DNA of 64,000 bases from Balanoglossus misakiensis. Lineage: Eukaryota > Animalia > Hemichordata. Below the pieces are notes generated by a model. The model did no database searches. It saw nothing but the letters and a program-made list of their open reading frames with translations, and was not told the DNA's origin. Positions 1-64,000 of this stretch are shown one piece after another. Location of the stretch: positions 6,226,137 through 6,290,136 of the forward strand of contig CM082595.2 of the NCBI GenBank assembly GCA_040954595.2. The letters run 5' to 3'. Positions within the stretch are counted from its first letter, which is position 1. The number at the start of each line of letters is the position of its first letter. Position numbers and translations under genes: made by a program.

Positions 1-209
1 TGTGATAATGGAAGACTTCGAAACAGAATATATTTTAATGATAAAATGAAATGGTGAATTGCTGTCAAAGTTAGGCTTGTTTTCAAATACTTTCCTGGTG
101 CCCTGGTATTTGAATTTTATTTTTTCACGGGTGTTAGTAAGACTTGATATTTACTTGTGACGTCGCTGGTGCTGTGTTGCAATCACTAGATAATGTCATA
201 GGTACATAC

Positions 210-1259
210 CTTACTTTTCTTTTCAAATGCTTGACTCGGAAACAGATGAGTTTGGAGGTGTGATTTTATAAGTCTTGGAGATGCCATCCTTTCCATTGTC
301 TCTATGTTGTCAAACCTAAATAGAAAAAACAAACAAACAAACAAAGAATTGGCTTAAATTATACTGATTTAATGCAGTCAATCTTGTGTGTGATTCCAAT
401 AAGAATTCAAATTCTCTCAAAAAGGCGCTTGTGTGTGATTCCAATAAGAATTCAAATTCTCTCAAAAAGGCGCTTACTTCTGATGTTCGTCGTCATGGAA
501 TTCAAGGAAGGGTATCCGTTCCTCTTGTTTCATAATCCCATCATCGCCAAGCTGCTCTGGGTGCAGCACCATGTCAGCCATTTCCATGACCCAAGTTGTA
601 CCTGCAATGATGGTATAGTTGTTATTTAACAAGACATATGGCACAGCAAAAGGAAAGTATATGGTGTGTCCAGGAAGTTATTACATACCCGAGGCTTATG
701 AGTCCTAGAGGACAATGTGTGGGGACCAATTAGTTTCCGTGTATCATTCCTTCATGGCTAATTTATTTTGTGATACGATCCAATGTGGCAGCTAAATATA
801 AACATAAACAGTTACATATACATAACACCCCCCTTCCCTGCGTTTCGTTCAGCATGACTGATTTGGTCTGTTGGTGTGTTGGACTGAATGTACACTGTGG
901 ATACATCACATGACACTCATGATAGCAGCGACCTTTTCATTAAAAGTCAATATACTCATGCCTCTGATCTGATAGCGAACAGGCTAGACGTCCCTGCCTA
1001 TGGTGCTCTGTCTATGTTGAATCAAACCTGGCTTTCCACCATATCTATATACACATGTACTATACTTACCTTACTTCAAGGAAAACTTACCTGACTTTGG
1101 ATACGTGACGACAAACACGTCATCCTCCCTGCATTCGATGGAATCTCGGTTTTCCAGGACGCTTCGTCTCACCTGCTTGCAGAACAGAACGCCTTCGTAG
1201 ATGTACTGTCCGGGAACTCTATGAGGTTGTTCGCTGCAGGACGCGTCAAGTTTCTCCAT
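210..1259 (-). CDS. Cytosolic (SULT1-like) sulfotransferase, paralogue A; 3' part lies beyond the left edge
   Basis: Exons 1091-1259, 478-601, 210-315 with GT-AG boundaries in phase. Translation has the 5'-PSB loop TYPKSG/TTW and RLIKSHL with the catalytic His. Exon sizes parallel paralogue B. Confidence 0.92.
383..475. repeat. 45-bp direct tandem duplication abutting the exon-2 splice donor of SULT A
   Basis: cttgtgtgtgattccaataagaattcaaattctctcaaaaaggcg occurs twice in tandem. Confidence 0.9.
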
Positions 1260-1530
1260 CGCACTTCGGTGGGGGTCAACGCCACAGCCAAAGTCACCCC
1301 TTGATAGTTAAATTCGACACAGACCCCGTAGATAAATATGAGCACGGGGGAAGACAATTTCATATGTCTGTGATTCACTCGAAAGAGGAGGCACGGATAT
1401 CGCTTCCTATACCACCAAGCTGGAGGTTTCAAATGACCTCCTGAGTGTCAGATACTTCTTGTGGCAAAGGGGAATTCGGGTCAGTGGGGAGCGTGGCGCG
1501 GCGTACAGAGCAAGCGGAAAGATGTGTTCT

Positions 1531-1853
1531 CAAGGTTCTTAGATAGGATTTTATACACGTGGCCGATCATCAAGGTTCTTAGATAGGATTTTATTCACGT
1601 GGCCGATCATCCAGGTTCTTAGATAGGATTTTGTACACGTGGCCGATCATCCAGGTTCTTAGATAGGATTTTATACACGTGGCCCATCATCAAGGTTCTT
1701 AGATAGGATTTTATACACGTGGCCGATCATCAAGGTTCTTAAATAGGATGTTATACATGGCCGATGTCATCAAGGTTCTTAAATAGGATTTTATACACTT
1801 GGCCGATCATCAAGGTTCTTAGATAGGATTTTATACACGTGGCCGATCATCAA
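1531..1853. repeat. 40-bp minisatellite, 8 copies
   Basis: Unit caaggttcttagataggattttatacacgtggccgatcat starts at 1531, 1571, 1611, 1651, 1691, 1731, 1771 and 1811, with few substitutions and no spacers. Confidence 0.97.
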
Positions 1854-2777
1854 TTAAATTGTGACATATTATATAGACTTTGATTGTAGCATATTATTGT
1901 TTGATCCCACACGCGTGGTTATTTGCGAGTTATGATATCACGGTTTGACCCTTGACCCATCACTTTGACACCTTTTATTTGGTGCAAGAGTACCCTAGAC
2001 AAAACTACAACTGAAAATAAACATGTACAATATTTTTGTTGATGGTGGGCGTGGCTCCCAAATGTCTGAATTTTTCGAAGGCACTCTCTATTGGAGCATT
2101 ATTAAGAGAGCCAAGATCATAACAGTCGACGTTCTGTGGTGAGGGTACAATCCTCACATCACGTTCGGAGGAATACGGGCTTGAGATGGGGCAGAAACGA
2201 ATATCAGACAAGTTATTCATATAATAAAATCCATTTATTCAATTTGACATGTCTCAGACAATACCAGCTACCGATGTAGAAAACACCGTATAAAAAGTTT
2301 GCTGGACATTGACTTTCGAGAATTCCAAGAATTGTATAAAGTGTTTGAACTTCTTTAAAAATTTCCTTTAATACGCACCGTAAATGCAGTTTACTGTCAA
2401 CTGCTTTTAAAATTCTGCACCAATGGCAACATTTCCGTTTAATATGCTGAACGAAATAACGTTTCATCCCGGGACGCGAAAGGTGAACATCAGAGTTCGA
2501 ACATGTCACCTCGTACAAACAAAACCACGCGCAAAACCGCAAAGTGAATTACATGTACATAAACTCTTATGTGTGCATTTGTCGACGTGGGTTTGTTTAC
2601 ACAACGGTCAAGCGATTTTATCAGAAGCATGTAGCAGACGAGTCGGCGTCCGACATTTTATTCAGTGAGTGCGTCTCCGATAATCTGCTACCTTGAAATA
2701 GATGATTCAGTCTCAGAACTCTCGATTTACACATTTTTAATGATGCTTTCCTCCGTGGTTTGCTGTCTTCATTCTTG

Positions 2778-5700
2778 TCACCACTCAAACTCCAGATCAC
2801 TGTTGCCAAGACGTTCATGATAGTACTTCTCCATCTCTTCATTTTGAGCCACGGTGAAGTGGTTTTTCCAGTCACCGACTATACCTTTTTATTCAAGAGA
2901 GAGAAAATAAAGTTTTTAGCATTTATCCCTTGCATTCCATCTTATTGTGTTTTATGCTAATTCCAGGCAGTGTTAACCATGTCACGTGACCAAATTGTTT
3001 GTGGCGCCCACCTTTTCTCATAAATGGACTGACGGACGAATCCACGTCCGTCGCGTTTTCCCGGTTCACGGCTGGATTGTTCCTCATGTTCTCAAAGGAG
3101 CAATACTCCACAACTCTATCCACGGTCTGGCTGTCCGCCTTTATGCCCAGAAACGATGCTATCTTCTCCACTGTGCCCCTCTCGTCCTGCCAAAGTTAAT
3201 GAGACTTTTAACACTCACACATTACATCATTAGAAGCAAAAGCTGATGGGTTAAAAACGAAATACCCGATGAAAATACATGATACACGAAATAATGAATT
3301 TTAATGTATGTATGTATGTATGTATGTATGTATGTATGTATGTATGTATGTATGTATGTTTTAATGTATGTATGTATGTATGTATGTATGTTTTAATGTA
3401 TGTATGTATGTATGTATGTATGTATGTATGTATGTATGTATGTATGTATGTATGTATGTATGTATGTATGTATGTATGTATGTATGTATGTATGTATGTA
3501 TGTATGTATGTATGTATGTATGTATGTATGTATGTATGTATGTATGTATGTATGTATGTATGTATGTATGTATGTATGTATGTATGTATGTATGTATGTA
3601 TGTATGTATGTATGTATGTACATGTATGTATGTATGTATGTATGTATGTATGTATGTATGTATGTATGTATGTATGTATGTATGTATGTATGTATGTATG
3701 TATGTATGTATGTATGTATGTATGTATGTATGTATGTATGTATGTATGTATGTATGTATGTATGTATGTATGTATGTATGTATGTATGTATGTATGTATG
3801 TATGTATGTATGTATGCAGTGTGACAGAGGAAATATGTTTTGCAGTATTCATATATGTAGCTTAGCTGAAACTTTTCAGCCAAGCTAAGTAGTTTGCTGT
3901 TATATTTTGACAATTATTTGTATTTCACCTTCTTGACATCTTCATACTTGAGAAACAAAACATTGGGTTCATGACTGTGTTTCCACCATCCCAGATTATG
4001 ACTTGCCCAGCCACCCCAGTTAACTGAAAGAAAAAAGTCATTACAAGTTGAGATTAAATTAATTGCAGCTTGCCTTTTGCTCAATTTCAGAATGTACTAT
4101 CAACATTGTCACTTCACCTCAAAAAGGTGCCGGATCATCAACCCAGTGTTCAGGCCATGACCAGCGGGACTGTAAACTCAAAAAGGTCACCTCATCCGGG
4201 GATATCGCTTGCGCTCGGGATGACGACCGCCATTTTGATTTTCAGGTGAGTGGGGTTTTTATCACATTTTACAAGTGTACTAACAACTTACTATGGTCTT
4301 TCATGTACATTTGAAGGAAATCACTCCATGACCCCTTGTAATATCCAAAAGCAGATGTACTTTTATAGAAATAGTAATAAGATACAGCGTTATCTTTAGG
4401 ATTTCTGCCAACATATATAATCTGAAAATAACAAAAAAATGTGTGACATTACTTAGTATCAAAGTTACAAGAGAATAAAAATGATTACTGAAATTTCGGC
4501 AATCGGGTAAACCATGACGCACGTGTCAATCGCTTGAAGGGGGGGGGGGTGGCATTAGCATGCAGTCATTTTAATTGGGTTATCAATCCCCTACTCTGTG
4601 ATATCCCGGATGCAACTTTAAAGCGGAATGTCGTCAGAACTGCACATGCGCGAATTTTCTGCTCATAAACATACCACCGAGATTGTTCCCACTGTACACG
4701 ACACACGCTTTTCTACCAAAGAGTAATGCTATAGTGCTGGCGTATGTGTGCCGCACAGAATTTACACATTATTTAAGTTATTCGCCCATAGACACGTACT
4801 TTACTCTTCTTTTCAAATGCCTGACTTGGAAACAACTGTGTCGGAAGATGGGATTTTATGAGCCTTGGAGATGCCATGTTCTTCATGTTTTCTACATGAT
4901 CAATTCTTGATGAAAAAAAAACAAGAATAACGTTCACAATTTATGTAGGTGAATCAGTCTGATGATGTCTGAGGTGGAACTTCGCATTATCTTGGCAGTA
5001 TTAAACTACTTGTACGTTTCTTCTTCGGTTCCCTCTAAGCGTGCTGAAATGTCCTGTGTTAAGTTAATCAAAATAGCCTATAATTTAATTGTTGATCATA
5101 TCAGTGTTTCTGTGAACGTGTACACAGCCTTCGTGTAATATATACTATCTCCTCATTCCAAGTAAATGAATAAACAAAAAAATAAATTAATTAATTATTT
5201 AATTAATCCTAGATGCGTTACTTACGTATAGTTGTTCGGATCATGGAATTCCAGAAAAGGGATCCTTTCTTCTTGTCCAGTGATTCCCCCGTTCAGTTGT
5301 TGTGGATGCATCAGCAAGTCTGTCATAGCTAAGATCCATGTTGTACCTGTAAGATGATGAGGTTAGTTTTCCAGAGCAGTTCTTAAAATAGTTGGAAACT
5401 GTTGTCTGGTATTATTATTACACAAGTACGAGGAAGTGTTTGCATGAATGGGCACTTGCGATATGAAACTCGGGCACGATTTAAATCAAACCCTGGTGTC
5501 AGAATTATCCACAAAACGCTATATCTCGATTAGGTAAGGTAACATTCTATTCAACTAATGTCTAGAAAAATTTGTGCTTAGTAAAGAGGTGTCCTGATTA
5601 GAGAGGTGTTTGTAATAACAGGTTCCTCTAGCTAGATACCATAAAGTGAACATTTTGTGAGTTCATGCCCAGACTTCGTTTAACGACATATCCCTTGATA

Positions 5701-6389
5701 TTCCTAACAATAAACAGGTTCAGAGATCTTTACTCAAGAAACTCCGTCCATATTTAATGTATTATCCGGTTGGCCTGACCTATTGTACTTCTTTATTTGC
5801 AATCAAGTTCAGGTCAATTGCATGCCCCTGGTTTAGCTAATATTTAATCTCGACTGGAATCATGGAAGTACCACCTGCTAGAATAATGTTGAGAACATTT
5901 TACTCGCTTATTTTGGTACATCCTCCAATTGCAACACGTCGGCAGTCTGCAAAAGTTTTAGGTCTACAACTAGTCGACACTACTTCACTGTATTATACTC
6001 GAGAAAACTTCGGCCTATTTGCATAAGATTGTACACAATCGATGGAACGACATACAGCCCCTTTGATATGGAAAGAGGGCTGACCAGCAGTCTGTTACTT
6101 AATCACAAGGCTTTAGCGAATTTTGTTCGGTCAACACACACGACAATCATTTGACTAATCAACTCTAATACGTCCATGGACAATTAACGAGTGATCGCTC
6201 GAAGTCACACTTTTCATTTTTCAACTTGCCTGACTTCGGGTACGTCACAACGAAAACGTCATCCTCCCTGCACTCGATCGAATCGCGTGATTCCAAGACT
6301 CCTTGTCTCACAATCTCACTGAACAGAACGCCTTTGTAGACGTACTGTCCAGGCAGCCTGTGCTCGAAATCCTGCTCGCTCGCCTCCAT
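2778..6389 (-). CDS. Cytosolic (SULT1-like) sulfotransferase, paralogue B, complete (~297 aa, 7 exons)
   Basis: Exons 6230-6389, 5226-5346, 4800-4905, 4292-4421, 3929-4023, 3012-3186, 2778-2884 total 894 nt in frame. Motifs TYPKSGTTW, KSHL, RNPKDNAVSYY, LFLKYED, FMRKGIVGDWKNHFT. Confidence 0.95.
3304..3817. repeat. (TATG)n microsatellite, ~510 bp, in SULT B intron
   Basis: Near-pure tatg array; it explains the spurious YIHT/MYVC ORFs. Confidence 0.99.
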
Positions 6390-8125
6390 GGTCAAATCTC
6401 TTAGTACCTCCGTGGTCAATGCTGTTCATTCACTGTCACAGCTTCCGGGCCTACTGGCCTTGATCCTTGAACTCGGCCATTGTGACGCCAGGCCTGAGTA
6501 CCGGTAGATCATCTGCATACAACCGACCCAGTGTGGTACACTGTGGGAGGGTTATATCATAGGGAGCTTAGGAAATGTTGTTGTCTTATAAGACGGGAGT
6601 GACGTTGGGCGACCTAGGTCGTGTTTTCCACGATTATGTTTTTTACAGTTATCTACAACATCGACAACATAGTAAGAAATGACACATTGATTTTTTTTAA
6701 TTTTTTTTATTATCAATCTTAACATCAACAATACCAACAACAACATTTCCTAAGCTCCCAACGGTTATATAATTGATGGACGCGGCCTTGAGTTTTGGTG
6801 GTCGTAATGGTGGTAGGGGATCGTGAACTCCGAAATGTTCCAAATGAAACTGACAGCGCTCATATAGGCCTGCAGTTTCCCCTGTGCTAATGAGTGGAAT
6901 TGATCATGCACTCACCTGATGTAGGATTCAGCTCCCACCATCAGGGCTTATAAGGTCCATATTTGGGTTGCAATGTTTTAATTACTTTCTACTTGCAATG
7001 ATGGTATTGCATACTGAGTGATCGAGTGACAATTCTGTCAGAATTGTTTTTGTCTAGCCTAGATCAAGCCGTATTTTTTCCGCTTTGCTTCCAAAACTAG
7101 TTAAAAAGTTTTGTAAGCAAAGCAGAAAAATACGGATACATACTAGGCTAGTTTTTGTCATTCTTGGCAAATCTCCTATCAAAACACCGAACCATGGGAA
7201 CAAGCATGAATGCCAACTGGACACAAAAATGTCTGATTCAGTTGTCTGCTTTACAGGTTCATAATAGTTTCCAAGGTGAAGGGTTCTGGAATATGTGTTC
7301 AGTATATACAGGTTTCCAGATTTGACAAGGTTTGATTTAGGCACGTTTATTTTTAATGTAAAGATAAAGTTCTCGTTGATCTACATCACAGACTGGCACG
7401 AAAGACCAAACAAAAACAAAAAACACAATGTTTCCGAAATGTCTGGTGTACAGCATTCTGGTATCTTAAAAAAACTTCCCAATATTTAAAATTTGAACAT
7501 GAGTGATAAGAGTACACAATCACCAATTCACTATCGATTTCAATCAAATATTATTTTCTCACATAAACATTAATAACTGAACCATTATTTATGATTCATC
7601 TGCACCTGTTTGAATTACAGTGGTCTTTTTGGCAAGATGATGCAATACTGTTTCGCATGAAGTACTTCAAAATCCAGTAAGGCACACATTATTCCACTAT
7701 TAATTCCACTCCAGCATGGACTTTATAAAATATGAGACATTAGCAAGAAAGGCACATGCAAAGTTTCCTGAAAATTTCCCTGTTGCACTTAATGAAGGAT
7801 TTGTTTTAAAACAGCTGTTTATTTTAATGCATGTGGCACATGAGCAGTTTATACAAGCAGGTAATCTGTTCTGTGAATCATTTTACACGATAGTTTACAA
7901 CCACGATTATAATAAAATGTTTAAAGCCCTGATTCTCGCACATTTGTTGGCATGTATTTGACCGCTTGATTCAGTACAGTTCCCATCATTGCCACTGTAT
8001 CTTTGTCACTGTGAGTTGTGTACTATTTATTTCTTCACAATATTTACTTGTAGCAACTCTCAATAGCTACAAAACTTAAATAGTACAATACATTGACAAT
8101 GCTATGCCTTTCAATAGGCCACTTT

Positions 8126-8190
8126 TATGACCCCTGTGTGACCCCTACATCCTGGCATTTGGTGAGAGTTTACCATTTGGGTTTAAACTC
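8126..8190. repeat. Dispersed repeat fragment, with a reverse-complement copy at ~43028-43094
   Basis: atgacccctgtgtgacccctacatcctggcatttg...taccatttg matches the reverse complement of caaaatggtaaac...aaatgccaggatgtaaaggtcacataggggtcat. Confidence 0.65.
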
Positions 8191-8752
8191 AGGAACAGTC
8201 GACCATAATCTTTCTAAATCCACTCTAACTCATCGCGAAATCAGCTCTATGGTTAGGAGTTGTAAGTTTATGTACTGCTCACTTAATGACAAATATTTCT
8301 TCAAATTACATATTCAAGGATGTGTTATCACATCATAAATAGTTAGTATATTGTTACAATTCATTATTAGTTTATTTTATTCATTTCATTTTACGGAGAA
8401 AAAAGTTACAATTGCAAAATATACACAAAAATTCTCCACAGCCAACTCTACAAGTTTCATATGCAAAAAATCAGTTTTCAGTTTCCATGGCAATTTGGGA
8501 TTAAAAGAAAGAGCTTAGACATTCCTAACTATTGTTAAAATTACTGTACTTTTACAATAACTACTGCAGTGAAACCTATTTATATTTTGTTTCGGAGTTA
8601 TAAAAAATAATTTTATGTGTAATACTTTATTCTTCTGTTTGTACTGTCAATGTGTAAACATCTCAACCCCAAAGAGCAGATTAGATTAGTCTGATAAGAC
8701 TGCAACTTCGACATGCCTGCTGGGTCAACTTAGCATTTTTTCCCAACCATCC

Positions 8753-11700
8753 TTAGTTTTCACCGGCTGATGTGAGAACAGAACTGACGATCGGACTACC
8801 AATCAGTGTTTTCCAAACGATTTCGCCTGTTTCGGTTGCTAGGGAATACATATGCCCATCAAATGCACCAATGTAGAGATATTTTCCATCTTCGCTGAGT
8901 CTTGGCGATGACCATATACCGTTCTCTGTGTCGCCTGTCTGCACCCTCCATAGGATTTTACCATCTGGGATTAAGGATAGTAAATAAATATTAATGTCGT
9001 TTCTGCACACAGTGGATTTAGTTTGTATTAATAATAAATAATTCCATTTTCGCTGGGATTATTTGATGTATCTTTAATGTAAAGAGCTAAGATTAACTGG
9101 AATGAAATAGAAGAACTTTGAAATTTGAGATTTTCATTTACAATACATATCTGCACTAAGTTTTAACTGGGTCAGCACCTCTGGGATAATGAATTGCTAG
9201 TCTTTGTTAGCCTATACAGACACATCATACATTACTTATAAACTTATATGTTGACAGCTGATTTTAGTCCAGACTAGGTTTCAAATATCAACTATAACAT
9301 GGCACTTTACAAGCCTACACACTTTGTTGAGAAGCTTCGTATTTGGCAGTTAAGCATGCTTTAGTGAGTAGAACTAGAAAAAGTAGTTGTTGAATAGAAC
9401 AAAATAGTGAAATAATCATCAAAATTACAGCTACAGTCCCTTTAAAGGTATACGGTCAACTATGGAAAATTAGCTATAGTTACAATGGCAAATTGAGATC
9501 TAGCCAATGACAGATTTTCAGTGGGTGGCACATGTGAAAAAAAGAGCGCCACCATATGTTCTTTAGAACGCTCAAATACGCCATTTCAGCCATATATGGG
9601 CGTATGTAAATTGGAGGTGACTGTACCAGGTATACCTTTAACTTGTCCATGTGTAAACACAACACATACATGTACTACTCACCAGAACTGTTAAGAGCCA
9701 CAATCTTGCCATCCCCAGAACCAATGTAGACAACATCGTTAGGTCCAATATAGGGTGATGACATCACATATCCTCCAATATCACTGACCCATTGAACTTC
9801 TAACGTGTCTTTGTGCAGGCTAATCAATTCACCTTCAGATGTTCCTGCAATCACATAGTTTAAAATTAAAAGCTATCATTCAAATTTTGGTGTGGAAAAA
9901 TTCACAACACTGCCACAATATTTCTCAAACAACCTGTACAATACTTTAAACAAATTTCATACTTTTGTAGTATAGTTGGATTAATATAAGTACAGTGTCC
10001 ACACAATGAAATCAAATGGCAGTATCTCACCAAAAATGATTCCATGAGCTGTCACTGCAGGTGAGGAGTTGATCTCAGCATTGACATTCACTTCTTTTAT
10101 AAGTTTACCATCCCTGGCTCTTCTCGCGTACACAAAGCCATCCAGACTGCAGTAGTATACAACTGAATTATCTTGACTTATCCTCGGAGAGGCAAAGAAC
10201 CCCAGCTCCCCTTGAGATGCAAACTCAAATAAAATCTTCCCTGAAATGATAGAGTTGAAAATTAACTCATACATTGTTACATTTTCTACTAGATTACAAG
10301 TGCTTTTCCCCAAAAGAATGTTGTTGTTCTCAGATGCATTGTTTTGTGAATTTGTGTTCTATTATTTTCTGTACCATGCTCACAAAGAATATTTCCGGTG
10401 AAAGTTCAATCACGGATAAAAAAGTAACATATGAATTTTAATTTTATTTTAATAACCAACATAATGCACCAGAACAGTTCAATGCTGGATAGAAAGTCCT
10501 TTATGAATTTTAAATTTTTATCATTGATAACCAAAATAATGTACCAAAACAGCTGCTTAAAATAATATCTTCCTGAAATTGAAGAATGTCTCCAGGACTC
10601 ACCATCGCTAGCATCAAACATAAACACATTAGGGATGTGTCCACCTCCCATCGCCGTGATGTAAACCACTTCTGTATCCTGAAATTGAGCCACCAACGGC
10701 GACGCCCATATCTCAAGTTTCACGCCTGTTTTCCACTTGAGTTCACCATTGGGTTTCAGTGCGTACATGAACCCATCCAGTCCACCGAAAAAGATGATGC
10801 CGTCTTTACCCAGTGCTGGCGAGCTGACTATGGCGAGGGCTGTAAAATTGATGAATCAAGACAATGTCACTGAAATATATTTGTATGTGTGTGGTCATTT
10901 GAACTATACATCTACTATGCACAGAATTACGATTGTGACAAATGTTCTATAGAATTATATAGCTTTCTGATGATTTTGACATTTCTACAGAGTTCATTAG
11001 AAATAGGATCGAAAACTACAAAGAAATCTACATATATCCTTAGAAGTTTTATTAACTTCAGTAGAAATTCCGTAGGCTATAGAATTCTAAAGATGTCAAC
11101 AGAATGTTTCTTTTCGCATATAGTTTTTGTTTATAATGTGGTCAATTTAAACTACTGTCGGGAAAAATACTGTCTATGTAGGACACAGTGAGTTTAACAC
11201 ACTTTAAATGGTGAATTCTCTTTTATTGGTAATGTCGTATTTCGGTTGTTGCTGCCCTCTAGTGGCAATTGTCATAAATTCTGGTGGTTTGCTGCCCTCT
11301 AGTGGCAACATCATAAATTCTGGTGGTTGCGAAAATAGGCTTGGCCACTGACATATTGATTTCTGTATATTCCAAATAACCCTAGATGAAAGTCAGAAGT
11401 CAGCAAGCACTCCACATGGTCTCTGCATCACTACAACTCGGCACTAATAGTGCGGATACCATTATCACTCTTATTTTACGCTATATTTTATAAAATCGAT
11501 GGCAAATTAATTTCCACATGGGTGGTGTTCACGCAGCAACTTAATGACTGTCATTTCAAATCACCGGTAAAAATATTTTGCGCACTTATCATCCATACTC
11601 GGTTTGGATTGAAACATGAGCAGTCAATTTCGTGAACATGACAAATTGGACGTCCGGAACAAATGGGCTACAATCAAATGATGCGTAAATAACCTTTCTG

Positions 11701-14700
11701 CAATCATAGCGGTTAGCCGATCATAATTTTTATTTTTTAATGAGCTCCACCCTTGATAAGACACAGCTGCTTCCGAATTGTGTTATCTTCCCCCTTTTTT
11801 TATTTTCACAATCATGTATCACTCTCGGAGGGTAGGCTATTGATCTATTCAAAGTTCAGGGCCCAAAGGACAGAATAATCGCGGCACATTCATTTGTTGG
11901 TCATTTTCATTTAAAGGGACAAAGTCGCTCTTTCGCTGCCCTTTTTCCATTAATAATGTTTGATACAAGATACTGTCTATGTTATTCTACATGGATATAT
12001 AGTGCATCAACGTTCAAACAAAATTGATGGAAAAGGGGCAGCAAGAGAGAGACTTTGTCCCTTTACTGCTTGAAACAATGACGGCCAAACCTGCTGTAAT
12101 GATGTTAAAGAGGAAAAATTAACGATGCACTAATTTTGATAAAAAGTAATAATTTGTTTCCGTCGGGGATTTGAAGTCAAGTTCACACAAGTGTGGGAGG
12201 AATACTCTTAGTTTATCATGGCCATGGTCTTACTGGACCTATCACATATGGGAATAATTTATTTTTTAATTTGCGACTGACATCGGCCCAAATTCAATGT
12301 ACAACTATAAAGGTCATTTTCGATAATACTTTCATTTTTTATATTGCTACAGCTTAATCTGAAAGGGGTTCAAGTCATCCAAATACCATCATCAGACAAA
12401 CTGGAGCAATATAAATGATAAAAAGCCATTTTCCATTAATGAGGCCATGTATTAAGTTGTTAAAATGCAAGTGAACATAATCAGCTGAAATTGTTATCCT
12501 TCAGGCTAGTTTAAGCTGAGCTGTCTATGATGTTCACAGATTCTGTCAAGGTTGCCAGTAATGAAGATGCCAAGTGTATCAGCTATGATCCAGGCTATGT
12601 CAAGGAAAGTTCAGCTTCATATCCAAATATAATTTTAAAATGTATTAATACAGTTGTGTTTGTCAGCCTGCTTTTCAATTTCATCAGTATTTGTGGATAT
12701 TTCTACATGGTCTTGCGAAATTTCTGACATTTCAAATAACAGGTTTTGATTTCTGGATTTGAATACTGAGAATAAACTATAATTATGTGCAATCTCGTTT
12801 TTTATCTCAGTGCATAGCCTAACAGCAAAACTGTAGTATATATCTTCTGGCACACCCCCAGATATTGACCAGGATTTACCCAGTCCATCAACACACTCAT
12901 ATTTGAAGCATCAGCAATGTTATTCTGGCTCAAAAATCTTTACATGTAATATGTTATCTCAAAACCAACAAAACACTCAGTGCTTATAATATCAGAAGAT
13001 TAATTTTTGAAATAATCTTCTTTTTATATTTCATATTTTTTTTGTATTTCAAGAGATCTATATTTTATTGAATAATCTTGCACACCAGACCTTTGGAGGC
13101 AAAGATTACTTACCTGTTTCAAAATCCCAAAGCTTACTGCCATCCTTGGCGTTCAGAGCATAGAAGTAACTGTCTTCACCACCAAAATATATCACTTTTC
13201 CATCAGGACTGAAGGTTGGACATGAGCCTAAGTCACTGTTACCTAAAATGAAAGAAATTTACACTAAGACTGTATTGATAATGTACACCAACTGTAATTT
13301 TTTTGAAAACCAGGATTGAAGTTTGTGAAATATGACCAATGAGAGTATCTATCATAATGCATTTTGTGCTACTACATGTCTGTCTTCAAAGCATATAACA
13401 TTTACAATACTGTACCAGAGAAATGTTAAAAGACACCAGTTTTAACACATTTTTTTAAAGTCAAATATATCTGTTTGCATTGCATTAAGTGTCATTGAAA
13501 CATTGCAGCTTCAATTTCCAGTTTCAAGGAGACATTGCAACTTTAATTGAGTTTCATTCAGACAATGAACATTTAAAATACAACAATGAGAATTATTTAG
13601 ACAATGCTGCTTTAACGCATCAAGTTTCATTGAGATTGCAGGGCAGGTTCAATACAGCCAGTTTTAATTCGAATATACCCTGTTGGGTGGCTTACTAAGA
13701 AGAAAATCTGCTTACATTGTGATGTTTGTTATTGCCTAGGGTCAGATTAGATTTAAGGAGCAACTTTTCCTTGACAGATGAAAACTTTGGTCTCTGAGGG
13801 ATATACTTTGATATTTTTGCAGAAATCATACCCGGAAGAAACTAACCAGATAATAGGGATTCTGAAATCCTTATTCAGTGTCTTGAGGCCATCATTAAAG
13901 TTCTTATCAGCACAAACAAGGCAGCATTGTGGCTGTCCTCTCAAACTACACTATTTGTCATTTTTTGTGATGACAGACTGTCGGTTTACATTTCAATACT
14001 CCAATCAGCACTCAATATCCGTCAGAGTTAGTTATTATAAAATCGAATTCTGATATAATAATCTTAACTGCTGTATGGGTGAATGAACACATAAGGGTCC
14101 AAGTCTCAAAGTTAAATTTTTGCGATAACATAATCCCGAATTGATTTTTGGCTTTAAAAAGTCAGCAATTTCCAGTTTTTACCCACTTCAACTGTTAAGG
14201 TGAGATACTTGGCTTTATGACATGAATGGTTTTTGCAGGTTCCCATGTTGTTTTTGACGAGACTATGGCTTTGAAAAATATACAGGAAGCATGCAGTCCT
14301 ATATGTACCTAAGAAATGACTTTACTGGCTTAGTTCATAATCTATCCTGTGTGAACATGAAAACTGTCTACTATCGGGCATTAAAGGTATACGGTCACCT
14401 ATGGAAAATTAGCTATAGTTACCATGGCAAATTGAGATCTAGCCAATCACTGATTTTCAGCGGGTGGCACATACAAAAAAAAGAGCGCCACCATATCTTC
14501 TTTAGAACACTCCGATACGCCATTTCAGCCATATACGGGCTATGTAAATTGGAGGTGACTGTTTACCTTTAAATTTAGAAACTAAACATAACGGCAATAG
14601 CAGTCACGAAATGTGATAAAACAGGCATCACAGGCGTCAGAAACTCTTATCCTCTATATATGGCGAGAGTATTAGCCAAGGAAGGGCTTAGCTGTGATGG

Positions 14701-17700
14701 CAACATGACCTGCCTTAAGTACCATCTGATGTGAAATCCATTCTGGATAACACTGTGTTTGCATTCAAGGGGACCTCAATCACACAAAATTAAATTAATT
14801 TCATGCATTCTTGCTACTTACCTTGTAAAATCATGTCTAATTCAAAATTAATTCTTGCTACTTACCTTGTAAAATCATCAGTCTAATTCAAACTTAACAA
14901 ATTGGTCAATAATGCAATCATTATTTTTCAAAAGCCATTATGCTGCATCTATTATTGAAAAATATAGCTCAGCACATTAACTTACTTGTTTCGAATTTCC
15001 ATTTTATCTTCCCAGTTTTTGCCTCTAATGCATACATATGACTGTCTTCGGCGCCAAAGTAAATCATTTTGTCACGCGCGTCAACTTTCTCATAAAGTAT
15101 TACTTTGCTTCCCGGCTTGTCGGGTTTCTTCCAAGTTCTTTCTTCTGGTTCGAATTCTATGTTATCTTTCTTGCTGTATTTGGAGTGTTTCCCTTCAAAG
15201 CATTCTTCATCATCGTCTTCGCAAGAGCCGGTTCCCGCACCCTCGCCGCTTACAAATTCACCTCTCTTCACCCTGTAGTCGGAGATAAAGCGCACCACAT
15301 CATGCAGCATGAACTGGCCAGGGTGCTTGGCCTCGAATCGGTCCATGTCAGCGTCGAGTTTGTCCAGGTCGATTTCCGGGTTGAGTTCGATGTCATTCAT
15401 TTCTTCAGCGTTGAGCAGGACTTCGAGAGACTGGAAGTTGGTCAGAATGTGGTCGTCGCTGCTGGACGACGTCAGGACCACGACGTCCTGATAGATCGCC
15501 CATCGCAGGACAACGTTTGCAGGAGTGCGTTGTTGATTGTACGCCACTGACTGAATTAACGGGTTTTCCAGGATAGGATTTACACTTATGTACATGTTGA
15601 AGGTCCACTGGCGGCCAAGGGGACTGTATGCTATGTACTGAATATTATGCTGCTTGCAGAACTGGCGAATTTCAGTGTCCCGGTGGTAAATATCCATCCA
15701 GTTTTGCACGATGGAAATCGGGGCCTTTGTGAAACTCAGCAGTTCGTTCAACTGCGTGATGTCGAAGTTACTGACACCGAGACTACGGATTATTCCGTCC
15801 TTCTGCAACTTTTCCAGAGCCCTCCACGAGTCATGCCAGGTGCCTTCCGGACCCTCCGGATCGCACGTCAGCAGGAAATCATCGCAGTCAGCAGCATGGA
15901 TCAGGAAGACATCGATATAGTCGGTCTGCAGTTTCTTCAGACTTTCCTCCACTGATTTTAACGTGGAACTATAGCCGTGGTTCTTTGGATGGAGCTTATC
16001 AACGATGATGATTTCGGATCGCGGCAACCCGGACTCCTTAATTGCTTTCGCTAAAATTTCCTCCGAGTCAGGATAACCCTGCGCCGTGTCAAACATTCTG
16101 AAAATTGAAAGAAGTCAACCCAACGTTAAAGGAAATACTCCAAAAACATTTTTTGGCATTTTAGGGATTAGATGGTTGGACATTTTTGTGTCATAATGTG
16201 AAGATCAATCCCATCACATCAGCAAACTTCACACATCCACTTAAAATTCAATTTGGTAATCCATTCAGAGAGGTTTCATTGTTTTTCACAATTAATTATA
16301 ACAGTCTTTATTTTTTATCTGCATATGGCCATTATTACAAATAATTGCAGTTAATTACATTGGATGCTTAATTACCAATAATCTTATAACAATGCCCCCA
16401 AATTATAACCATCAATAAGGTGCAATTATGGTGATTTAGATTAAATGGATCAATTCTTGTGGAATTTGATATAGAGTTCATCCCTTTCTGTACATAAATA
16501 AGAGGAATAAATAGCTTTTATTCCCCCAATTTTAACCACCCTTTTCCTCCTTTAGAGAAATCATGCCAAACCCTTCTAAGAAACACATATAATGAACAAA
16601 TGATCAAATAAATGAATGAACAAATGATTGAATTGCATAAATGAATAAATGAATAATAAACAATTCATAAAACAGCAACAACCAAAAGGATAATACACAC
16701 AGATGACCACACAAAAAGATGGGACCTAAAACCTGCACAATATAGTTCATTGGAGACCAACACCATAATTATAAAATAAATTTACAAAATGGACAGGAAA
16801 ATATCACAATGTTCACGTGCATCCCAGTTTGGCAAGCCCATATGGTAGATAACTTAATCAAATTCTATTTTTGTATTGCGAATACATCCGATATGACGGC
16901 ACAGCTGCAGGTGGTAAGATTGAAAGCACACTTGAGAACCATTTTCCCCAATCCACTTAAGTCAATCTGCTCAGAAGGTTTTCTCCGCTATCTGTGATCT
17001 ATTACCCAGATATGAAACAAATGTTCCGGTGAAAATTATGCCCTGTGTGGAATTGTGAATACATATGTACACACTTGCTGGAGAAGCTTTCATCTCATAT
17101 TCCTATCTTTTCGTTCGACACAGTGATAGGTTACAAGTTTTGTAATGATTACAGTGGTATGATTTATTTTGAATTTTTACTTATAGATATCATTGGGCGT
17201 ACCTGTAGCCTACTTCCAGAGCTCTTTTGACCGCTTTGTAGGTCTTGGAATCCAATAATCCGGTTCCAAATCCTAACACTGGAACTAAATATAAAGAGCA
17301 CAGATTGACATTAGAAAGTGGGTTTATGATTATCCTGGACCCAAAAACAAAAAAGCAGTGTAAGTTGTAAATATTGTCAAATATTAATTATTTGAAAAGT
17401 GCAAATTTAATTATGTGAATTTTGCAATTTTTCTACCCCAGAAAATGTGTACTTTAGTTTTATGCTCATAACATACATACATACATACATACAATAATAC
17501 ATACATACATGCATGCATATATATATACATCGCCCACATGCAACAGTAATACAAGGTTAAACCCTTGTCAATACATGGCCCTATCTTGTGAATTACCTTT
17601 TTCCTTCTTTAAGAATTCTTTCATTATTTATGATAAATTTTCAGGAGCAAAAAGTCCCTTGCCATGAAATCCTCACATCGATATTTAAAAATTCATAATG

Positions 17701-20700
17701 TTTCAAGGCAGAATTGACTAATCAATGTAAAGTATGATTGACGCAACTCCCCTGAAAGAAGACAGATATCTGGTGTATGTCAACATTCAGTTGGAGATGT
17801 TTTCATCCCTGCAGAGATGAATTAATGGCTGCCTGAGAGACCGACATCATCGCTGAGATTATTCTAATTCACATGGCCGACGTAATTACGAGAAATGACG
17901 ACAGGGATGAAAGGAAAAAACCCTGGAGATACCACTCGGTAGGATCTTTGATTAATATCACCATGGAAACTGAGATAGAGGTAGATTAACATTGCCACGG
18001 AAACTGAGATTATCACAGAAGAGCAGCTGCATGAGAACACGCACATTTCCAGTAAGAAGATTCTGTTTTGATAATGAAAGCCAAAGACACTTTTATAAAG
18101 AGAAGAAAATATGAGTTAACACTTATGCGAGCGATTTAACTTGATCAAATGCTACATGACAGGAGACATGCAAGTGTGGTATACATTAAAGTGTACCTAC
18201 ACAGATGCAAGTATATGTGTCCCACAATGCCACTGCCCTTGGGTTTGAGTGACTTTATGCAACATTTTCTTTAAAAAGGTCCATCGGCTATTATTAAAGG
18301 TATACGGTCACCTATGGAAAATTGGCTAGAGTTACCATGGCAAATTGAGATCTAGCCAATCACAGATTCTCAGTGGGTGGGCACACGCGAAAAAAAAGAG
18401 CGTAGCCATATGTTCTTTAGAACACTCAAATACACCATTTCTGACATATATGGGCGTATGTAAATTGGAGGTGACTGTATACCTTTAACTTTCTGGGTTT
18501 TTTTTCAATCTATTTCATCTGTATATCAACTATACACTTTCTTGTTCTTCTCCCCATAACATGCTAAACTACCAGCTTTCTGATTGTTAAACATATGTGT
18601 TACAACCATTGCTATTTTTGAAGAAAAAAAATGAATTCAGGCCTGGCCTCAATTCAACAGTTAACAACCGCGCCTGATGGACCTTTAATAAAAGTTTAAA
18701 TTTCATTACACAACTTTATATTATTTTTACTTATTATTTTTTTACTATTGTCATAAAAAAATGTCATATCCACAGTGGGTTTCTGGTAGTTCACTGAAAG
18801 TTCATCAAAGGTCAGCACAATTACAAAGGATAAAAGTGTGTAAAACTTGAATAGTTCAACCTACTCGTGTATCCTGTATTGAGTAGTTTATCTGCCGGTT
18901 GCTGTATCATGACGTTTGCGTTCTGTGTCTCGTTGGCATTGTTCTCTCTCAGAACAGTGGACAGCTTCTTGTTCTTGGCCCTTTTCTTGCACTGGATTTT
19001 CTCTGGCTGCTGCTGGATGTAGTCTAAGTACAGGTTGACGCTCTCTTCTACCTGCACGTCCGGGTCTATGTCCGCTTGGTCTAGCGCTTCGTCGTGGTCG
19101 AACACGTAGAACCACATGCTGATTGCGATGTTGGGCGACCCGTAGGAGCGCACCTACAGGACGTATACTGCACGTATTTAGCTTCACTTGATTATAAGGT
19201 CATTAATCAGGAAATTTGTTCTTTAATCCATCACTCAACAAGCACACTATATACATGACAAATCAGTGTTCTCCCCAGGATTTTGGAACAGCGTGGTGGC
19301 TAATTTGCATAACAATATATGCAATTGTTATGTGCTCTATTGTCTTCTCAAAATTAAAGAGTGGTGGCCACCATGCTTTAATTGCTCTGGGGAGAACAAT
19401 GCGATGTACATACATACAGACAGCGGTAACCACCACATTTGGGGAAGGGAGAAGTAATCTGAGGTAAAACGCTGTGCTGTGTTCAAGCATACAACAAAAC
19501 AGTCATGCCTAGGTCTTGAACCCACAATTCATTTTTTTTAGTTTGTTATCCCAGGCCACTGGACCATAATGCCTCTTCTGTAGTTTTCATCACAGTAGTG
19601 CTGTGATGACGATGACAGTTGTAGAAGTAGATCAAGGGATGGGCACTTCATCTGGAAATGGCCCTTACCGGTAGGCAGTACGGTAGCACAAATTATGCTA
19701 TGCCAACTGCAGATCTTACCTGATGCCACCAGAACATAGGTACGTACAACTGATCGCCCGCTTCGATTTCTACCTCGTAGTAGTCAAGATCGGCCATCTT
19801 GGGGAATTTCAGAAGATCGACTTTTTCCGGCACGATAGGCGAAAGTCCCGGCAGGGTAGTGAAACTGTTGGCATACGCTTTGTCGCTGTCCCTGGGGTGG
19901 GCCAGGAGGAAGATTTTGCGACCGGAGAGAACGGTGATGATGTTTTCGTAACCGTCGTGGTGGAACACATAGCTGGTGTTGCCCGAGCTGAAGAGCAGAC
20001 TTGCCGCGTCAATCTGAGGGTTGACGTAAAGTAAAGAAGAGAAACTGAGGATGTTAAACCTGTATGAGTTTTAGTACTTCATTTCTTCAGATAGTGGATA
20101 CTGGAAAACTTGTACAGCGAGTATCACTGTCACAAGTGTGCAAAACCAGCAGAAGTCATCATGTTTTATAAATCTGAGGCCTACAGCCTCAGTTGCTGGT
20201 CCACTTTCGAATTAGCTAAGTCCAGAGTAGCTTTACGAAGACATTCTATAGATATCTATAGAATATTGTATAGCCTACATGTCAGATAGGCCTCAGTTGC
20301 TGGTCCACTTTCGAATTAGCTAAGTCCAGAGTTGCCGTACGAAAACATTCTATAGATATCTATAGAATTGTATAGCCTAATGGATTTCATAGAATTTTAT
20401 TGAACTTCTATGGACATCTTCAGATTTCAACGTAGTTTAGGACGCTTAATTAGCTAAGTCCAGAGTGGCCTTACGAAAACATTCTATAGATATCTATAGA
20501 ATTCTATAGCCTAATGGATTTCATAGAATTTTATCGAATTTCTATGGACATCTTCAGATTTTGATGTAGTTTCGGACCCTTTTTCTACTGAATTCTATAG
20601 AAGCATCAAAATCTATAGAATGCTATAGAACTCTAGAACATGTTTTGTACTGGAGACCCTACCTTTGAATAAAGTTCTTCACATTCGTGAACAGCAGGAA

Positions 20701-21154
20701 TGAATGCGTCGTACAGCAATCCACTCATAGGGAAGGGAGAGTCCAGATAGATCGGCTTCTCCTTGTAAGTCTTCAGGAAATCTTTCAAATACATATTCAT
20801 TCGTGGCGGGTGCTTGTCGTCCCACACTTTCCTCAAATCCACCCGGAAAACTTCCTCGCCGAAATTCTCTCTGAGGTAGTCTTCGTCCTTCCACAGGTGT
20901 GTGGCCGGCCAGTGTTTTGCAGCCCCTTTCATAAGCAGTGGCCTGCTCGCTCGCACATAGTTTGTGTAGAAGTCTTCCCCGCTCGGTGGCGTGTCCACAA
21001 CATCAATGACCCCTTTGATTGGCGGTTTGTGGGCGCCGAAAGGCTGAAGGTGGCCCCGCGGAAAAACCACATGTCCACTAGTACTGTCCTCATTTGCATA
21101 TGAAAATATGCACAGATGAAGGAGTAGGCAGACCGCTTCACGTAAGATTAGCAT
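8753..21154 (-). CDS. Secretory-pathway fusion protein: signal peptide + JmjC 2OG/Fe(II) oxygenase + aldo-keto reductase + 8-blade PQQ/BamB-like beta-propeller (~1072 aa, 10 coding exons)
   Basis: Exons 20663-21154, 19720-20013, 18865-19153, 17203-17284, 14986-16097, 13114-13242, 10603-10839, 10031-10240, 9683-9844, 8753-8964 total 3219 nt, all GT-AG and in phase. JmjC: FHHDGYEN...GDQLYVPMFWWHQV. AKR: LNTGYT/IPVLGFGT, DTAQGY, VDKL, LIH, LGVSNF, AYSPLG. Propeller: repeated SSP...YFG..DG..YAL...G...W units. Confidence 0.9.
9446..9637. mobile_element. MITE family A (TTAA target, AGG...CCT termini; Kolobok-like non-autonomous)
   Basis: ttaa|aggtatacggtcaac...ggtgactgtaccaggtatacct|ttaa; near-identical copies elsewhere in the window. 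Confidence 0.85.
10940..11112. repeat. Dispersed 'tctataga'-rich repeat, reverse-complement relative of 20460-20640
   Basis: gtaggctatagaattctaaagatgtc...agaatgttt mirrors aaaacattctatagatatctatagaattctatagccta. Confidence 0.6.
11251..11305 (-). promoter_or_regulatory. Two tandem CTCF-consensus motifs
   Basis: gctgccctctagtgg (reverse: CCACTAGAGGGCAGC) at 11251-11265 and 11291-11305, inside a ~40-bp tandem duplication. Confidence 0.5.
11915..12062. mobile_element. MITE family B, internally deleted copy
   Basis: ttaa|agggacaaagtc...gactttgtccct termini shared with the longer copies at 31696 and 59699. Confidence 0.8.
14385..14568. mobile_element. MITE family A
   Basis: ttaa|aggtatacggtcacc...ggtgactgtttacct|ttaa. 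Confidence 0.88.
14807..14892. repeat. ~45-bp tandem duplication
   Basis: attcttgctacttaccttgtaaaatcat(ca)gtctaattcaaa occurs twice. Confidence 0.8.
18298..18484. mobile_element. MITE family A
   Basis: ttaa|aggtatacggtcacc...ggtgactgtatacct|ttaa. Confidence 0.88.
19264..19401. mobile_element. MITE family E (cagtgttctccccag TIR, possibly hAT-derived)
   Basis: TIR cagtgttctccccag...ctggggagaacaatg; inverted copy at 26042-26186. Confidence 0.7.
20186..20640. repeat. Degenerate tandem repeat (3 partial units, tctataga-rich)
   Basis: aattagctaagtccagagt...acattctatagatatctatagaat recurs at ~20211, ~20314 and ~20448. Confidence 0.8.
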
Positions 21155-23072
21155 CCTGCTGAAAAGTTGTTGTAAACTTACTTTAAGGAAAGCATTGGTC
21201 CAAATCTGGGGGAGGGGAGAAAAGATTTTATTACACCTTCAGAGATCATGTTTATACGTACAAAAACACATATATATTGATGTTTTGAAAATACAATTTA
21301 CGCAAAAAATGGATTTTCTACCCAAATTGAACACAAATGTATGACGTTCTTGTTAGGCACAGTGTTAGAACACAATGTGCCGTATGTCAGCGGACCGTAG
21401 TGATGGTAACCTCATGCTCCGTGCATGGTATCATCAGCAGGGAACGTTTCAATTTTGAACGTGCAATACCTTTATACCATGAAAGAAAAGATCATCACAA
21501 ACTATAAAATAATTAACACGAAAGTCGGCTGGTGATAATTAAAACACTTTAAATGGCGGTCGACCGATTAAAATGATAACTTGGAAAGCAACTGACTTGT
21601 TTTTACTTCTTAAAATCTGAAGTCACAAAAATTTAACATACTAACCCTTGCCTTGATAACAATGGGAGGTTAAAAAATCTTCCCAGAGTGTAAGCAGCTG
21701 GTACGATAAAACGAGTGTCGGACAACTTTGGCTGAAGGGGTTTTAATTGAATGCAACCCAGGTGGCACAGTGGCAGACTAAACAACTGAGAAGAACACAG
21801 AGATCCATGTCACAATGCAAAAATCGACAAAGGTCATTTATTCACACAATCAGCAACAAAAACGCCAATATGCTCAGAGTCAACCAAAGCCTAGCATAAA
21901 ACATACATGTAGCTCACCAGACATATTCACAAATGCTCTACTACCAGTATGATATTTTTAAAATTCAAATTTTCACACTTTTTATTTATAACCTCTATAT
22001 ATACCCGTTTTATCTATGACATGTAGGGCTCTCTAAATACATTAAAGCTATCAATTCTCATACATCTATATTAATCAAAAGATCTAGAATTTACAGGAAA
22101 TTTATCATTCAACAAAATCAACATGGATATTTTGTTAGCAAACCACTGTCCAATAAGTACATGTTCTGTGAACATATCAAGTGACCACTTTCAATCATTT
22201 AATGTCCCTTTTTTCTAATTGCTGTGGTTTACTGATTCTCATGTTACCTCACCTCTACATATATGTCAATTACAGACCCTTTGCATATAGCAAGCACTTT
22301 GTGTATATGAAATTTGAGAAATGTTATACCTCCTTTAATTTTAGAGAAACAACAGCTGGTCAACAGGAATAGTTTACCTTCACCTTCATATACAACCACT
22401 ATTTTACATGCTCCCTTGCCATATATGACAAGGCTAACCTAGCACATTTACATATGTGAATTAGCATCCGTCTAAATTTTAGGTCGGCCCTGACCCCCCC
22501 CCCCCCCCCCCCCCCTTCCTACCAGGACCAAACTATTAATCTCCACTAGTCCGACGCAGCTATTCACATTGGTTATTTTTACACCGGCCCCAGACCAGCA
22601 TCGGTGCTACACCGCTGTAAACTTTCAGTCTGAATCCCTTAATTAATATTAAATATACAGTTACACCAGAGTCAATCTGAGTACATGTAATTCTATCTTT
22701 CCCGTTTGATAATCTCAGATTTAGGCTATGGTTGCTTGGTGTTATACCCGGTACATCATATGCTCATCAAGGCATAGACCTGATCTGAAATTACAGCGAA
22801 CAAGAGCGTACAGGTTGCAAGTAAATCTTTAGGTTTCCCTCCAACAAGTCGCAGGAAATTTTCTTGTTCAAATACACTCAGAAAAATGTTTACGTTACAA
22901 ACATTTAGTTCATGCAAATATCCTGCACTGGACTGATCAACCATTTTTCAAGTTATAGATGTTTTAGATTCTGGATTGTGCTGGCTCCATACATCCTACA
23001 TCCTCAAATGTCAAATTAAAATGGCTGTGCATCGATCTTGAATATTCTGAAGAATCTGACTCAAACTGTTAA

Positions 23073-23257
23073 AGGTATACGGTCACCTCCAATTTACATA
23101 CGCCCATATATGTCAGAAATGGTGTATTCGAGTGTTCTAAAGAACAATAGGTGGCGCCCTTTTTTTCGCGTGGGCCACCCACTGAAAATCTGTGATTGGC
23201 TAGATCTTTGTTTGCCATGGTAACTGTGGCCAAATTACCATAGGTGACCGTATACCT
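23073..23257. mobile_element. MITE family A, opposite orientation
   Basis: ttaa|aggtatacggtcacctcc...ggtgaccgtatacct|ttaa. Confidence 0.88.
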
Positions 23258-24085
23258 TTAAATTGAATACATGAATTTGCACATTTCTCAAAACACAGTG
23301 TTTATCATTTGCTAAATTCACTAAACTCTTCACGGCAAGATTTATGAGTCTAGACTAAGCCTTTACCAAAATGCGTGGGCTAGAACTCACTTTTCAAAAT
23401 TTACGGCATACAAATTGATCTCATCAAGGTAAACCTTACATTTCTATGGTTTAATCCATTTATGAAATTGCTTTAAAAGCCTTATAAATCATGTCAGTTT
23501 TGTCAGATAGACTTGCATTTTATGGAATTAATTGAACGTAGTCAATTGTACCACTGTACAATCCAGGAAGGTTGATAACCAAGCTAAAGTTGTTAAATCT
23601 CGAACCCAATCTCCTCACACAGCTTATTCGTATTATTTTGATCATTTTCATTTACATGCCTTGGGGACAAATTTTCAGAAAAATGACAGTTCTCCAAACC
23701 AATTCTCTGCTATATTAAAGTATGTAAAGAGTCTTGTACAAAACAAAGAAGAAAAGGCAGTTTTCATTGTCCTGTTTTCATAAAAATCACAACCAGAACT
23801 TCAAATTAATGCATCTGACAACCATCATTAGGGACATAAGTTTTTTTAAATGACTTTAATGTACAAAATGATTGCATGCCATCAGGAGTTCTCCTTAATG
23901 ATTGACAAATGGGTTCTGGCTCGGCAAACTGCACAAATCGCGCACTCTCACATCAGATGGAAATAAAAATGCAATTTTAACTATTTTACCACAAATCACG
24001 TTGCACCAAAACCCCACAAGCAGAAAAAATGAATTATTTACTGTCTCCCAAACGACGGACATGCATTCACCGCACACGTGATATA

Positions 24086-24294
24086 CTGTAAAACACTTTA
24101 TTTTCGCGAGTTAAATTTTTCGCGATATCGAGAGAGGCCACTGTTTCGCGAGTATTAATTTTCGCGTTCTCTTATTTCATTCACTGCATCGTTATCTTCA
24201 AAAAAAAATTACGCGACTTTTTATTTTCACGCTATTTTGGCTCTCGCGTATTTTGGTGAAAATTAAATGCTCGCGAAAATAAAGTGTTTTACAG
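24086..24294. mobile_element. MITE family C (TA target; Tc1/mariner-superfamily-like)
   Basis: ta|ctgtaaaacactttattttcgcgag...cgcgaaaataaagtgttttacag|ta; copies at 41120, 41734 and 62697. Confidence 0.88.
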
Positions 24295-26041
24295 TACATT
24301 CACTGCACACGTATCAGCATATATACTTGGGACATGTCTGTCTTTATCGATGGTCCCTAAGTGCATTTCATACTCTTAGTCATCCAGAGCATGCTGGGAT
24401 TATGCGCCTGATCCTATAACACTCTCGCTAATCCGCAATATCCTGTTGTTGATAGCCAGATGACATTTCCTGCTCTCAAATTGTAATTATAGCTATGGGC
24501 AGAGTCTGCACCCACTTCAAACCCAATCCCTGGAGCACATTCCATTAATTCAAAAAATAATGACCAAGTCTTGCAGCTCATTTTTACAGCTGTAGTGAGC
24601 TCTCACATACATTGCATGGATACATCACCTGTACTAAATTAGCTGCATGTTTTTCTGGAATTATCAGGTTTTGAAATTAGCTTAACCGACACATTAACAA
24701 TAGTGTACTGTACTTTGGGAATTCTTTGAATTAGTTTATCTGAACTAGTAAGATCGTTGCTCTAGCTATATTTCCAGTAATTCTGTCAGAGTACTGCAGT
24801 GATTGGTATAGGTAAAATGTAGCATTTCCACTTAGCAGTGTTACACAGCTGTACTGTTGGAGGGGGGGGGGGCTGATTACCCCCACTGAGTAAACCAACA
24901 CAAAACAACCAAACTCTTAGCTACCCCAAGCAAATATAGCATATCTCATTAGCATACAAATACTTTTAAAACAATAGCACAGTCACTTTATAAGTTATAT
25001 AAACATTACAATGACAAGTTTGAACAGTAGTGGGAATAAATGAACACTGAACCCCAAACAATTGTTTGCCCAGTGTTAGATATATGTAATTGGAATAAGG
25101 GTAGATGTCTGGTTAGCCGAAGGCAATTATTACTAATTATTATTATCATATGACTTTTTTGTTTTTCTCTCTATAAACTACTGTTCCTTGTTCTGCTAAC
25201 TCAATCCCTGGCCTTGTATCAAAAATGCCTCCCAGACGGAAATACTAAAGTAGTCATAAAAAATGATACACCGATTTGGATAAAATTGCCTATAATGATT
25301 TTCTTACAGATATTGTCCCTTTAAATATAAACTTACAAGAACACACTGGGTTGGCAACTTAGATCTAAATTAATTTGAAGATGACAAGATAGTTATTGTA
25401 ACATTAAAATAAATGCTTCTTCTGAAAAATAAGATGTAAGAATTGTCAGAAGCCTTAAAATGATGTTGGATGTTTGTTTTCGTATCAGCGTTGACATATC
25501 GATTTTTGTAGCTCTAGTTCATTTTCCTTCATCTTTGAATAATCCCCCTGAAGCAGTCACCATTATTCGATACCGCATGGGAAAGCTTCATGAGTGCGCA
25601 ATTCTCAACCTCATTAGATGACTCCGAGAAAGAAATCAGCTGCCTCTGTTGCCGTGGCAACCGCTGGATTTGTTCAGAGCTTTTTGCTTGGGCAATAATG
25701 AGTTTGATTAGACTAGCATTGTTCATATTTCGGAGCTGGGGGGTGGTTGACTTTTTCAAGGTAGTGCACTTTAACATGCAATAGATATGTTTGATTCAAC
25801 TTGTGGAGTTATGGCTATTTGATGTGTATGTGTACATCATGCAACTGTAGCCATCCAGGGTATTACAACCTCAGCCACTGGCTGCTGTGAATGGAAATAG
25901 AAGTTCTCTGGACTGCAATTTTCTATCACAGTAAAGATAAAAATTGCATAAATAAAGATGATGGTGTTTATGGGTGCAGGTCTCAAAATATCCATAAGAA
26001 GTAAATATGGCTATGATAGGAAAATACATACATACATGCAT

Positions 26042-26186
26042 CAGTGTTCTCCCCAGAGCAATTAAAGCATAGTGGCCACCACTCTTTAATTTTGAGAAGA
26101 CAATAGAACTTAATTAACATAACAATTAATTATATAGTTATGCAAATTAGCTGTCATGCTTTCCCAAAATCCCCGGGAGAACACAG
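26042..26186. mobile_element. MITE family E, inverted copy
   Basis: Reverse complement of 19264-19401; flanks catgcat/catgcac resemble a target duplication. Confidence 0.7.
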
Positions 26187-26691
26187 CATGCACTTTTACA
26201 CTTACTGTACTGTTGCATTGTGCACAATGGTTCCATACTTTATTGATATCATGTTATATAACAAACACTTAACCACAATCCACATGTGTTGACAGTGATC
26301 TTAATTAGAAAGTCAAAAACGTGAGTACCAATTCCTCGTCTAAAATGGACCAAGGGTAACTTTACTAGCATTACCAGCATAATATGCAATATAAGGAAAT
26401 TTATAAATTTTTAACAACAGCAATATAAAAGGGCCGAATCAATCAATTATTTTTTTACAACTTGCAACGTGGAGATTGTGAGTGGTGACTGTTAATTCGA
26501 AGTTCATGATATAGTTGAATTAAATTCACACACAAGTCAAGTTTCAATATGATTTTTTTTTCAACGGCAAATGAAGTCAAAAGTGAATGGCTAAGTTACT
26601 TGTGTGATCAACTATATCAATATGAACTTCGAAATGAAATCAACACAATCAATCATGCGCTACGCATCAGCCCATGACATCAGTCACTTAC

Positions 26692-27450
26692 CTTTGCCTG
26701 AGCTTGTATATCCAACCACGACACCTGTGTCGCCCAAAAATCAAGTCGATCCGCGCGGCTTGTGGTTAGAACGCGGATGTTGTTGTTGTGGCAGCCTTGC
26801 GGAAACTTCAAGCTCTCCCGATTAAGTTTTTCAGGAAATAGGCCCTTTAACTTACCGAGATTAAAGTCAGCCAGACCACCCAAGCGATAGAAGACGAGTG
26901 TCCCAAAAGCCATGCGCGGTTTAATAATGAACTTCGAAGAAAAACTTCAATCTGTGAACCGTGGGTAAATGCGTGTGTATCCACTATATCTGATTAGGAT
27001 TGGTACGTTCATTAAAACCGATGAAATACTAGTAAATCAACCAAGAAAGGCGTAAGTCGAAAATCTTGGAAAGTTGCCTAATGATGTATGAGGGCGCTGT
27101 AATACAAACATACACGTGGAGACCAGTAACCTCCTTCATAAAAACGCAATTTACAAGTACAATAAAATATAGTACAGTACAATAAATACCCTCCAAATAC
27201 ACGACCCTGCTGCCCGTACTGCATACTACGGGTTTCGGCATAAAGTCGTTGTTTCGATCGTACTTGTCAACAACTTTCTTTCCCGACTCCGTCACTGCTA
27301 GCCGCTGTCGGCCAATCGGACAAATTTCTGGTTGCGTTGCATGGCCCTGCTGCTTTGGATTTCATACCGCCGGCCGATTCTTCAACTTGTGTTTCCATCA
27401 AACTCTTCCACCCTGAACTGCTAGCTTGCTTGGATCAGACATCGTGATGG
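26692..27450 (-). other. Probable first exon of the JmjC-AKR-PQQ gene
   Basis: Consensus donor AAAG|gtaagt at 26692/26691; CpG-richer sequence; lies just downstream of a CCAAT cluster. Matching strong acceptor (tcttttctcccctcccccag) at 21205. Confidence 0.5.
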
Positions 27451-27580
27451 GCCTAAATTAAGAGAAAACAGTTGATTAAGGTTAGACAAGGTCCCGCATC
27501 TCTGCTGCTCGACAATTATCTGATCTGAATACCGTGAGAAATGCCAGCCAACGCGCGTGGTATTCCACTCACTGATTCTC

Positions 27581-27675
27581 ATTGGTCACTGCAATTGCAA
27601 CTTTTGCTATACTTTTATATCCAATAAGAACATGGCAAAGACTGTATCATGCATTGGTCACTGCTCGTGCACGTG
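27581..27675. promoter_or_regulatory. Promoter with three CCAAT boxes and an E-box, between divergent genes
   Basis: attgg 27581, ccaat 27621, attgg 27653, cacgtg 27670; attggtcactgc is repeated twice. Confidence 0.5.
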
Positions 27676-30205
27676 ATATCAAGCCAGGCAGTGATTTCGA
27701 TACTTTTAATTATTTTTTTTTTAAGTCGGGGATGTGGATTTCTTTAATAGTGTGAAGAGTGAATTAATGGGAGAGGGAAGGAGGGAGGGAGAGAGAGATT
27801 ACAAGGGGCTAACTCGCACACTTGGCTATCTTGGAAAGTGGATAACAAGCCAATCGTCTTTCGTATTACAGTATTTAGGCCTATCCCCTAAATATGTTTT
27901 TTTTTCGGGCAGGGATTTCCCTGGTGAGGTTCGGGCTGTAAGCTAAACGGGTCGGTAAAACCCGGGGTCTCGGGTTTGGACAAGTGAATGTGTGAAAATC
28001 GGCGGAACTTAGAAAATTCATAATGGTAAAACAAAACATTATTCTAAACGACCAGAGATGGCGCTAAAGAAGAAGTGGCTTTTCATGAAATCAATTTGTC
28101 TGACATATTTTATTTTCGGGAATAAAAACCCTCCATCCGTAAAAGGAAGAAATCGTGATTTAAAAAAAAACACTTCCCTTTTGACGTTTTCCCTTAGTAC
28201 AAAGAAAATATATATACGTGTATACGCAATATGATTTCAACATATCAAGTTATATGAAGTGGCAAAATACGTGGTATAAAAAGTTTATTTATTTTCAGAA
28301 ATTATTAAGATGTGCGATTTTCCCTTTATTCGATATATGGCATATACTTGTAAGACAACGTATACAGTTTGAGTGATAGGATGAAAATGGCTAACTTTGA
28401 TAAATGCAACTATTAGTCAACATTCTTCTGTTTATTTATGTCCATTCTTGTCCTCGTTTGTTTTTATTGTGTGGCAATGGTGCGTCTTGGCAACTGGTTG
28501 CTAAGGTGCGAGGGAGCGGTCTGGTGTGCGCGTACGTGACGGCAGCCATGTAAACCTTCAAAACCCATTGACTATGCACACGTGCGGTGCATATAGCACA
28601 GGTGTACAAAGGTGACCCAGTATTTAGTGTCAACTGTTCTCCCAATAAGTTATGCAGGGGAAGGTTCGGGTTGCCCTTCAGGCTATCCCAGTATAACAAA
28701 GGACAACACACTGACTTCTGTGTTGAGCTCTGTGTGCTCGTAAAACAGCAGTACCCCATACTGTTATTTCTGTGATATACTTTTTGTACAAAAACATTTT
28801 GCATTTTGTGTATGTGGATGTATTTGGACCGAGCATCAGAGTGGGGTATTTTACTGCAGACACTCGTATGGGACACGGTTCTTGAACACAGGTCAACTAT
28901 ACGACGCCGAACCCTCTGTTACTCTGCGGGCAAGTCGTTTTTTGTCACGACCCGTACCGGCAAACAAGGCACCTTTATATCGTTCAGGGACGATTGGATA
29001 AAACTGAGATTTTTGAACCAACCGCGCGATTGGACATCGACGGATCGTCCTGTCTAAGAGTTAGCAGGACGACTCTCTCCTTCTCAATTGGTCTTTTCTA
29101 AAAGGCGGTATGGAGCGATAACCGCACCACCGAAGAGGAACTCATTCTGTTTTTTGTTTTTGTTGTTTCTGTTTTGCTGTTGACAGTTTTGACACACGGG
29201 ACATGGTAGGCGGCCAGTTTCGGAGGTAAGTACGACGTGATCACTTCAAGGGCGACTATCGTGTAATCTGTCGATATATTTTGAATTAAACCCTTCGCTG
29301 TTTAACTCTGTGTAGGGGTCGCAGACGTCTCTTTGAGATAACACCCAACTTGCCCGACCATACGAGAAGGGAACCTGGCACAAATCGCCTGGACACGTTC
29401 AAAGGCTCCTGACATAACACAACCACTGCACTACATTGTTATTCTAACAGGTGCTCAAAGGGATTATTGTTCCAACCGCTAGTGACGTCAGAATTCCACA
29501 GAGGAACTTTAATTCCCAACTAACCTGTCGTTTAAAACAAAAACAGTGGGGCAGTCCTACAAAATCTAGCATCGCTCACTGTATCGATTTAATTTCCGAC
29601 ATCTCCTGACAACCGTCACTGTCAAACAGAAAATACTGCCCTCCCTTGTGACCTATTTGATAAATGTTGAATTACACAATAAAAAGTTGCGCGACAATCA
29701 TATTGAAGTGGATTATATATTACATTTTTAAGTAGCCTGTCAAGATGTAGTACGAAGAGTTTGACCTTTTTACGAGTATGCATTCCAGTGTTAAGTTGTA
29801 AGATTTTATGCTAGTGGAGCAGTCGGTAAAATTGTCCTCTAGTCCGAACGTTTGATCTTTTTTCTTCAGCATTGTGCCACCGATAGGACAGGGTAATACA
29901 AGCTATACTGTGTCACCAGAGACCCAAAAGTTTGCCTGGAGCTGGAGGTTAATTTACATTAAAATGTATTACATGACAGTACAGTACAGTTCAGTTACAA
30001 GGCTAGCTTAGCTCTTTGGCATACCGCACAATAACATGGCAATACAAACGTACTTGCTATGCGCTACATGTTAATAATAATCACGTGGAGGTGACAGACT
30101 GTCAGGAGAAAGAACTTCAGATGATGTGGAATATGTATTTTACTTAAATTTATTTATTTATTTATTTATTCCGATCTAGTTCAAGGTGATGTCACATAAT
30201 CAGCC

Positions 30206-32664
30206 ATGGCGTCAAATGCTTTGAGTGTAGTGAAGTACGTGGTCTTTGTTACCCTGGGAGTCGGCATTGCGTTTACAGCTGCATTTGTCTATAAGAAGCG
30301 AAGGAAACTCTTTCAAAAGTAAGTCAAGATCTCTTTCAAGAAACTAAAAAATTTGCGGTTTTTAAAATAAATGCTTGGATATAAATGTGTACCAATCTTT
30401 GATTTGCACCAACTTTTTTTTGCTCGTTATTTGCGACAAAACTGAAAAGAAAAATAACATCTGACATTTTCTTTCTGCGCAGACGCAAAAGAATGTTGAG
30501 CCTGGAAGACTTCGAACGAGAAGCAATGAGTACTTTACCCAGGTTTACGCATGCGTTGATTGCCCATGGCACTGGGTGCAGAGAAACCGTCGAAGAAAAT
30601 ATTGCTGCCTTTCAAAGGTGATGGAGATCTCTGTGGTATTTAAAAGACTGTGTATTTCGTTATGAATGACATGCGCGTATCTCTTCGACGGTGTGTGAAT
30701 GAGGCTTACTTGATTTGTTCTACGTTCCAAGCCGACCAGTTGCTAGCAAGTCAAAGTAACACACAGTATAACTGCTACTAGTACAAAAAACATCACTGCA
30801 AACAACTCTTCTTTCTTTTTTGTACTCTGAAGGTACAGTATCAGAAAACGCGTAAGGAACGATTTCCCGGATCTGAGCACGACCATACTGGACCATTACG
30901 TGGAACTACCCATCGGCATTGGCCCATCTATGTACAGGTCGTGGTTATGGGAAGAAGGTGATCTGTGCGTCTCTAAAGGTGAGTGAGGTCTCTTCATTCA
31001 TTCATTCATTCATTCATTCATTCATTCATTCATTCATTCATTCATTCATTCATTCATTCATTCATTCATTCATTCATTCATTCATTCATTCATTCATTCA
31101 TTCATTCATTCATTCATTCATCCATTCATTCATTCATTCATTCATTCATTCATTCAGTCAGTCAGTCAGTCAGTCAGCCTGAGTCAGTCAGTCAGTCAGT
31201 CAGTCAGTCAGTTATTCCACCGGTAAGGCTAACTTAATTCACTGTGTTTGTTTTCGCCACCAGCTGCCGGATTCCTAAATATCTGCGAGATTGTTCCGAT
31301 GCTGTCCGATTACTCACTGGAGGAAATAATCGAATACAACAAGAACTCAGAGGCCGTGAAGTGGCTTCAGATTTACATGTGCGACGATGGGTATCACGAG
31401 AGCCTCGTTCGCAGAGCGGAAAAGGCCGGGTATCAAGGTGGGGATGTGATCTTATCCAATTCACAATCTGATTAAAATCTGATGTAGGGAACGGCGACGT
31501 GTTTTTTTATGCTGTCGCCTAGCATAAAAAAACACGTCGCCGTTCCCTACATCTGATTTTAATCAGATTGTCCAATTCATTACTGTAATGGGTAGGCGAT
31601 TTTTTTCCGGGATGTCGAGAGCTGGGCCACGGGGCCGTGATGTTACAAGGACCCACCCTCGTTTGACATGTGCACGAACTATGGTGTAGGTTTAAAGGGA
31701 CAAAGTCTCTCTCTCGCTGCCCCTTTTCCATTAATTATTTTTGATACAAGACATCGTTTATATTATTCTACGTACATGTGAATATATAGTGAATCAGCGT
31801 TCAACCACACGCAACTTCCATATCCCACTTGCAGACATGGGAGTGAAAAACTCGCCAAAATGAATAATCGCTGTTCACCATTTATTCATTTTGTCGAGAT
31901 TTTTACTCTCATATCCTACAAACGGGATGGAAGTTGTGTGTGGTCGAAACGTTGATTCACAATATATACACACGTAGAATAACATAAACGGTGTCTTGTA
32001 TCACACATGCTTATTATAATGGGGAATGGGCAGTGAGAGAGAGACTTTGTCCCTTTAATTCAATAGTTTTCACGGCAACTGGGACGTCACTGGCACGAAA
32101 ATCCCGAATTATAATGGTGTACGGCAGGTTGTGTTATCCATGTGGTATTATTTGTCTTAGGAATCGTTGTATCTTCGGGAGGATACGGATACGAGGAGGA
32201 ATCGGAGTGTGGCGAGTGGACGTTAGCAATTACAAATATTCTCGATAAACTCACGGCTATTAGGTTAGGGAACTTTGAAAGAATGAGTCCCTCTAAAGCA
32301 TTTGAAAAGGTTAGTATCTCTTCGGTCTGACTGAATGGAAAGTTATCTATAATGAGTTTCAGTGTTGGATATCTTCGCAGGCAACGCAAAGAATTTAAAA
32401 GCATGACAGCCTGAGATTGGCAGGCAAGCAGTCAGATAATGGGTAAAAGAAGGAAAAAATCGCGAGCATATTTTTTCGTTATTTTTGACCTAATTGGAAT
32501 GAAGTAAACTGTGCGAATTCTACCAACCTCTGTCCATTTTCCCTGTCTGTCTGTCTGTTTGCCTGCCTGCCTGCCTGTCTGTCTCTGTCTGTCTGTCTCT
32601 CCGTCTCTCTCTCTCCCCTCTCTCTCCCCCCTCTCTCTCTCTGTCTGTCTGTCTCTCTCTCCCT

Positions 32665-32708
<44 letters not shown>

Positions 32709-33718
32709 CCCCTCTCTATCTGTAGCATAGTATTCGTCCAACCACATGGAAAGACGTGAAAACATTACGAAGTTTTACAAACCTTCCTATGATTCTCATG
32801 GACATAGTGACGCCTTTGGAAGCACAGACGGCCATAGAACATGGCGTCCAGGGTATCATAATATCCAACGAAGGTGGGAAAACAGTTGATTCGCTTCACG
32901 GAACAGTAAGTGAGACTCTAAAATTATTCCATTTTGGTCAATGGAGTGAATAAATATAAATTAATTTCCGGGATGATTCTCGAAGACTGCATTTTGGTAT
33001 AAATCTTCTAAGTGCATGCATAGTGGGGGGACACAAAGAAAATGTTTTAATTCTGGATTTCTGAATTTTACATTGTCACCTTTCTTACGGTCAACGTGAG
33101 TTGCCACGCGGCATCAGAGATCTGTCGCTCGACTCGTCACACGGCACCAGTGTCCATCGTGTTTGCTGTGATAATTGTTGCATTTAAACCCAAATACATG
33201 TACTTGATCAAAACAGACGATGCATTGTGCAGCGTATGTGTGTTGTGTGTGTCGCCGTATATTGTGTTAAAGTTTGCTCAGTCCGTCGTAATAAGTCGGT
33301 TCATATATTCACCAGCACCCAATGGATGAAAAAATACCCAAAGGGAAGTGAATATAGGCTTATACGTTTAACAATCCATAACTCTCTCGCTGTCGAGGAC
33401 TGTTGTTCTGTATAATACTTCTCTTTCAACATGATTGTGAATTCTGTCAATTCCCTTGGTAAAATTACAGTATAACTTAATTTTCTACTGAAATAGCTGG
33501 ATATACTTCCTGATATATTGTCCGCTGTGCAAAACAACATTGAGGTCTACGTCTACGGCGGTGTGCGATCGGGGAGTGACGTCATGAAAGTGCTGGGCCT
33601 CGGTGCGAAGGCGTGTTTCGTGGGCCGTCCTGTGTTGTACGGACTCTGCTACCAGGTGAGAGTACAGTCATTAACAAACAACAACAACAACAACAACAAT
33701 GACAACAGAAGCAGCAGC

Positions 33719-33752
<34 letters not shown>

Positions 33753-34245
33753 CACGTCCAAAACTGCCATCATCGATTAAACATTTTGGGCAGTTTACGT
33801 ACGTCGACAAAAAACCTGTGATTTATGATTCATAGTATGTAAATTGTGAACTCTGCATTTTGCGTAATTTTTTTTCACCTTTAATTTTTGGCAGGGCGAA
33901 GAAGGCGTTATTCAGGTTTTGTCTCTTCTGAAGAATGAACTCGCCAAATGCATGAGCAGCACGGGTGAGGAGTTTCGAGTTGCTTTTCTCTACATCGCAG
34001 CACAGAATGACGGACCAAAGTGCTTGGGCAAAAATATTTAAGAACCAGTTGATATAATGTGTAACGTTTCTGAAACGACAAATTTAAGTGTTGCCTTTTT
34101 TGCATCCCATGGCAGAATATTTCATAGTTCGGATAATGACTAAACCGTTCTCCGTTTGCTTTCTCTGCCAGGCTGCACTTCTATTGACGAAATCGGTTCA
34201 TTCTGCGTCGTACGGTCATCCTCTGTCCACGATGACGACGACTGA
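30206..34245 (+). CDS. FMN-dependent alpha-hydroxy acid oxidase (HAO/glycolate oxidase family) homologue with N-terminal membrane anchor and degenerate active site (~399 aa, 9 coding exons)
   Basis: Exons 30206-30318, 30483-30617, 30833-30978, 31264-31437, 32161-32309, 32726-32905, 33497-33655, 33895-33964, 34172-34245 total 1200 nt in frame. Family motifs LEDFE, DLSTTIL, WLQIY, RRAEKAGY, GGVRSGSDV, GAKACFVGRP, GEEGV. Probable non-coding first exon ends at 29225. Confidence 0.88.
30993..31212. repeat. (ATTC)n grading into (AGTC)n microsatellite
   Basis: Direct inspection. Confidence 0.97.
31464..31570. mobile_element. 107-bp foldback MITE with 9-bp target-site duplication (Mutator/MULE-like)
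   Basis: 50-bp inverted arms with 1 mismatch around a 7-nt loop (gtcgcct); flanked by tccaattca at 31455-31463 and 31571-31579. Confidence 0.88.
31696..32054. mobile_element. MITE family B (TTAA target, long inverted arms; Kolobok-like)
   Basis: ttaa|agggacaaagtctctctc...gagagactttgtccct|ttaa; nearly the whole element is an imperfect palindrome. Confidence 0.88.
32544..32718. repeat. (TC)n/(TGTC)n low-complexity tract ending at a splice acceptor
   Basis: Direct inspection. Confidence 0.9.
33673..33751. repeat. (AAC)n microsatellite
   Basis: Direct inspection. Confidence 0.95.
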
Positions 34246-35439
34246 AAACCCGGACTGGTTAGCGATTGGCCGGTTGATGGCCCCGGTTGATGGCCAGGAT
34301 GAACTGCCACGAGCACGTCCACCTTCAAAGCAATATTTATTCCTCGACAGTTTGCTCAATTCAGCCTGGGACAACAGGCCCCGGGAGAAATTGAGAGTTT
34401 GCCGTACGCGTACCCACCAAACAATTTTCCGAGTATGCTAAACATGTTCTCAGTTTTATTGATCGTGCTTTAGTTTTCAACAGCGCCACTGGAGTTGGGA
34501 TAAATACTTACTGGACTGTTTTGTGAATAGCACAGTTCCACGAGATTTTTTCAGACAATGGCAAGCTTATCGTGCTGTCAAATATCCATAACTTTGTGGC
34601 ATGTTGGTGACAGTATTCGTAGAAGACTGACGGCGTGTGATTTGTTTTATTCAAGGAGACAGACCACCGGGAACTATTTCATGCTCGTATGAGAGAGTGA
34701 TCAAATTTAATGCTGCAACAAATGATTGATTTTGTTAATCCGAAGCAATATACCATTTCCAGACATTGCGAGATGTCGCGTGCCGAGGCAGTATTTATGG
34801 GCGGACATTTTGTGACACAGAACAGACAGAAAACGGCAAAGCGTGCAGACGGCACAAAAATTAGAATTTTTGTTAAATACTGTAACCAGTTGCATGCGAG
34901 GAGTAAATTATCACGACAAAACTTATTTTGAATCGAAGTTTTGCGATAATACTTTTTACCCAAAATAAACTTATTGTCATACCAATTAACAACACGTTTT
35001 TGGTCCTTATTTAGTCTCTCATACAGCGAATATGCTACAACAAATTACTACATACTACAAGAGTGTTCAACTTGTTACACTTGTGTTATGATTTTGTTTC
35101 TGTTGTCATCGATGTTGACTATATTCTCCTACATGACACCTGTCGAACGCTTAATACCTTCGACATTTTATGTCCTACTTCGATACCAGTTCATCGGGAT
35201 TAGTATCTTACCTGGGCAAAAAACAGCCTTCCCCTCCGCCAAGTTGGCTATTCCGGGTGGGCCTTTAGCGTTTGGTTGCTGTTATTTATTTGATGTATTG
35301 AACTTTACCGGTTTCACGTCCGAGGCGACAAAAATCGTGTCTTTCTTTAACTAATACGTTGCCAATCTTCGATAGTCCAAAATCAGCATCAAAAATCCTA
35401 GGATTCAAATCTGCGGCTTGTCCCGAACCGGTCCCGAAC

Positions 35440-35550
35440 CAGTATATACTGCCACCTACGGCATGCAGCCAGCATGATGTATCCGGAATACATCCTGATT
35501 CTGAATCCAACTTGAAAACTTATTCTCTTGCCCCAAACCCGGAAGTATTG
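35440..35550. promoter_or_regulatory. Probable promoter of the tandem 2OG oxygenase gene (ETS motif, CTCF-like motif)
   Basis: ccggaagt at 35539 and ctgccacctacgg at ~35449, in a CpG-richer segment ~130 bp upstream of the ATG. Confidence 0.4.
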
Positions 35551-35671
35551 TTGCTAGCGGCGACTGTGTAGAGAGAAATGTGAGAATAAGTGTTTGGTCC
35601 GGAACCGCTATTGTCTCTCCAGGTGTTTTTATCAAGATCTTGTCTATGACTTTGTGTTAGAATAGTTTAAA

Positions 35672-38600
35672 ATGCAGAAGTTTACCGTAGCTGTAATCTT
35701 GGTTGTAGTGTGTGGGTGTGTCGCTTTGGACGACCCAAAATCATGGCCCTTCGCTGACCCGAACAAGTTCGCAGTGGCGGAAGACAGTGGTTCTGAGGTC
35801 GACCAGGAATTTCTGGCCAAACCAAAATGGTTGTACGATTTGGACGGTAGACCGGTCGCCGTGTTCGAGAACGTAGTCAGCTACAAGACCGTGTATGCCC
35901 TGTCAGTGTATCAGTTTCTGACAAACTATTGGAGGTAAGCGAATCAACGCATTGATACAAACAAGTTTTCGTGGTGTCAATTGCATGGTAAATGCTGGAT
36001 TCATGTTAAATATCAAGAAAACTTTCACTTTCGCACTTAGTCTTTAAATTCGCTTCACTATAATATCTTTATTGGCAACCGTATGGCTCTGAGCGTTCTA
36101 TGGAGCTAAAATAAGAACTTTAATTTCGTTATATCCCAAATTGGTCGTTTCCGAGGGCTTTGTTGTAACACGCCGAGTTTGAGTGATTCATGTGGAAGCA
36201 TATGGTTAACTAGGAATTATAACACGGAAAACTTATTAATGAACTTGATAATATTATATAATAATTATGTAATTAAAATCCGACCATCATACTTTTTTGA
36301 CACACTTTATTTTCTCAGCAAAATACAAACACATCATAATTATGTTTTCCACCAAGGTATGGCACAACGCTGGACCCATGCAATGAGAATGACGCTGCTG
36401 ATTCCAATAATGCGCCGTGGAGGTCGAACCATGATGGGGAGGTGTTTGCCGAAAGTTCTGTGGGCAAGGCTGTGCAGGGATTAGTCATGAAAATGAGCGG
36501 AAGCAGTCAACCCTATCATGTCTATCAGGTCACAGATTATGTTATTAGGAGGTAAGAGAGGCAACTTTTTCAGTGGCTGCATCAAGCTCATTTTATATGT
36601 GATGTTATGAAACAGCTTGTACAGTTCTGAAAATTTCTAGCTCAGAATTCCTGGCATGATGAATAACATATCTGATCAATTCAATATTAAAGATTCTAAA
36701 ATGGCTTAGAGCTGTGATGGTTTTGCTGATTCTCGCCTGCTGAGCTGATGTGGATAACAGTCCTTATGCGAAGGGATATTCTGGGACATGGGTACTTCTA
36801 TAGAAATAAACAATAGCCCTTTTGTCTGCTGCGCACAGAACACAGTTTTATTGGGAAACAAAAGGTTGGCTGTGCATTGTTTAAACCTGCATATGCTCCT
36901 TTATCAGCTGACACATAAATTGGTAAATGATTGCATTCAGCATGTATCCGATCTGTCAAGGCAACAATTACTATGTCCAGACTGTACAATGCATGTAGGA
37001 AATAAGCTGGAGTTTTTTTGCAATTATTTGCTATCTCACATTTGATTGGTTCATTTAGGGGTGATGTCATCAAACTTCACCACGATGCCACTAGGGAGGA
37101 TAGGGAATTCTCAGCTCTCATTTACTTGAACGAGATCTGGAAGAAGAACTATTACGGAGAAACGATGTTTTACGACAACGATGAGGAAATTGCCGCAGTT
37201 GTCAAACCGAGCTTTGGCAGAATTGTCATCTGGGAAAGTTCTGTTGGTGAGTGTAAAAATTTAGGAAAGCATGTACGGCCTGGCTAGTTAAAGGCCATTC
37301 TCTCGATCCCAGGACAGTACAATGAAGGCAAATAAGACATCCTTTGTGTTAGCACCTAACTGTTTATTGGAAACACAAGATTTGCTCCACTGTTGAGAAG
37401 GGCCTTTAAATATTCACAGACCATGCCAAAGCATTCGGATAATCCAAAATTCGGATTATTGGTGGTCGGATAATCGGTGTTCCACTGTAATAAGGAGACA
37501 TCATGAGGGTATCGAACTCACAATCAGAGAGTTGTGGGTTCGAGACCTGGACATGGCCGTGGATTTTATATCTGAGGATGGTGACTTCATAGCCGTGATG
37601 TTGTGCCCTTGAGCAAGGCACTTTACTTCTCATTGCTTCTCCCTTATCCAGGAGTGGCAGGGTGCCTCATCCTGTTATTGGGCTATAGTCACCTGTTGGA
37701 AGATGGATAAATAATTAGTGTATAACCAATTAATTTTATCAATATTTATAGGGAATGGGTCGTCGCGCCACAAGGGTGTCCCCCCTTGATGAGAATATGC
37801 CCTCCCATACCATACCAGCGCAAACCCCACTGCAGTCGCCACGACCTACTAGGATCTTCAGTTGCTGCCATGCCCAGTCTACACTACAGTTGGCTGCTTC
37901 GTTCATTCTAAGAATGATCTAATTTGTTGTGGATGAATTGTAATGTTTATAAACAAACGCGGCGCGACGACCCCTTCACTTTAATTTAGTCCACTGTGCA
38001 TTTTGCATCACTGATCACAAATTCCTTTGCCTTGTCACAGATTATCTGCTTCGCCCGCCAAGTATCAACTTCAAACAAGGACAGAGAATTTTACATATCA
38101 AGTACACCACAAACACCACCAAGGTGGAAACACACAAAGCAAAGAGACTGGCTGAAATAAAGGCAACCCAAGAAGCCACAGGCGAGATATTTGATCACAG
38201 TGATAAACCCCTCAACAAACAACTCGATGTACAGAAGCACTTCGTACAGGTATGGTATTAAAGGTGCACTGTCACCTGTGCTAATTTAGTCTCTAATTGA
38301 GAGCTAGCAGATCGCAGATTTTCAGTGGGTGGCCAAGTGAAAAAAGAGCGCCACAGAAGATCCAGACATGCCCATTTAACTACATGTGTGTATGTAAATT
38401 ATAGGTGATTGCATTTCTCTGTGCTTAACATAGCCCATTGTGTTCACAATTGACATTGTATTCAAGTCCAATGATCGGTGCATGTATGCACATGACTTGT
38501 TGACAAGCAGAAGAAAATTGGTTGTGAATTAGAACATGTAGCTGTACCGGTATACAAAACAAAAATGTTAAACAACTTGCCAAAAGTTACAAGCTTCAAC

Positions 38601-41600
38601 ATGTTAACACATGCGTACATGATTTAGCTGGCAACTTTTTAAAAATAGTATCTTATTATTTAAAGGAATACAAGGCATCAGATGGTAGAAGAATTGTCGT
38701 CTTAGACGATCTCTTCGATAGCAAAGATCTGGATGAACTAAGAAGCTACACGTTAAAGTATGGTAGGTTGTTCATTGCCTTTAGCCCTTTCACAACCTTG
38801 GTTTGGTCCAAACCCATTGTTTTCTATGGTGAAGTTGGACCTCAATACAGGGAAATGGGGGTGAAAGGGTTAAAGATGTGCAAATTTGGATTTGTACTCT
38901 GAATCTGTGGCTGGCCCTGTCATTCCGTCAGTTTTCACTGTTGCACCCAGCTACGTATAGGAAGAAAACTTCTGAATGACATCATGGTTCACGAGATGGT
39001 CAGGGTGCAAAGCATCAACTTTTCACCCTTTCACCATAATGGTTCGTTCCAAAGCCATTGTTTCCTAGAGCAACTTTGGACCTCTACACAGGGAAACAGG
39101 GATGAATGTGTTACGTGTGATAATGCCACCTGTTGATATAAAACATGTTCTCCCGTAATTTCCAGGAGAATACTTCTATGATGAGAGCCTTGACCTTGAG
39201 TCTGACAATGTCCAGTGGATCGCTGGCTACGAAGTGGACAACTTCATCCAGAGTAGATTCTGGAACATTACCCGACAGGTGATGACTTTTGTCACAGGTG
39301 AGAGTTCGCAAAACTCAATTGGAATATCTGTTATATGCAGCTTAAATGGACAAAGTTACTCTCTCGCTGCCCTTTTCCATTAATTATGTCTGATACAAGA
39401 CACCGTTTAAGTTATTCTACATGTGGATGTATAGTGAATCAACGTTTGACCACACACAACTTCCATTCCGTTTGTATGATATAAAAGTAAAAATCTCACC
39501 GAAATGAATAAATGGTAAACACCGATTATTCATTTTGGCAAGTTTTTCACTCTCATGTCTACGAGTGAGATGGAAGTTGTGTGTGGTCAATACTTAAACG
39601 AACATTGATAACTTTGTCCAAGCAATGTGAAAGGCATATATAGTTAGAAAGTTGGTTTATCAACTAAAACTTTTTTGTCTTCACCACAAGGCAAGTCTGA
39701 ATGGTTCCCGTACGATGTGTCATGTAATTTAGTGCGAAGTGCTGACCACACCCGCATCCATCATGACTGTGAGATTGATGAGGAAGAGTGGACTTTCCTC
39801 GTCTACCTGAACCCAAACTGGACGGAGAATTACTATGGAGAAACAGCGTACTTTGAGACGAACGATGATGATACAGAGTACATAGCAGGTACATTACACT
39901 ATCAGAACTATGCTTCTAACTGGGATCACTCAGGGTCATCCCAGGGTTAGCAAAGAGTACATAGCAGGTACATTATATAAGTTTCTAAGCGGGCACTTTA
40001 GGGTTAGCATAGTTAGCATGTCATTATCACATATCACATTCACAGAAGTACAAGCTACGTGAAGAATAGAGGTAACTTACAGGGAGTACTCCTGTCCAGT
40101 GTTTATCAAGTGGCAATGATATTACACTATCAGAACTAAGTTTCTAAATGGGCCAACTCACCTCAGGGTTAGCAAATTTAGCATCTCATTGTCACATCAC
40201 AGTAGCACAAAAATAGATAGACAATAGCACAATAACGGCACAAGCTATGTGAAGAATATAGGTAATTAGCTGGCATTGGGTACTCCTATCCAATGTTTGT
40301 CTAGTGAAAAATAATATCAATACTGTCCCAATAATTACATCTTTCGACAAAATGGGGAGGATATGGGGATCTCATCCAAATGAAAATGTGATTGGCCTCT
40401 CTAAACCTCCCATGATACTGTTGAAAGTTGGGGATAGTATACTAGTGCCTTGGAGAATTTTTCTCATAGATTACAATATTTGTGCACCTGCATCTGTTGG
40501 CTGGATTCTGACTGAAATAGTTTACATCTGCTTTATGTTTGTAGAAGTGTTGCCAGTGTACGGCCGGGTTGCCATCCACGAGGGCTACATTCCCCACTCT
40601 GCCAGACCACCAAGTTCACTCTACCCAGGTGCAAGGTAAAGGGTCCCTTCTGGAATACTGTAGAATACTTATTATAATTTTCACTAGGACTTTATTTTCA
40701 CTATTTTCAGTGGACTCATTTTTCCGCTAAAATAAAATCGTGATGAAAATTCTTATTTCCTATTCTTTGCAAATAAGATGACAAGAAATAGTATAAATAA
40801 CATAAAAAATGTTTTTAGCAAAAATAAATTCCAGTGATAATAATGTATTCCACAGTATACAATTGTGAACAGACTTCTATGGAATATTTTGCAGTAAAGT
40901 AAGCTATATATAGGGCATCTGGTTGGACAAGAAAAGGATATTCTGCTAGTGGCACACTGCCAGCAATTTGTTGGGTTTTGCTATATCTGCACTGCAGGCA
41001 TATATCTATTTCTGTATTTATTTGCACACAAGCTTTTGTCTGTAGCACTCTCTGTTTTACGTTTCGGTTCATGCCTTGATATTTTTTCTTTTGACAGAAC
41101 AAGTACATGTAGATACATACTGTAAAACACTTTATTTTCTCGAGCAATTAATTTTCGCCAAATACGCGAGAGCCAAAATAGCGTGAAAATAAAAAAGTCG
41201 CGTAAATTGTTTTTGAAGATAACGATGCAGTGAATGAAATAAGAGAACACGAGAGGTAATACTCGCGAAACAGTGGCCTCTCTCGATATCGCGAAAAATT
41301 TAATTCGCGAAAATAAAGTGTTTTACAGTATATCATGTTTCTATTCTGTGTTTCCTTGATTTGCCATTTGTTTTCATATAAAAACTACACCACAGTCACT
41401 ATAGATAACACATTAAAAAATTAACCCCTTCATACTGAAATGATTGACCGCCATACTTGATTCATTTTTGTTGTTATGTTCACTCACAGGTTGACGTTTG
41501 CTGTGAAGATGTCGGTCAATGAACAGACAGCAAGGATCAAAGGCATTATGGAGAAGTATCGGCAGGAGGAAAGTCTTACAAGATTTTTTATTCCAATACT

Positions 41601-43316
41601 CAATCACTTTGACGTAAGTAGAATGAGATGGTTTGGACTGTATTGTGAGATGTGGCCCTGGTCTGTTGTGTATAGGGTACCAGGGATTCATAAGTGTCCA
41701 ATTGGCTACATTTTGAATGTATTGGTGTATATACTGTAAAACACTTTACGGTAGTTTCGCGAGTTGTAATTTTCGCGATATCGAGAGAGGCCACTGTTTC
41801 GCGAGCATTAATTTTCGCGTTCTCTTATTTCATTCACTGCATCGTTATCTTAAAAAAAAATTATGCGACTTTTTATTTTCATGTTATTTTGGCTCTAGCA
41901 TATTTCGCAAAAATTGATTGCCCGTGAAAATAAAGTGTTTTACAGTAGTACCCTCTCAAGCAATGAATTTGTCATGTGCTTGTATTGTACGCCCTCAGGT
42001 GGTGAGTTGATCGTATGCAGATGTCTGCAGCCTGTGATCTCAGACATTAATGTCAACATCTGCATATAATCGATTCACTGTCTGAGGGCGTACTGTATGA
42101 GTGCAAGATCTATTCATCGCTTAAAGGTGTACCTGCTAAATTTCTTGTCAATCCCTCTATTGATAAATTTATACAACTTATGTCAACACAAGATAAGGAT
42201 GTCTTAAGAAACTTAAGCTTATACTTATTTTATGCCTTTAACAAAAGGAAGGAGTTGGCGAACAGACTCTCGGGGAAAGTGCTGGTTCTTGTGTTCATTG
42301 TAAAAGAAACCCTCTGCAAATCTCTATACTGTCAAGGTCACTGTGTTCTGCAACATTTTTTCCCCTGTAATGTACTGGTATATGAAATATTCCAGTACAT
42401 AAGGCTGGAGGTCTATAGTGCAAGTGGAATAAACTGTTATTATTATTATTAATATGAACTAATATATACAAAACGTTGGTCAGAAAATCATTCTTCTTTT
42501 ACTTTCTCTTTAGGAGGACGATTTTGAGGAGCGGTTGAGAGAAAGGGTGATTGCTGTCTTGAAAGAAGATATGAAAACACAGGGTCAGGTTCATCAAGAA
42601 TTTGATGGTGACGATGAAGATGATGATGATGATGATGATGAGGGGGAAGACAGAGAGGAGGATGGAGATGAAAATAAAATGGAAAGGGAGAATGAGGGAG
42701 AAGAAGAGGATGGATTTGAACTCTTTGATGAAGGTAATGTTCGAGTGAAATCATTTCACTTGCTGCACATATATTGCGTATGCAGGGAGAAATATCTGCC
42801 TTCTAATACAGCAGATTTCCAGCTTTTTGATGCTATGTTGAATTGGAGAGCGATGTCATGGAGATGGGCTGGAATTTCGATGCCAGATGTGAACTGGTAG
42901 CATTAAAATCATATCCCTACTGGTATCCCAGTATGTGAAATAATTGGCAATATGATTTCATACACATATCCAATTTCATGTTCCTGCATGATTTCACTTA
43001 CTGGAATACCAGTTTGATTCTTCCAGTGTTTAGACTCAAAATGGTAAACCCATACCGACAAAATGCCAGGATGTAAAGGTCACATAGGGGTCATGGATGT
43101 AACCTATAGGCACGAGTCTTACAGTGTACATTTGTTTATTATGCTCTCCTCCACACAGATGTGCCAGAAGCAGACGCCAGATGGATGTACCTGACCGAAC
43201 AGATGAAAGAGAGTGGCGATGACATGACGAAATTGCGTGCATTGATGTCGGAGGTTGTCAAATATGGCGGGAAATCCAGAAAAGACTTTGCGGAAAAAAT
43301 CCAGAGAATTATCTGA
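35672..43316 (+). CDS. Signal-peptide protein with two tandem prolyl-4-hydroxylase-like 2OG-Fe(II) oxygenase domains and an acidic C-terminal region (~624 aa, 11 exons)
   Basis: Exons 35672-35934, 36357-36551, 37059-37246, 38041-38249, 38666-38762, 39166-39297, 39691-39888, 40545-40635, 41490-41613, 42514-42733, 43159-43316 total 1875 nt in frame. Domain 1: LHHDA..LIYLN..W..NYYGET. Domain 2: IHHDC..LVYLN..W..NYYGET..IPHSARPP..ARLTFAVK. N-terminus MQKFTVAVILVVVCGCVA. Confidence 0.9.
37292..37405. mobile_element. MITE family D (TTAA target)
   Basis: ttaa|aggccattctc...gagaagggcct|ttaa; inverted copy at 49538-49651. Confidence 0.8.
37430..37489. mobile_element. Terminal fragment of a TA-target Tc1/mariner-like MITE
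   Basis: Ends ...cggataatcggtgttccactg|ta, with repeated cggataat/cggatta subterminal motifs. Confidence 0.5.
37505..37660 (+). mobile_element. tRNA-derived SINE fragment with CORE-like segment
   Basis: B-box ggttcgagacc (~37537) followed by gttgtgcccttgagcaaggcactttac, which resembles the CORE-SINE central motif. Confidence 0.65.
37750..37980. mobile_element. MITE family G (TTAA-type)
   Basis: TIR agggaatgggtcgtcgcgcc / ggcgcgacgaccccttcact|ttaa; inverted copy at 63558-63796. Confidence 0.75.
38262..38420. mobile_element. Degenerate MITE family A relative
   Basis: ttaa|aggtgcactgtcacc...cagattttcagtgggtggcc..aaaaagagcgcc..tatgtaaattataggtga. Confidence 0.6.
38785..38869. mobile_element. 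MITE family F (TTAA, CCC...GGG termini; piggyBac-like); relatives at ~39016-39110 and ~54800-54886
   Basis: ccctttcac...gtgaaaggg|ttaa; shared core ttggtccaaa.ccattgttt..ttggacct. Confidence 0.65.
39346..39590. mobile_element. MITE family B, right-truncated
   Basis: Matches the left part of 59699-60045. Confidence 0.8.
40658..40855. mobile_element. TA-target MITE distantly related to family C
   Basis: ta|ctgtagaatacttattat...ataatgtattccacag|ta. Confidence 0.6.
41120..41328. mobile_element. MITE family C, reverse orientation
   Basis: Reverse complement of 24086-24294; TA flanks. Confidence 0.88.
41734..41945. mobile_element. MITE family C, forward orientation
   Basis: Same orientation as 24086-24294; TA flanks. 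Confidence 0.88.
41947..42132. repeat. Degenerate foldback (inverted repeat) element
   Basis: gtacgccctcag...tatgcagatgt pairs with acatctgcata...ctgagggcgtac. Confidence 0.6.
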
Positions 43317-44699
43317 TTGCTTGAATAAAGACAATTTGACAGAGCATCGATCTTGCCATGTCAGTGATCACATTCTTGATTCAGTGAACTTGCCGAGCTC
43401 TTTAAAGGTTTATTTGATGCATCTTATTTCGTTTTTTAATTTTGATAGTTTTGGAACTGGTACAGCCCAAGCAATTATGCTATACAAGTCCAAATGTAAT
43501 GGTTGCGAGTCTTTGTGTTTTTAGACAGAGAAGCCAAGCTCTCGATTTGCATCTGTATCTACCAGTACATACAACGTCTGTGATGTACATAGAAATTTGC
43601 TTATGGTTAATTTTAGTACTACCATGTACATGTGTCATGAAAAACTTGTTTTTTCTTGTTTCAACAACTGTCATTAAAAATAAAGTAGGCTTGAAAAGCT
43701 GTGTATGGTTTATGTTTCAAAGAAGGGGGCTTTGAAGGTGGCGGTTTTATATTTTAATTAAAAAAATTTTTAATTAAAAAATGATGATCTGGTGTAGCAT
43801 ACATGTATACAGTGTAACTCGTAAAATTTTGAACAAGTGAATTCGCCTTCTGTTTTTCATGAATGGATATATTCCTGAATGTGGTTTTCATTGACACAAA
43901 ATTGAAACTTGCACTGGGGAACACTGGCACCTAGACAATTATAATTTAGCATGTTTGAACTTGAACTTGAATACATCAGCTCTCTGATAGTTTCTGAAAA
44001 CAATGTGTGCATTACATTAACTTGGTGTCTCCTCAACCAGAATAAAATGAAAATGTTTGCCAGTTTGAATGTATGAATATATTTTCAGAACTGGAAATTG
44101 TCAGGCGCTCTGAAGCAAGTCATTTTTCCTTTCACTTGAATTTAACTGAAATAGGATGTAAACTATTTTACTGTGGATATATGTGCCATATTATGTGGGA
44201 AAGAAAACAAAAATTATTTACAGAAAAAAATTGTCTTCCGCACTTTTTTATCTTATGATGTGATATAAAGAAATTTATATTTGACACTTTAGTCAATGAC
44301 AAGATCTAACAATTTCATTGAACTTTGGCAGAAAGGAAAATTTCTGATTTTATCTACATGCCACACAAAGTGTGGCACTGTATAGGGTTTAGTATGGATG
44401 TCATAAATCTTAATAAAGTTCTCGAAATATTTTCTGAAAAAAAATATGACTGGACTTTAATATTTTTCGTTTGTATGAGAGTTTAGCGTCAGTGCCCAAA
44501 CTCATCATTGCACATAATGCACACTTTTTTCTCATATTTTAATATTTTGCACAGCATTTACAGTTATGATTTTAGTAAAAATTAAAATTAAAAACAGATT
44601 GCTGATTATCTTTCCACATTTTATTTCACCTGAAGTGCTGATTGAGTGTGCTAATTAATCAGAGATATGCAAAGAGATTTCATTTGCATATAACTGTTA

Positions 44700-44760
44700 C
44701 TCTACGAAATACGCGCATGCGCACTTCTTTCCGTTTTAGCGCACATGGGGCAGCGAGGTG
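44700..44760. promoter_or_regulatory. Probable NPL promoter with NRF1-type motif
   Basis: gcgcatgcgc at 44713-44722, at the start of a CpG-richer block upstream of the first NPL coding exon. Confidence 0.45.
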
Positions 44761-46267
44761 AGGTGGAACTCCAGCCAAGTTCAAAGTTTTGGTTGGCCAA
44801 AAAGGTGAAAGACTTCAATATACTGAGTTTTACACACCGGTTCTACGTGGCCACAGACCAGAGTTATATAACAGCCGACGATGATAATCACCTTGGCGAG
44901 AGGTAGGCACGGTACTTGTTTATCAGTAAGGGCAAAGGGGGCGGGGCAACCTCGTGCTTCACGAGCCCAGTCAATCACTGCTGCATGTCTCTGACGAAGG
45001 ACCTGCGACAAAACTAGTGTTGGTTGGTCAAAAATATGAAAGAAATCAACGTTCTGAGTTTATGCACGCTGAGTCTACGTCGTCAAATGATTCCTAAAGT
45101 ACATTAATTAACAGGTAACGATGATAACATCACGAGAGGTCATGTTTACCTGTAGTCCGACGAAAGGGGGCGTGGCTCGGTGTCACTGCCAAGCATGGAC
45201 GTCTTGCTTGAAGACTGGCCACTGCACGTGCGATTGGAGCGGATTTCATCATGCAGACCCACAGTTATTAATCATTGACCTGGTGTGTCCTGGAGGTGTG
45301 AACTCCCCCCCCCCCCTCACCCCGGCAGTTGTCAGGTTGTTCGACAGTAACTGATACTGCCAAGTGTTTTTGCCACTGTTCTCAGTCATAATGAAATGTA
45401 CTACATGTATATTTGGGGTCATGTCAGGAGCAAACAGTTTTCCCCCATTCACAGCAAACCCTGCTCCCCTTACCAGTGTTCTATCCAGAATGGCGTCAAC
45501 AAGGCGGATACGTCCCCCATTGATACAAAAAATGTATGGAGGGACCACTTCCTGATAGGTATGGCACTAGGCAGTGCTTGTAAGGGATAGACCATTTGAC
45601 ATCCTGGGGAGGGGTCTGGAAGTATCTGTTTTCTATTGGGAATCTTCTAAATTTTCCCCTCCCCCACTCAAACGAATCCTGGTGTAGTGCCAGTGGCATG
45701 TAGCGCGATATTTGCAATACATAAAGTGTATACTAGCAAGGTGTTGCGATAAATCAACATGTAGTGTGCGATGTTTATGCACATGGTTATCAAAATACAG
45801 TCACCCCCCCCCCCCCCCCTCTTACAGTCAGAAATTACGTTTACTGTGCACATATTTTCATAATCCACAGTCCCTAAGTACCACAATAGCGACCTTAGGT
45901 CACTGCATGCATACAGTGCCCTGCAGCATCTGGAGCATACCAATATCAGAATTTGTTTTCCAGCGTCATATTTTGAAGTGTTTCTGTCAAGGTTTTTGTC
46001 TACCACTGTGAATGTTGCATCGCTATTAATTCTTTATTTTATGTTGTGGGGATGTAAATTGTGGAGCTTGTAATTGATTGCTTTTCTGTGACGACAGCTT
46101 GAAATGTACATGATTGATTTATTGAACAATTTTTTCTTATCTCCACAGTGCAGGCGACAAATCGAGCTTTGTATGCATTGGCGTTGAGAAGAGTACATAC
46201 GGACAGTGTTTGGACCGATCGAGTGACAAAAAGGAGTTTTTACTGTTCATCTAGGAGATTCAACACA

Positions 46268-49241
46268 ATGGAAAAGGTGAGTTAAATGTATTATACAGTA
46301 TATAGTGCTTATGTTTTGAGTTCGGGGATATTTGAGTGGCTTGTAGTGGAACTATGCAACATTTGTAATAATTGTGATGTTCATTTGCGCCAAATCAAGC
46401 AAGTCAATATAGCTGCAAAACTTCATGAATCCTGTGAGAAATTTTGAATTCTTCCATTGTTTACCAGCCTGTGTTGCATTTGTCCAGCTTGTGAATATCA
46501 TAAATTATAAACAAAAATGTAGAAATAAGCTTCAAGCTAAATTAGTTATTCTATAGGTGTCAAACAATTAGACAATCTTTTGGGAAACTCTTTGGAAAAG
46601 TTCTGGGACATGTACAAACTTTAATTCTCAGACTGGTAGATTTAGACTTAATTAAACTGATGGAAAATGTCTCTATATCTGACACCAGGTCCAAAGTGCA
46701 GCACTCCCCCCTTTGCTTTTATTCAGACTTTACTTACAGATCCTGTTGGTTGAAATACACTTTCTTTCTGCTGGTTTAATTTCCAGAGTGTGCCCTGGTT
46801 TAGAGTCAAAGGTCTTATTGCAGCCCCTTTTACACCAATGACCAAAGATGGGTAAGTATATACACATATATCCCTAATGAATTACACAAAACATTCACAA
46901 AGACCCAAGCATACATGTATTTAAGTCGCATGCACAAAAGAGAGTTTGAGCATACATGCATGTTGATGTACCAATATATAATTTGCTGTGTGAGACTTGG
47001 TGGCAATATATTCCACATAGGTTGCCATAGAAACATGGTACTTATAACCATGAATCATGCAAATACAATGCTCTCATTCTAGATCTTGCACTGTTTTGTC
47101 ATGGAGTCCTATTATATGAAGTATAAGGACTGTTTTATGTACGTGTTTGGTAAATGCAGTATTCAAAATTATGCTTTTGCTGGTCTATTATATCGGATTT
47201 TAAAGCGATTAAGTAGATTATTTGACGTGTTTTGTTGTGAGCTTCTCAACAGTTTGTGTCCTGCAACATATGTGACACACCAAACAAATGGTTCATGCTA
47301 AGGGTTATAGAGATCAAAGTGCAGAATGTGACTTGTCCACGGTTGACACGGCGACCTATGATTTCTACATAAGAAAATAAAACTATAGTCCCCACACAGT
47401 AGCTTATCTGTGCTGATCGTAAGTGGGGGTATTGACCTAGGTCATTGAGGGTTGTCATGCACGCATGGTCAAGTTTGTATTCATAATTGCAGAAGCTCAT
47501 GTCTCAAAAGAGATTCCTAGAATAGAGAGGGGGGTTGGTGAAAAGGCAGTGATTAATTGACAGAATTGAGTGGGCTAAACATGCCAGTACTAGTACCCCA
47601 TAATGGGCCTAAGTTTGTACATGTTATCATTTTTTAAACCAAGGTGCATTGCTTTTTGACCACAAGCCTCATATTATATGCTGTCTGCACCTCCCCCCAT
47701 TATAAAGTCACATATTAATCAAGGAAATGAATTTGACAGCCAAAAATTTTTAGTCCTAAAATTGTATGTTAAGACAGTCTTCATACTGCTATAAAATGTT
47801 AGTCTTCATACTGCTATAAAATGTTAAATATTCTGAATTTTTTTACAAGCTAGCACTCCTATAGTGAAAAATCTGGCAATAGAGAGGGCAATGTACTTGG
47901 TATAGCTACTGACCTCTCTTTTTTTTTCATTCCAGAGAAGTTGACTTCACAAAAATTGATGGTTTGGTCGATAAACTTTGTAATGATGGCATCTATAGTG
48001 TCTATGGTAAGTTTTCTTTCCCACATAAATTTCTGTGATCATGGCCCATATGACTTTTGTTTAACATTTTCATCATGTGTGAATGGTAATTTTGCCATGG
48101 AAATAAGGTTTTCATTAGACAACCAACAGCTAAACAGCATAGATGAAAAATGTTATCTGTAAAAAGCCAGTTTTAAGATGAAAATAATGTTACCGTAACA
48201 ACTATGATTTGTAATTTTCAAATATGCTTTGAGATGATGATGATGATGATGATGATGATATTTTTTTTGGATTGCAGTGAATGGAACTACAGGAGAAGGG
48301 TTTTCATTGTCAGTTGAAGAAAGGAAAAAACTTGCTGAGAAATGGATGGCTGTAGGGAAAGACAGGTACAGAAGTTACTTTGTCAAAAAATAGTATGATG
48401 CATACACCGGTATATTATCATGCTGTCAACTGAGGAGATGCACTATTTTCCTACAATTATTAGCTTGATGTGAAAAAGAGTGAATGCATCCATTTTGAAA
48501 TAAGTTCTTTCTTGTTCTTTGCAGATTTTCAAATTCCATAATACTTCAAGTTGGTACTGGAAATCTGAAAACAACCCAGGAACTGGTAGGTGCATACATG
48601 TAGAACATATAAATCCATAATCTATGCTTGGCAAGAAATTATCGACTGCTCAAAGTGACATGAATGCCATTTTAAGAGACAACGGATATAATTGAAAATT
48701 ATCCCCTTTCTCCCTCATCTTGGAGAAGTTTATTTCATCTTTAGTCGCAAACAAAATTATCTCATTCTGCAAAGAGTCATTTTTGACCAGCATCTTCAGT
48801 TATGCATCAACGTCATTTTCGTACACTCAGTGTCCTAATACAAATATTCTACTGTATGTATTTTTAACATCACAAAAAGATCAATAGAGTGACATTGCCC
48901 TTAACAGACAAAATTCTGTGTGGAATAATTCATTGATATCGGCCATATGGTATCAAAAATTCATAGCTGGTGAAAAATGTGAAGTTTTGATTTTATTTTC
49001 TAGGCAACACACGCAGAAGAGATTGGTGTTCCAGCAATTGCTGCCATCCCCACTGTTCCGCTCAGACCGAATAATGTCGGTAGGTCCTAAGTGTTCTTTG
49101 CTGTCTTTATGTGTGATGCCAAACACCTTGAGGTGCAGTGTTGCTTGTTATGTTATCAACTCTTTTTCTTAGCTCGCTCAAAATTCTCGTATCTCGTAGT
49201 ACTGTTACCACCACCACCACCACCACCACCACCATCATCAC

Positions 49242-49297
<56 letters not shown>

Positions 49298-52200
49298 CCA
49301 TATGGTTACTTACACTGTGATATCACCAGTGGATTACTAGTATGTTTGAAATCTGAATATGTTCTGTATTGCAGAGGACATTGTAGCGTATCTGAAACAG
49401 GTCGGGGCAGCTGCTCCAAACACAGCTCTATTCTATTATCATTTTATGGAACTGACTGGTGTAACATGTGAGTACATGTATTTGCAGTTAGTCATTACTA
49501 CAAGTGGACCCAATACCACCTATGAATGATAAGTTAAAGGCCATTCTCAACAGTGGGTCAAATCTTTTGTTTCCAATAAACAGCTATGTGCTAACACAAA
49601 GGATTTCTTATTTGCCTTCACTGTTCTGCCCTGGGATCGAGAAAATGGCCTTTAACGTATATTACATGTGACATATGTGCTTTTTGAAATTTTCCCATGC
49701 GATTATCCATCTCAAAATTGTCTGTGTGTGTTAAAGATTCGTAAGTCAGTTTGAGTAGAAATGCAGAAGTTTTACTCAGATATTTGTTACAAATATGAGC
49801 CCTCACTCAGATAGCCTTGGCTAAGTTTCAGATTCAACTAAGTGACGTACTTGTTTCATTGTATTGCCTCTTATAAAGTGACATACCCACAAAATAATTT
49901 GCCACAGCAGGGTTGGACATGTCTTTTTGCTCAATATTTGATATCAAGCGACTGCCATATTTACTAATTCTTGAAACTCAGAAATTCTGTGTTATTTCAT
50001 AGTTGCCATGGAAACTCTGCTCGATGCTGTTAAAGATCAAGTACCCACTTTCCATGGAATGAAATTCACCAGTATAGACATGTATGATCTATCCCGATGT
50101 CTTCAACACAGTGGTGGGAAGTATCAAGTTTTCAGTTCCAGAGATGAAGTAAGAATTTTAATATACCATATATTTAAGAGATTGTACTAGTTTAACCATA
50201 TGAACATTTGATTGATGCTTGGCAGCCATTGTGTTTTTGTAGTGGAGATTTTAAAATGCTGGCATAAGTGCTAGGCAAGTGCCAGCATAATATCACAAAA
50301 ACTGCTGAGCAAAATTGCAAGCACAAAGCCAGTATGCATCCTGTGCACTGCCATATTCAGAATGAATGCAATGTTCAATAATTGCCCAGAAGTTAGAATT
50401 TAATGATTCATTTCTTCTGTTCTAGCTACTCTTGCCTTCTTTGCTTCTCGGTGGCCAGGCCTTTGTTGGCAGGTAAGCTGTTGTCCATCATGCGTATTTA
50501 GAATTGAAAAAAATACTTCAAAACAACAACATATAAGCGATACAAGTACAGGATACAAGCAGGGTTAAATGAAATTACTTCTTACATTTATGTGAAAAAG
50601 AGAGTAAAAAATATTACAAATCACATTGAAAGGGCTTAGGCCATTTTGTTTCATACTGATTTGAAGTTTTCCTGTATTTTGAAACTTTTCACTCAACAGA
50701 ACATATTTCTGTGATCTGCCCCTTGGGTATATAATTCTGAACTATAGGCCACATTGAAATACTGTATGATTTTTTACAGTACTCACAACTTCCTTGGAAA
50801 ATTTAACAATAAAATTGTTGACGCTTTTACCCGAGGCGATATGGAGAAGGCCAGGGAGTTACAGGTAGGATTTAAGACTGCAAATGTGGTGGTGTCATTG
50901 ATACAATCATTTTATGATATTAAATAATAATTTCTTGAATTTAAACATTTGTATGACTCGGTATTTTTTGAAAGAAAAATAATAGCCTGGATGTTATAGC
51001 TTATGGACTGAATTCAGATGAGTGTGCCCTCTCACAAATATATTTTTAAAAGTTTTGAGTCAATTTGAGGGTTTCTTAAATTTCTCTCCTATACCTTTGC
51101 ATGTAGTGTGGATAATGTTCTTGAGTCACCAGTGAGTTTGTTGAGTCAGTGGCGTGTCATATACATGTAGGCTTAGAAGGCACACAGATTCAGACCCAGT
51201 TGAGTGAGGCAGTCATAAAGTGTGATATGTATATCTGAACCCAGTGAAAAGACACAAGACAAAAAGGAGTTTTATAACTTGATGTAGGTGACTCCATTAA
51301 CATTCTAAAGACATTTAGAAACTTTAATCTATTAATGTTTTTTTTAACAGTTTCAACAGCACAAGGTCATCGCCATACTTAGGAAATATGGTAAGTGTCG
51401 AGCTCATTGATAATGAATCTAAATCAACCGCAGTGTTATTTATTAAAGTTTACTAAGTTTTGGTGTACTGGTTTACAAAGAAATTTGGTTTCACGTGGTG
51501 GGTGAAAGCTTATTTTGTAAATATTGCGAGTTTCTGTAAAGTATGGAAAATTCTGCAACATTAAAGGTATACAGTCACCTCCAATTTACATACGCCCATA
51601 TATGGCTGAAATGGCGTATTTGTGCGTTCTAAAGAACATAAGGCGGCGCTCTTTTTTTTCGCGTGTGCCACCCACTGAAAATCTGTCATTGGCTAGATCT
51701 CAATTTGCCATAGTAACTATAGCTAATTTTCCATAGGTGACCGTATACCTTTAACATCTGTGAGAAGGCCTGCAAATATGTGCCTTATTAGAATGCATCT
51801 AAGCTAGAAGCTTAAAACTAATTTTAGCTTATATGTGAACACATGCAAGCTAATCATACTATGTACTTCTGTCTTGTCTGTTTGCATGCTATAATATCTG
51901 TCAAGATTAATAACCCAGTGTAATACGACTTAATTACCAAGTTACTGTTCTGAGTCGAAGCTAGGAATGCTGCCACTTATCATTTGAGTGTCTGACAGCA
52001 TTTGAAAGTAAGAATCGTTCTCAAACTCAAATGTATCCAAATGTTGTTTTGGATCCATTACAATCAACTTGTATTTTTGTACTTAACTCGGACCTGCATG
52101 TACACGTACAAATGTACTGTACACCTAGCAAGAAACCAAATGCTCTATACCACTTGCCCAAATCTCCATTTCCAAAATTGTTGACTCAGTAACATAGCAA

Positions 52201-52993
52201 AGAAGTGTGCATAGTAGAAGTGGCGTTTAGTAAGCTAAAATACGTACTTCAATCCTATAATAAGTAACAACCCATTTCTTGATGTTATATGCAACTAGTA
52301 TTGAGTGTAGCACTGTTGGTGAAATGTATGTTCACAAGCAGACATTGACACTTGCACAGTGACAGTGACAGTGACTGTCATCCTCTTACTTCCATCTGAA
52401 TACTTCATGCTGGTTAGGGGCATATGCATTAGAATAACTGCATTGTGGGGAAAAAGTCAACATTTGTAGAGAGATGCACATTGCCTTAATTAATTGGTGG
52501 CTTCTGGTTCTGTAATGTCTGTCTAATTTATCTGTGTGCGCTGTTGATTGTATTTTTTGAGCTGTATTGTTGTATGTTTATCTTTGCAACTGTATATTGT
52601 GGGTAAAAAGTTAACATGTCATGTTTCTAGAGAGTTGCAAATTGCTTTAAATTAATTGGTGGTTTCTGGTTCTGTAAGGTCTGTCTAATTAATCTGTGTG
52701 CGCTTTTGATCGTCTTCATCTTAAAATTCTGTGGACCCCATGAGATTCTAATCACTCACTTAGGGAACAAAAATCTAATAATGCAGGGAGATTTGCCATA
52801 ATGTTCTATGCTTTACATTTAGTGACGTGTTTCTATGACAGGTGGGGATCCTGGCGTATTAAAATCTTTAATGTATCTGAGTGGGTATGATGTTGGCCCC
52901 CCAAGACACCCATGTCGAACACTAACGGATGACCAGATAGAGGCTATGAAGAAAGACCTGGAGGGTATAAAATATTTTGAAATGACCAAGTAA
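46268..52993 (+). CDS. NPL: N-acetylneuraminate lyase (sialic acid aldolase, DHDPS family) (~310 aa, 12 coding exons)
   Basis: Exons 46268-46276, 46787-46851, 47936-48006, 48278-48365, 48525-48585, 49004-49079, 49375-49467, 50003-50148, 50426-50472, 50780-50864, 51351-51390, 52842-52993 total 933 nt. Motifs GLIAAPFTP, NGTTGEG, FYYH, GMKFT (Schiff-base Lys), VGSTHN, GPPR. Confidence 0.92.
49207..49300. repeat. (ACC)n(ATC)n microsatellite
   Basis: Direct inspection. Confidence 0.95.
49538..49651. mobile_element. MITE family D, inverted copy
   Basis: ttaa|aggccattctc...gagaaaatggcct|ttaa. Confidence 0.8.
51565..51750. mobile_element. MITE family A, opposite orientation
   Basis: ttaa|aggtatacagtcacc...ggtgaccgtatacct|ttaa. 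Confidence 0.88.
52435..52705. repeat. Tandem duplication (~155-bp period) in the last NPL intron
   Basis: attgtggg.aaaaagt.aaca...ttaattggtgg.ttctggttctgtaa.gtctgtctaatt.atctgtgtgcgct occurs twice. Confidence 0.8.
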
Positions 52994-53034
52994 ATGGAAC
53001 TATACATCAATGGAAAATCCATGTGTTAATTGTC

Positions 53035-53800
53035 AGCAGTGACTACAGTGTTCTACCAAGGAATTTCTAATCTAATAATTAATTAATACATTAATTATAA
53101 CAGTACTGGGTTATTTGGGGTCAGCATTGACTACAGTAACAGTGTTCTACCAAGGAATGTTGGCTAATTTGATAATAATTAATTAATACATTAATTATAA
53201 CACCTAATACTCGTACTGAGCTATTTGGGAGGTCATGAAACTCATTTAATATGCTGTTGCCATATCAGGACACTAATATTTTTAAATGAATATTTCACTG
53301 AGTTTGATGTAATTCTGTATATGTGGTACTAGGCTTTTTTGGAGGTCATTAACGTAAAATTAATATGTGCTAATGACGCAAAGGGACACCAGAAATTTTA
53401 TTTTATCACTGAGCATTGCACCAGCGTGACACAGTTATTAATTCTCATTCTAATACAGTTCTGCATGTGTGGTACTGGTCTTCTAGGAGGTCGGATGTAA
53501 CAATAACTAATACATTTTATTTTATTTTATCCATAATGTGCTTTTACAAGATCAGTTTAAATGTCCAAAATTTCATTTGTGTTCAATGAGTATTGTACCA
53601 GCTTAAGACAATTTACATCTTTGGACAGTTTTGCATGTGTGATACTGGGCTTTTCTTGGAGGTGTTGTTACAAGAACTAATACATTTTATTTTATCTTAT
53701 TTTATTTTTATTTCATCCATATTGTGATTTTGCGAGATCAGTTTCAACATCAAACATTTCACTTGTTTTCAATGAGTATTGTACCAGTTTGAAACAATTT
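53035..53800. repeat. Degenerate tandem repeats downstream of the NPL stop
   Basis: gactacagt..gttctaccaaggaat..taattaatacattaattataaca twice, then repeated tactgg..tttt.ggagg units and a duplicated aactaatacattttatttt..gatcagttt..caatgagtattgtacca block. Confidence 0.7.
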
Positions 53801-53811
53801 TTATGGGTGTT

Positions 53812-53984
53812 TACCATTTATTCATTTTGGCGAGATTTTAACTCTCATATCCTACAAACGGGATGGAAGTTGTGTGTGGTCGAACGTTGATTCACTATAT
53901 ATCCACATGTAGAATAACATAAACGGTGTCTTGTAGCAAACATGATTAGTGGGAAAAGGGCAGCGAGAGAGAAACTTTGTCCCT
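53812..53984. mobile_element. MITE family B, right half
   Basis: Ends gaaactttgtccct|ttaa; matches the family B arm. Confidence 0.8.
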
Positions 53985-55112
53985 TTAAGATACTAGCACG
54001 GACACAGCAATATAATCATATTTACTTATACATTTAATTGCCAATATTTAAAAAGAGGATTATACAATACATATCAGTTCATCAGTTTGGGTCTAAGAAA
54101 TGTAACAGAAAATTTTATATTAAATGTCAAGTCCAATGTATTATTGTGTCAACTGTTTTTAATTTATGTTTCTATGAAAAATATCAGTTATACAGTAAAT
54201 AAGATTGAATTTAAAACAAGAAATGCTATAACAAGAAATTGTGAAAGTTTTGTGAATAAAATGGATAGTTTCAAAAAATGGATTTATAAAATGAATTGAA
54301 AAGAAATAAATTTTTCATTTGTATGCTACGTCAATTATATGTGATTGAAGGATGTTTTTCTTGAAAGTAATAAGGAGTACAAGGTCTGGGGTTGGGGTTT
54401 ATGGGGGAATAAGGACGGGTGCCAGATTTACTGCAGAAAAATCAGAATGATAAATAGAACTGTTCAGATTCATAGTAAAGATGGATTAAGGAAAAAAATA
54501 TGATAACTAAGACCACACATATACTCTCAAGAATTGAACTTGTAAAATGGATGTTCTAACAGTATTTCAAAAAAACGGTTTAGGGATTTAACAATTTTGT
54601 GCTATTTTTTGATTAACTATGAACATTTTATAATAAAGATATGTGCAGAGCTGCTTGTATGTGAAATAAAGAGATTTGTCAAGGTTGTACTGAACTTAAC
54701 CTGTCGTCAGCAAAATTGACTGAGTACTACCGCCTACAAACAAAATATCTCTTACGTCTAGAGGGTCTAAGACTTATTTGGATTTGATGTTTTTGGGGAA
54801 ACCCTTTCACGACCTTTTCCCCATACAGAGGTCCAGCATGGCCTTGGAGATCAATGGAGTTGGACCAAACCATTGCCTTGAAAGGGTTAATTCTCAATAT
54901 TTTAATTAAAGCACCTGGTACCTTGCATTGTCAGTGGTGCAATTGTTCTAGAGAAATGTTCCTGTTGTATACAGTGTATGTCTGCAAGCAGTAAATTACA
55001 AGGTGTGCCCTTGGCCATGCATAAGACAAAATAAAATGCAGAAATACGAATAAAAATCGGCAGAAAAAAAACACCAGTGCACAAATACTGTGGTCTGTCT
55101 TGCTTGGCGAAG

Positions 55113-58100
55113 TTACCAAACTGTACATTTGTTAGATCTATTCATTGTGCTATTAACTGGACAATTGAAGGCATCTGAGAACTCCGGAAAATTTGACAAA
55201 GGACCATTACACCTAAAACAGAAGGCAGACGAGATAAAATGCTTAAATTTTGTAAATCCTAAATTTTAGAGTCATTTATCGTAAAGCTCTTATTTCCAAC
55301 ATCTTACCATTGGGACCTTACAGGACTAGTCGGTACCTGTACCTGGTACATTGTGTGTCCAATTGCTTAGAAATTCGGCTTCTAGAGTCCAAGGAGTGTC
55401 CTCATTATGATAAGTATAAATTGAAATGAAAATGTAAAAACATTGTGTTTTGGGTTAAATTTTTTGTGCATACCTGAATCTGCCAGGGCTATGTGCTCCA
55501 GTCAGTACCTTGTTCCTGGCACCTTGTTCAGTGTACTTACTGCACCAAATCTGAAAAACAACAACCAAATGTATAATTTTAAAAGTCTCCTCCAGTTCTA
55601 ATCTGGTGGACGAAAGTATACCTTGTCTGGTTGTTTTGCTTACTTTATTAACGAAATGACTGTTCAAATGAGTGAATGTAAATATTGTGAAGATCATTTG
55701 AAACAGATGTTTGAAAAATTTCACAATTTTAGACTGTTGTCATGTACTGATCCAAGACAAGAAATATAGACCTGTTATCGAAAAAAAGCAAAAGGGGCAA
55801 GCAGGTGCAAGTTGAACAGTGAGGGCGCAATCTCCTTATATAGAAAATTTGACGGCATGGTGACTTACCTGACCATAATGAACAAAGAAAAGCTGTTCTT
55901 GTGTGAGATCGATTCCAGGAAGTAGTGGTTCATCTTCTCCCCTATCGGCCAGCCACAATTTATATCCCTGCCACAAGAAGAAGGTTGAGAATAATTGGAT
56001 TTCTTTTGACGGCTGAGCATAGTCAATAAGACAGAGGATATAGCATGCTCCGTTGTTTAAATTAAAAACATGGTCTGTTATAAAATGAATAATGAAATGT
56101 CAAATACCCTGTATGCTTCTTTTAAGCCCCCGTTATCTGCTATATTTTCTCCTTGTGTCAGTATGCCATTTAGCTGTAAAGTAGATAATTAATAGCCAAA
56201 TATCAGTTTAGCAATCGCGTATACTTTTTAAGTACTCTGAAATAAACAAAATTCCTCTTTCTAATACATAAACACATGTAACATATACATACCTATGTTT
56301 GTGCATATACATACATACATACATACATACATACATACATACATACATACATACATACATACATACATACATACATACATGTAAATGAAGATACACTAGG
56401 CAGACAGATACACAGAAAGACCAGTGAACATACCGTCATATTACATTCCTCAAACCAATATTCATTGTATTGTTCAACGATACACTGGGCTCTCTCCTTG
56501 TAAGCTTTCACTGATTGCTCGGTCCACCATTGCTGGACGTTACCATTTTTATCAAATTGCCGACCTATTGAAAAATAGAGTATCATTAGTGCATTCGATT
56601 TCAGGCCAGTTTCTGTCAATGCTTGAAAGAGTAGTATTCAAATGACCTTGATTTAAAACCAAGTATATTGTACCATCTCAGAGCCATCAGTTTTGGTAAC
56701 TGGAAAAAAATGACATATGGTTGAAATGGTAATACTCACCCCTATCGTCGAATCCATGTGTTATTTCGTGACCTATGACTATGCCAATACCACCAAAATT
56801 AAGATAACTGTTAAAAGAAAGGAGATGGAAATAGCACATTAAAATTATCTCGATCATCCACAGTTTTCACTTTCACTTTCCATCAAAACATTCACATTAA
56901 AACTTGTAGAACCGTCATTGGATTGACAAACTTGGAGTGCGATACATGTAAACGTATATGTAATATGAATATTGCGATACATGTATATGTACATGTAATA
57001 TGAACTCCAAAGAGCGGCATTGTAAGGTTCACCAGGCGACTTACTTTGGCGAATGTTTTTGATAATACAATTCCTGCATTATTCCGGCTGGTAAAGCTGT
57101 AAATTTGAAAAAAAAAAGATGAACCCGAGATTTATCGCTTGCAAATGTCACATCTTCACCGGTACGTGTCATGTAAACTTGATAATCTAATAACATAAAT
57201 TATGCAGCTTATAAATCGACAGATGTTTCTATGCCACAAAACAGGGTTTGAAAGCAGCAAAATAGAGAGTTTGTATTATTTGAGATACATGCAGATAAAT
57301 TTGAGAAACTTGTTTTTCTGTTACTGATAATCTTAATGACTTACTGATGTCGTTGTTTGTAAAATCATAGAATGCATTTACAACAGCTGGACCAACTCCC
57401 CATCTGAAAGAAAACACAAACAGCTGTCAGTCTAATATAGACTTGAATATTTGGTGGTGTGAACGTGGATACAGCATTTATATAAAGCGTTAAATATATT
57501 AACTTTGTTTATTTATCGTAAAAGTAATGAAAGTGAGGCAACTGAAACAAAAGCAGTGTGTCAAGTCAGAGAAAATTTGGGGGAAATACGGCCATTCTTT
57601 TTATGCTATCAGTCAACTCTGTAGTGCACACAATCTATCTTTTGGTAGAATTGACTGCTCATGCGTGATAACTTACTCGTGTGGGTCAACAGCTTTTCTC
57701 AGATACTCAAAATTCTTCACGGTTCTCGATCTGGCGTATTGACGGTGGTTTCCAAAGTGATCGGTTGGAGAAAAGTCAAACTGCAATTACAGGAATGAAA
57801 ATTATGGTGCCATGCATGTAAAGAGAAAAGGTTTTGTCCAGACAGTTTAAAAGAGGGTATTTGAATCAATTACATACAGCTGTATACGTACATACATACA
57901 TACAATTAAAGAATAAATAAATAAATAAAATAAACATACATACATACATACATACATACATACATACATACATACATACATACATACAACACATACATAC
58001 ATACATACATACATACATACATACATACATACATACATACATACATACATACATACATACATACATACAGACATACATACAGACATACATACAGACACAC

Positions 58101-61100
58101 ATACACGTCTGTTTATAAATTTCAATAGCTAAAAAGGCACGTACACTTTTGTAGTAGTCATTCAACTCATCATTGTCTTCAATCCAATCTGGGTACCCGA
58201 TCTTTCGAAGCATTGCCCAGACCTAGTAAGATACAAAGTACAAAATACTATTTAGGCTAATGTTGTTTCTCAGTGTAGCATGAACCATATTATTCACACC
58301 AATCAATTTGCATCATTTGAATAAGGAGCATATTCTACTTAAATATAAGCGGACTGTTAGTGTAAGCATCACAGATTAATTGTATACTTTTGTAAAATTG
58401 TTTGAGCTGTGGTATGCAATATAGACACACCTACACAGACAGACAGACAGAAACACACACACAGACAGACACATATAAGTATCTCTATCACTCTCTCACA
58501 TACTACTGTCTCTTTCTACATTGACATTTCTCTCTCAATCATAGTAAATACCTTCTCCTTGGCAACAGTTTTAGTATCTTGATCCATCCATGTTGACTCG
58601 TCAATCATACCGACAAATGCTTTTTGGATGTAATCAATCATTTTGTTGGCCTGTGCAATTGGCAAAAGTAAGACAGAAATGAGTTAACAGCATTGTAACT
58701 GAGTAGAATAGTCTCCAAATCATATACGTCGATTGTTCAGAGACATATAGTCACAGTCTCTTCAAAATATTTATGGGTATAGGTACATTACAGGTGATTG
58801 CAAGAATACATGTAGATTTACAAGTCCTACACTCACACTTTCTTTGCTTTCCCCATCATAATGATCAGCAACAAACATCCTTCCTGTGGCAAACCGCATC
58901 ACACCGTTGATGTGATTCAGACACGACTCATTTCGGGGTTGTTCGGCTCGGGTTCCGAAAACGACCGAGGAGTACTCCATCATTGTGTTCCTGAATTCCG
59001 AACTGAGCTGTGAAACCATCGACGTGATCGCTCGCCAAATGACATAATTAGCAACCGTCCTGCAAAATAACCCAGGGGCAGTTACATTTTTTCGTTTGAC
59101 ACCAACAGAAGCAAAATGAAACAGATTCATGAGAATGGCATTGCTAAATGTCTCACAGAGACGTTCACTCAGATGTCTGTCAGATGAATATCTGTGGCAT
59201 GTTTTATCAAATTTGGTGCAATAATTTTGGAATTATACCACTTATTATAAAAGTGCACTAAATATGCATGCACTATTCCAGTTTGTTGACAAGATACTGC
59301 AACTAAATTTGGTGTATTACACGTGAATACTTCACCAAAGTTGGCTCATAAACTCAGAAAATTCTTAGTGTGTTTTAAACTGGATGCAAGTAGGTGATTA
59401 CCTTGGGTTAGTGTCAGCAACCAATGCCATGACTTTCTTGATATAAACTGGCTCATGGACAACAACCTCGTCTGTTGACCCCACTATTACATAGTTTAAA
59501 ACGTTGTTGATGTAATTGAACCAATTTATCTGTGCATACAAAAATTAAAGGAAAGTCATGCAGATAATGGCAAGGAGTTTGGTTCAGTGATATACCAAAA
59601 CAGGAGAGAGGTTGCGTTTTTCTGAATTTTAGAACCTGTTTAAATTTACGGTGACCTTAGCTTTATATACCTATCCCAGGTGTTATAACTCTTATTAAAG
59701 GGACAAAGTCTCTCTCTCTCAGGCCTTTTTCCATTAATTATGTTTGATACAAGATACCTTTCATGTTATTCTACATGTGGATATATAGGGAATCAACATT
59801 CAACGACACACAACTTCCATTCCGTTTGTAGGATATGAGATTTAAATTCCAGCCAAAATGAATAAATGGTCAACACCTATTATTCATTTTGGCAAGTTTT
59901 TCACTCTCGTGTCTGCAAGTTGGATGGAAGTTGTGTGTGGTTGAACATTGATTCACTATATATCCACATGTAGAATAACATAAACGGTGTTTTGTATCAA
60001 ACATAATTAATGAAAAAAGGGCAGCAAGAGAGAGACTTTGTCCCTTTAAGCGAAATCAGACATATAGGACATTGTTAGACAAGAAGTTTATTGAATCACT
60101 CACCACACAGGCCAGTTGAATTGGCATTTGCTGTAAATTTTATTAGGAAACAAATGTTTAAATTTCACATTATGCATTATGTTCAATCAAATGAGTTGTC
60201 TCACCTGTGGTACTTCGTGCTGCAGATCCAACAGAGTCATTTTGTTATACAGCCTATCCATGTCCCGGCGATTTTCTGCTGGCGATGTTAACTGCCAAAA
60301 TAAATGTTCTTGAATGCAAATACATAAAGCTAGAAGTAGCAACTGCAGCAAATACAACAATATCCAACATACTGGTTTGCTTTTTCCACGAAATAGATTA
60401 TCCACTGTCTATTGACATATTCACAAACATGGCCGTTTCTTGAGATCACACTTTGCAAAGCATGAACCATCTGAAACTTACTTTTTAAAAAAGCAATCAT
60501 TATAGACTCACATTTGCAATGGCTATTTCGAATTCAACCACTTCCCTCAACTGGGCATCAGCTTCTGCTTCATCAGCTCCCAGCATGAGAGACACATTCA
60601 ACATAAATCCGTGGTAAACTTTTAAAAACTGTCAAAAAGTGAAAACAAAATAGTGGAAACCAGTGAGATTACCTCTCCCTACTCATCGTTTATTTAGACT
60701 AAGTGGTCAGATGGAGTTCTGATTGACTACACGTACCATTTTCAGGCATGGACTTGCCTTTCATTTCTTAGTTTCAGCGGAGGGAAACACAACCTAATAA
60801 ACAGCATTATTCGTACATGTACTATCAACAATTTAACAGGACTTCACCTTGACATGCAAATTAGAGGTGGAAATTAAACAAAGGTAGCAATTGATTGGTA
60901 TTTTTTCCCTATTCACCGTCAATCATCATATTCATCTTACTTTGTTTTCTGCAATGTCCTGAGTTCCTTCTAAATAGTAATCTCGACTCGGTAGGGTTGT
61001 TGATGCCTGGTCAACCTAGATAGAAGATATATCATAAACAAAAATAGTGATATCACAGCACCAAACATATCTATACAAGAAGCAGGTACTATGCTAATAG

Positions 61101-63116
61101 GTCTGGTAGATGGATGGGTTGAGTTGGGTATATAGCAGACCACAATCATAAACTCCTCTGAAAACCAGGCATTCAATTCGTCATTTCTTCTCTATTATTT
61201 TTGCAATGTCCTTTTTATTGAATGTTCCAACAGCTGAATATACTTTTTACAAACTGGCAAAGACAAGTGCAATGTTAAAGCAAACATTATCACCATTTTG
61301 TGTTAAGTTTTGACATAAATTGGGTTTGTATTAATTTGGGTGAAATGTTTCCCTGGTCACTTGCATAGAATTGTGTGTGTATTATGAAAACATGTCTAGT
61401 GAGGCAATAGAAAAATTTAACCTGGTGTGTTGACATTAAAAGCATGCAACGGGCAGAATTCGTTAATGTTATACTGTCACGTTTGAATTACCAGTCACCA
61501 CAATATTGTTTCATATTTTGTATAATGGTATACCTTCAGAAGATGCCTGGTCGATTCCTTGCTGTCTGTAGCAACGTAGGTAGAAAAGAGGGCGCTGGTT
61601 CCCAGGTCATGGAGTAACTTAGACAACAAGTTTTCAAGGTTGAAATTGTCAGGGTTCCAATTGCCGCCAGCACTGCTGCCCAGAACAGGCCAACCACCGA
61701 GATTCTCGAGTATTTCGATCAAAGGCTCAGCCCCTCGTTGTTCGATGGCGTCTGCGAAATAGACAAGAAACGTCAGTACATTCATTGTGCAAACTGCTTA
61801 TCAAACACAAAAGTGAGACTGAAGTTTGTGCGTTTTTTTACTATAAAAGAATCAAATATACTTGACCGACTAGCGGTATAGCCAGTGTGTGTGTAAGCAA
61901 TACTTACCAAGATCCATACAGGCCCTAAAATTGTTCTTCACGTTCACCATTGCTGCTATGTCTGTATCTTCGACTGGACTCGACAGTATTTCTATATTGA
62001 TTGAAGTAGACAAACAAACAAACAAACAAACAAACAATAAAAAAAGTAAACAGTTTGCTCTGAAATAACATTAACATGGTGATTTGCTAGAACTGTAAAT
62101 GTGTAGCAGCCATACTGAACCGTACTTTTAACAAATAAGTGAATAAATAAGTAAATAAGTTATATGTACCATTTTACATTGTAAAATCAATAGTAACTAT
62201 AGAAAGTGGGCATTTCCCTGCTCCCAGTTTTACTTTCTTGTCGATCTGACTAAAGCCACATCTATTCTTTATATTTAGAAGCTTCTGTGACCTTGTACAT
62301 ATCAAACATATGCAAAGATCCAATACTTGAATCAGTTATTTTGACACACAATATGAATATTGCTGTCGAGTTACTGATTGTTGAGCACACAATAATAATT
62401 TTCATCACTGGAACTACTATGATAGAACCTACCCAACAGCATATCAATAACTTTTTTCCGAATTTCATGGAACATGTCGTAACGCGACCGTGCTTTGGGG
62501 ATTTCGTTCTTTTCATTCCATGATCCACAAACATAATCGAAAAAATTATCACATGGATCAACTGATGTATCCATTCTGGCAAATATTTGTTCGGCTGGTA
62601 AAGAAAAGAAAAAAGAAAATGTCAAAACGATATCAAACTGTGATACAGAGACAGCTTATGGTTAACTGTTAAATATGGACACGCATAATACATATACTGT
62701 AAAACATTTAATTTTCGTGAGTTGAAATTTTCGCGATATCGAGAGAGGCCACTGTTTCGCGAGTATTAATTTTCGCGTTCTCTTATTTCATTCACTGCAT
62801 CATTATCTTCAAAAAACAGTTACACGACTTTTTATTTTCATGCTATATTGGCTCTTGCGTATTTTGCGAAAATTTATTGCTCGCAAAAATAAAGTGTTTT
62901 ACAGTATCACACGTCACTTCCGCAGGATTTGACCAGCAAGTACTGCAAGAAATCATGTAGTTTTATTAGTTATTTACCACAATTAATTTGTTATAATGCA
63001 GGGTAACATACACTGAATTAGGAACAGTTGATACTTACCCACGTTTTTGCAGTGGTCTGTAAGACAATACCGCTGCAACAGGTTATACTCGTCGTCATTG
63101 TCCATAAACCCATCAA
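55113..63116 (-). CDS. M13 zinc metallopeptidase (neprilysin/endothelin-converting-enzyme family); N-terminal exons lie beyond the right edge
   Basis: 20 in-phase exons: 63039-63116, 62433-62594, 61908-61991, 61534-61751, 60941-61015, 60512-60628, 60205-60291, 59402-59529, 58837-59059, 58552-58650, 58145-58222, 57677-57780, 57345-57403, 57045-57096, 56740-56807, 56434-56564, 56108-56173, 55869-55967, 55474-55550, 55113-55212. Motifs [44 protein letters not shown]-terminal CTVW. Confidence 0.95.
56307..56380. repeat. (CATA)n microsatellite
   Basis: Direct inspection. Confidence 0.95.
57890..58103. repeat. (CATA)n microsatellite, interrupted
   Basis: Direct inspection. Confidence 0.95.
59699..60045. 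mobile_element. MITE family B, full-length
   Basis: ttaa|agggacaaagtctctctc...gagagactttgtccct|ttaa with long inverted arms. Confidence 0.88.
62697..62904. mobile_element. MITE family C
   Basis: ta|ctgtaaaaca...aaagtgttttacag|ta. Confidence 0.88.
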
Positions 63117-63557
63117 CTGAAAGACAGTGAAAATCATCGGTGTAAGCTTACACAATACTACCAGCAATAACCCTTTCTTTTCACTTTTGGACTCTCAGCT
63201 TTAGAGTCAGTGACGAGTTTTGATGATCTTCTCAACATGGTTTGTAAGAAACTCTCTACATTTTGTTGTAACAATATCTATAGCAGGTTTCATTATGATC
63301 AATTTTTAAAGGTTCTGGTAAAATGATCCAGGCATTAACTGGGGTGATTAAATGCAGTTTGCACTTCTGGCTTTTGAGTGTAATACAGAGGTTGACATGG
63401 GATTGCCAAAGTCGTGTCAACTGCCCTACTTTCGACCATAAATCATATTAAACGAGACGCAAGGACAGGTATCATGTTTCATGTTCAGTGCGATATAAAC
63501 ATGTACTGTCATGATAAATATACAAAACCTAACTTCCCGTTTACGAATTGTCTTTAA

Positions 63558-63796
63558 ACTGAAGCGGTTGTCTGTCGCGCCACGTTTGTTTGTTGATAAA
63601 CATTAGAATTCACCCAAAAATCCCTGAAATTAGATAATTTTCAGAAGGAATGAAGCAGCCCATCGTAGCGTAGACAGGGCATGACAGCAATTGAAGATCC
63701 TAGTAGGTTGTAGCGACTGCAGTTGGGTTTGCGCTGGTATGGGAGGACATATTCTCATCAAAAGGGACTCCCATGGGGCGGGATGACCCCTTCCCT
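63558..63796. mobile_element. MITE family G, inverted copy
   Basis: Reverse complement of 37750-37980; flanked by ttaa on both sides. Confidence 0.75.
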
Positions 63797-64000
63797 TTAA
63801 GGCCAAAATAACACCGACGAAAGTACGGAAATTCTTTTGCCAAATGATGCCCAAGGATGGCATTCTTTCTTAGTCTATAAACCTTACATTATCTGCAATT
63901 TGGAATGTTACTGTTTGCCATGGTCCTTCAAAACAATGAGATTATAACGAAATTATGCTGAAAGCAGAAAACTCCGACACATGAACCTAATCGTTTCTAT

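What the first reader, a model, noticed from the sequence alone, without database searches (positions are those of the whole stretch)
8753..21154. Single secreted polypeptide fusing JmjC oxygenase, aldo-keto reductase and an 8-bladed PQQ-like propeller
Seen: ten exons join in one 3219-nt frame. Both domain junctions fall inside exons: the last JmjC exon ends with the AKR start LLNTGYT, continuing as IPVLGFGT, and the large AKR exon runs on into the first propeller blade. A chimera of neighbouring genes is therefore unlikely. The JmjC iron ligands (H-x-D...WWH) and the AKR tetrad (D, Y, K, H) are present. Eight blades plus a closing strand are countable. Known: JmjC hydroxylases and AKRs are mostly separate nuclear or cytosolic proteins. 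Inference: this may be a luminal hydroxylate-then-reduce enzyme with a substrate-binding propeller. I do not recognise this architecture from characterised proteins but cannot search to confirm novelty.
Basis: partly seen in the sequence, partly recalled or inferred. Interest (0 to 1): 0.9.

Follow-up and report, generated by a model that had tools for sequence, protein, structure and literature searches.

The report
Ancient secretory oxygenase-reductase-propeller fusion enzyme
This acorn-worm-like gene encodes one protein joining an iron oxygenase domain, a carbonyl-reductase domain and a propeller domain, an uncharacterised layout also found in sponges, corals and amphioxus, which likely carries out a two-step chemical edit inside the secretory pathway on a still unknown substrate.

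Summary
The gene is real. Ten GT-AG exons give a 3219-nt frame, 1072 aa, 73% identical end to end to an unnamed Ptychodera protein. The same order (signal, JmjC, aldo-keto reductase, 8-bladed propeller) occurs in three hemichordates, amphioxus, stony corals, anemones and two sponges. The JmjC-AKR pair also occurs in a choanoflagellate. Coral contigs too short to hold introns carry the whole frame, so a chimera of neighbouring genes is very unlikely. Iron ligands and the AKR tetrad are intact. Two cysteine pairs are invariant, 11 of 33 relatives end in KDEL-like signals, and 29 of 33 have a hydrophobic N-terminus: likely ER/Golgi lumen. New points: the AKR has lost both basic NADPH-phosphate residues; all three two-domain combinations exist; AlphaFold gives no fixed JmjC-AKR packing (pTM 0.52). 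Best guess (0.45): the oxygenase makes a carbonyl and the AKR reduces it, as in KanJ/KanK or the poppy P450-AKR fusion. The substrate and all activities are untested. Four literature searches found no description. Known domains, uncharacterised ancient architecture.

The parts
21095..21154 (-). Predicted signal peptide, aa 1-20 (start of exon 1)
   Evidence: Only hydrophobic segment of the protein; best 13-aa Kyte-Doolittle window 2.17; Ptychodera P0001 has the same YA-NEDST boundary. No SignalP run.
20663..21154 (-). Exon 1, aa 1-164: signal and N-terminal half of the JmjC (Cupin_8) domain, with invariant C158
   Evidence: Cupin_8 E 1.3e-6; tblastn 84% to P0001
19720..20013 (-). Exon 2, aa 165-262: JmjC core with H182, D184, H261, N188, K197 and Tyr179
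   Evidence: Cupin_8 E 2.9e-24; best PDB sequence matches JMJD5 E 9e-9, then TYW5, JMJD7, FIH
18865..19153 (-). Exon 3, aa 263-358: end of JmjC with invariant C317, 33-aa linker, first AKR residues
   Evidence: tblastn 75% to P0001; JmjC-to-AKR gap about 30-42 aa in relatives
17203..17284 (-). Exon 4, aa 359-385: first strand and helix of the AKR barrel
   Evidence: tblastn E 2.5e-9 with P0003
14986..16097 (-). Exon 5, aa 386-756: AKR (D389, Y394, K420, H453; C457-C464 loop; altered cofactor loop T595-S596...H602), acidic low-confidence linker aa 624-716, first propeller repeat
   Evidence: Aldo_ket_red E 1.3e-48 and propeller hit in one ORF; alignment to YvgN and trypanosome PGFS; pLDDT under 50 at P0001 663-751
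13114..13242 (-). Exon 6, aa 757-799, propeller repeat
   Evidence: tblastn 84% to P0001
10603..10839 (-). Exon 7, aa 800-878, propeller
10031..10240 (-). Exon 8, aa 879-948, propeller
9683..9844 (-). Exon 9, aa 949-1002, propeller
   Evidence: 73% to P0001
8753..8964 (-). Exon 10, aa 1003-1072 and stop: last repeats and closing strand; no KDEL
   Evidence: no extra tail exon found with tails of 5 relatives

Best explanation
The locus is one gene encoding signal peptide, JmjC oxygenase, aldo-keto reductase and 8-bladed propeller, and the protein likely works in the ER/Golgi lumen as a two-step redox relay in which the oxygenase would turn a C-H next to N or O into a carbonyl and the tethered reductase would reduce that carbonyl to an alcohol. 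The net result would be a deamination, dealkylation or epimerisation, most likely on a glycoprotein or glycan passing through the secretory pathway. The propeller would be a non-catalytic docking module. Shown: gene structure, domain order, catalytic residues, conservation. Inferred: lumenal location, disulfides, coupling of the two activities. Guessed: direction of the reductase, substrate class.
For: One frame with junctions inside exons. Three-domain order in 40 of 270 proteins held, many of them redundant, from 3 hemichordate genera, Branchiostoma, 4 coral genera, 2 anemones and 2 sponges. JmjC and AKR trees recover the same main groups, which fits long co-inheritance. H-x-D in 26 of 29 JmjC rows, distal His 27 of 29, 2OG Lys and Asn 25 of 29; AKR Asp 29 of 30, Lys 30 of 30, His 29 of 30. 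C158 and C317 in 29 of 29 and C457 and C464 in 30 of 30 rows; among 88 AKR frames in 80 metagenome loci only 9 have the cysteine loop. Hydrophobic N-terminus in 29 of 33 and KxEL ends in 11 of 33. Closest solved JmjC proteins act on proteins or tRNA. Precedents: KanJ (2OG dioxygenase, amine to ketone) with KanK (NADPH reductase), PMC5533434 passages; the P450-AKR fusion REPI that inverts reticuline, PMC11522673 abstract and passages.
Against: No activity or substrate data. The JmjC-AKR model has pTM 0.52 with a low-confidence linker, so no fixed interface or channel is predicted (30-sequence alignment). Each domain can be lost or inactivated alone: JmjC+propeller in Hydractinia, AKR+propeller in a Branchiostoma paralogue, iron ligands lost with AKR intact in three unnamed proteins, AKR Tyr and His lost in Lingula. 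The cofactor loop lacks both basic residues in the window protein, which may favour NAD(H) and the oxidising direction. Tyr179 replaces the Ser seen at this place in JMJD5 and in 17 of 29 family rows and could change 2OG binding. The window protein has no KDEL.
Confidence: 0.45

Rival explanations
1. Hydroxylate, then oxidise: the JmjC domain installs an alcohol and the AKR, using NAD+, oxidises it to a ketone or aldehyde, for example a reactive handle for cross-linking or cleavage of a matrix component.
For: YvgN PKSIKEHRIIEN aligns to TSSSSDDHILTN, so Lys and Arg are both gone. The Arg site is His in 23, Asn in 6 and Arg in 1 of 30 family rows, while 4 of the 8 algal-looking cysteine-loop AKRs could be read as Arg, 1 as His, 3 unread. 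A review table lists P. furiosus alcohol dehydrogenase K249G/H255R under NAD-to-NADP changes and a xylose reductase set with R277Y under NADP-to-NAD (PMC5817062, passages); that these positions equal H602 is recalled, not aligned here. An alcohol is the usual JmjC product.
Against: His at this site is not rare: 17 of 88 ordinary AKR frames by a rough regex. 21 of 30 family rows keep Lys or Arg at position 596. NAD(H) preference does not fix the direction.
Confidence: 0.2
2. The AKR services the oxygenase rather than its product: it recycles dehydroascorbate to keep iron ferrous in the oxidising lumen, or removes an aldehyde by-product such as formaldehyde.
For: Rat 3alpha-hydroxysteroid dehydrogenase reduces dehydroascorbate in vitro (PMC13466231 passages; that it is an AKR is recalled). 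No fixed interface is needed.
Against: Three relatives keep an intact AKR on a JmjC that has lost its iron ligands, and amphioxus has AKR+propeller without JmjC, so the AKR has a job without its own oxygenase. The review calls such activity a side activity.
Confidence: 0.14
3. The two enzymes act on the same client or in the same compartment but not in sequence; fusion only co-targets and co-expresses them, with the propeller as shared anchor.
For: All three two-domain combinations exist; flexible linkers.
Against: The JmjC-AKR linker length is held near 30-42 aa, and the pair is kept from a choanoflagellate to amphioxus.
Confidence: 0.18
4. The model is a chimera of two or three neighbouring genes.
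For: No transcript of this locus was seen; AATAAA hexamers occur in introns 1, 4, 5 and 6, as expected in AT-rich DNA, so shorter isoforms are possible.
Against: Junctions lie inside exons; contigs of 3.4-3.8 kb hold whole 1060-1071 aa frames; L001 is an uninterrupted frame from JmjC end to propeller end.
Confidence: 0.03

Closest known systems
JMJD5 / JMJD7 / TYW5 / FIH group of JmjC hydroxylases (Pfam Cupin_8)
   Same: H-x-D...H triad, Asn and Lys for 2-oxoglutarate; best PDB sequence matches.
   Different: Signal peptide, invariant cysteine pair, fused AKR and propeller, Tyr three residues before the first His in deuterostomes. Orthology to any one of them was not tested.
JMJD8 (ER-lumen JmjC protein; PMC5684140, abstract and section 6 read)
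   Same: Signal peptide, lumenal JmjC of the same broad clade.
   Different: JMJD8 is JmjC-only and has His in place of the iron-binding Asp; this protein keeps Asp and carries two more domains.
AKR5-like reductases (B. subtilis YvgN, trypanosomatid prostaglandin F synthase, DkgA/B)
   Same: D-Y-K-H tetrad, barrel fold (Foldseek TM 0.86-0.89 over target), about 31% identity.
   Different: Below NCBIfam cut-offs (135 of 425 bits for DkgA); cysteine loop after the catalytic His; altered cofactor loop; secretory targeting. The database name 'Prostaglandin F synthase' on P0010 looks like an automatic transfer.
REPI/STORR of opium poppy (P450-AKR fusion; PMC11522673 abstract and passages)
   Same: Oxidase fused N-terminal to an AKR; oxidise-then-reduce logic.
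   Different: Heme P450 rather than 2OG/iron JmjC, recent plant fusion, small alkaloid substrate, no propeller. Analogy only.
KanJ / KanK of kanamycin synthesis (PMC5533434 passages)
   Same: 2OG dioxygenase makes a ketone from an amino sugar, a reductase makes the alcohol.
   Different: Separate bacterial proteins; no homology tested or claimed.
BamB / AASDH(ACSF4)-type PQQ-like propellers
   Same: 8 blades, PF13570 190 bits over a cut-off of 133 for P0001, PQQ_2 hits.
   Different: No quinoprotein score (66.6 of 480 bits), no adjacent cysteines, no AMP-binding domain of AASDH.
Uncharacterised database family (e.g. XP_070560885, XP_002737509, XP_066296046, XP_065176613; an ESM Atlas cluster of 65 members)
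   Same: Same architecture; the window protein is a member, nearest Ptychodera flava.
   Different: None of note; these records carry no functional study that my searches found.

Membership tests
JmjC 2OG/Fe(II) oxygenases (Cupin_8 clade) | H-x-D/E...H iron triad | tested here: met
   H182, D184, H261 align with JMJD5
JmjC 2OG/Fe(II) oxygenases (Cupin_8 clade) | Lys and Asn for 2-oxoglutarate | tested here: met
   K197 and N188 align with JMJD5 GRK and QQN; 25 of 29 rows. Their role in JMJD5 is recalled.
JmjC 2OG/Fe(II) oxygenases (Cupin_8 clade) | Ser/Thr three residues before the first His | tested here: not met
   Tyr179 in the window and in 7 of 29 rows, all deuterostomes; Ser in 17 of 29. 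KDM4 has Phe here (recalled), so activity is not excluded.
JmjC 2OG/Fe(II) oxygenases (Cupin_8 clade) | Double-stranded beta-helix fold | tested here: inconclusive
   Confident strand-rich model, but the rows shown by Foldseek were all propellers and AKRs and the second-look searches did not run
JmjC 2OG/Fe(II) oxygenases (Cupin_8 clade) | 2OG-dependent hydroxylation | not testable with these tools
   Needs an assay
JMJD8 | JmjC-only, His in place of the iron-binding Asp | tested here: not met
   Asp184 and three domains against PMC5684140 section 6
Aldo-keto reductase superfamily | Asp-Tyr-Lys-His tetrad | tested here: met
Aldo-keto reductase superfamily | (beta/alpha)8 barrel, Pfam PF00248 | tested here: met
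   166 bits on exon 5; Foldseek
NADPH-specific AKR1-5 enzymes | IPKS...R..EN cofactor loop | tested here: not met
   LTSS...H..TN in the window; Arg in 1 of 30 family rows
PQQ quinoprotein dehydrogenases | Family score and vicinal disulfide | tested here: not met
   TIGR03075 66.6 against 480 bits; only C764 and C909, neither conserved. The disulfide criterion is recalled.
BamB/ACSF4-type propeller domain | Eight Trp-docking repeats closing a ring | tested here: met
AASDH (ACSF4) | AMP-binding and carrier domains before the propeller | tested here: not met
   No such Pfam hit in the 12 proteins
ER-resident soluble proteins | C-terminal KDEL-type signal | tested here: not met
   Window ends AGEN; 11 of 33 relatives have KxEL
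REPI/STORR | Cytochrome P450 module | tested here: not met
   The oxidase is JmjC; works-like comparison only

The most novel reading that the evidence does not exclude
A pre-animal, lumen-adapted JmjC-AKR relay installs an unknown modification (deamination, epimerisation or a carbonyl handle) on secreted glycoproteins or glycans, with an AKR that uses NAD(H) in the ER. It was kept from choanoflagellates and sponges to acorn worms and amphioxus and lost from vertebrates and the common model animals, which is why the chemistry has been missed.
Probability: 0.3. Interest if true: 0.87.

Novelty: new variant of a known kind. Interest (0 to 1): 0.68.

Why it matters
A fusion kept from a choanoflagellate to amphioxus points to a conserved secretory-pathway reaction that nobody seems to have named. 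It would be a second kind of lumenal JmjC protein, with a full iron triad, and a disulfide-bearing lumenal AKR, a setting in which I recall no characterised AKR. The fusion names the partner enzyme, and Nematostella, Hydractinia and amphioxus allow knock-outs, so the question is testable now. The natural one- and two-domain variants are ready-made controls.

Tried and rejected
Expression of this locus: no RNA holder listed; no evidence either way. No whole genome is held, so paralogues in this species and a genome search could not be checked. The complex prediction of JmjC with AKR was not available; no verdict. Second-look fold searches for the JmjC domain did not run. A profile search with alignment A3 returned only its own first sequence at E 1e-60 among 7994 scored candidates: uninformative. 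The 50%-cluster search was swamped by long propeller-repeat proteins: 137 of the 270 proteins I held match the propeller only, so weaker JmjC-AKR members may be hidden. No vertebrate, arthropod, nematode, mollusc or echinoderm fusion appeared among named hits; this is weak evidence of absence. An eleventh exon giving a KDEL-like tail was sought with the last 45 aa of 5 relatives and not found. The propeller tree did not finish. P0077, a multi-AKR nematode protein, is unrelated to the family. 'Prostaglandin synthase' and 'AKR1B10' labels were rejected as automatic. A biosynthetic cluster with the neighbours (sulfotransferases, hydroxyacid oxidase, a second oxygenase) was considered; synteny could not be tested, so it is not claimed. 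Three look-ups of earlier scan findings returned nothing. Papers seen only as listings: PMC3296651 and the four; none is about this protein by title or abstract start. A search for R238H with AKR terms gave 0 papers.
Full report
Gene structure. The region is an intron-rich animal gene on the minus strand. Ten exons joined at GT-AG sites give 3219 nt and 1072 aa with no internal stop. Pfam finds Cupin_8 in exons 1-2, Aldo_ket_red plus a first propeller repeat in exon 5, and propeller repeats in exons 7, 8 and 10.

It is one gene. A search with exon 5 for longer proteins returned 16 hits; 8 have all three domains and 4 have JmjC plus AKR. The spliced product aligns over 1084 columns at 73% to Ptychodera flava P0001, 62% to Glandiceps, 60% to Saccoglossus and 37-38% to corals. 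These NCBI entries are gene models, but other records look like transcripts. Logan contigs of 3424-3820 bases hold complete frames of 1060-1071 aa, which leaves no room for introns. Locus L001 is one uninterrupted frame from the JmjC end through AKR and a ShK-like domain to the propeller end, followed by 1.6 kb without a matching frame. The Oscarella and Stephanoeca records are labelled 'type:complete'. That these come from RNA is my inference. No run was listed for this locus itself.

Range. All three domains: hemichordates (3 genera), Branchiostoma (most with a doubled AKR), stony corals (Oculina, Pocillopora, Acropora, Montipora, with an added ShK-like domain), Nematostella, Actinia (two paralogues) and the sponges Sycon and Corticium. 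JmjC+AKR: octocorals, Oscarella, Lingula, the choanoflagellate Stephanoeca and an unnamed eukaryote-like record. JmjC+propeller: Hydractinia. AKR+propeller: a Branchiostoma paralogue with its own signal peptide and KDEL. Of 270 proteins held, my domain profiles class 40 as three-domain, 25 as JmjC+AKR, 9 as JmjC+propeller and 9 as AKR+propeller; many are near-duplicates, and some two-domain records are truncated. The Atlas has a 65-member eukaryote cluster at score 0.97, possibly this protein's own. Separate trees of JmjC (29 rows) and AKR (30 rows) both give hemichordates, amphioxus, homoscleromorph sponges, octocorals and stony corals as supported groups; deep branches are weak and three rows are long. 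The window protein is sister to Ptychodera (99/95 and 99/98). No outgroups were included, so the trees show congruence, not a single origin.

Location. The only hydrophobic stretch is aa 1-20. A hydrophobic N-terminal segment occurs in 29 of 33 relatives checked; the four misses are two near the threshold and two that look truncated; my control was a single cytosolic-type AKR. Eleven of 33 end in KxEL (8 exact KDEL), but these are amphioxus, octocorals and one unnamed record, so few independent lineages. Four cysteines are invariant: C158 and C317 in the JmjC part (29 of 29), C457 and C464 in a loop after the AKR His (30 of 30). The loop is absent from the solved AKRs aligned and from 79 of 88 AKR frames in the metagenome loci. 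The 9 that have it are the coral contig and eight algal-looking AKRs, four of them with a ShK-like domain. Disulfides are inferred; I could not read distances from the models.

Active sites. The JmjC core is closest to JMJD5, then TYW5, JMJD7 and FIH. Triad, Asn and Lys are kept. Deuterostomes have Tyr where JMJD5 and most relatives have Ser. The AKR tetrad is intact and the domain resembles YvgN and trypanosomatid prostaglandin F synthase at about 31%, below every NCBIfam cut-off. Its cofactor loop differs: the Arg site is His or Asn in 29 of 30 rows, the following Glu is never kept, and the window protein also lacks the Lys. Engineering data tie such changes to NAD(H) use (PMC5817062 table passages; PMC4580623 lists K232G and R238H of PDB 1A80 as specificity-changing), but His also occurs in 17 of 88 ordinary AKR frames by a rough pattern. 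I rate an NAD(H) shift as plausible, not shown. The propeller has eight blades; its 42 conserved positions are mostly the repeat's Gly, Trp, Ser and Pro, with no quinoprotein signature, so it is likely a binding module.

Structure. The AlphaFold model of P0001 (26 sequences) has mean pLDDT 80.7 and pTM 0.49, with about 90 disordered residues before the propeller. The octocoral JmjC-AKR protein P0010 (30 sequences) gives pLDDT 83.8 but pTM 0.52 and a low-confidence linker. The domains are well folded and their relative position is unresolved. This counts against a rigid channel, weakly. Both models are of relatives, not of the window protein.

Mechanism. Fusion of an oxidase to an AKR has a clear precedent in poppy REPI (PMC11522673), and a 2OG dioxygenase that makes a ketone for a partner reductase has one in KanJ/KanK (PMC5533434). 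I therefore favour a relay: oxidation next to a heteroatom, collapse to a carbonyl, reduction to an alcohol (0.45). The substrate is most likely a glycoprotein or glycan, because the closest JmjC enzymes act on macromolecules and the protein sits in the secretory pathway; this is inference. Rivals: hydroxylation followed by NAD+-linked oxidation (0.2), co-targeted but unlinked activities (0.18), ascorbate recycling or aldehyde clean-up (0.14; PMC13466231), chimera (0.03). Relatives with a dead JmjC and live AKR, or the reverse, show that the halves can work apart.

Novelty. Each domain is known. The architecture is in databases only as uncharacterised proteins. Four full-text searches found no description: JmjC + aldo-keto reductase + fusion + signal peptide (1 unrelated paper), cupin + AKR + PQQ + coral (0), six locus ids (0), and a five-term architecture search (4 unrelated). 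Subscription journals and supplementary tables were not searched, and genome or proteome supplements may list these genes. JMJD8 shows that a lumenal JmjC is not without precedent (PMC5684140, abstract and section 6). Verdict: real, ancient, uncharacterised; a new variant of the oxidase-reductase fusion kind; interest 0.68.

Noticed in passing
window 35666-43313 (+): A second predicted secreted 2OG-Fe(II) oxygenase gene with two tandem prolyl-hydroxylase-like domains (2OG-FeII_Oxy_3 at 37006-37284, E 3.5e-11, and 39648-39947, E 1e-3), a signal-like start near 35672 and an acidic stretch at 42514-42897. Exons not assembled.
   Followed up: partly
window 477-6425 (-): Two tandem cytosolic-type sulfotransferase genes directly downstream; Sulfotransfer_1 hits at 2926-3195 and 2781-2888, and near-identical first exons at 6168-6425 and 1074-1307.
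   Followed up: partly
window 30560-34040 (+): FMN-dependent hydroxyacid oxidase-like gene (FMN_dh).
   Followed up: partly
window 52826-52990 (+): Exon-like frame that I recall as resembling the C-terminus of N-acetylneuraminate lyase; no Pfam hit.
   Followed up: no
window 55800-61800 (-): M13 (neprilysin-like) peptidase exons.
   Followed up: partly
window 9442-9638, 14381-14576, 18294-18492: A roughly 200-bp element repeated in three introns of the gene at 68-92% identity, MITE-like; also 104-134 bp tandem repeats at 20186-20581.
   Followed up: no
L002-L009: Algal-looking stand-alone AKRs with the same cysteine loop; four carry a ShK-like domain before the AKR, and L003 and L004 an N-terminal hydrophobic stretch; one has a VHL-like C-terminal domain, one a long membrane region. 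A wider lumenal AKR subfamily seems to exist.
   Followed up: partly
P0011, P0012, P0100 (unnamed records): JmjC domain with iron ligands lost, fused to a largely intact AKR; they group with anthozoan proteins in the AKR tree, while Hydractinia keeps JmjC+propeller without AKR. Possibly complementary decay of two paralogues; the source taxa are unknown.
   Followed up: partly
P0147 and P0192: The choanoflagellate and an unnamed JmjC-AKR protein share a cysteine-rich C-terminal domain in place of the propeller, with no Pfam hit.
   Followed up: no

What the first reader, a model, noticed from the sequence alone, without database searches (positions are those of the whole stretch)
30206..34245. 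Hydroxyacid-oxidase homologue with intact ORF but systematically replaced catalytic residues
Seen versus family consensus: SNHG(A/G)RQ reads SNEGGKT (catalytic His to Glu, Arg to Lys); the FMN-binding Lys of xKGI reads LMDI; TVD reads SSG; YDYY reads HALI; DGGVR reads YGGVR. WLQIY and GRP are kept. All nine exons stay in frame with canonical splice sites, which argues against decay. Inference: a maintained pseudoenzyme (scaffold or sensor) or an enzyme with new chemistry.
Basis: partly seen in the sequence, partly recalled or inferred. Interest (0 to 1): 0.72.

Follow-up and report, generated by a model that had tools for sequence, protein, structure and literature searches.

The report
Acorn-worm membrane-anchored dead flavin oxidase
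This intact acorn-worm gene encodes a glycolate-oxidase-like protein whose catalytic and flavin-gripping residues are replaced in the same way in three species, so it is likely a long-maintained, predicted membrane-anchored non-catalytic protein rather than a decaying gene.

Summary
Observation confirmed and extended. A 9-exon, 399-codon gene (all introns GT-AG, no stop) encodes an alpha-hydroxy acid oxidase barrel with His260→Glu, Lys236→Met, Asp160→Gly, Arg167→Glu, Arg263→Lys, Asp291→Tyr and Tyr26→Leu (human HAO1 numbering). The flavin-phosphate arginines are kept. Orthologues in Ptychodera flava (80.9%) and Glandiceps talaboti (70.4%) carry the same or equivalent replacements, so it is neither an artefact nor decay. 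Differences are conservative (0 of 2000 neutral simulations reach the observed score), and the orthologues diverge more slowly than a sister paralogue group. The gene belongs to a clade of nine anchored acorn-worm paralogues, in which catalytic residues were lost at least twice. The old pocket is no better conserved (11 of 15) than the rest of the protein (70%), unlike working enzymes. That favours a pseudoenzyme over new chemistry, although the pocket's charge is reversed to acidic. No activity, expression, dN/dS or binding data could be obtained. New variant of a known kind; moderate interest.

The parts
30206..30318 (+). Exon 1 (ATG; aa 1-38): hydrophobic anchor and basic flank
   Evidence: upstream frame closed by a stop 3 codons before the ATG
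30236..30292 (+). Predicted transmembrane signal-anchor helix, aa 11-29 (19 uncharged residues; net charge +9 in the next 15 residues)
   Evidence: helix in the AlphaFold model of the orthologue
30483..30617 (+). Exon 2: HALI motif (Tyr26→Leu63, codon 30556-30558) and His66 (30565-30567)
30833..30978 (+). Exon 3 (GIGPSM, flavin backbone-contact loop)
31264..31437 (+). Exon 4: Ser108→Pro143 (31296-31298); WLQIY with Gln130 and Tyr132 kept
32161..32309 (+). Exon 5: Thr158/Asp160→Ser194/Gly196 (32172-32180), Arg167→Glu201 (32193-32195), acidic loop 4
32726..32905 (+). Exon 6: Lys236→Met264 (32798-32800), Gly237→Asp265, His260→Glu288 (32870-32872), Arg263→Lys291 (32879-32881)
33497..33655 (+). Exon 7: Asp291→Tyr319 (33554-33556); phosphate-site Arg295 (Arg323) and Arg315 (Arg343) kept
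33895..33964 (+). Exon 8
34172..34245 (+). Exon 9 with stop; acidic C-terminus, no SKL-type peroxisomal signal

Best explanation
It is a conserved acorn-worm paralogue of glycolate/hydroxyacid oxidase that has lost its catalytic and most flavin-contacting residues and likely works as a non-catalytic, predicted membrane-anchored protein, probably as a structural or regulatory partner of other proteins. Shown: intact gene, replaced residues, orthologues in two other species, conservative divergence, membership of an anchored paralogue clade. Predicted: intact (beta/alpha)8 barrel and an N-terminal signal anchor with the barrel facing the cytosol (positive-inside rule, recalled). Inferred: no 2-hydroxy-acid oxidation, weak or no FMN binding. 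Most likely mechanism, untested (about 0.3 on its own): co-assembly with its anchored sister paralogue, which keeps Lys, His, Arg and Asp, tuning that enzyme's localisation or output. The family's oligomeric state is recalled, not from a call.
For: Residues named in print as substrate-binding or turnover residues (Tyr26, Arg167, Arg263, Asp160, Lys236, His260; passages of PMC9114433, PMC7912158, PMC10153336) are all replaced in all three orthologues. Replacement is targeted: 8 of 13 active-site/FMN side chains against 10 of 49 other family-conserved columns, Fisher p=0.0066. Protein-level purifying selection: mean BLOSUM of differences 0.49 and 0.45 against neutral -0.47±0.19 and -0.52±0.15, reached by 0 of 2000 runs each; runs free of stops were 44 and 2 of 2000. 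The P. flava-G. talaboti pair is 72.7% identical here against 52-53% in sister clade B. Long stem (0.58) and short crown branches (0.08-0.12), support 100/100. The pocket is not conserved above background (11 of 15; binomial p=1.0). Model of the orthologue: pLDDT 87.7, best Foldseek match human HAO1. All 9 clade proteins have an N-terminal uncharged run of 15-25 residues followed by net charge +4 to +9. Catalytic residues were lost separately in a clade B protein (AU p=7e-5), so anchored paralogues can persist without them.
Against: No activity, FMN-binding, localisation or expression data. Met264, Asp265, Glu288, Lys291 and His66 are invariant in all three orthologues, and loop 4 is acidic in all three (-4 to -5 against +1 to +4), which fits a rebuilt site. 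Gln130, Ser258, Arg295 and Arg315 are kept, so a phosphorylated ligand may still bind. The pocket test rests on three sequences and 15 positions. The clade B comparator P0240 is itself degraded, which inflates the rate contrast. His260 alone is replaced in 24 of 425 domains and Ser108 is Pro in 27 of 419, so these single changes are not diagnostic. No evidence was obtained for the partner.
Confidence: 0.62

Rival explanations
1. The pocket was rebuilt, not abandoned: a cationic flavin/carboxylate site became an acidic site (Glu288, Asp265, acidic loop 4, His66) that binds a metal ion or cationic ligand beside the retained phosphate site, giving new flavin-independent chemistry or a sensor.
For: His→Glu, Gly→Asp and Lys→Met occur only in these three proteins among 425-426 domains. 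Loop 4 charge is reversed. The long stem followed by slow crown branches is typical of a change of function. Both phosphate arginines are invariant.
Against: Pocket invariance equals background. Positions 158, 167, 132 and 291 vary among the three orthologues.
Confidence: 0.22
2. It still binds FMN or another flavin through the phosphate site and acts as a flavin carrier or slow electron-transfer protein. P. flava luminescence is reported to need riboflavin.
For: Gln130, Ser258, Asn259, Arg295, Gly314 and Arg315 are kept. Riboflavin in acorn-worm luminescence: passage in PMC4208949.
Against: Ser108, Thr158, Lys236 and Asp291 (ring and ribityl contacts; these roles partly recalled) are lost while the phosphate site is kept, the opposite of what a riboflavin binder needs. 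Nothing links the gene to luminescence.
Confidence: 0.09
3. Ordinary hydroxyacid oxidase with altered specificity, as its database name ('2-hydroxyacid oxidase 2-like') implies.
For: Fold and Pfam family kept; automatic names.
Against: 10-11 of 14 key positions are replaced, whereas 365 of 373 domains have 3 or fewer replaced.
Confidence: 0.05
4. Decaying pseudogene, or a sequencing or gene-model artefact.
For: No transcript evidence was obtained for the window.
Against: Intact frame and splice sites; same replacements in two independently annotated genomes; neutral simulation rejected.
Confidence: 0.02

Closest known systems
Human HAO1 (glycolate oxidase) and mammalian HAO2 / long-chain hydroxy acid oxidase (PF01070)
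   Same: Best sequence matches among solved structures (E 8e-69 to 5e-64 for the Glandiceps orthologue) and best fold matches (E 1e-35, 33-36% identity). Phosphate-site motifs kept.
   Different: Catalytic His, Lys, Asp and both substrate arginines replaced; N-terminal anchor added; no peroxisomal C-terminal signal; acidic loop 4.
Acorn-worm anchored HAO-like paralogues, clade A (S. kowalevskii A0ABM0M9E4, P. flava XP_070568845.1) and clade B (e.g. XP_006816601.1, XP_070554212.1, XP_077984186.1)
   Same: One clade with the window gene (99/98); N-terminal anchor; Ser108→Pro; no peroxisomal signal.
   Different: Clade A (sister group, 38-46% identical) keeps Lys236, His260, Arg263, Asp160 and Asp291. 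Most of clade B keeps them too; one P. flava copy has His→Gln and the Glandiceps copy lost them independently. No functional study of any was found.
(S)-mandelate dehydrogenase of Pseudomonas putida and flavocytochrome b2
   Same: Same barrel. The first is membrane-associated according to its PDB title (1huv).
   Different: Both are active flavoenzymes. Mandelate dehydrogenase attaches through an internal loop, not an N-terminal helix (recalled).
Pseudoenzymes in general (pseudokinases, iRhoms; recalled)
   Same: Fold kept, catalytic residues lost, conserved over long times, often partnering an active paralogue.
   Different: No pseudoenzyme of the FMN alpha-hydroxy acid oxidase family was found in the paper searches.

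Membership tests
FMN-dependent alpha-hydroxy acid oxidase/dehydrogenase (PF01070) | Homology and (beta/alpha)8 fold | tested here: met
   4 of 9 exons hit PF01070, 3 above the curated cut-off; orthologue model matches HAO1
FMN-dependent alpha-hydroxy acid oxidase/dehydrogenase (PF01070) | Catalytic His260 with partner Asp160 | tested here: not met
   Glu288 and Gly196 in all three orthologues
FMN-dependent alpha-hydroxy acid oxidase/dehydrogenase (PF01070) | Flavin-contacting Lys236 | tested here: not met
   Met in all three; Lys in 420 of 425 domains
FMN-dependent alpha-hydroxy acid oxidase/dehydrogenase (PF01070) | Substrate carboxylate clamp Arg167, Arg263, Tyr26 | tested here: not met
   Glu/Glu/Asp, Lys, Leu
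FMN-dependent alpha-hydroxy acid oxidase/dehydrogenase (PF01070) | Tyr132 and Gln130 | tested here: inconclusive
   Gln kept in 3 of 3, Tyr in 2 of 3
FMN-dependent alpha-hydroxy acid oxidase/dehydrogenase (PF01070) | FMN phosphate site (Arg295, Gly314-Arg315) | tested here: met
   Kept in all three; the adjacent Asp291 is Tyr/Tyr/Cys
FMN-dependent alpha-hydroxy acid oxidase/dehydrogenase (PF01070) | FMN binding and 2-hydroxy acid oxidation | not testable with these tools
   Needs biochemistry
Peroxisomal HAO1/HAO2 | C-terminal SKL-type peroxisomal signal, soluble N-terminus | tested here: not met
   Ends DDD/EDN/EDN and has an N-terminal anchor; comparators end AKI, PRL, SKL
Pseudoenzyme | Catalytic residues lost with fold retained | tested here: met
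Pseudoenzyme | Maintained by selection | tested here: met
   Protein level only; orthologue DNA for dN/dS was not available
Pseudoenzyme | Expressed, and without catalytic activity | not testable with these tools
   No RNA run listed; no assay possible
Pseudogene | Stops, frameshifts or broken splice sites | tested here: not met

The most novel reading that the evidence does not exclude
A lineage at least as old as the split of two acorn-worm families moved a peroxisomal flavin oxidase onto a membrane and rebuilt its pocket with reversed charge (His→Glu, Gly→Asp, Arg→Glu/Asp, Lys→Met, new His), making the first flavin-independent, metal- or cation-binding enzyme or sensor on the glycolate oxidase barrel.
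Probability: 0.2. Interest if true: 0.75.

Novelty: new variant of a known kind. Interest (0 to 1): 0.5.

Why it matters
[quoted passage not shown] This gene supplies one, conserved across two acorn-worm families, next to sister paralogues that keep the catalytic residues. That gives a natural series for asking what the barrel does without its chemistry. It also exposes an apparently undescribed membrane-anchored subfamily and shows that the database names are probably wrong. The reach is limited: pseudoenzymes are common, the lineage is small, and the function is unmeasured.

Tried and rejected
Expression: no RNA holder listed. This is no evidence either way. No whole genome is held, so paralogues in this organism and synteny were not tested; tblastn of five family proteins found no second copy within the window. 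Complex prediction of the P. flava orthologue with its sister paralogue was not available, and nothing was folded. The protein atlas and the VIA structure search did not complete (76, 87). dN/dS was not possible without orthologue DNA, so a protein-level neutral simulation was used; it places all change on one lineage and ignores indels. The first exon set had boundaries off by one and was corrected. No Saccoglossus member of the dead clade and no member of the anchored clade outside hemichordates appeared, but these searches are word-limited or show only the best 120-150 hits, so absence is weak. Earlier-findings look-ups were empty. A luminescence link was considered and has no support. Four primary papers on structure and mutagenesis were not held, so mutant effects are not cited. 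No supplements were read.

Full report
Gene model. Translation around the stated coordinates gives nine exons from 30206 to 34245, 1200 nt, 399 residues, eight GT-AG introns and no internal stop. Four exons hit Pfam FMN_dh. No second copy lies in the window.

Observation. I numbered positions on a 370-residue crocodile HAO1 (P0011), whose residues 26, 110, 132, 160, 167, 236, 260 and 263 are those named for human HAO1 in passages of PMC9114433 and PMC7912158. PMC10153336 names His260 as the active-site base (passage). The window protein has Tyr26→Leu, Ser108→Pro, Thr158→Ser, Asp160→Gly, Arg167→Glu, Lys236→Met, Gly237→Asp, His260→Glu, Arg263→Lys and Asp291→Tyr. It keeps Gln130, Tyr132, Ser258, Arg295, Gly314 and Arg315. 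In that alignment (120 proteins less two double-domain proteins and one truncated isoform; 110 non-clade rows) positions 160, 236, 237, 260, 263 and 291 are invariant. In a wider set of 480 domains from 408 proteins, Met236, Asp237 and Glu260 occur only in the window and its two orthologues. Of the 373 domains covering at least 12 of 14 key positions, 365 have three or fewer replaced; the three orthologues have 10, 10 and 11. Against the reading: His260 is replaced by something in 24 of 425 domains and Ser108 is Pro in 27 of 419, so single changes are not diagnostic; the combination is. The FMN-contact roles of Ser108, Gln130, Thr158, Ser258, Asp291, Arg295 and Arg315 are recalled, not read in a paper here.

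Orthologues. A search with exon 6 returned 2 hits among 12 candidates: P. flava XP_070560664.1 and G. talaboti XP_077998814.1. They are 80.9% (322 of 398) and 70.4% (274 of 389) identical to the window protein and share the replacements. The window is therefore most likely from an enteropneust nearer to Ptychodera (inference). The two named species belong to Ptychoderidae and Spengelidae. A passage in PMC11175523 puts the common ancestor of a ptychoderid and a spengelid at more than 370 million years ago; I did not check its source.

Selection. Differences from the orthologues are conservative: mean BLOSUM62 0.49 and 0.45, against -0.47±0.19 and -0.52±0.15 in neutral simulations, with 0 of 2000 runs reaching the observed value in each case and only 44 and 2 of 2000 runs free of stops. 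Variation among the three follows the family's conservation profile (Spearman -0.20, p=0.0002). The same two species are 72.7% identical here and 52-53% in sister clade B, though the clade B Glandiceps protein is itself degraded. dN/dS could not be computed.

Subfamily and anchor. In a tree of 29 hand-picked rows, nine hemichordate proteins form one clade (99/98). The three dead proteins (100/100; stem 0.58, terminal branches 0.08-0.12) are sister to clade A from Saccoglossus and Ptychodera, which keeps Lys, His, Arg263 and both Asp. An 18-row mixture-model tree agrees. All nine have an N-terminal uncharged run of 15-25 residues followed by net charge +4 to +9 (maximum hydropathy 1.65-2.89, against 0.26-1.21 in five soluble comparators) and none ends in an SKL-type signal. 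This is the pattern of a signal anchor with the barrel in the cytosol (recalled rule; which membrane is unknown). G. talaboti also has soluble paralogues, one ending SKL, so ordinary function is covered there. A clade B Glandiceps protein (XP_077984186.1) has Lys→Gln, His→Cys, Arg→Ser and Asp→Gly, and a single origin with the dead clade is rejected (AU p=7e-5). One P. flava clade B copy has His→Gln.

Structure. AlphaFold on the P. flava orthologue with a 72-sequence alignment gave pLDDT 87.7, a long N-terminal helix and an intact barrel; confidence is lowest in the acidic loop 4. Foldseek ranks human HAO1 first (E 1.4e-35). The alignment is dominated by active enzymes, so the model cannot show a remodelled pocket. 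An apo glycolate oxidase structure exists (5zbn title), so the barrel can fold without FMN.

Dead or re-purposed. Replacement is concentrated on chemistry: 8 of 13 active-site/FMN side chains against 10 of 49 other family-conserved columns (p=0.0066). Of 15 pocket positions 11 are invariant among the three orthologues, equal to the background of 238 of 341 columns, while two trios of ordinary HAOs give 14 of 15 and 15 of 15 on backgrounds of 48% and 58%. A new enzyme using the same pocket would be expected to show such an excess, so I favour a non-catalytic role (0.62). On the other side, Met264, Asp265, Glu288, Lys291 and His66 are invariant, loop 4 has net charge -4 to -5 against +1 to +4 in the nine comparators, and the phosphate arginines remain. 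A rebuilt acidic site therefore keeps 0.22. With three sequences the test is weak. The partner mechanism rests on shared anchoring, sister relationship and the general behaviour of pseudoenzymes; no binding evidence was obtained.

Literature. Full-text searches for 'hydroxyacid oxidase'+'hemichordate', 'glycolate oxidase'+'pseudoenzyme' and 'hydroxy acid oxidase'+'catalytically inactive'+'transmembrane'+'paralog' gave 0 papers. 'Glycolate oxidase'+'Saccoglossus' gave two listed papers whose titles and abstract starts concern other subjects (listing only). The library lacks most subscription journals. I read passages only of PMC7912158, PMC9114433, PMC10153336, PMC4908395, PMC4208949 and PMC11175523, and no supplements.

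Verdict. Real, conserved and apparently undescribed. It is a member of the family by descent and fold and fails the catalytic membership tests. New variant of a known kind; interest 0.5.

Noticed in passing
window 31692-32058 (intron 4): MITE-like element with 42-nt terminal inverted repeats and nested inverted repeats; related copies at about 59694-60049, 39342-39587, 53808-53988 and 11910-12065.
   Followed up: partly
window 31463-31571 (intron 4): Near-perfect palindrome: 51-nt arms, 98% complementary, 7-nt loop, flanked by a short direct repeat seen in the sequence; single copy in the window. Possibly a fold-back element.
   Followed up: no
P0240 (G. talaboti XP_077984186.1) and P0008 (P. 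flava XP_070554214.1): Independent loss of catalytic residues in anchored clade B: 9 of 14 key positions replaced in P0240, His→Gln in P0008.
   Followed up: partly
P0003, P0004 (clade A); P0006, P0007 (clade B): Anchored paralogues keep His/Lys/Arg263 but lose Arg167 (clade A, alignment uncertain) or Tyr132 (clade B), suggesting membrane oxidases with other substrates.
   Followed up: partly
window 14969-16114 and about 8753-10855 (- strand): Aldo/keto reductase domain followed in the same frame by the start of a beta-propeller (PF13570-like) whose further repeats lie downstream; possibly an unusual fusion protein.
   Followed up: no
window 19693-21238 (-), 38528-39950 (+), about 56293-61797 (-): Neighbouring genes: JmjC/cupin-8 hydroxylase, 2OG-Fe(II) oxygenase-like exons, M13 (neprilysin-type) peptidase.
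   Followed up: no
position 260: 13 of 425 other family domains have Tyr in place of the catalytic His; not identified.
   Followed up: no
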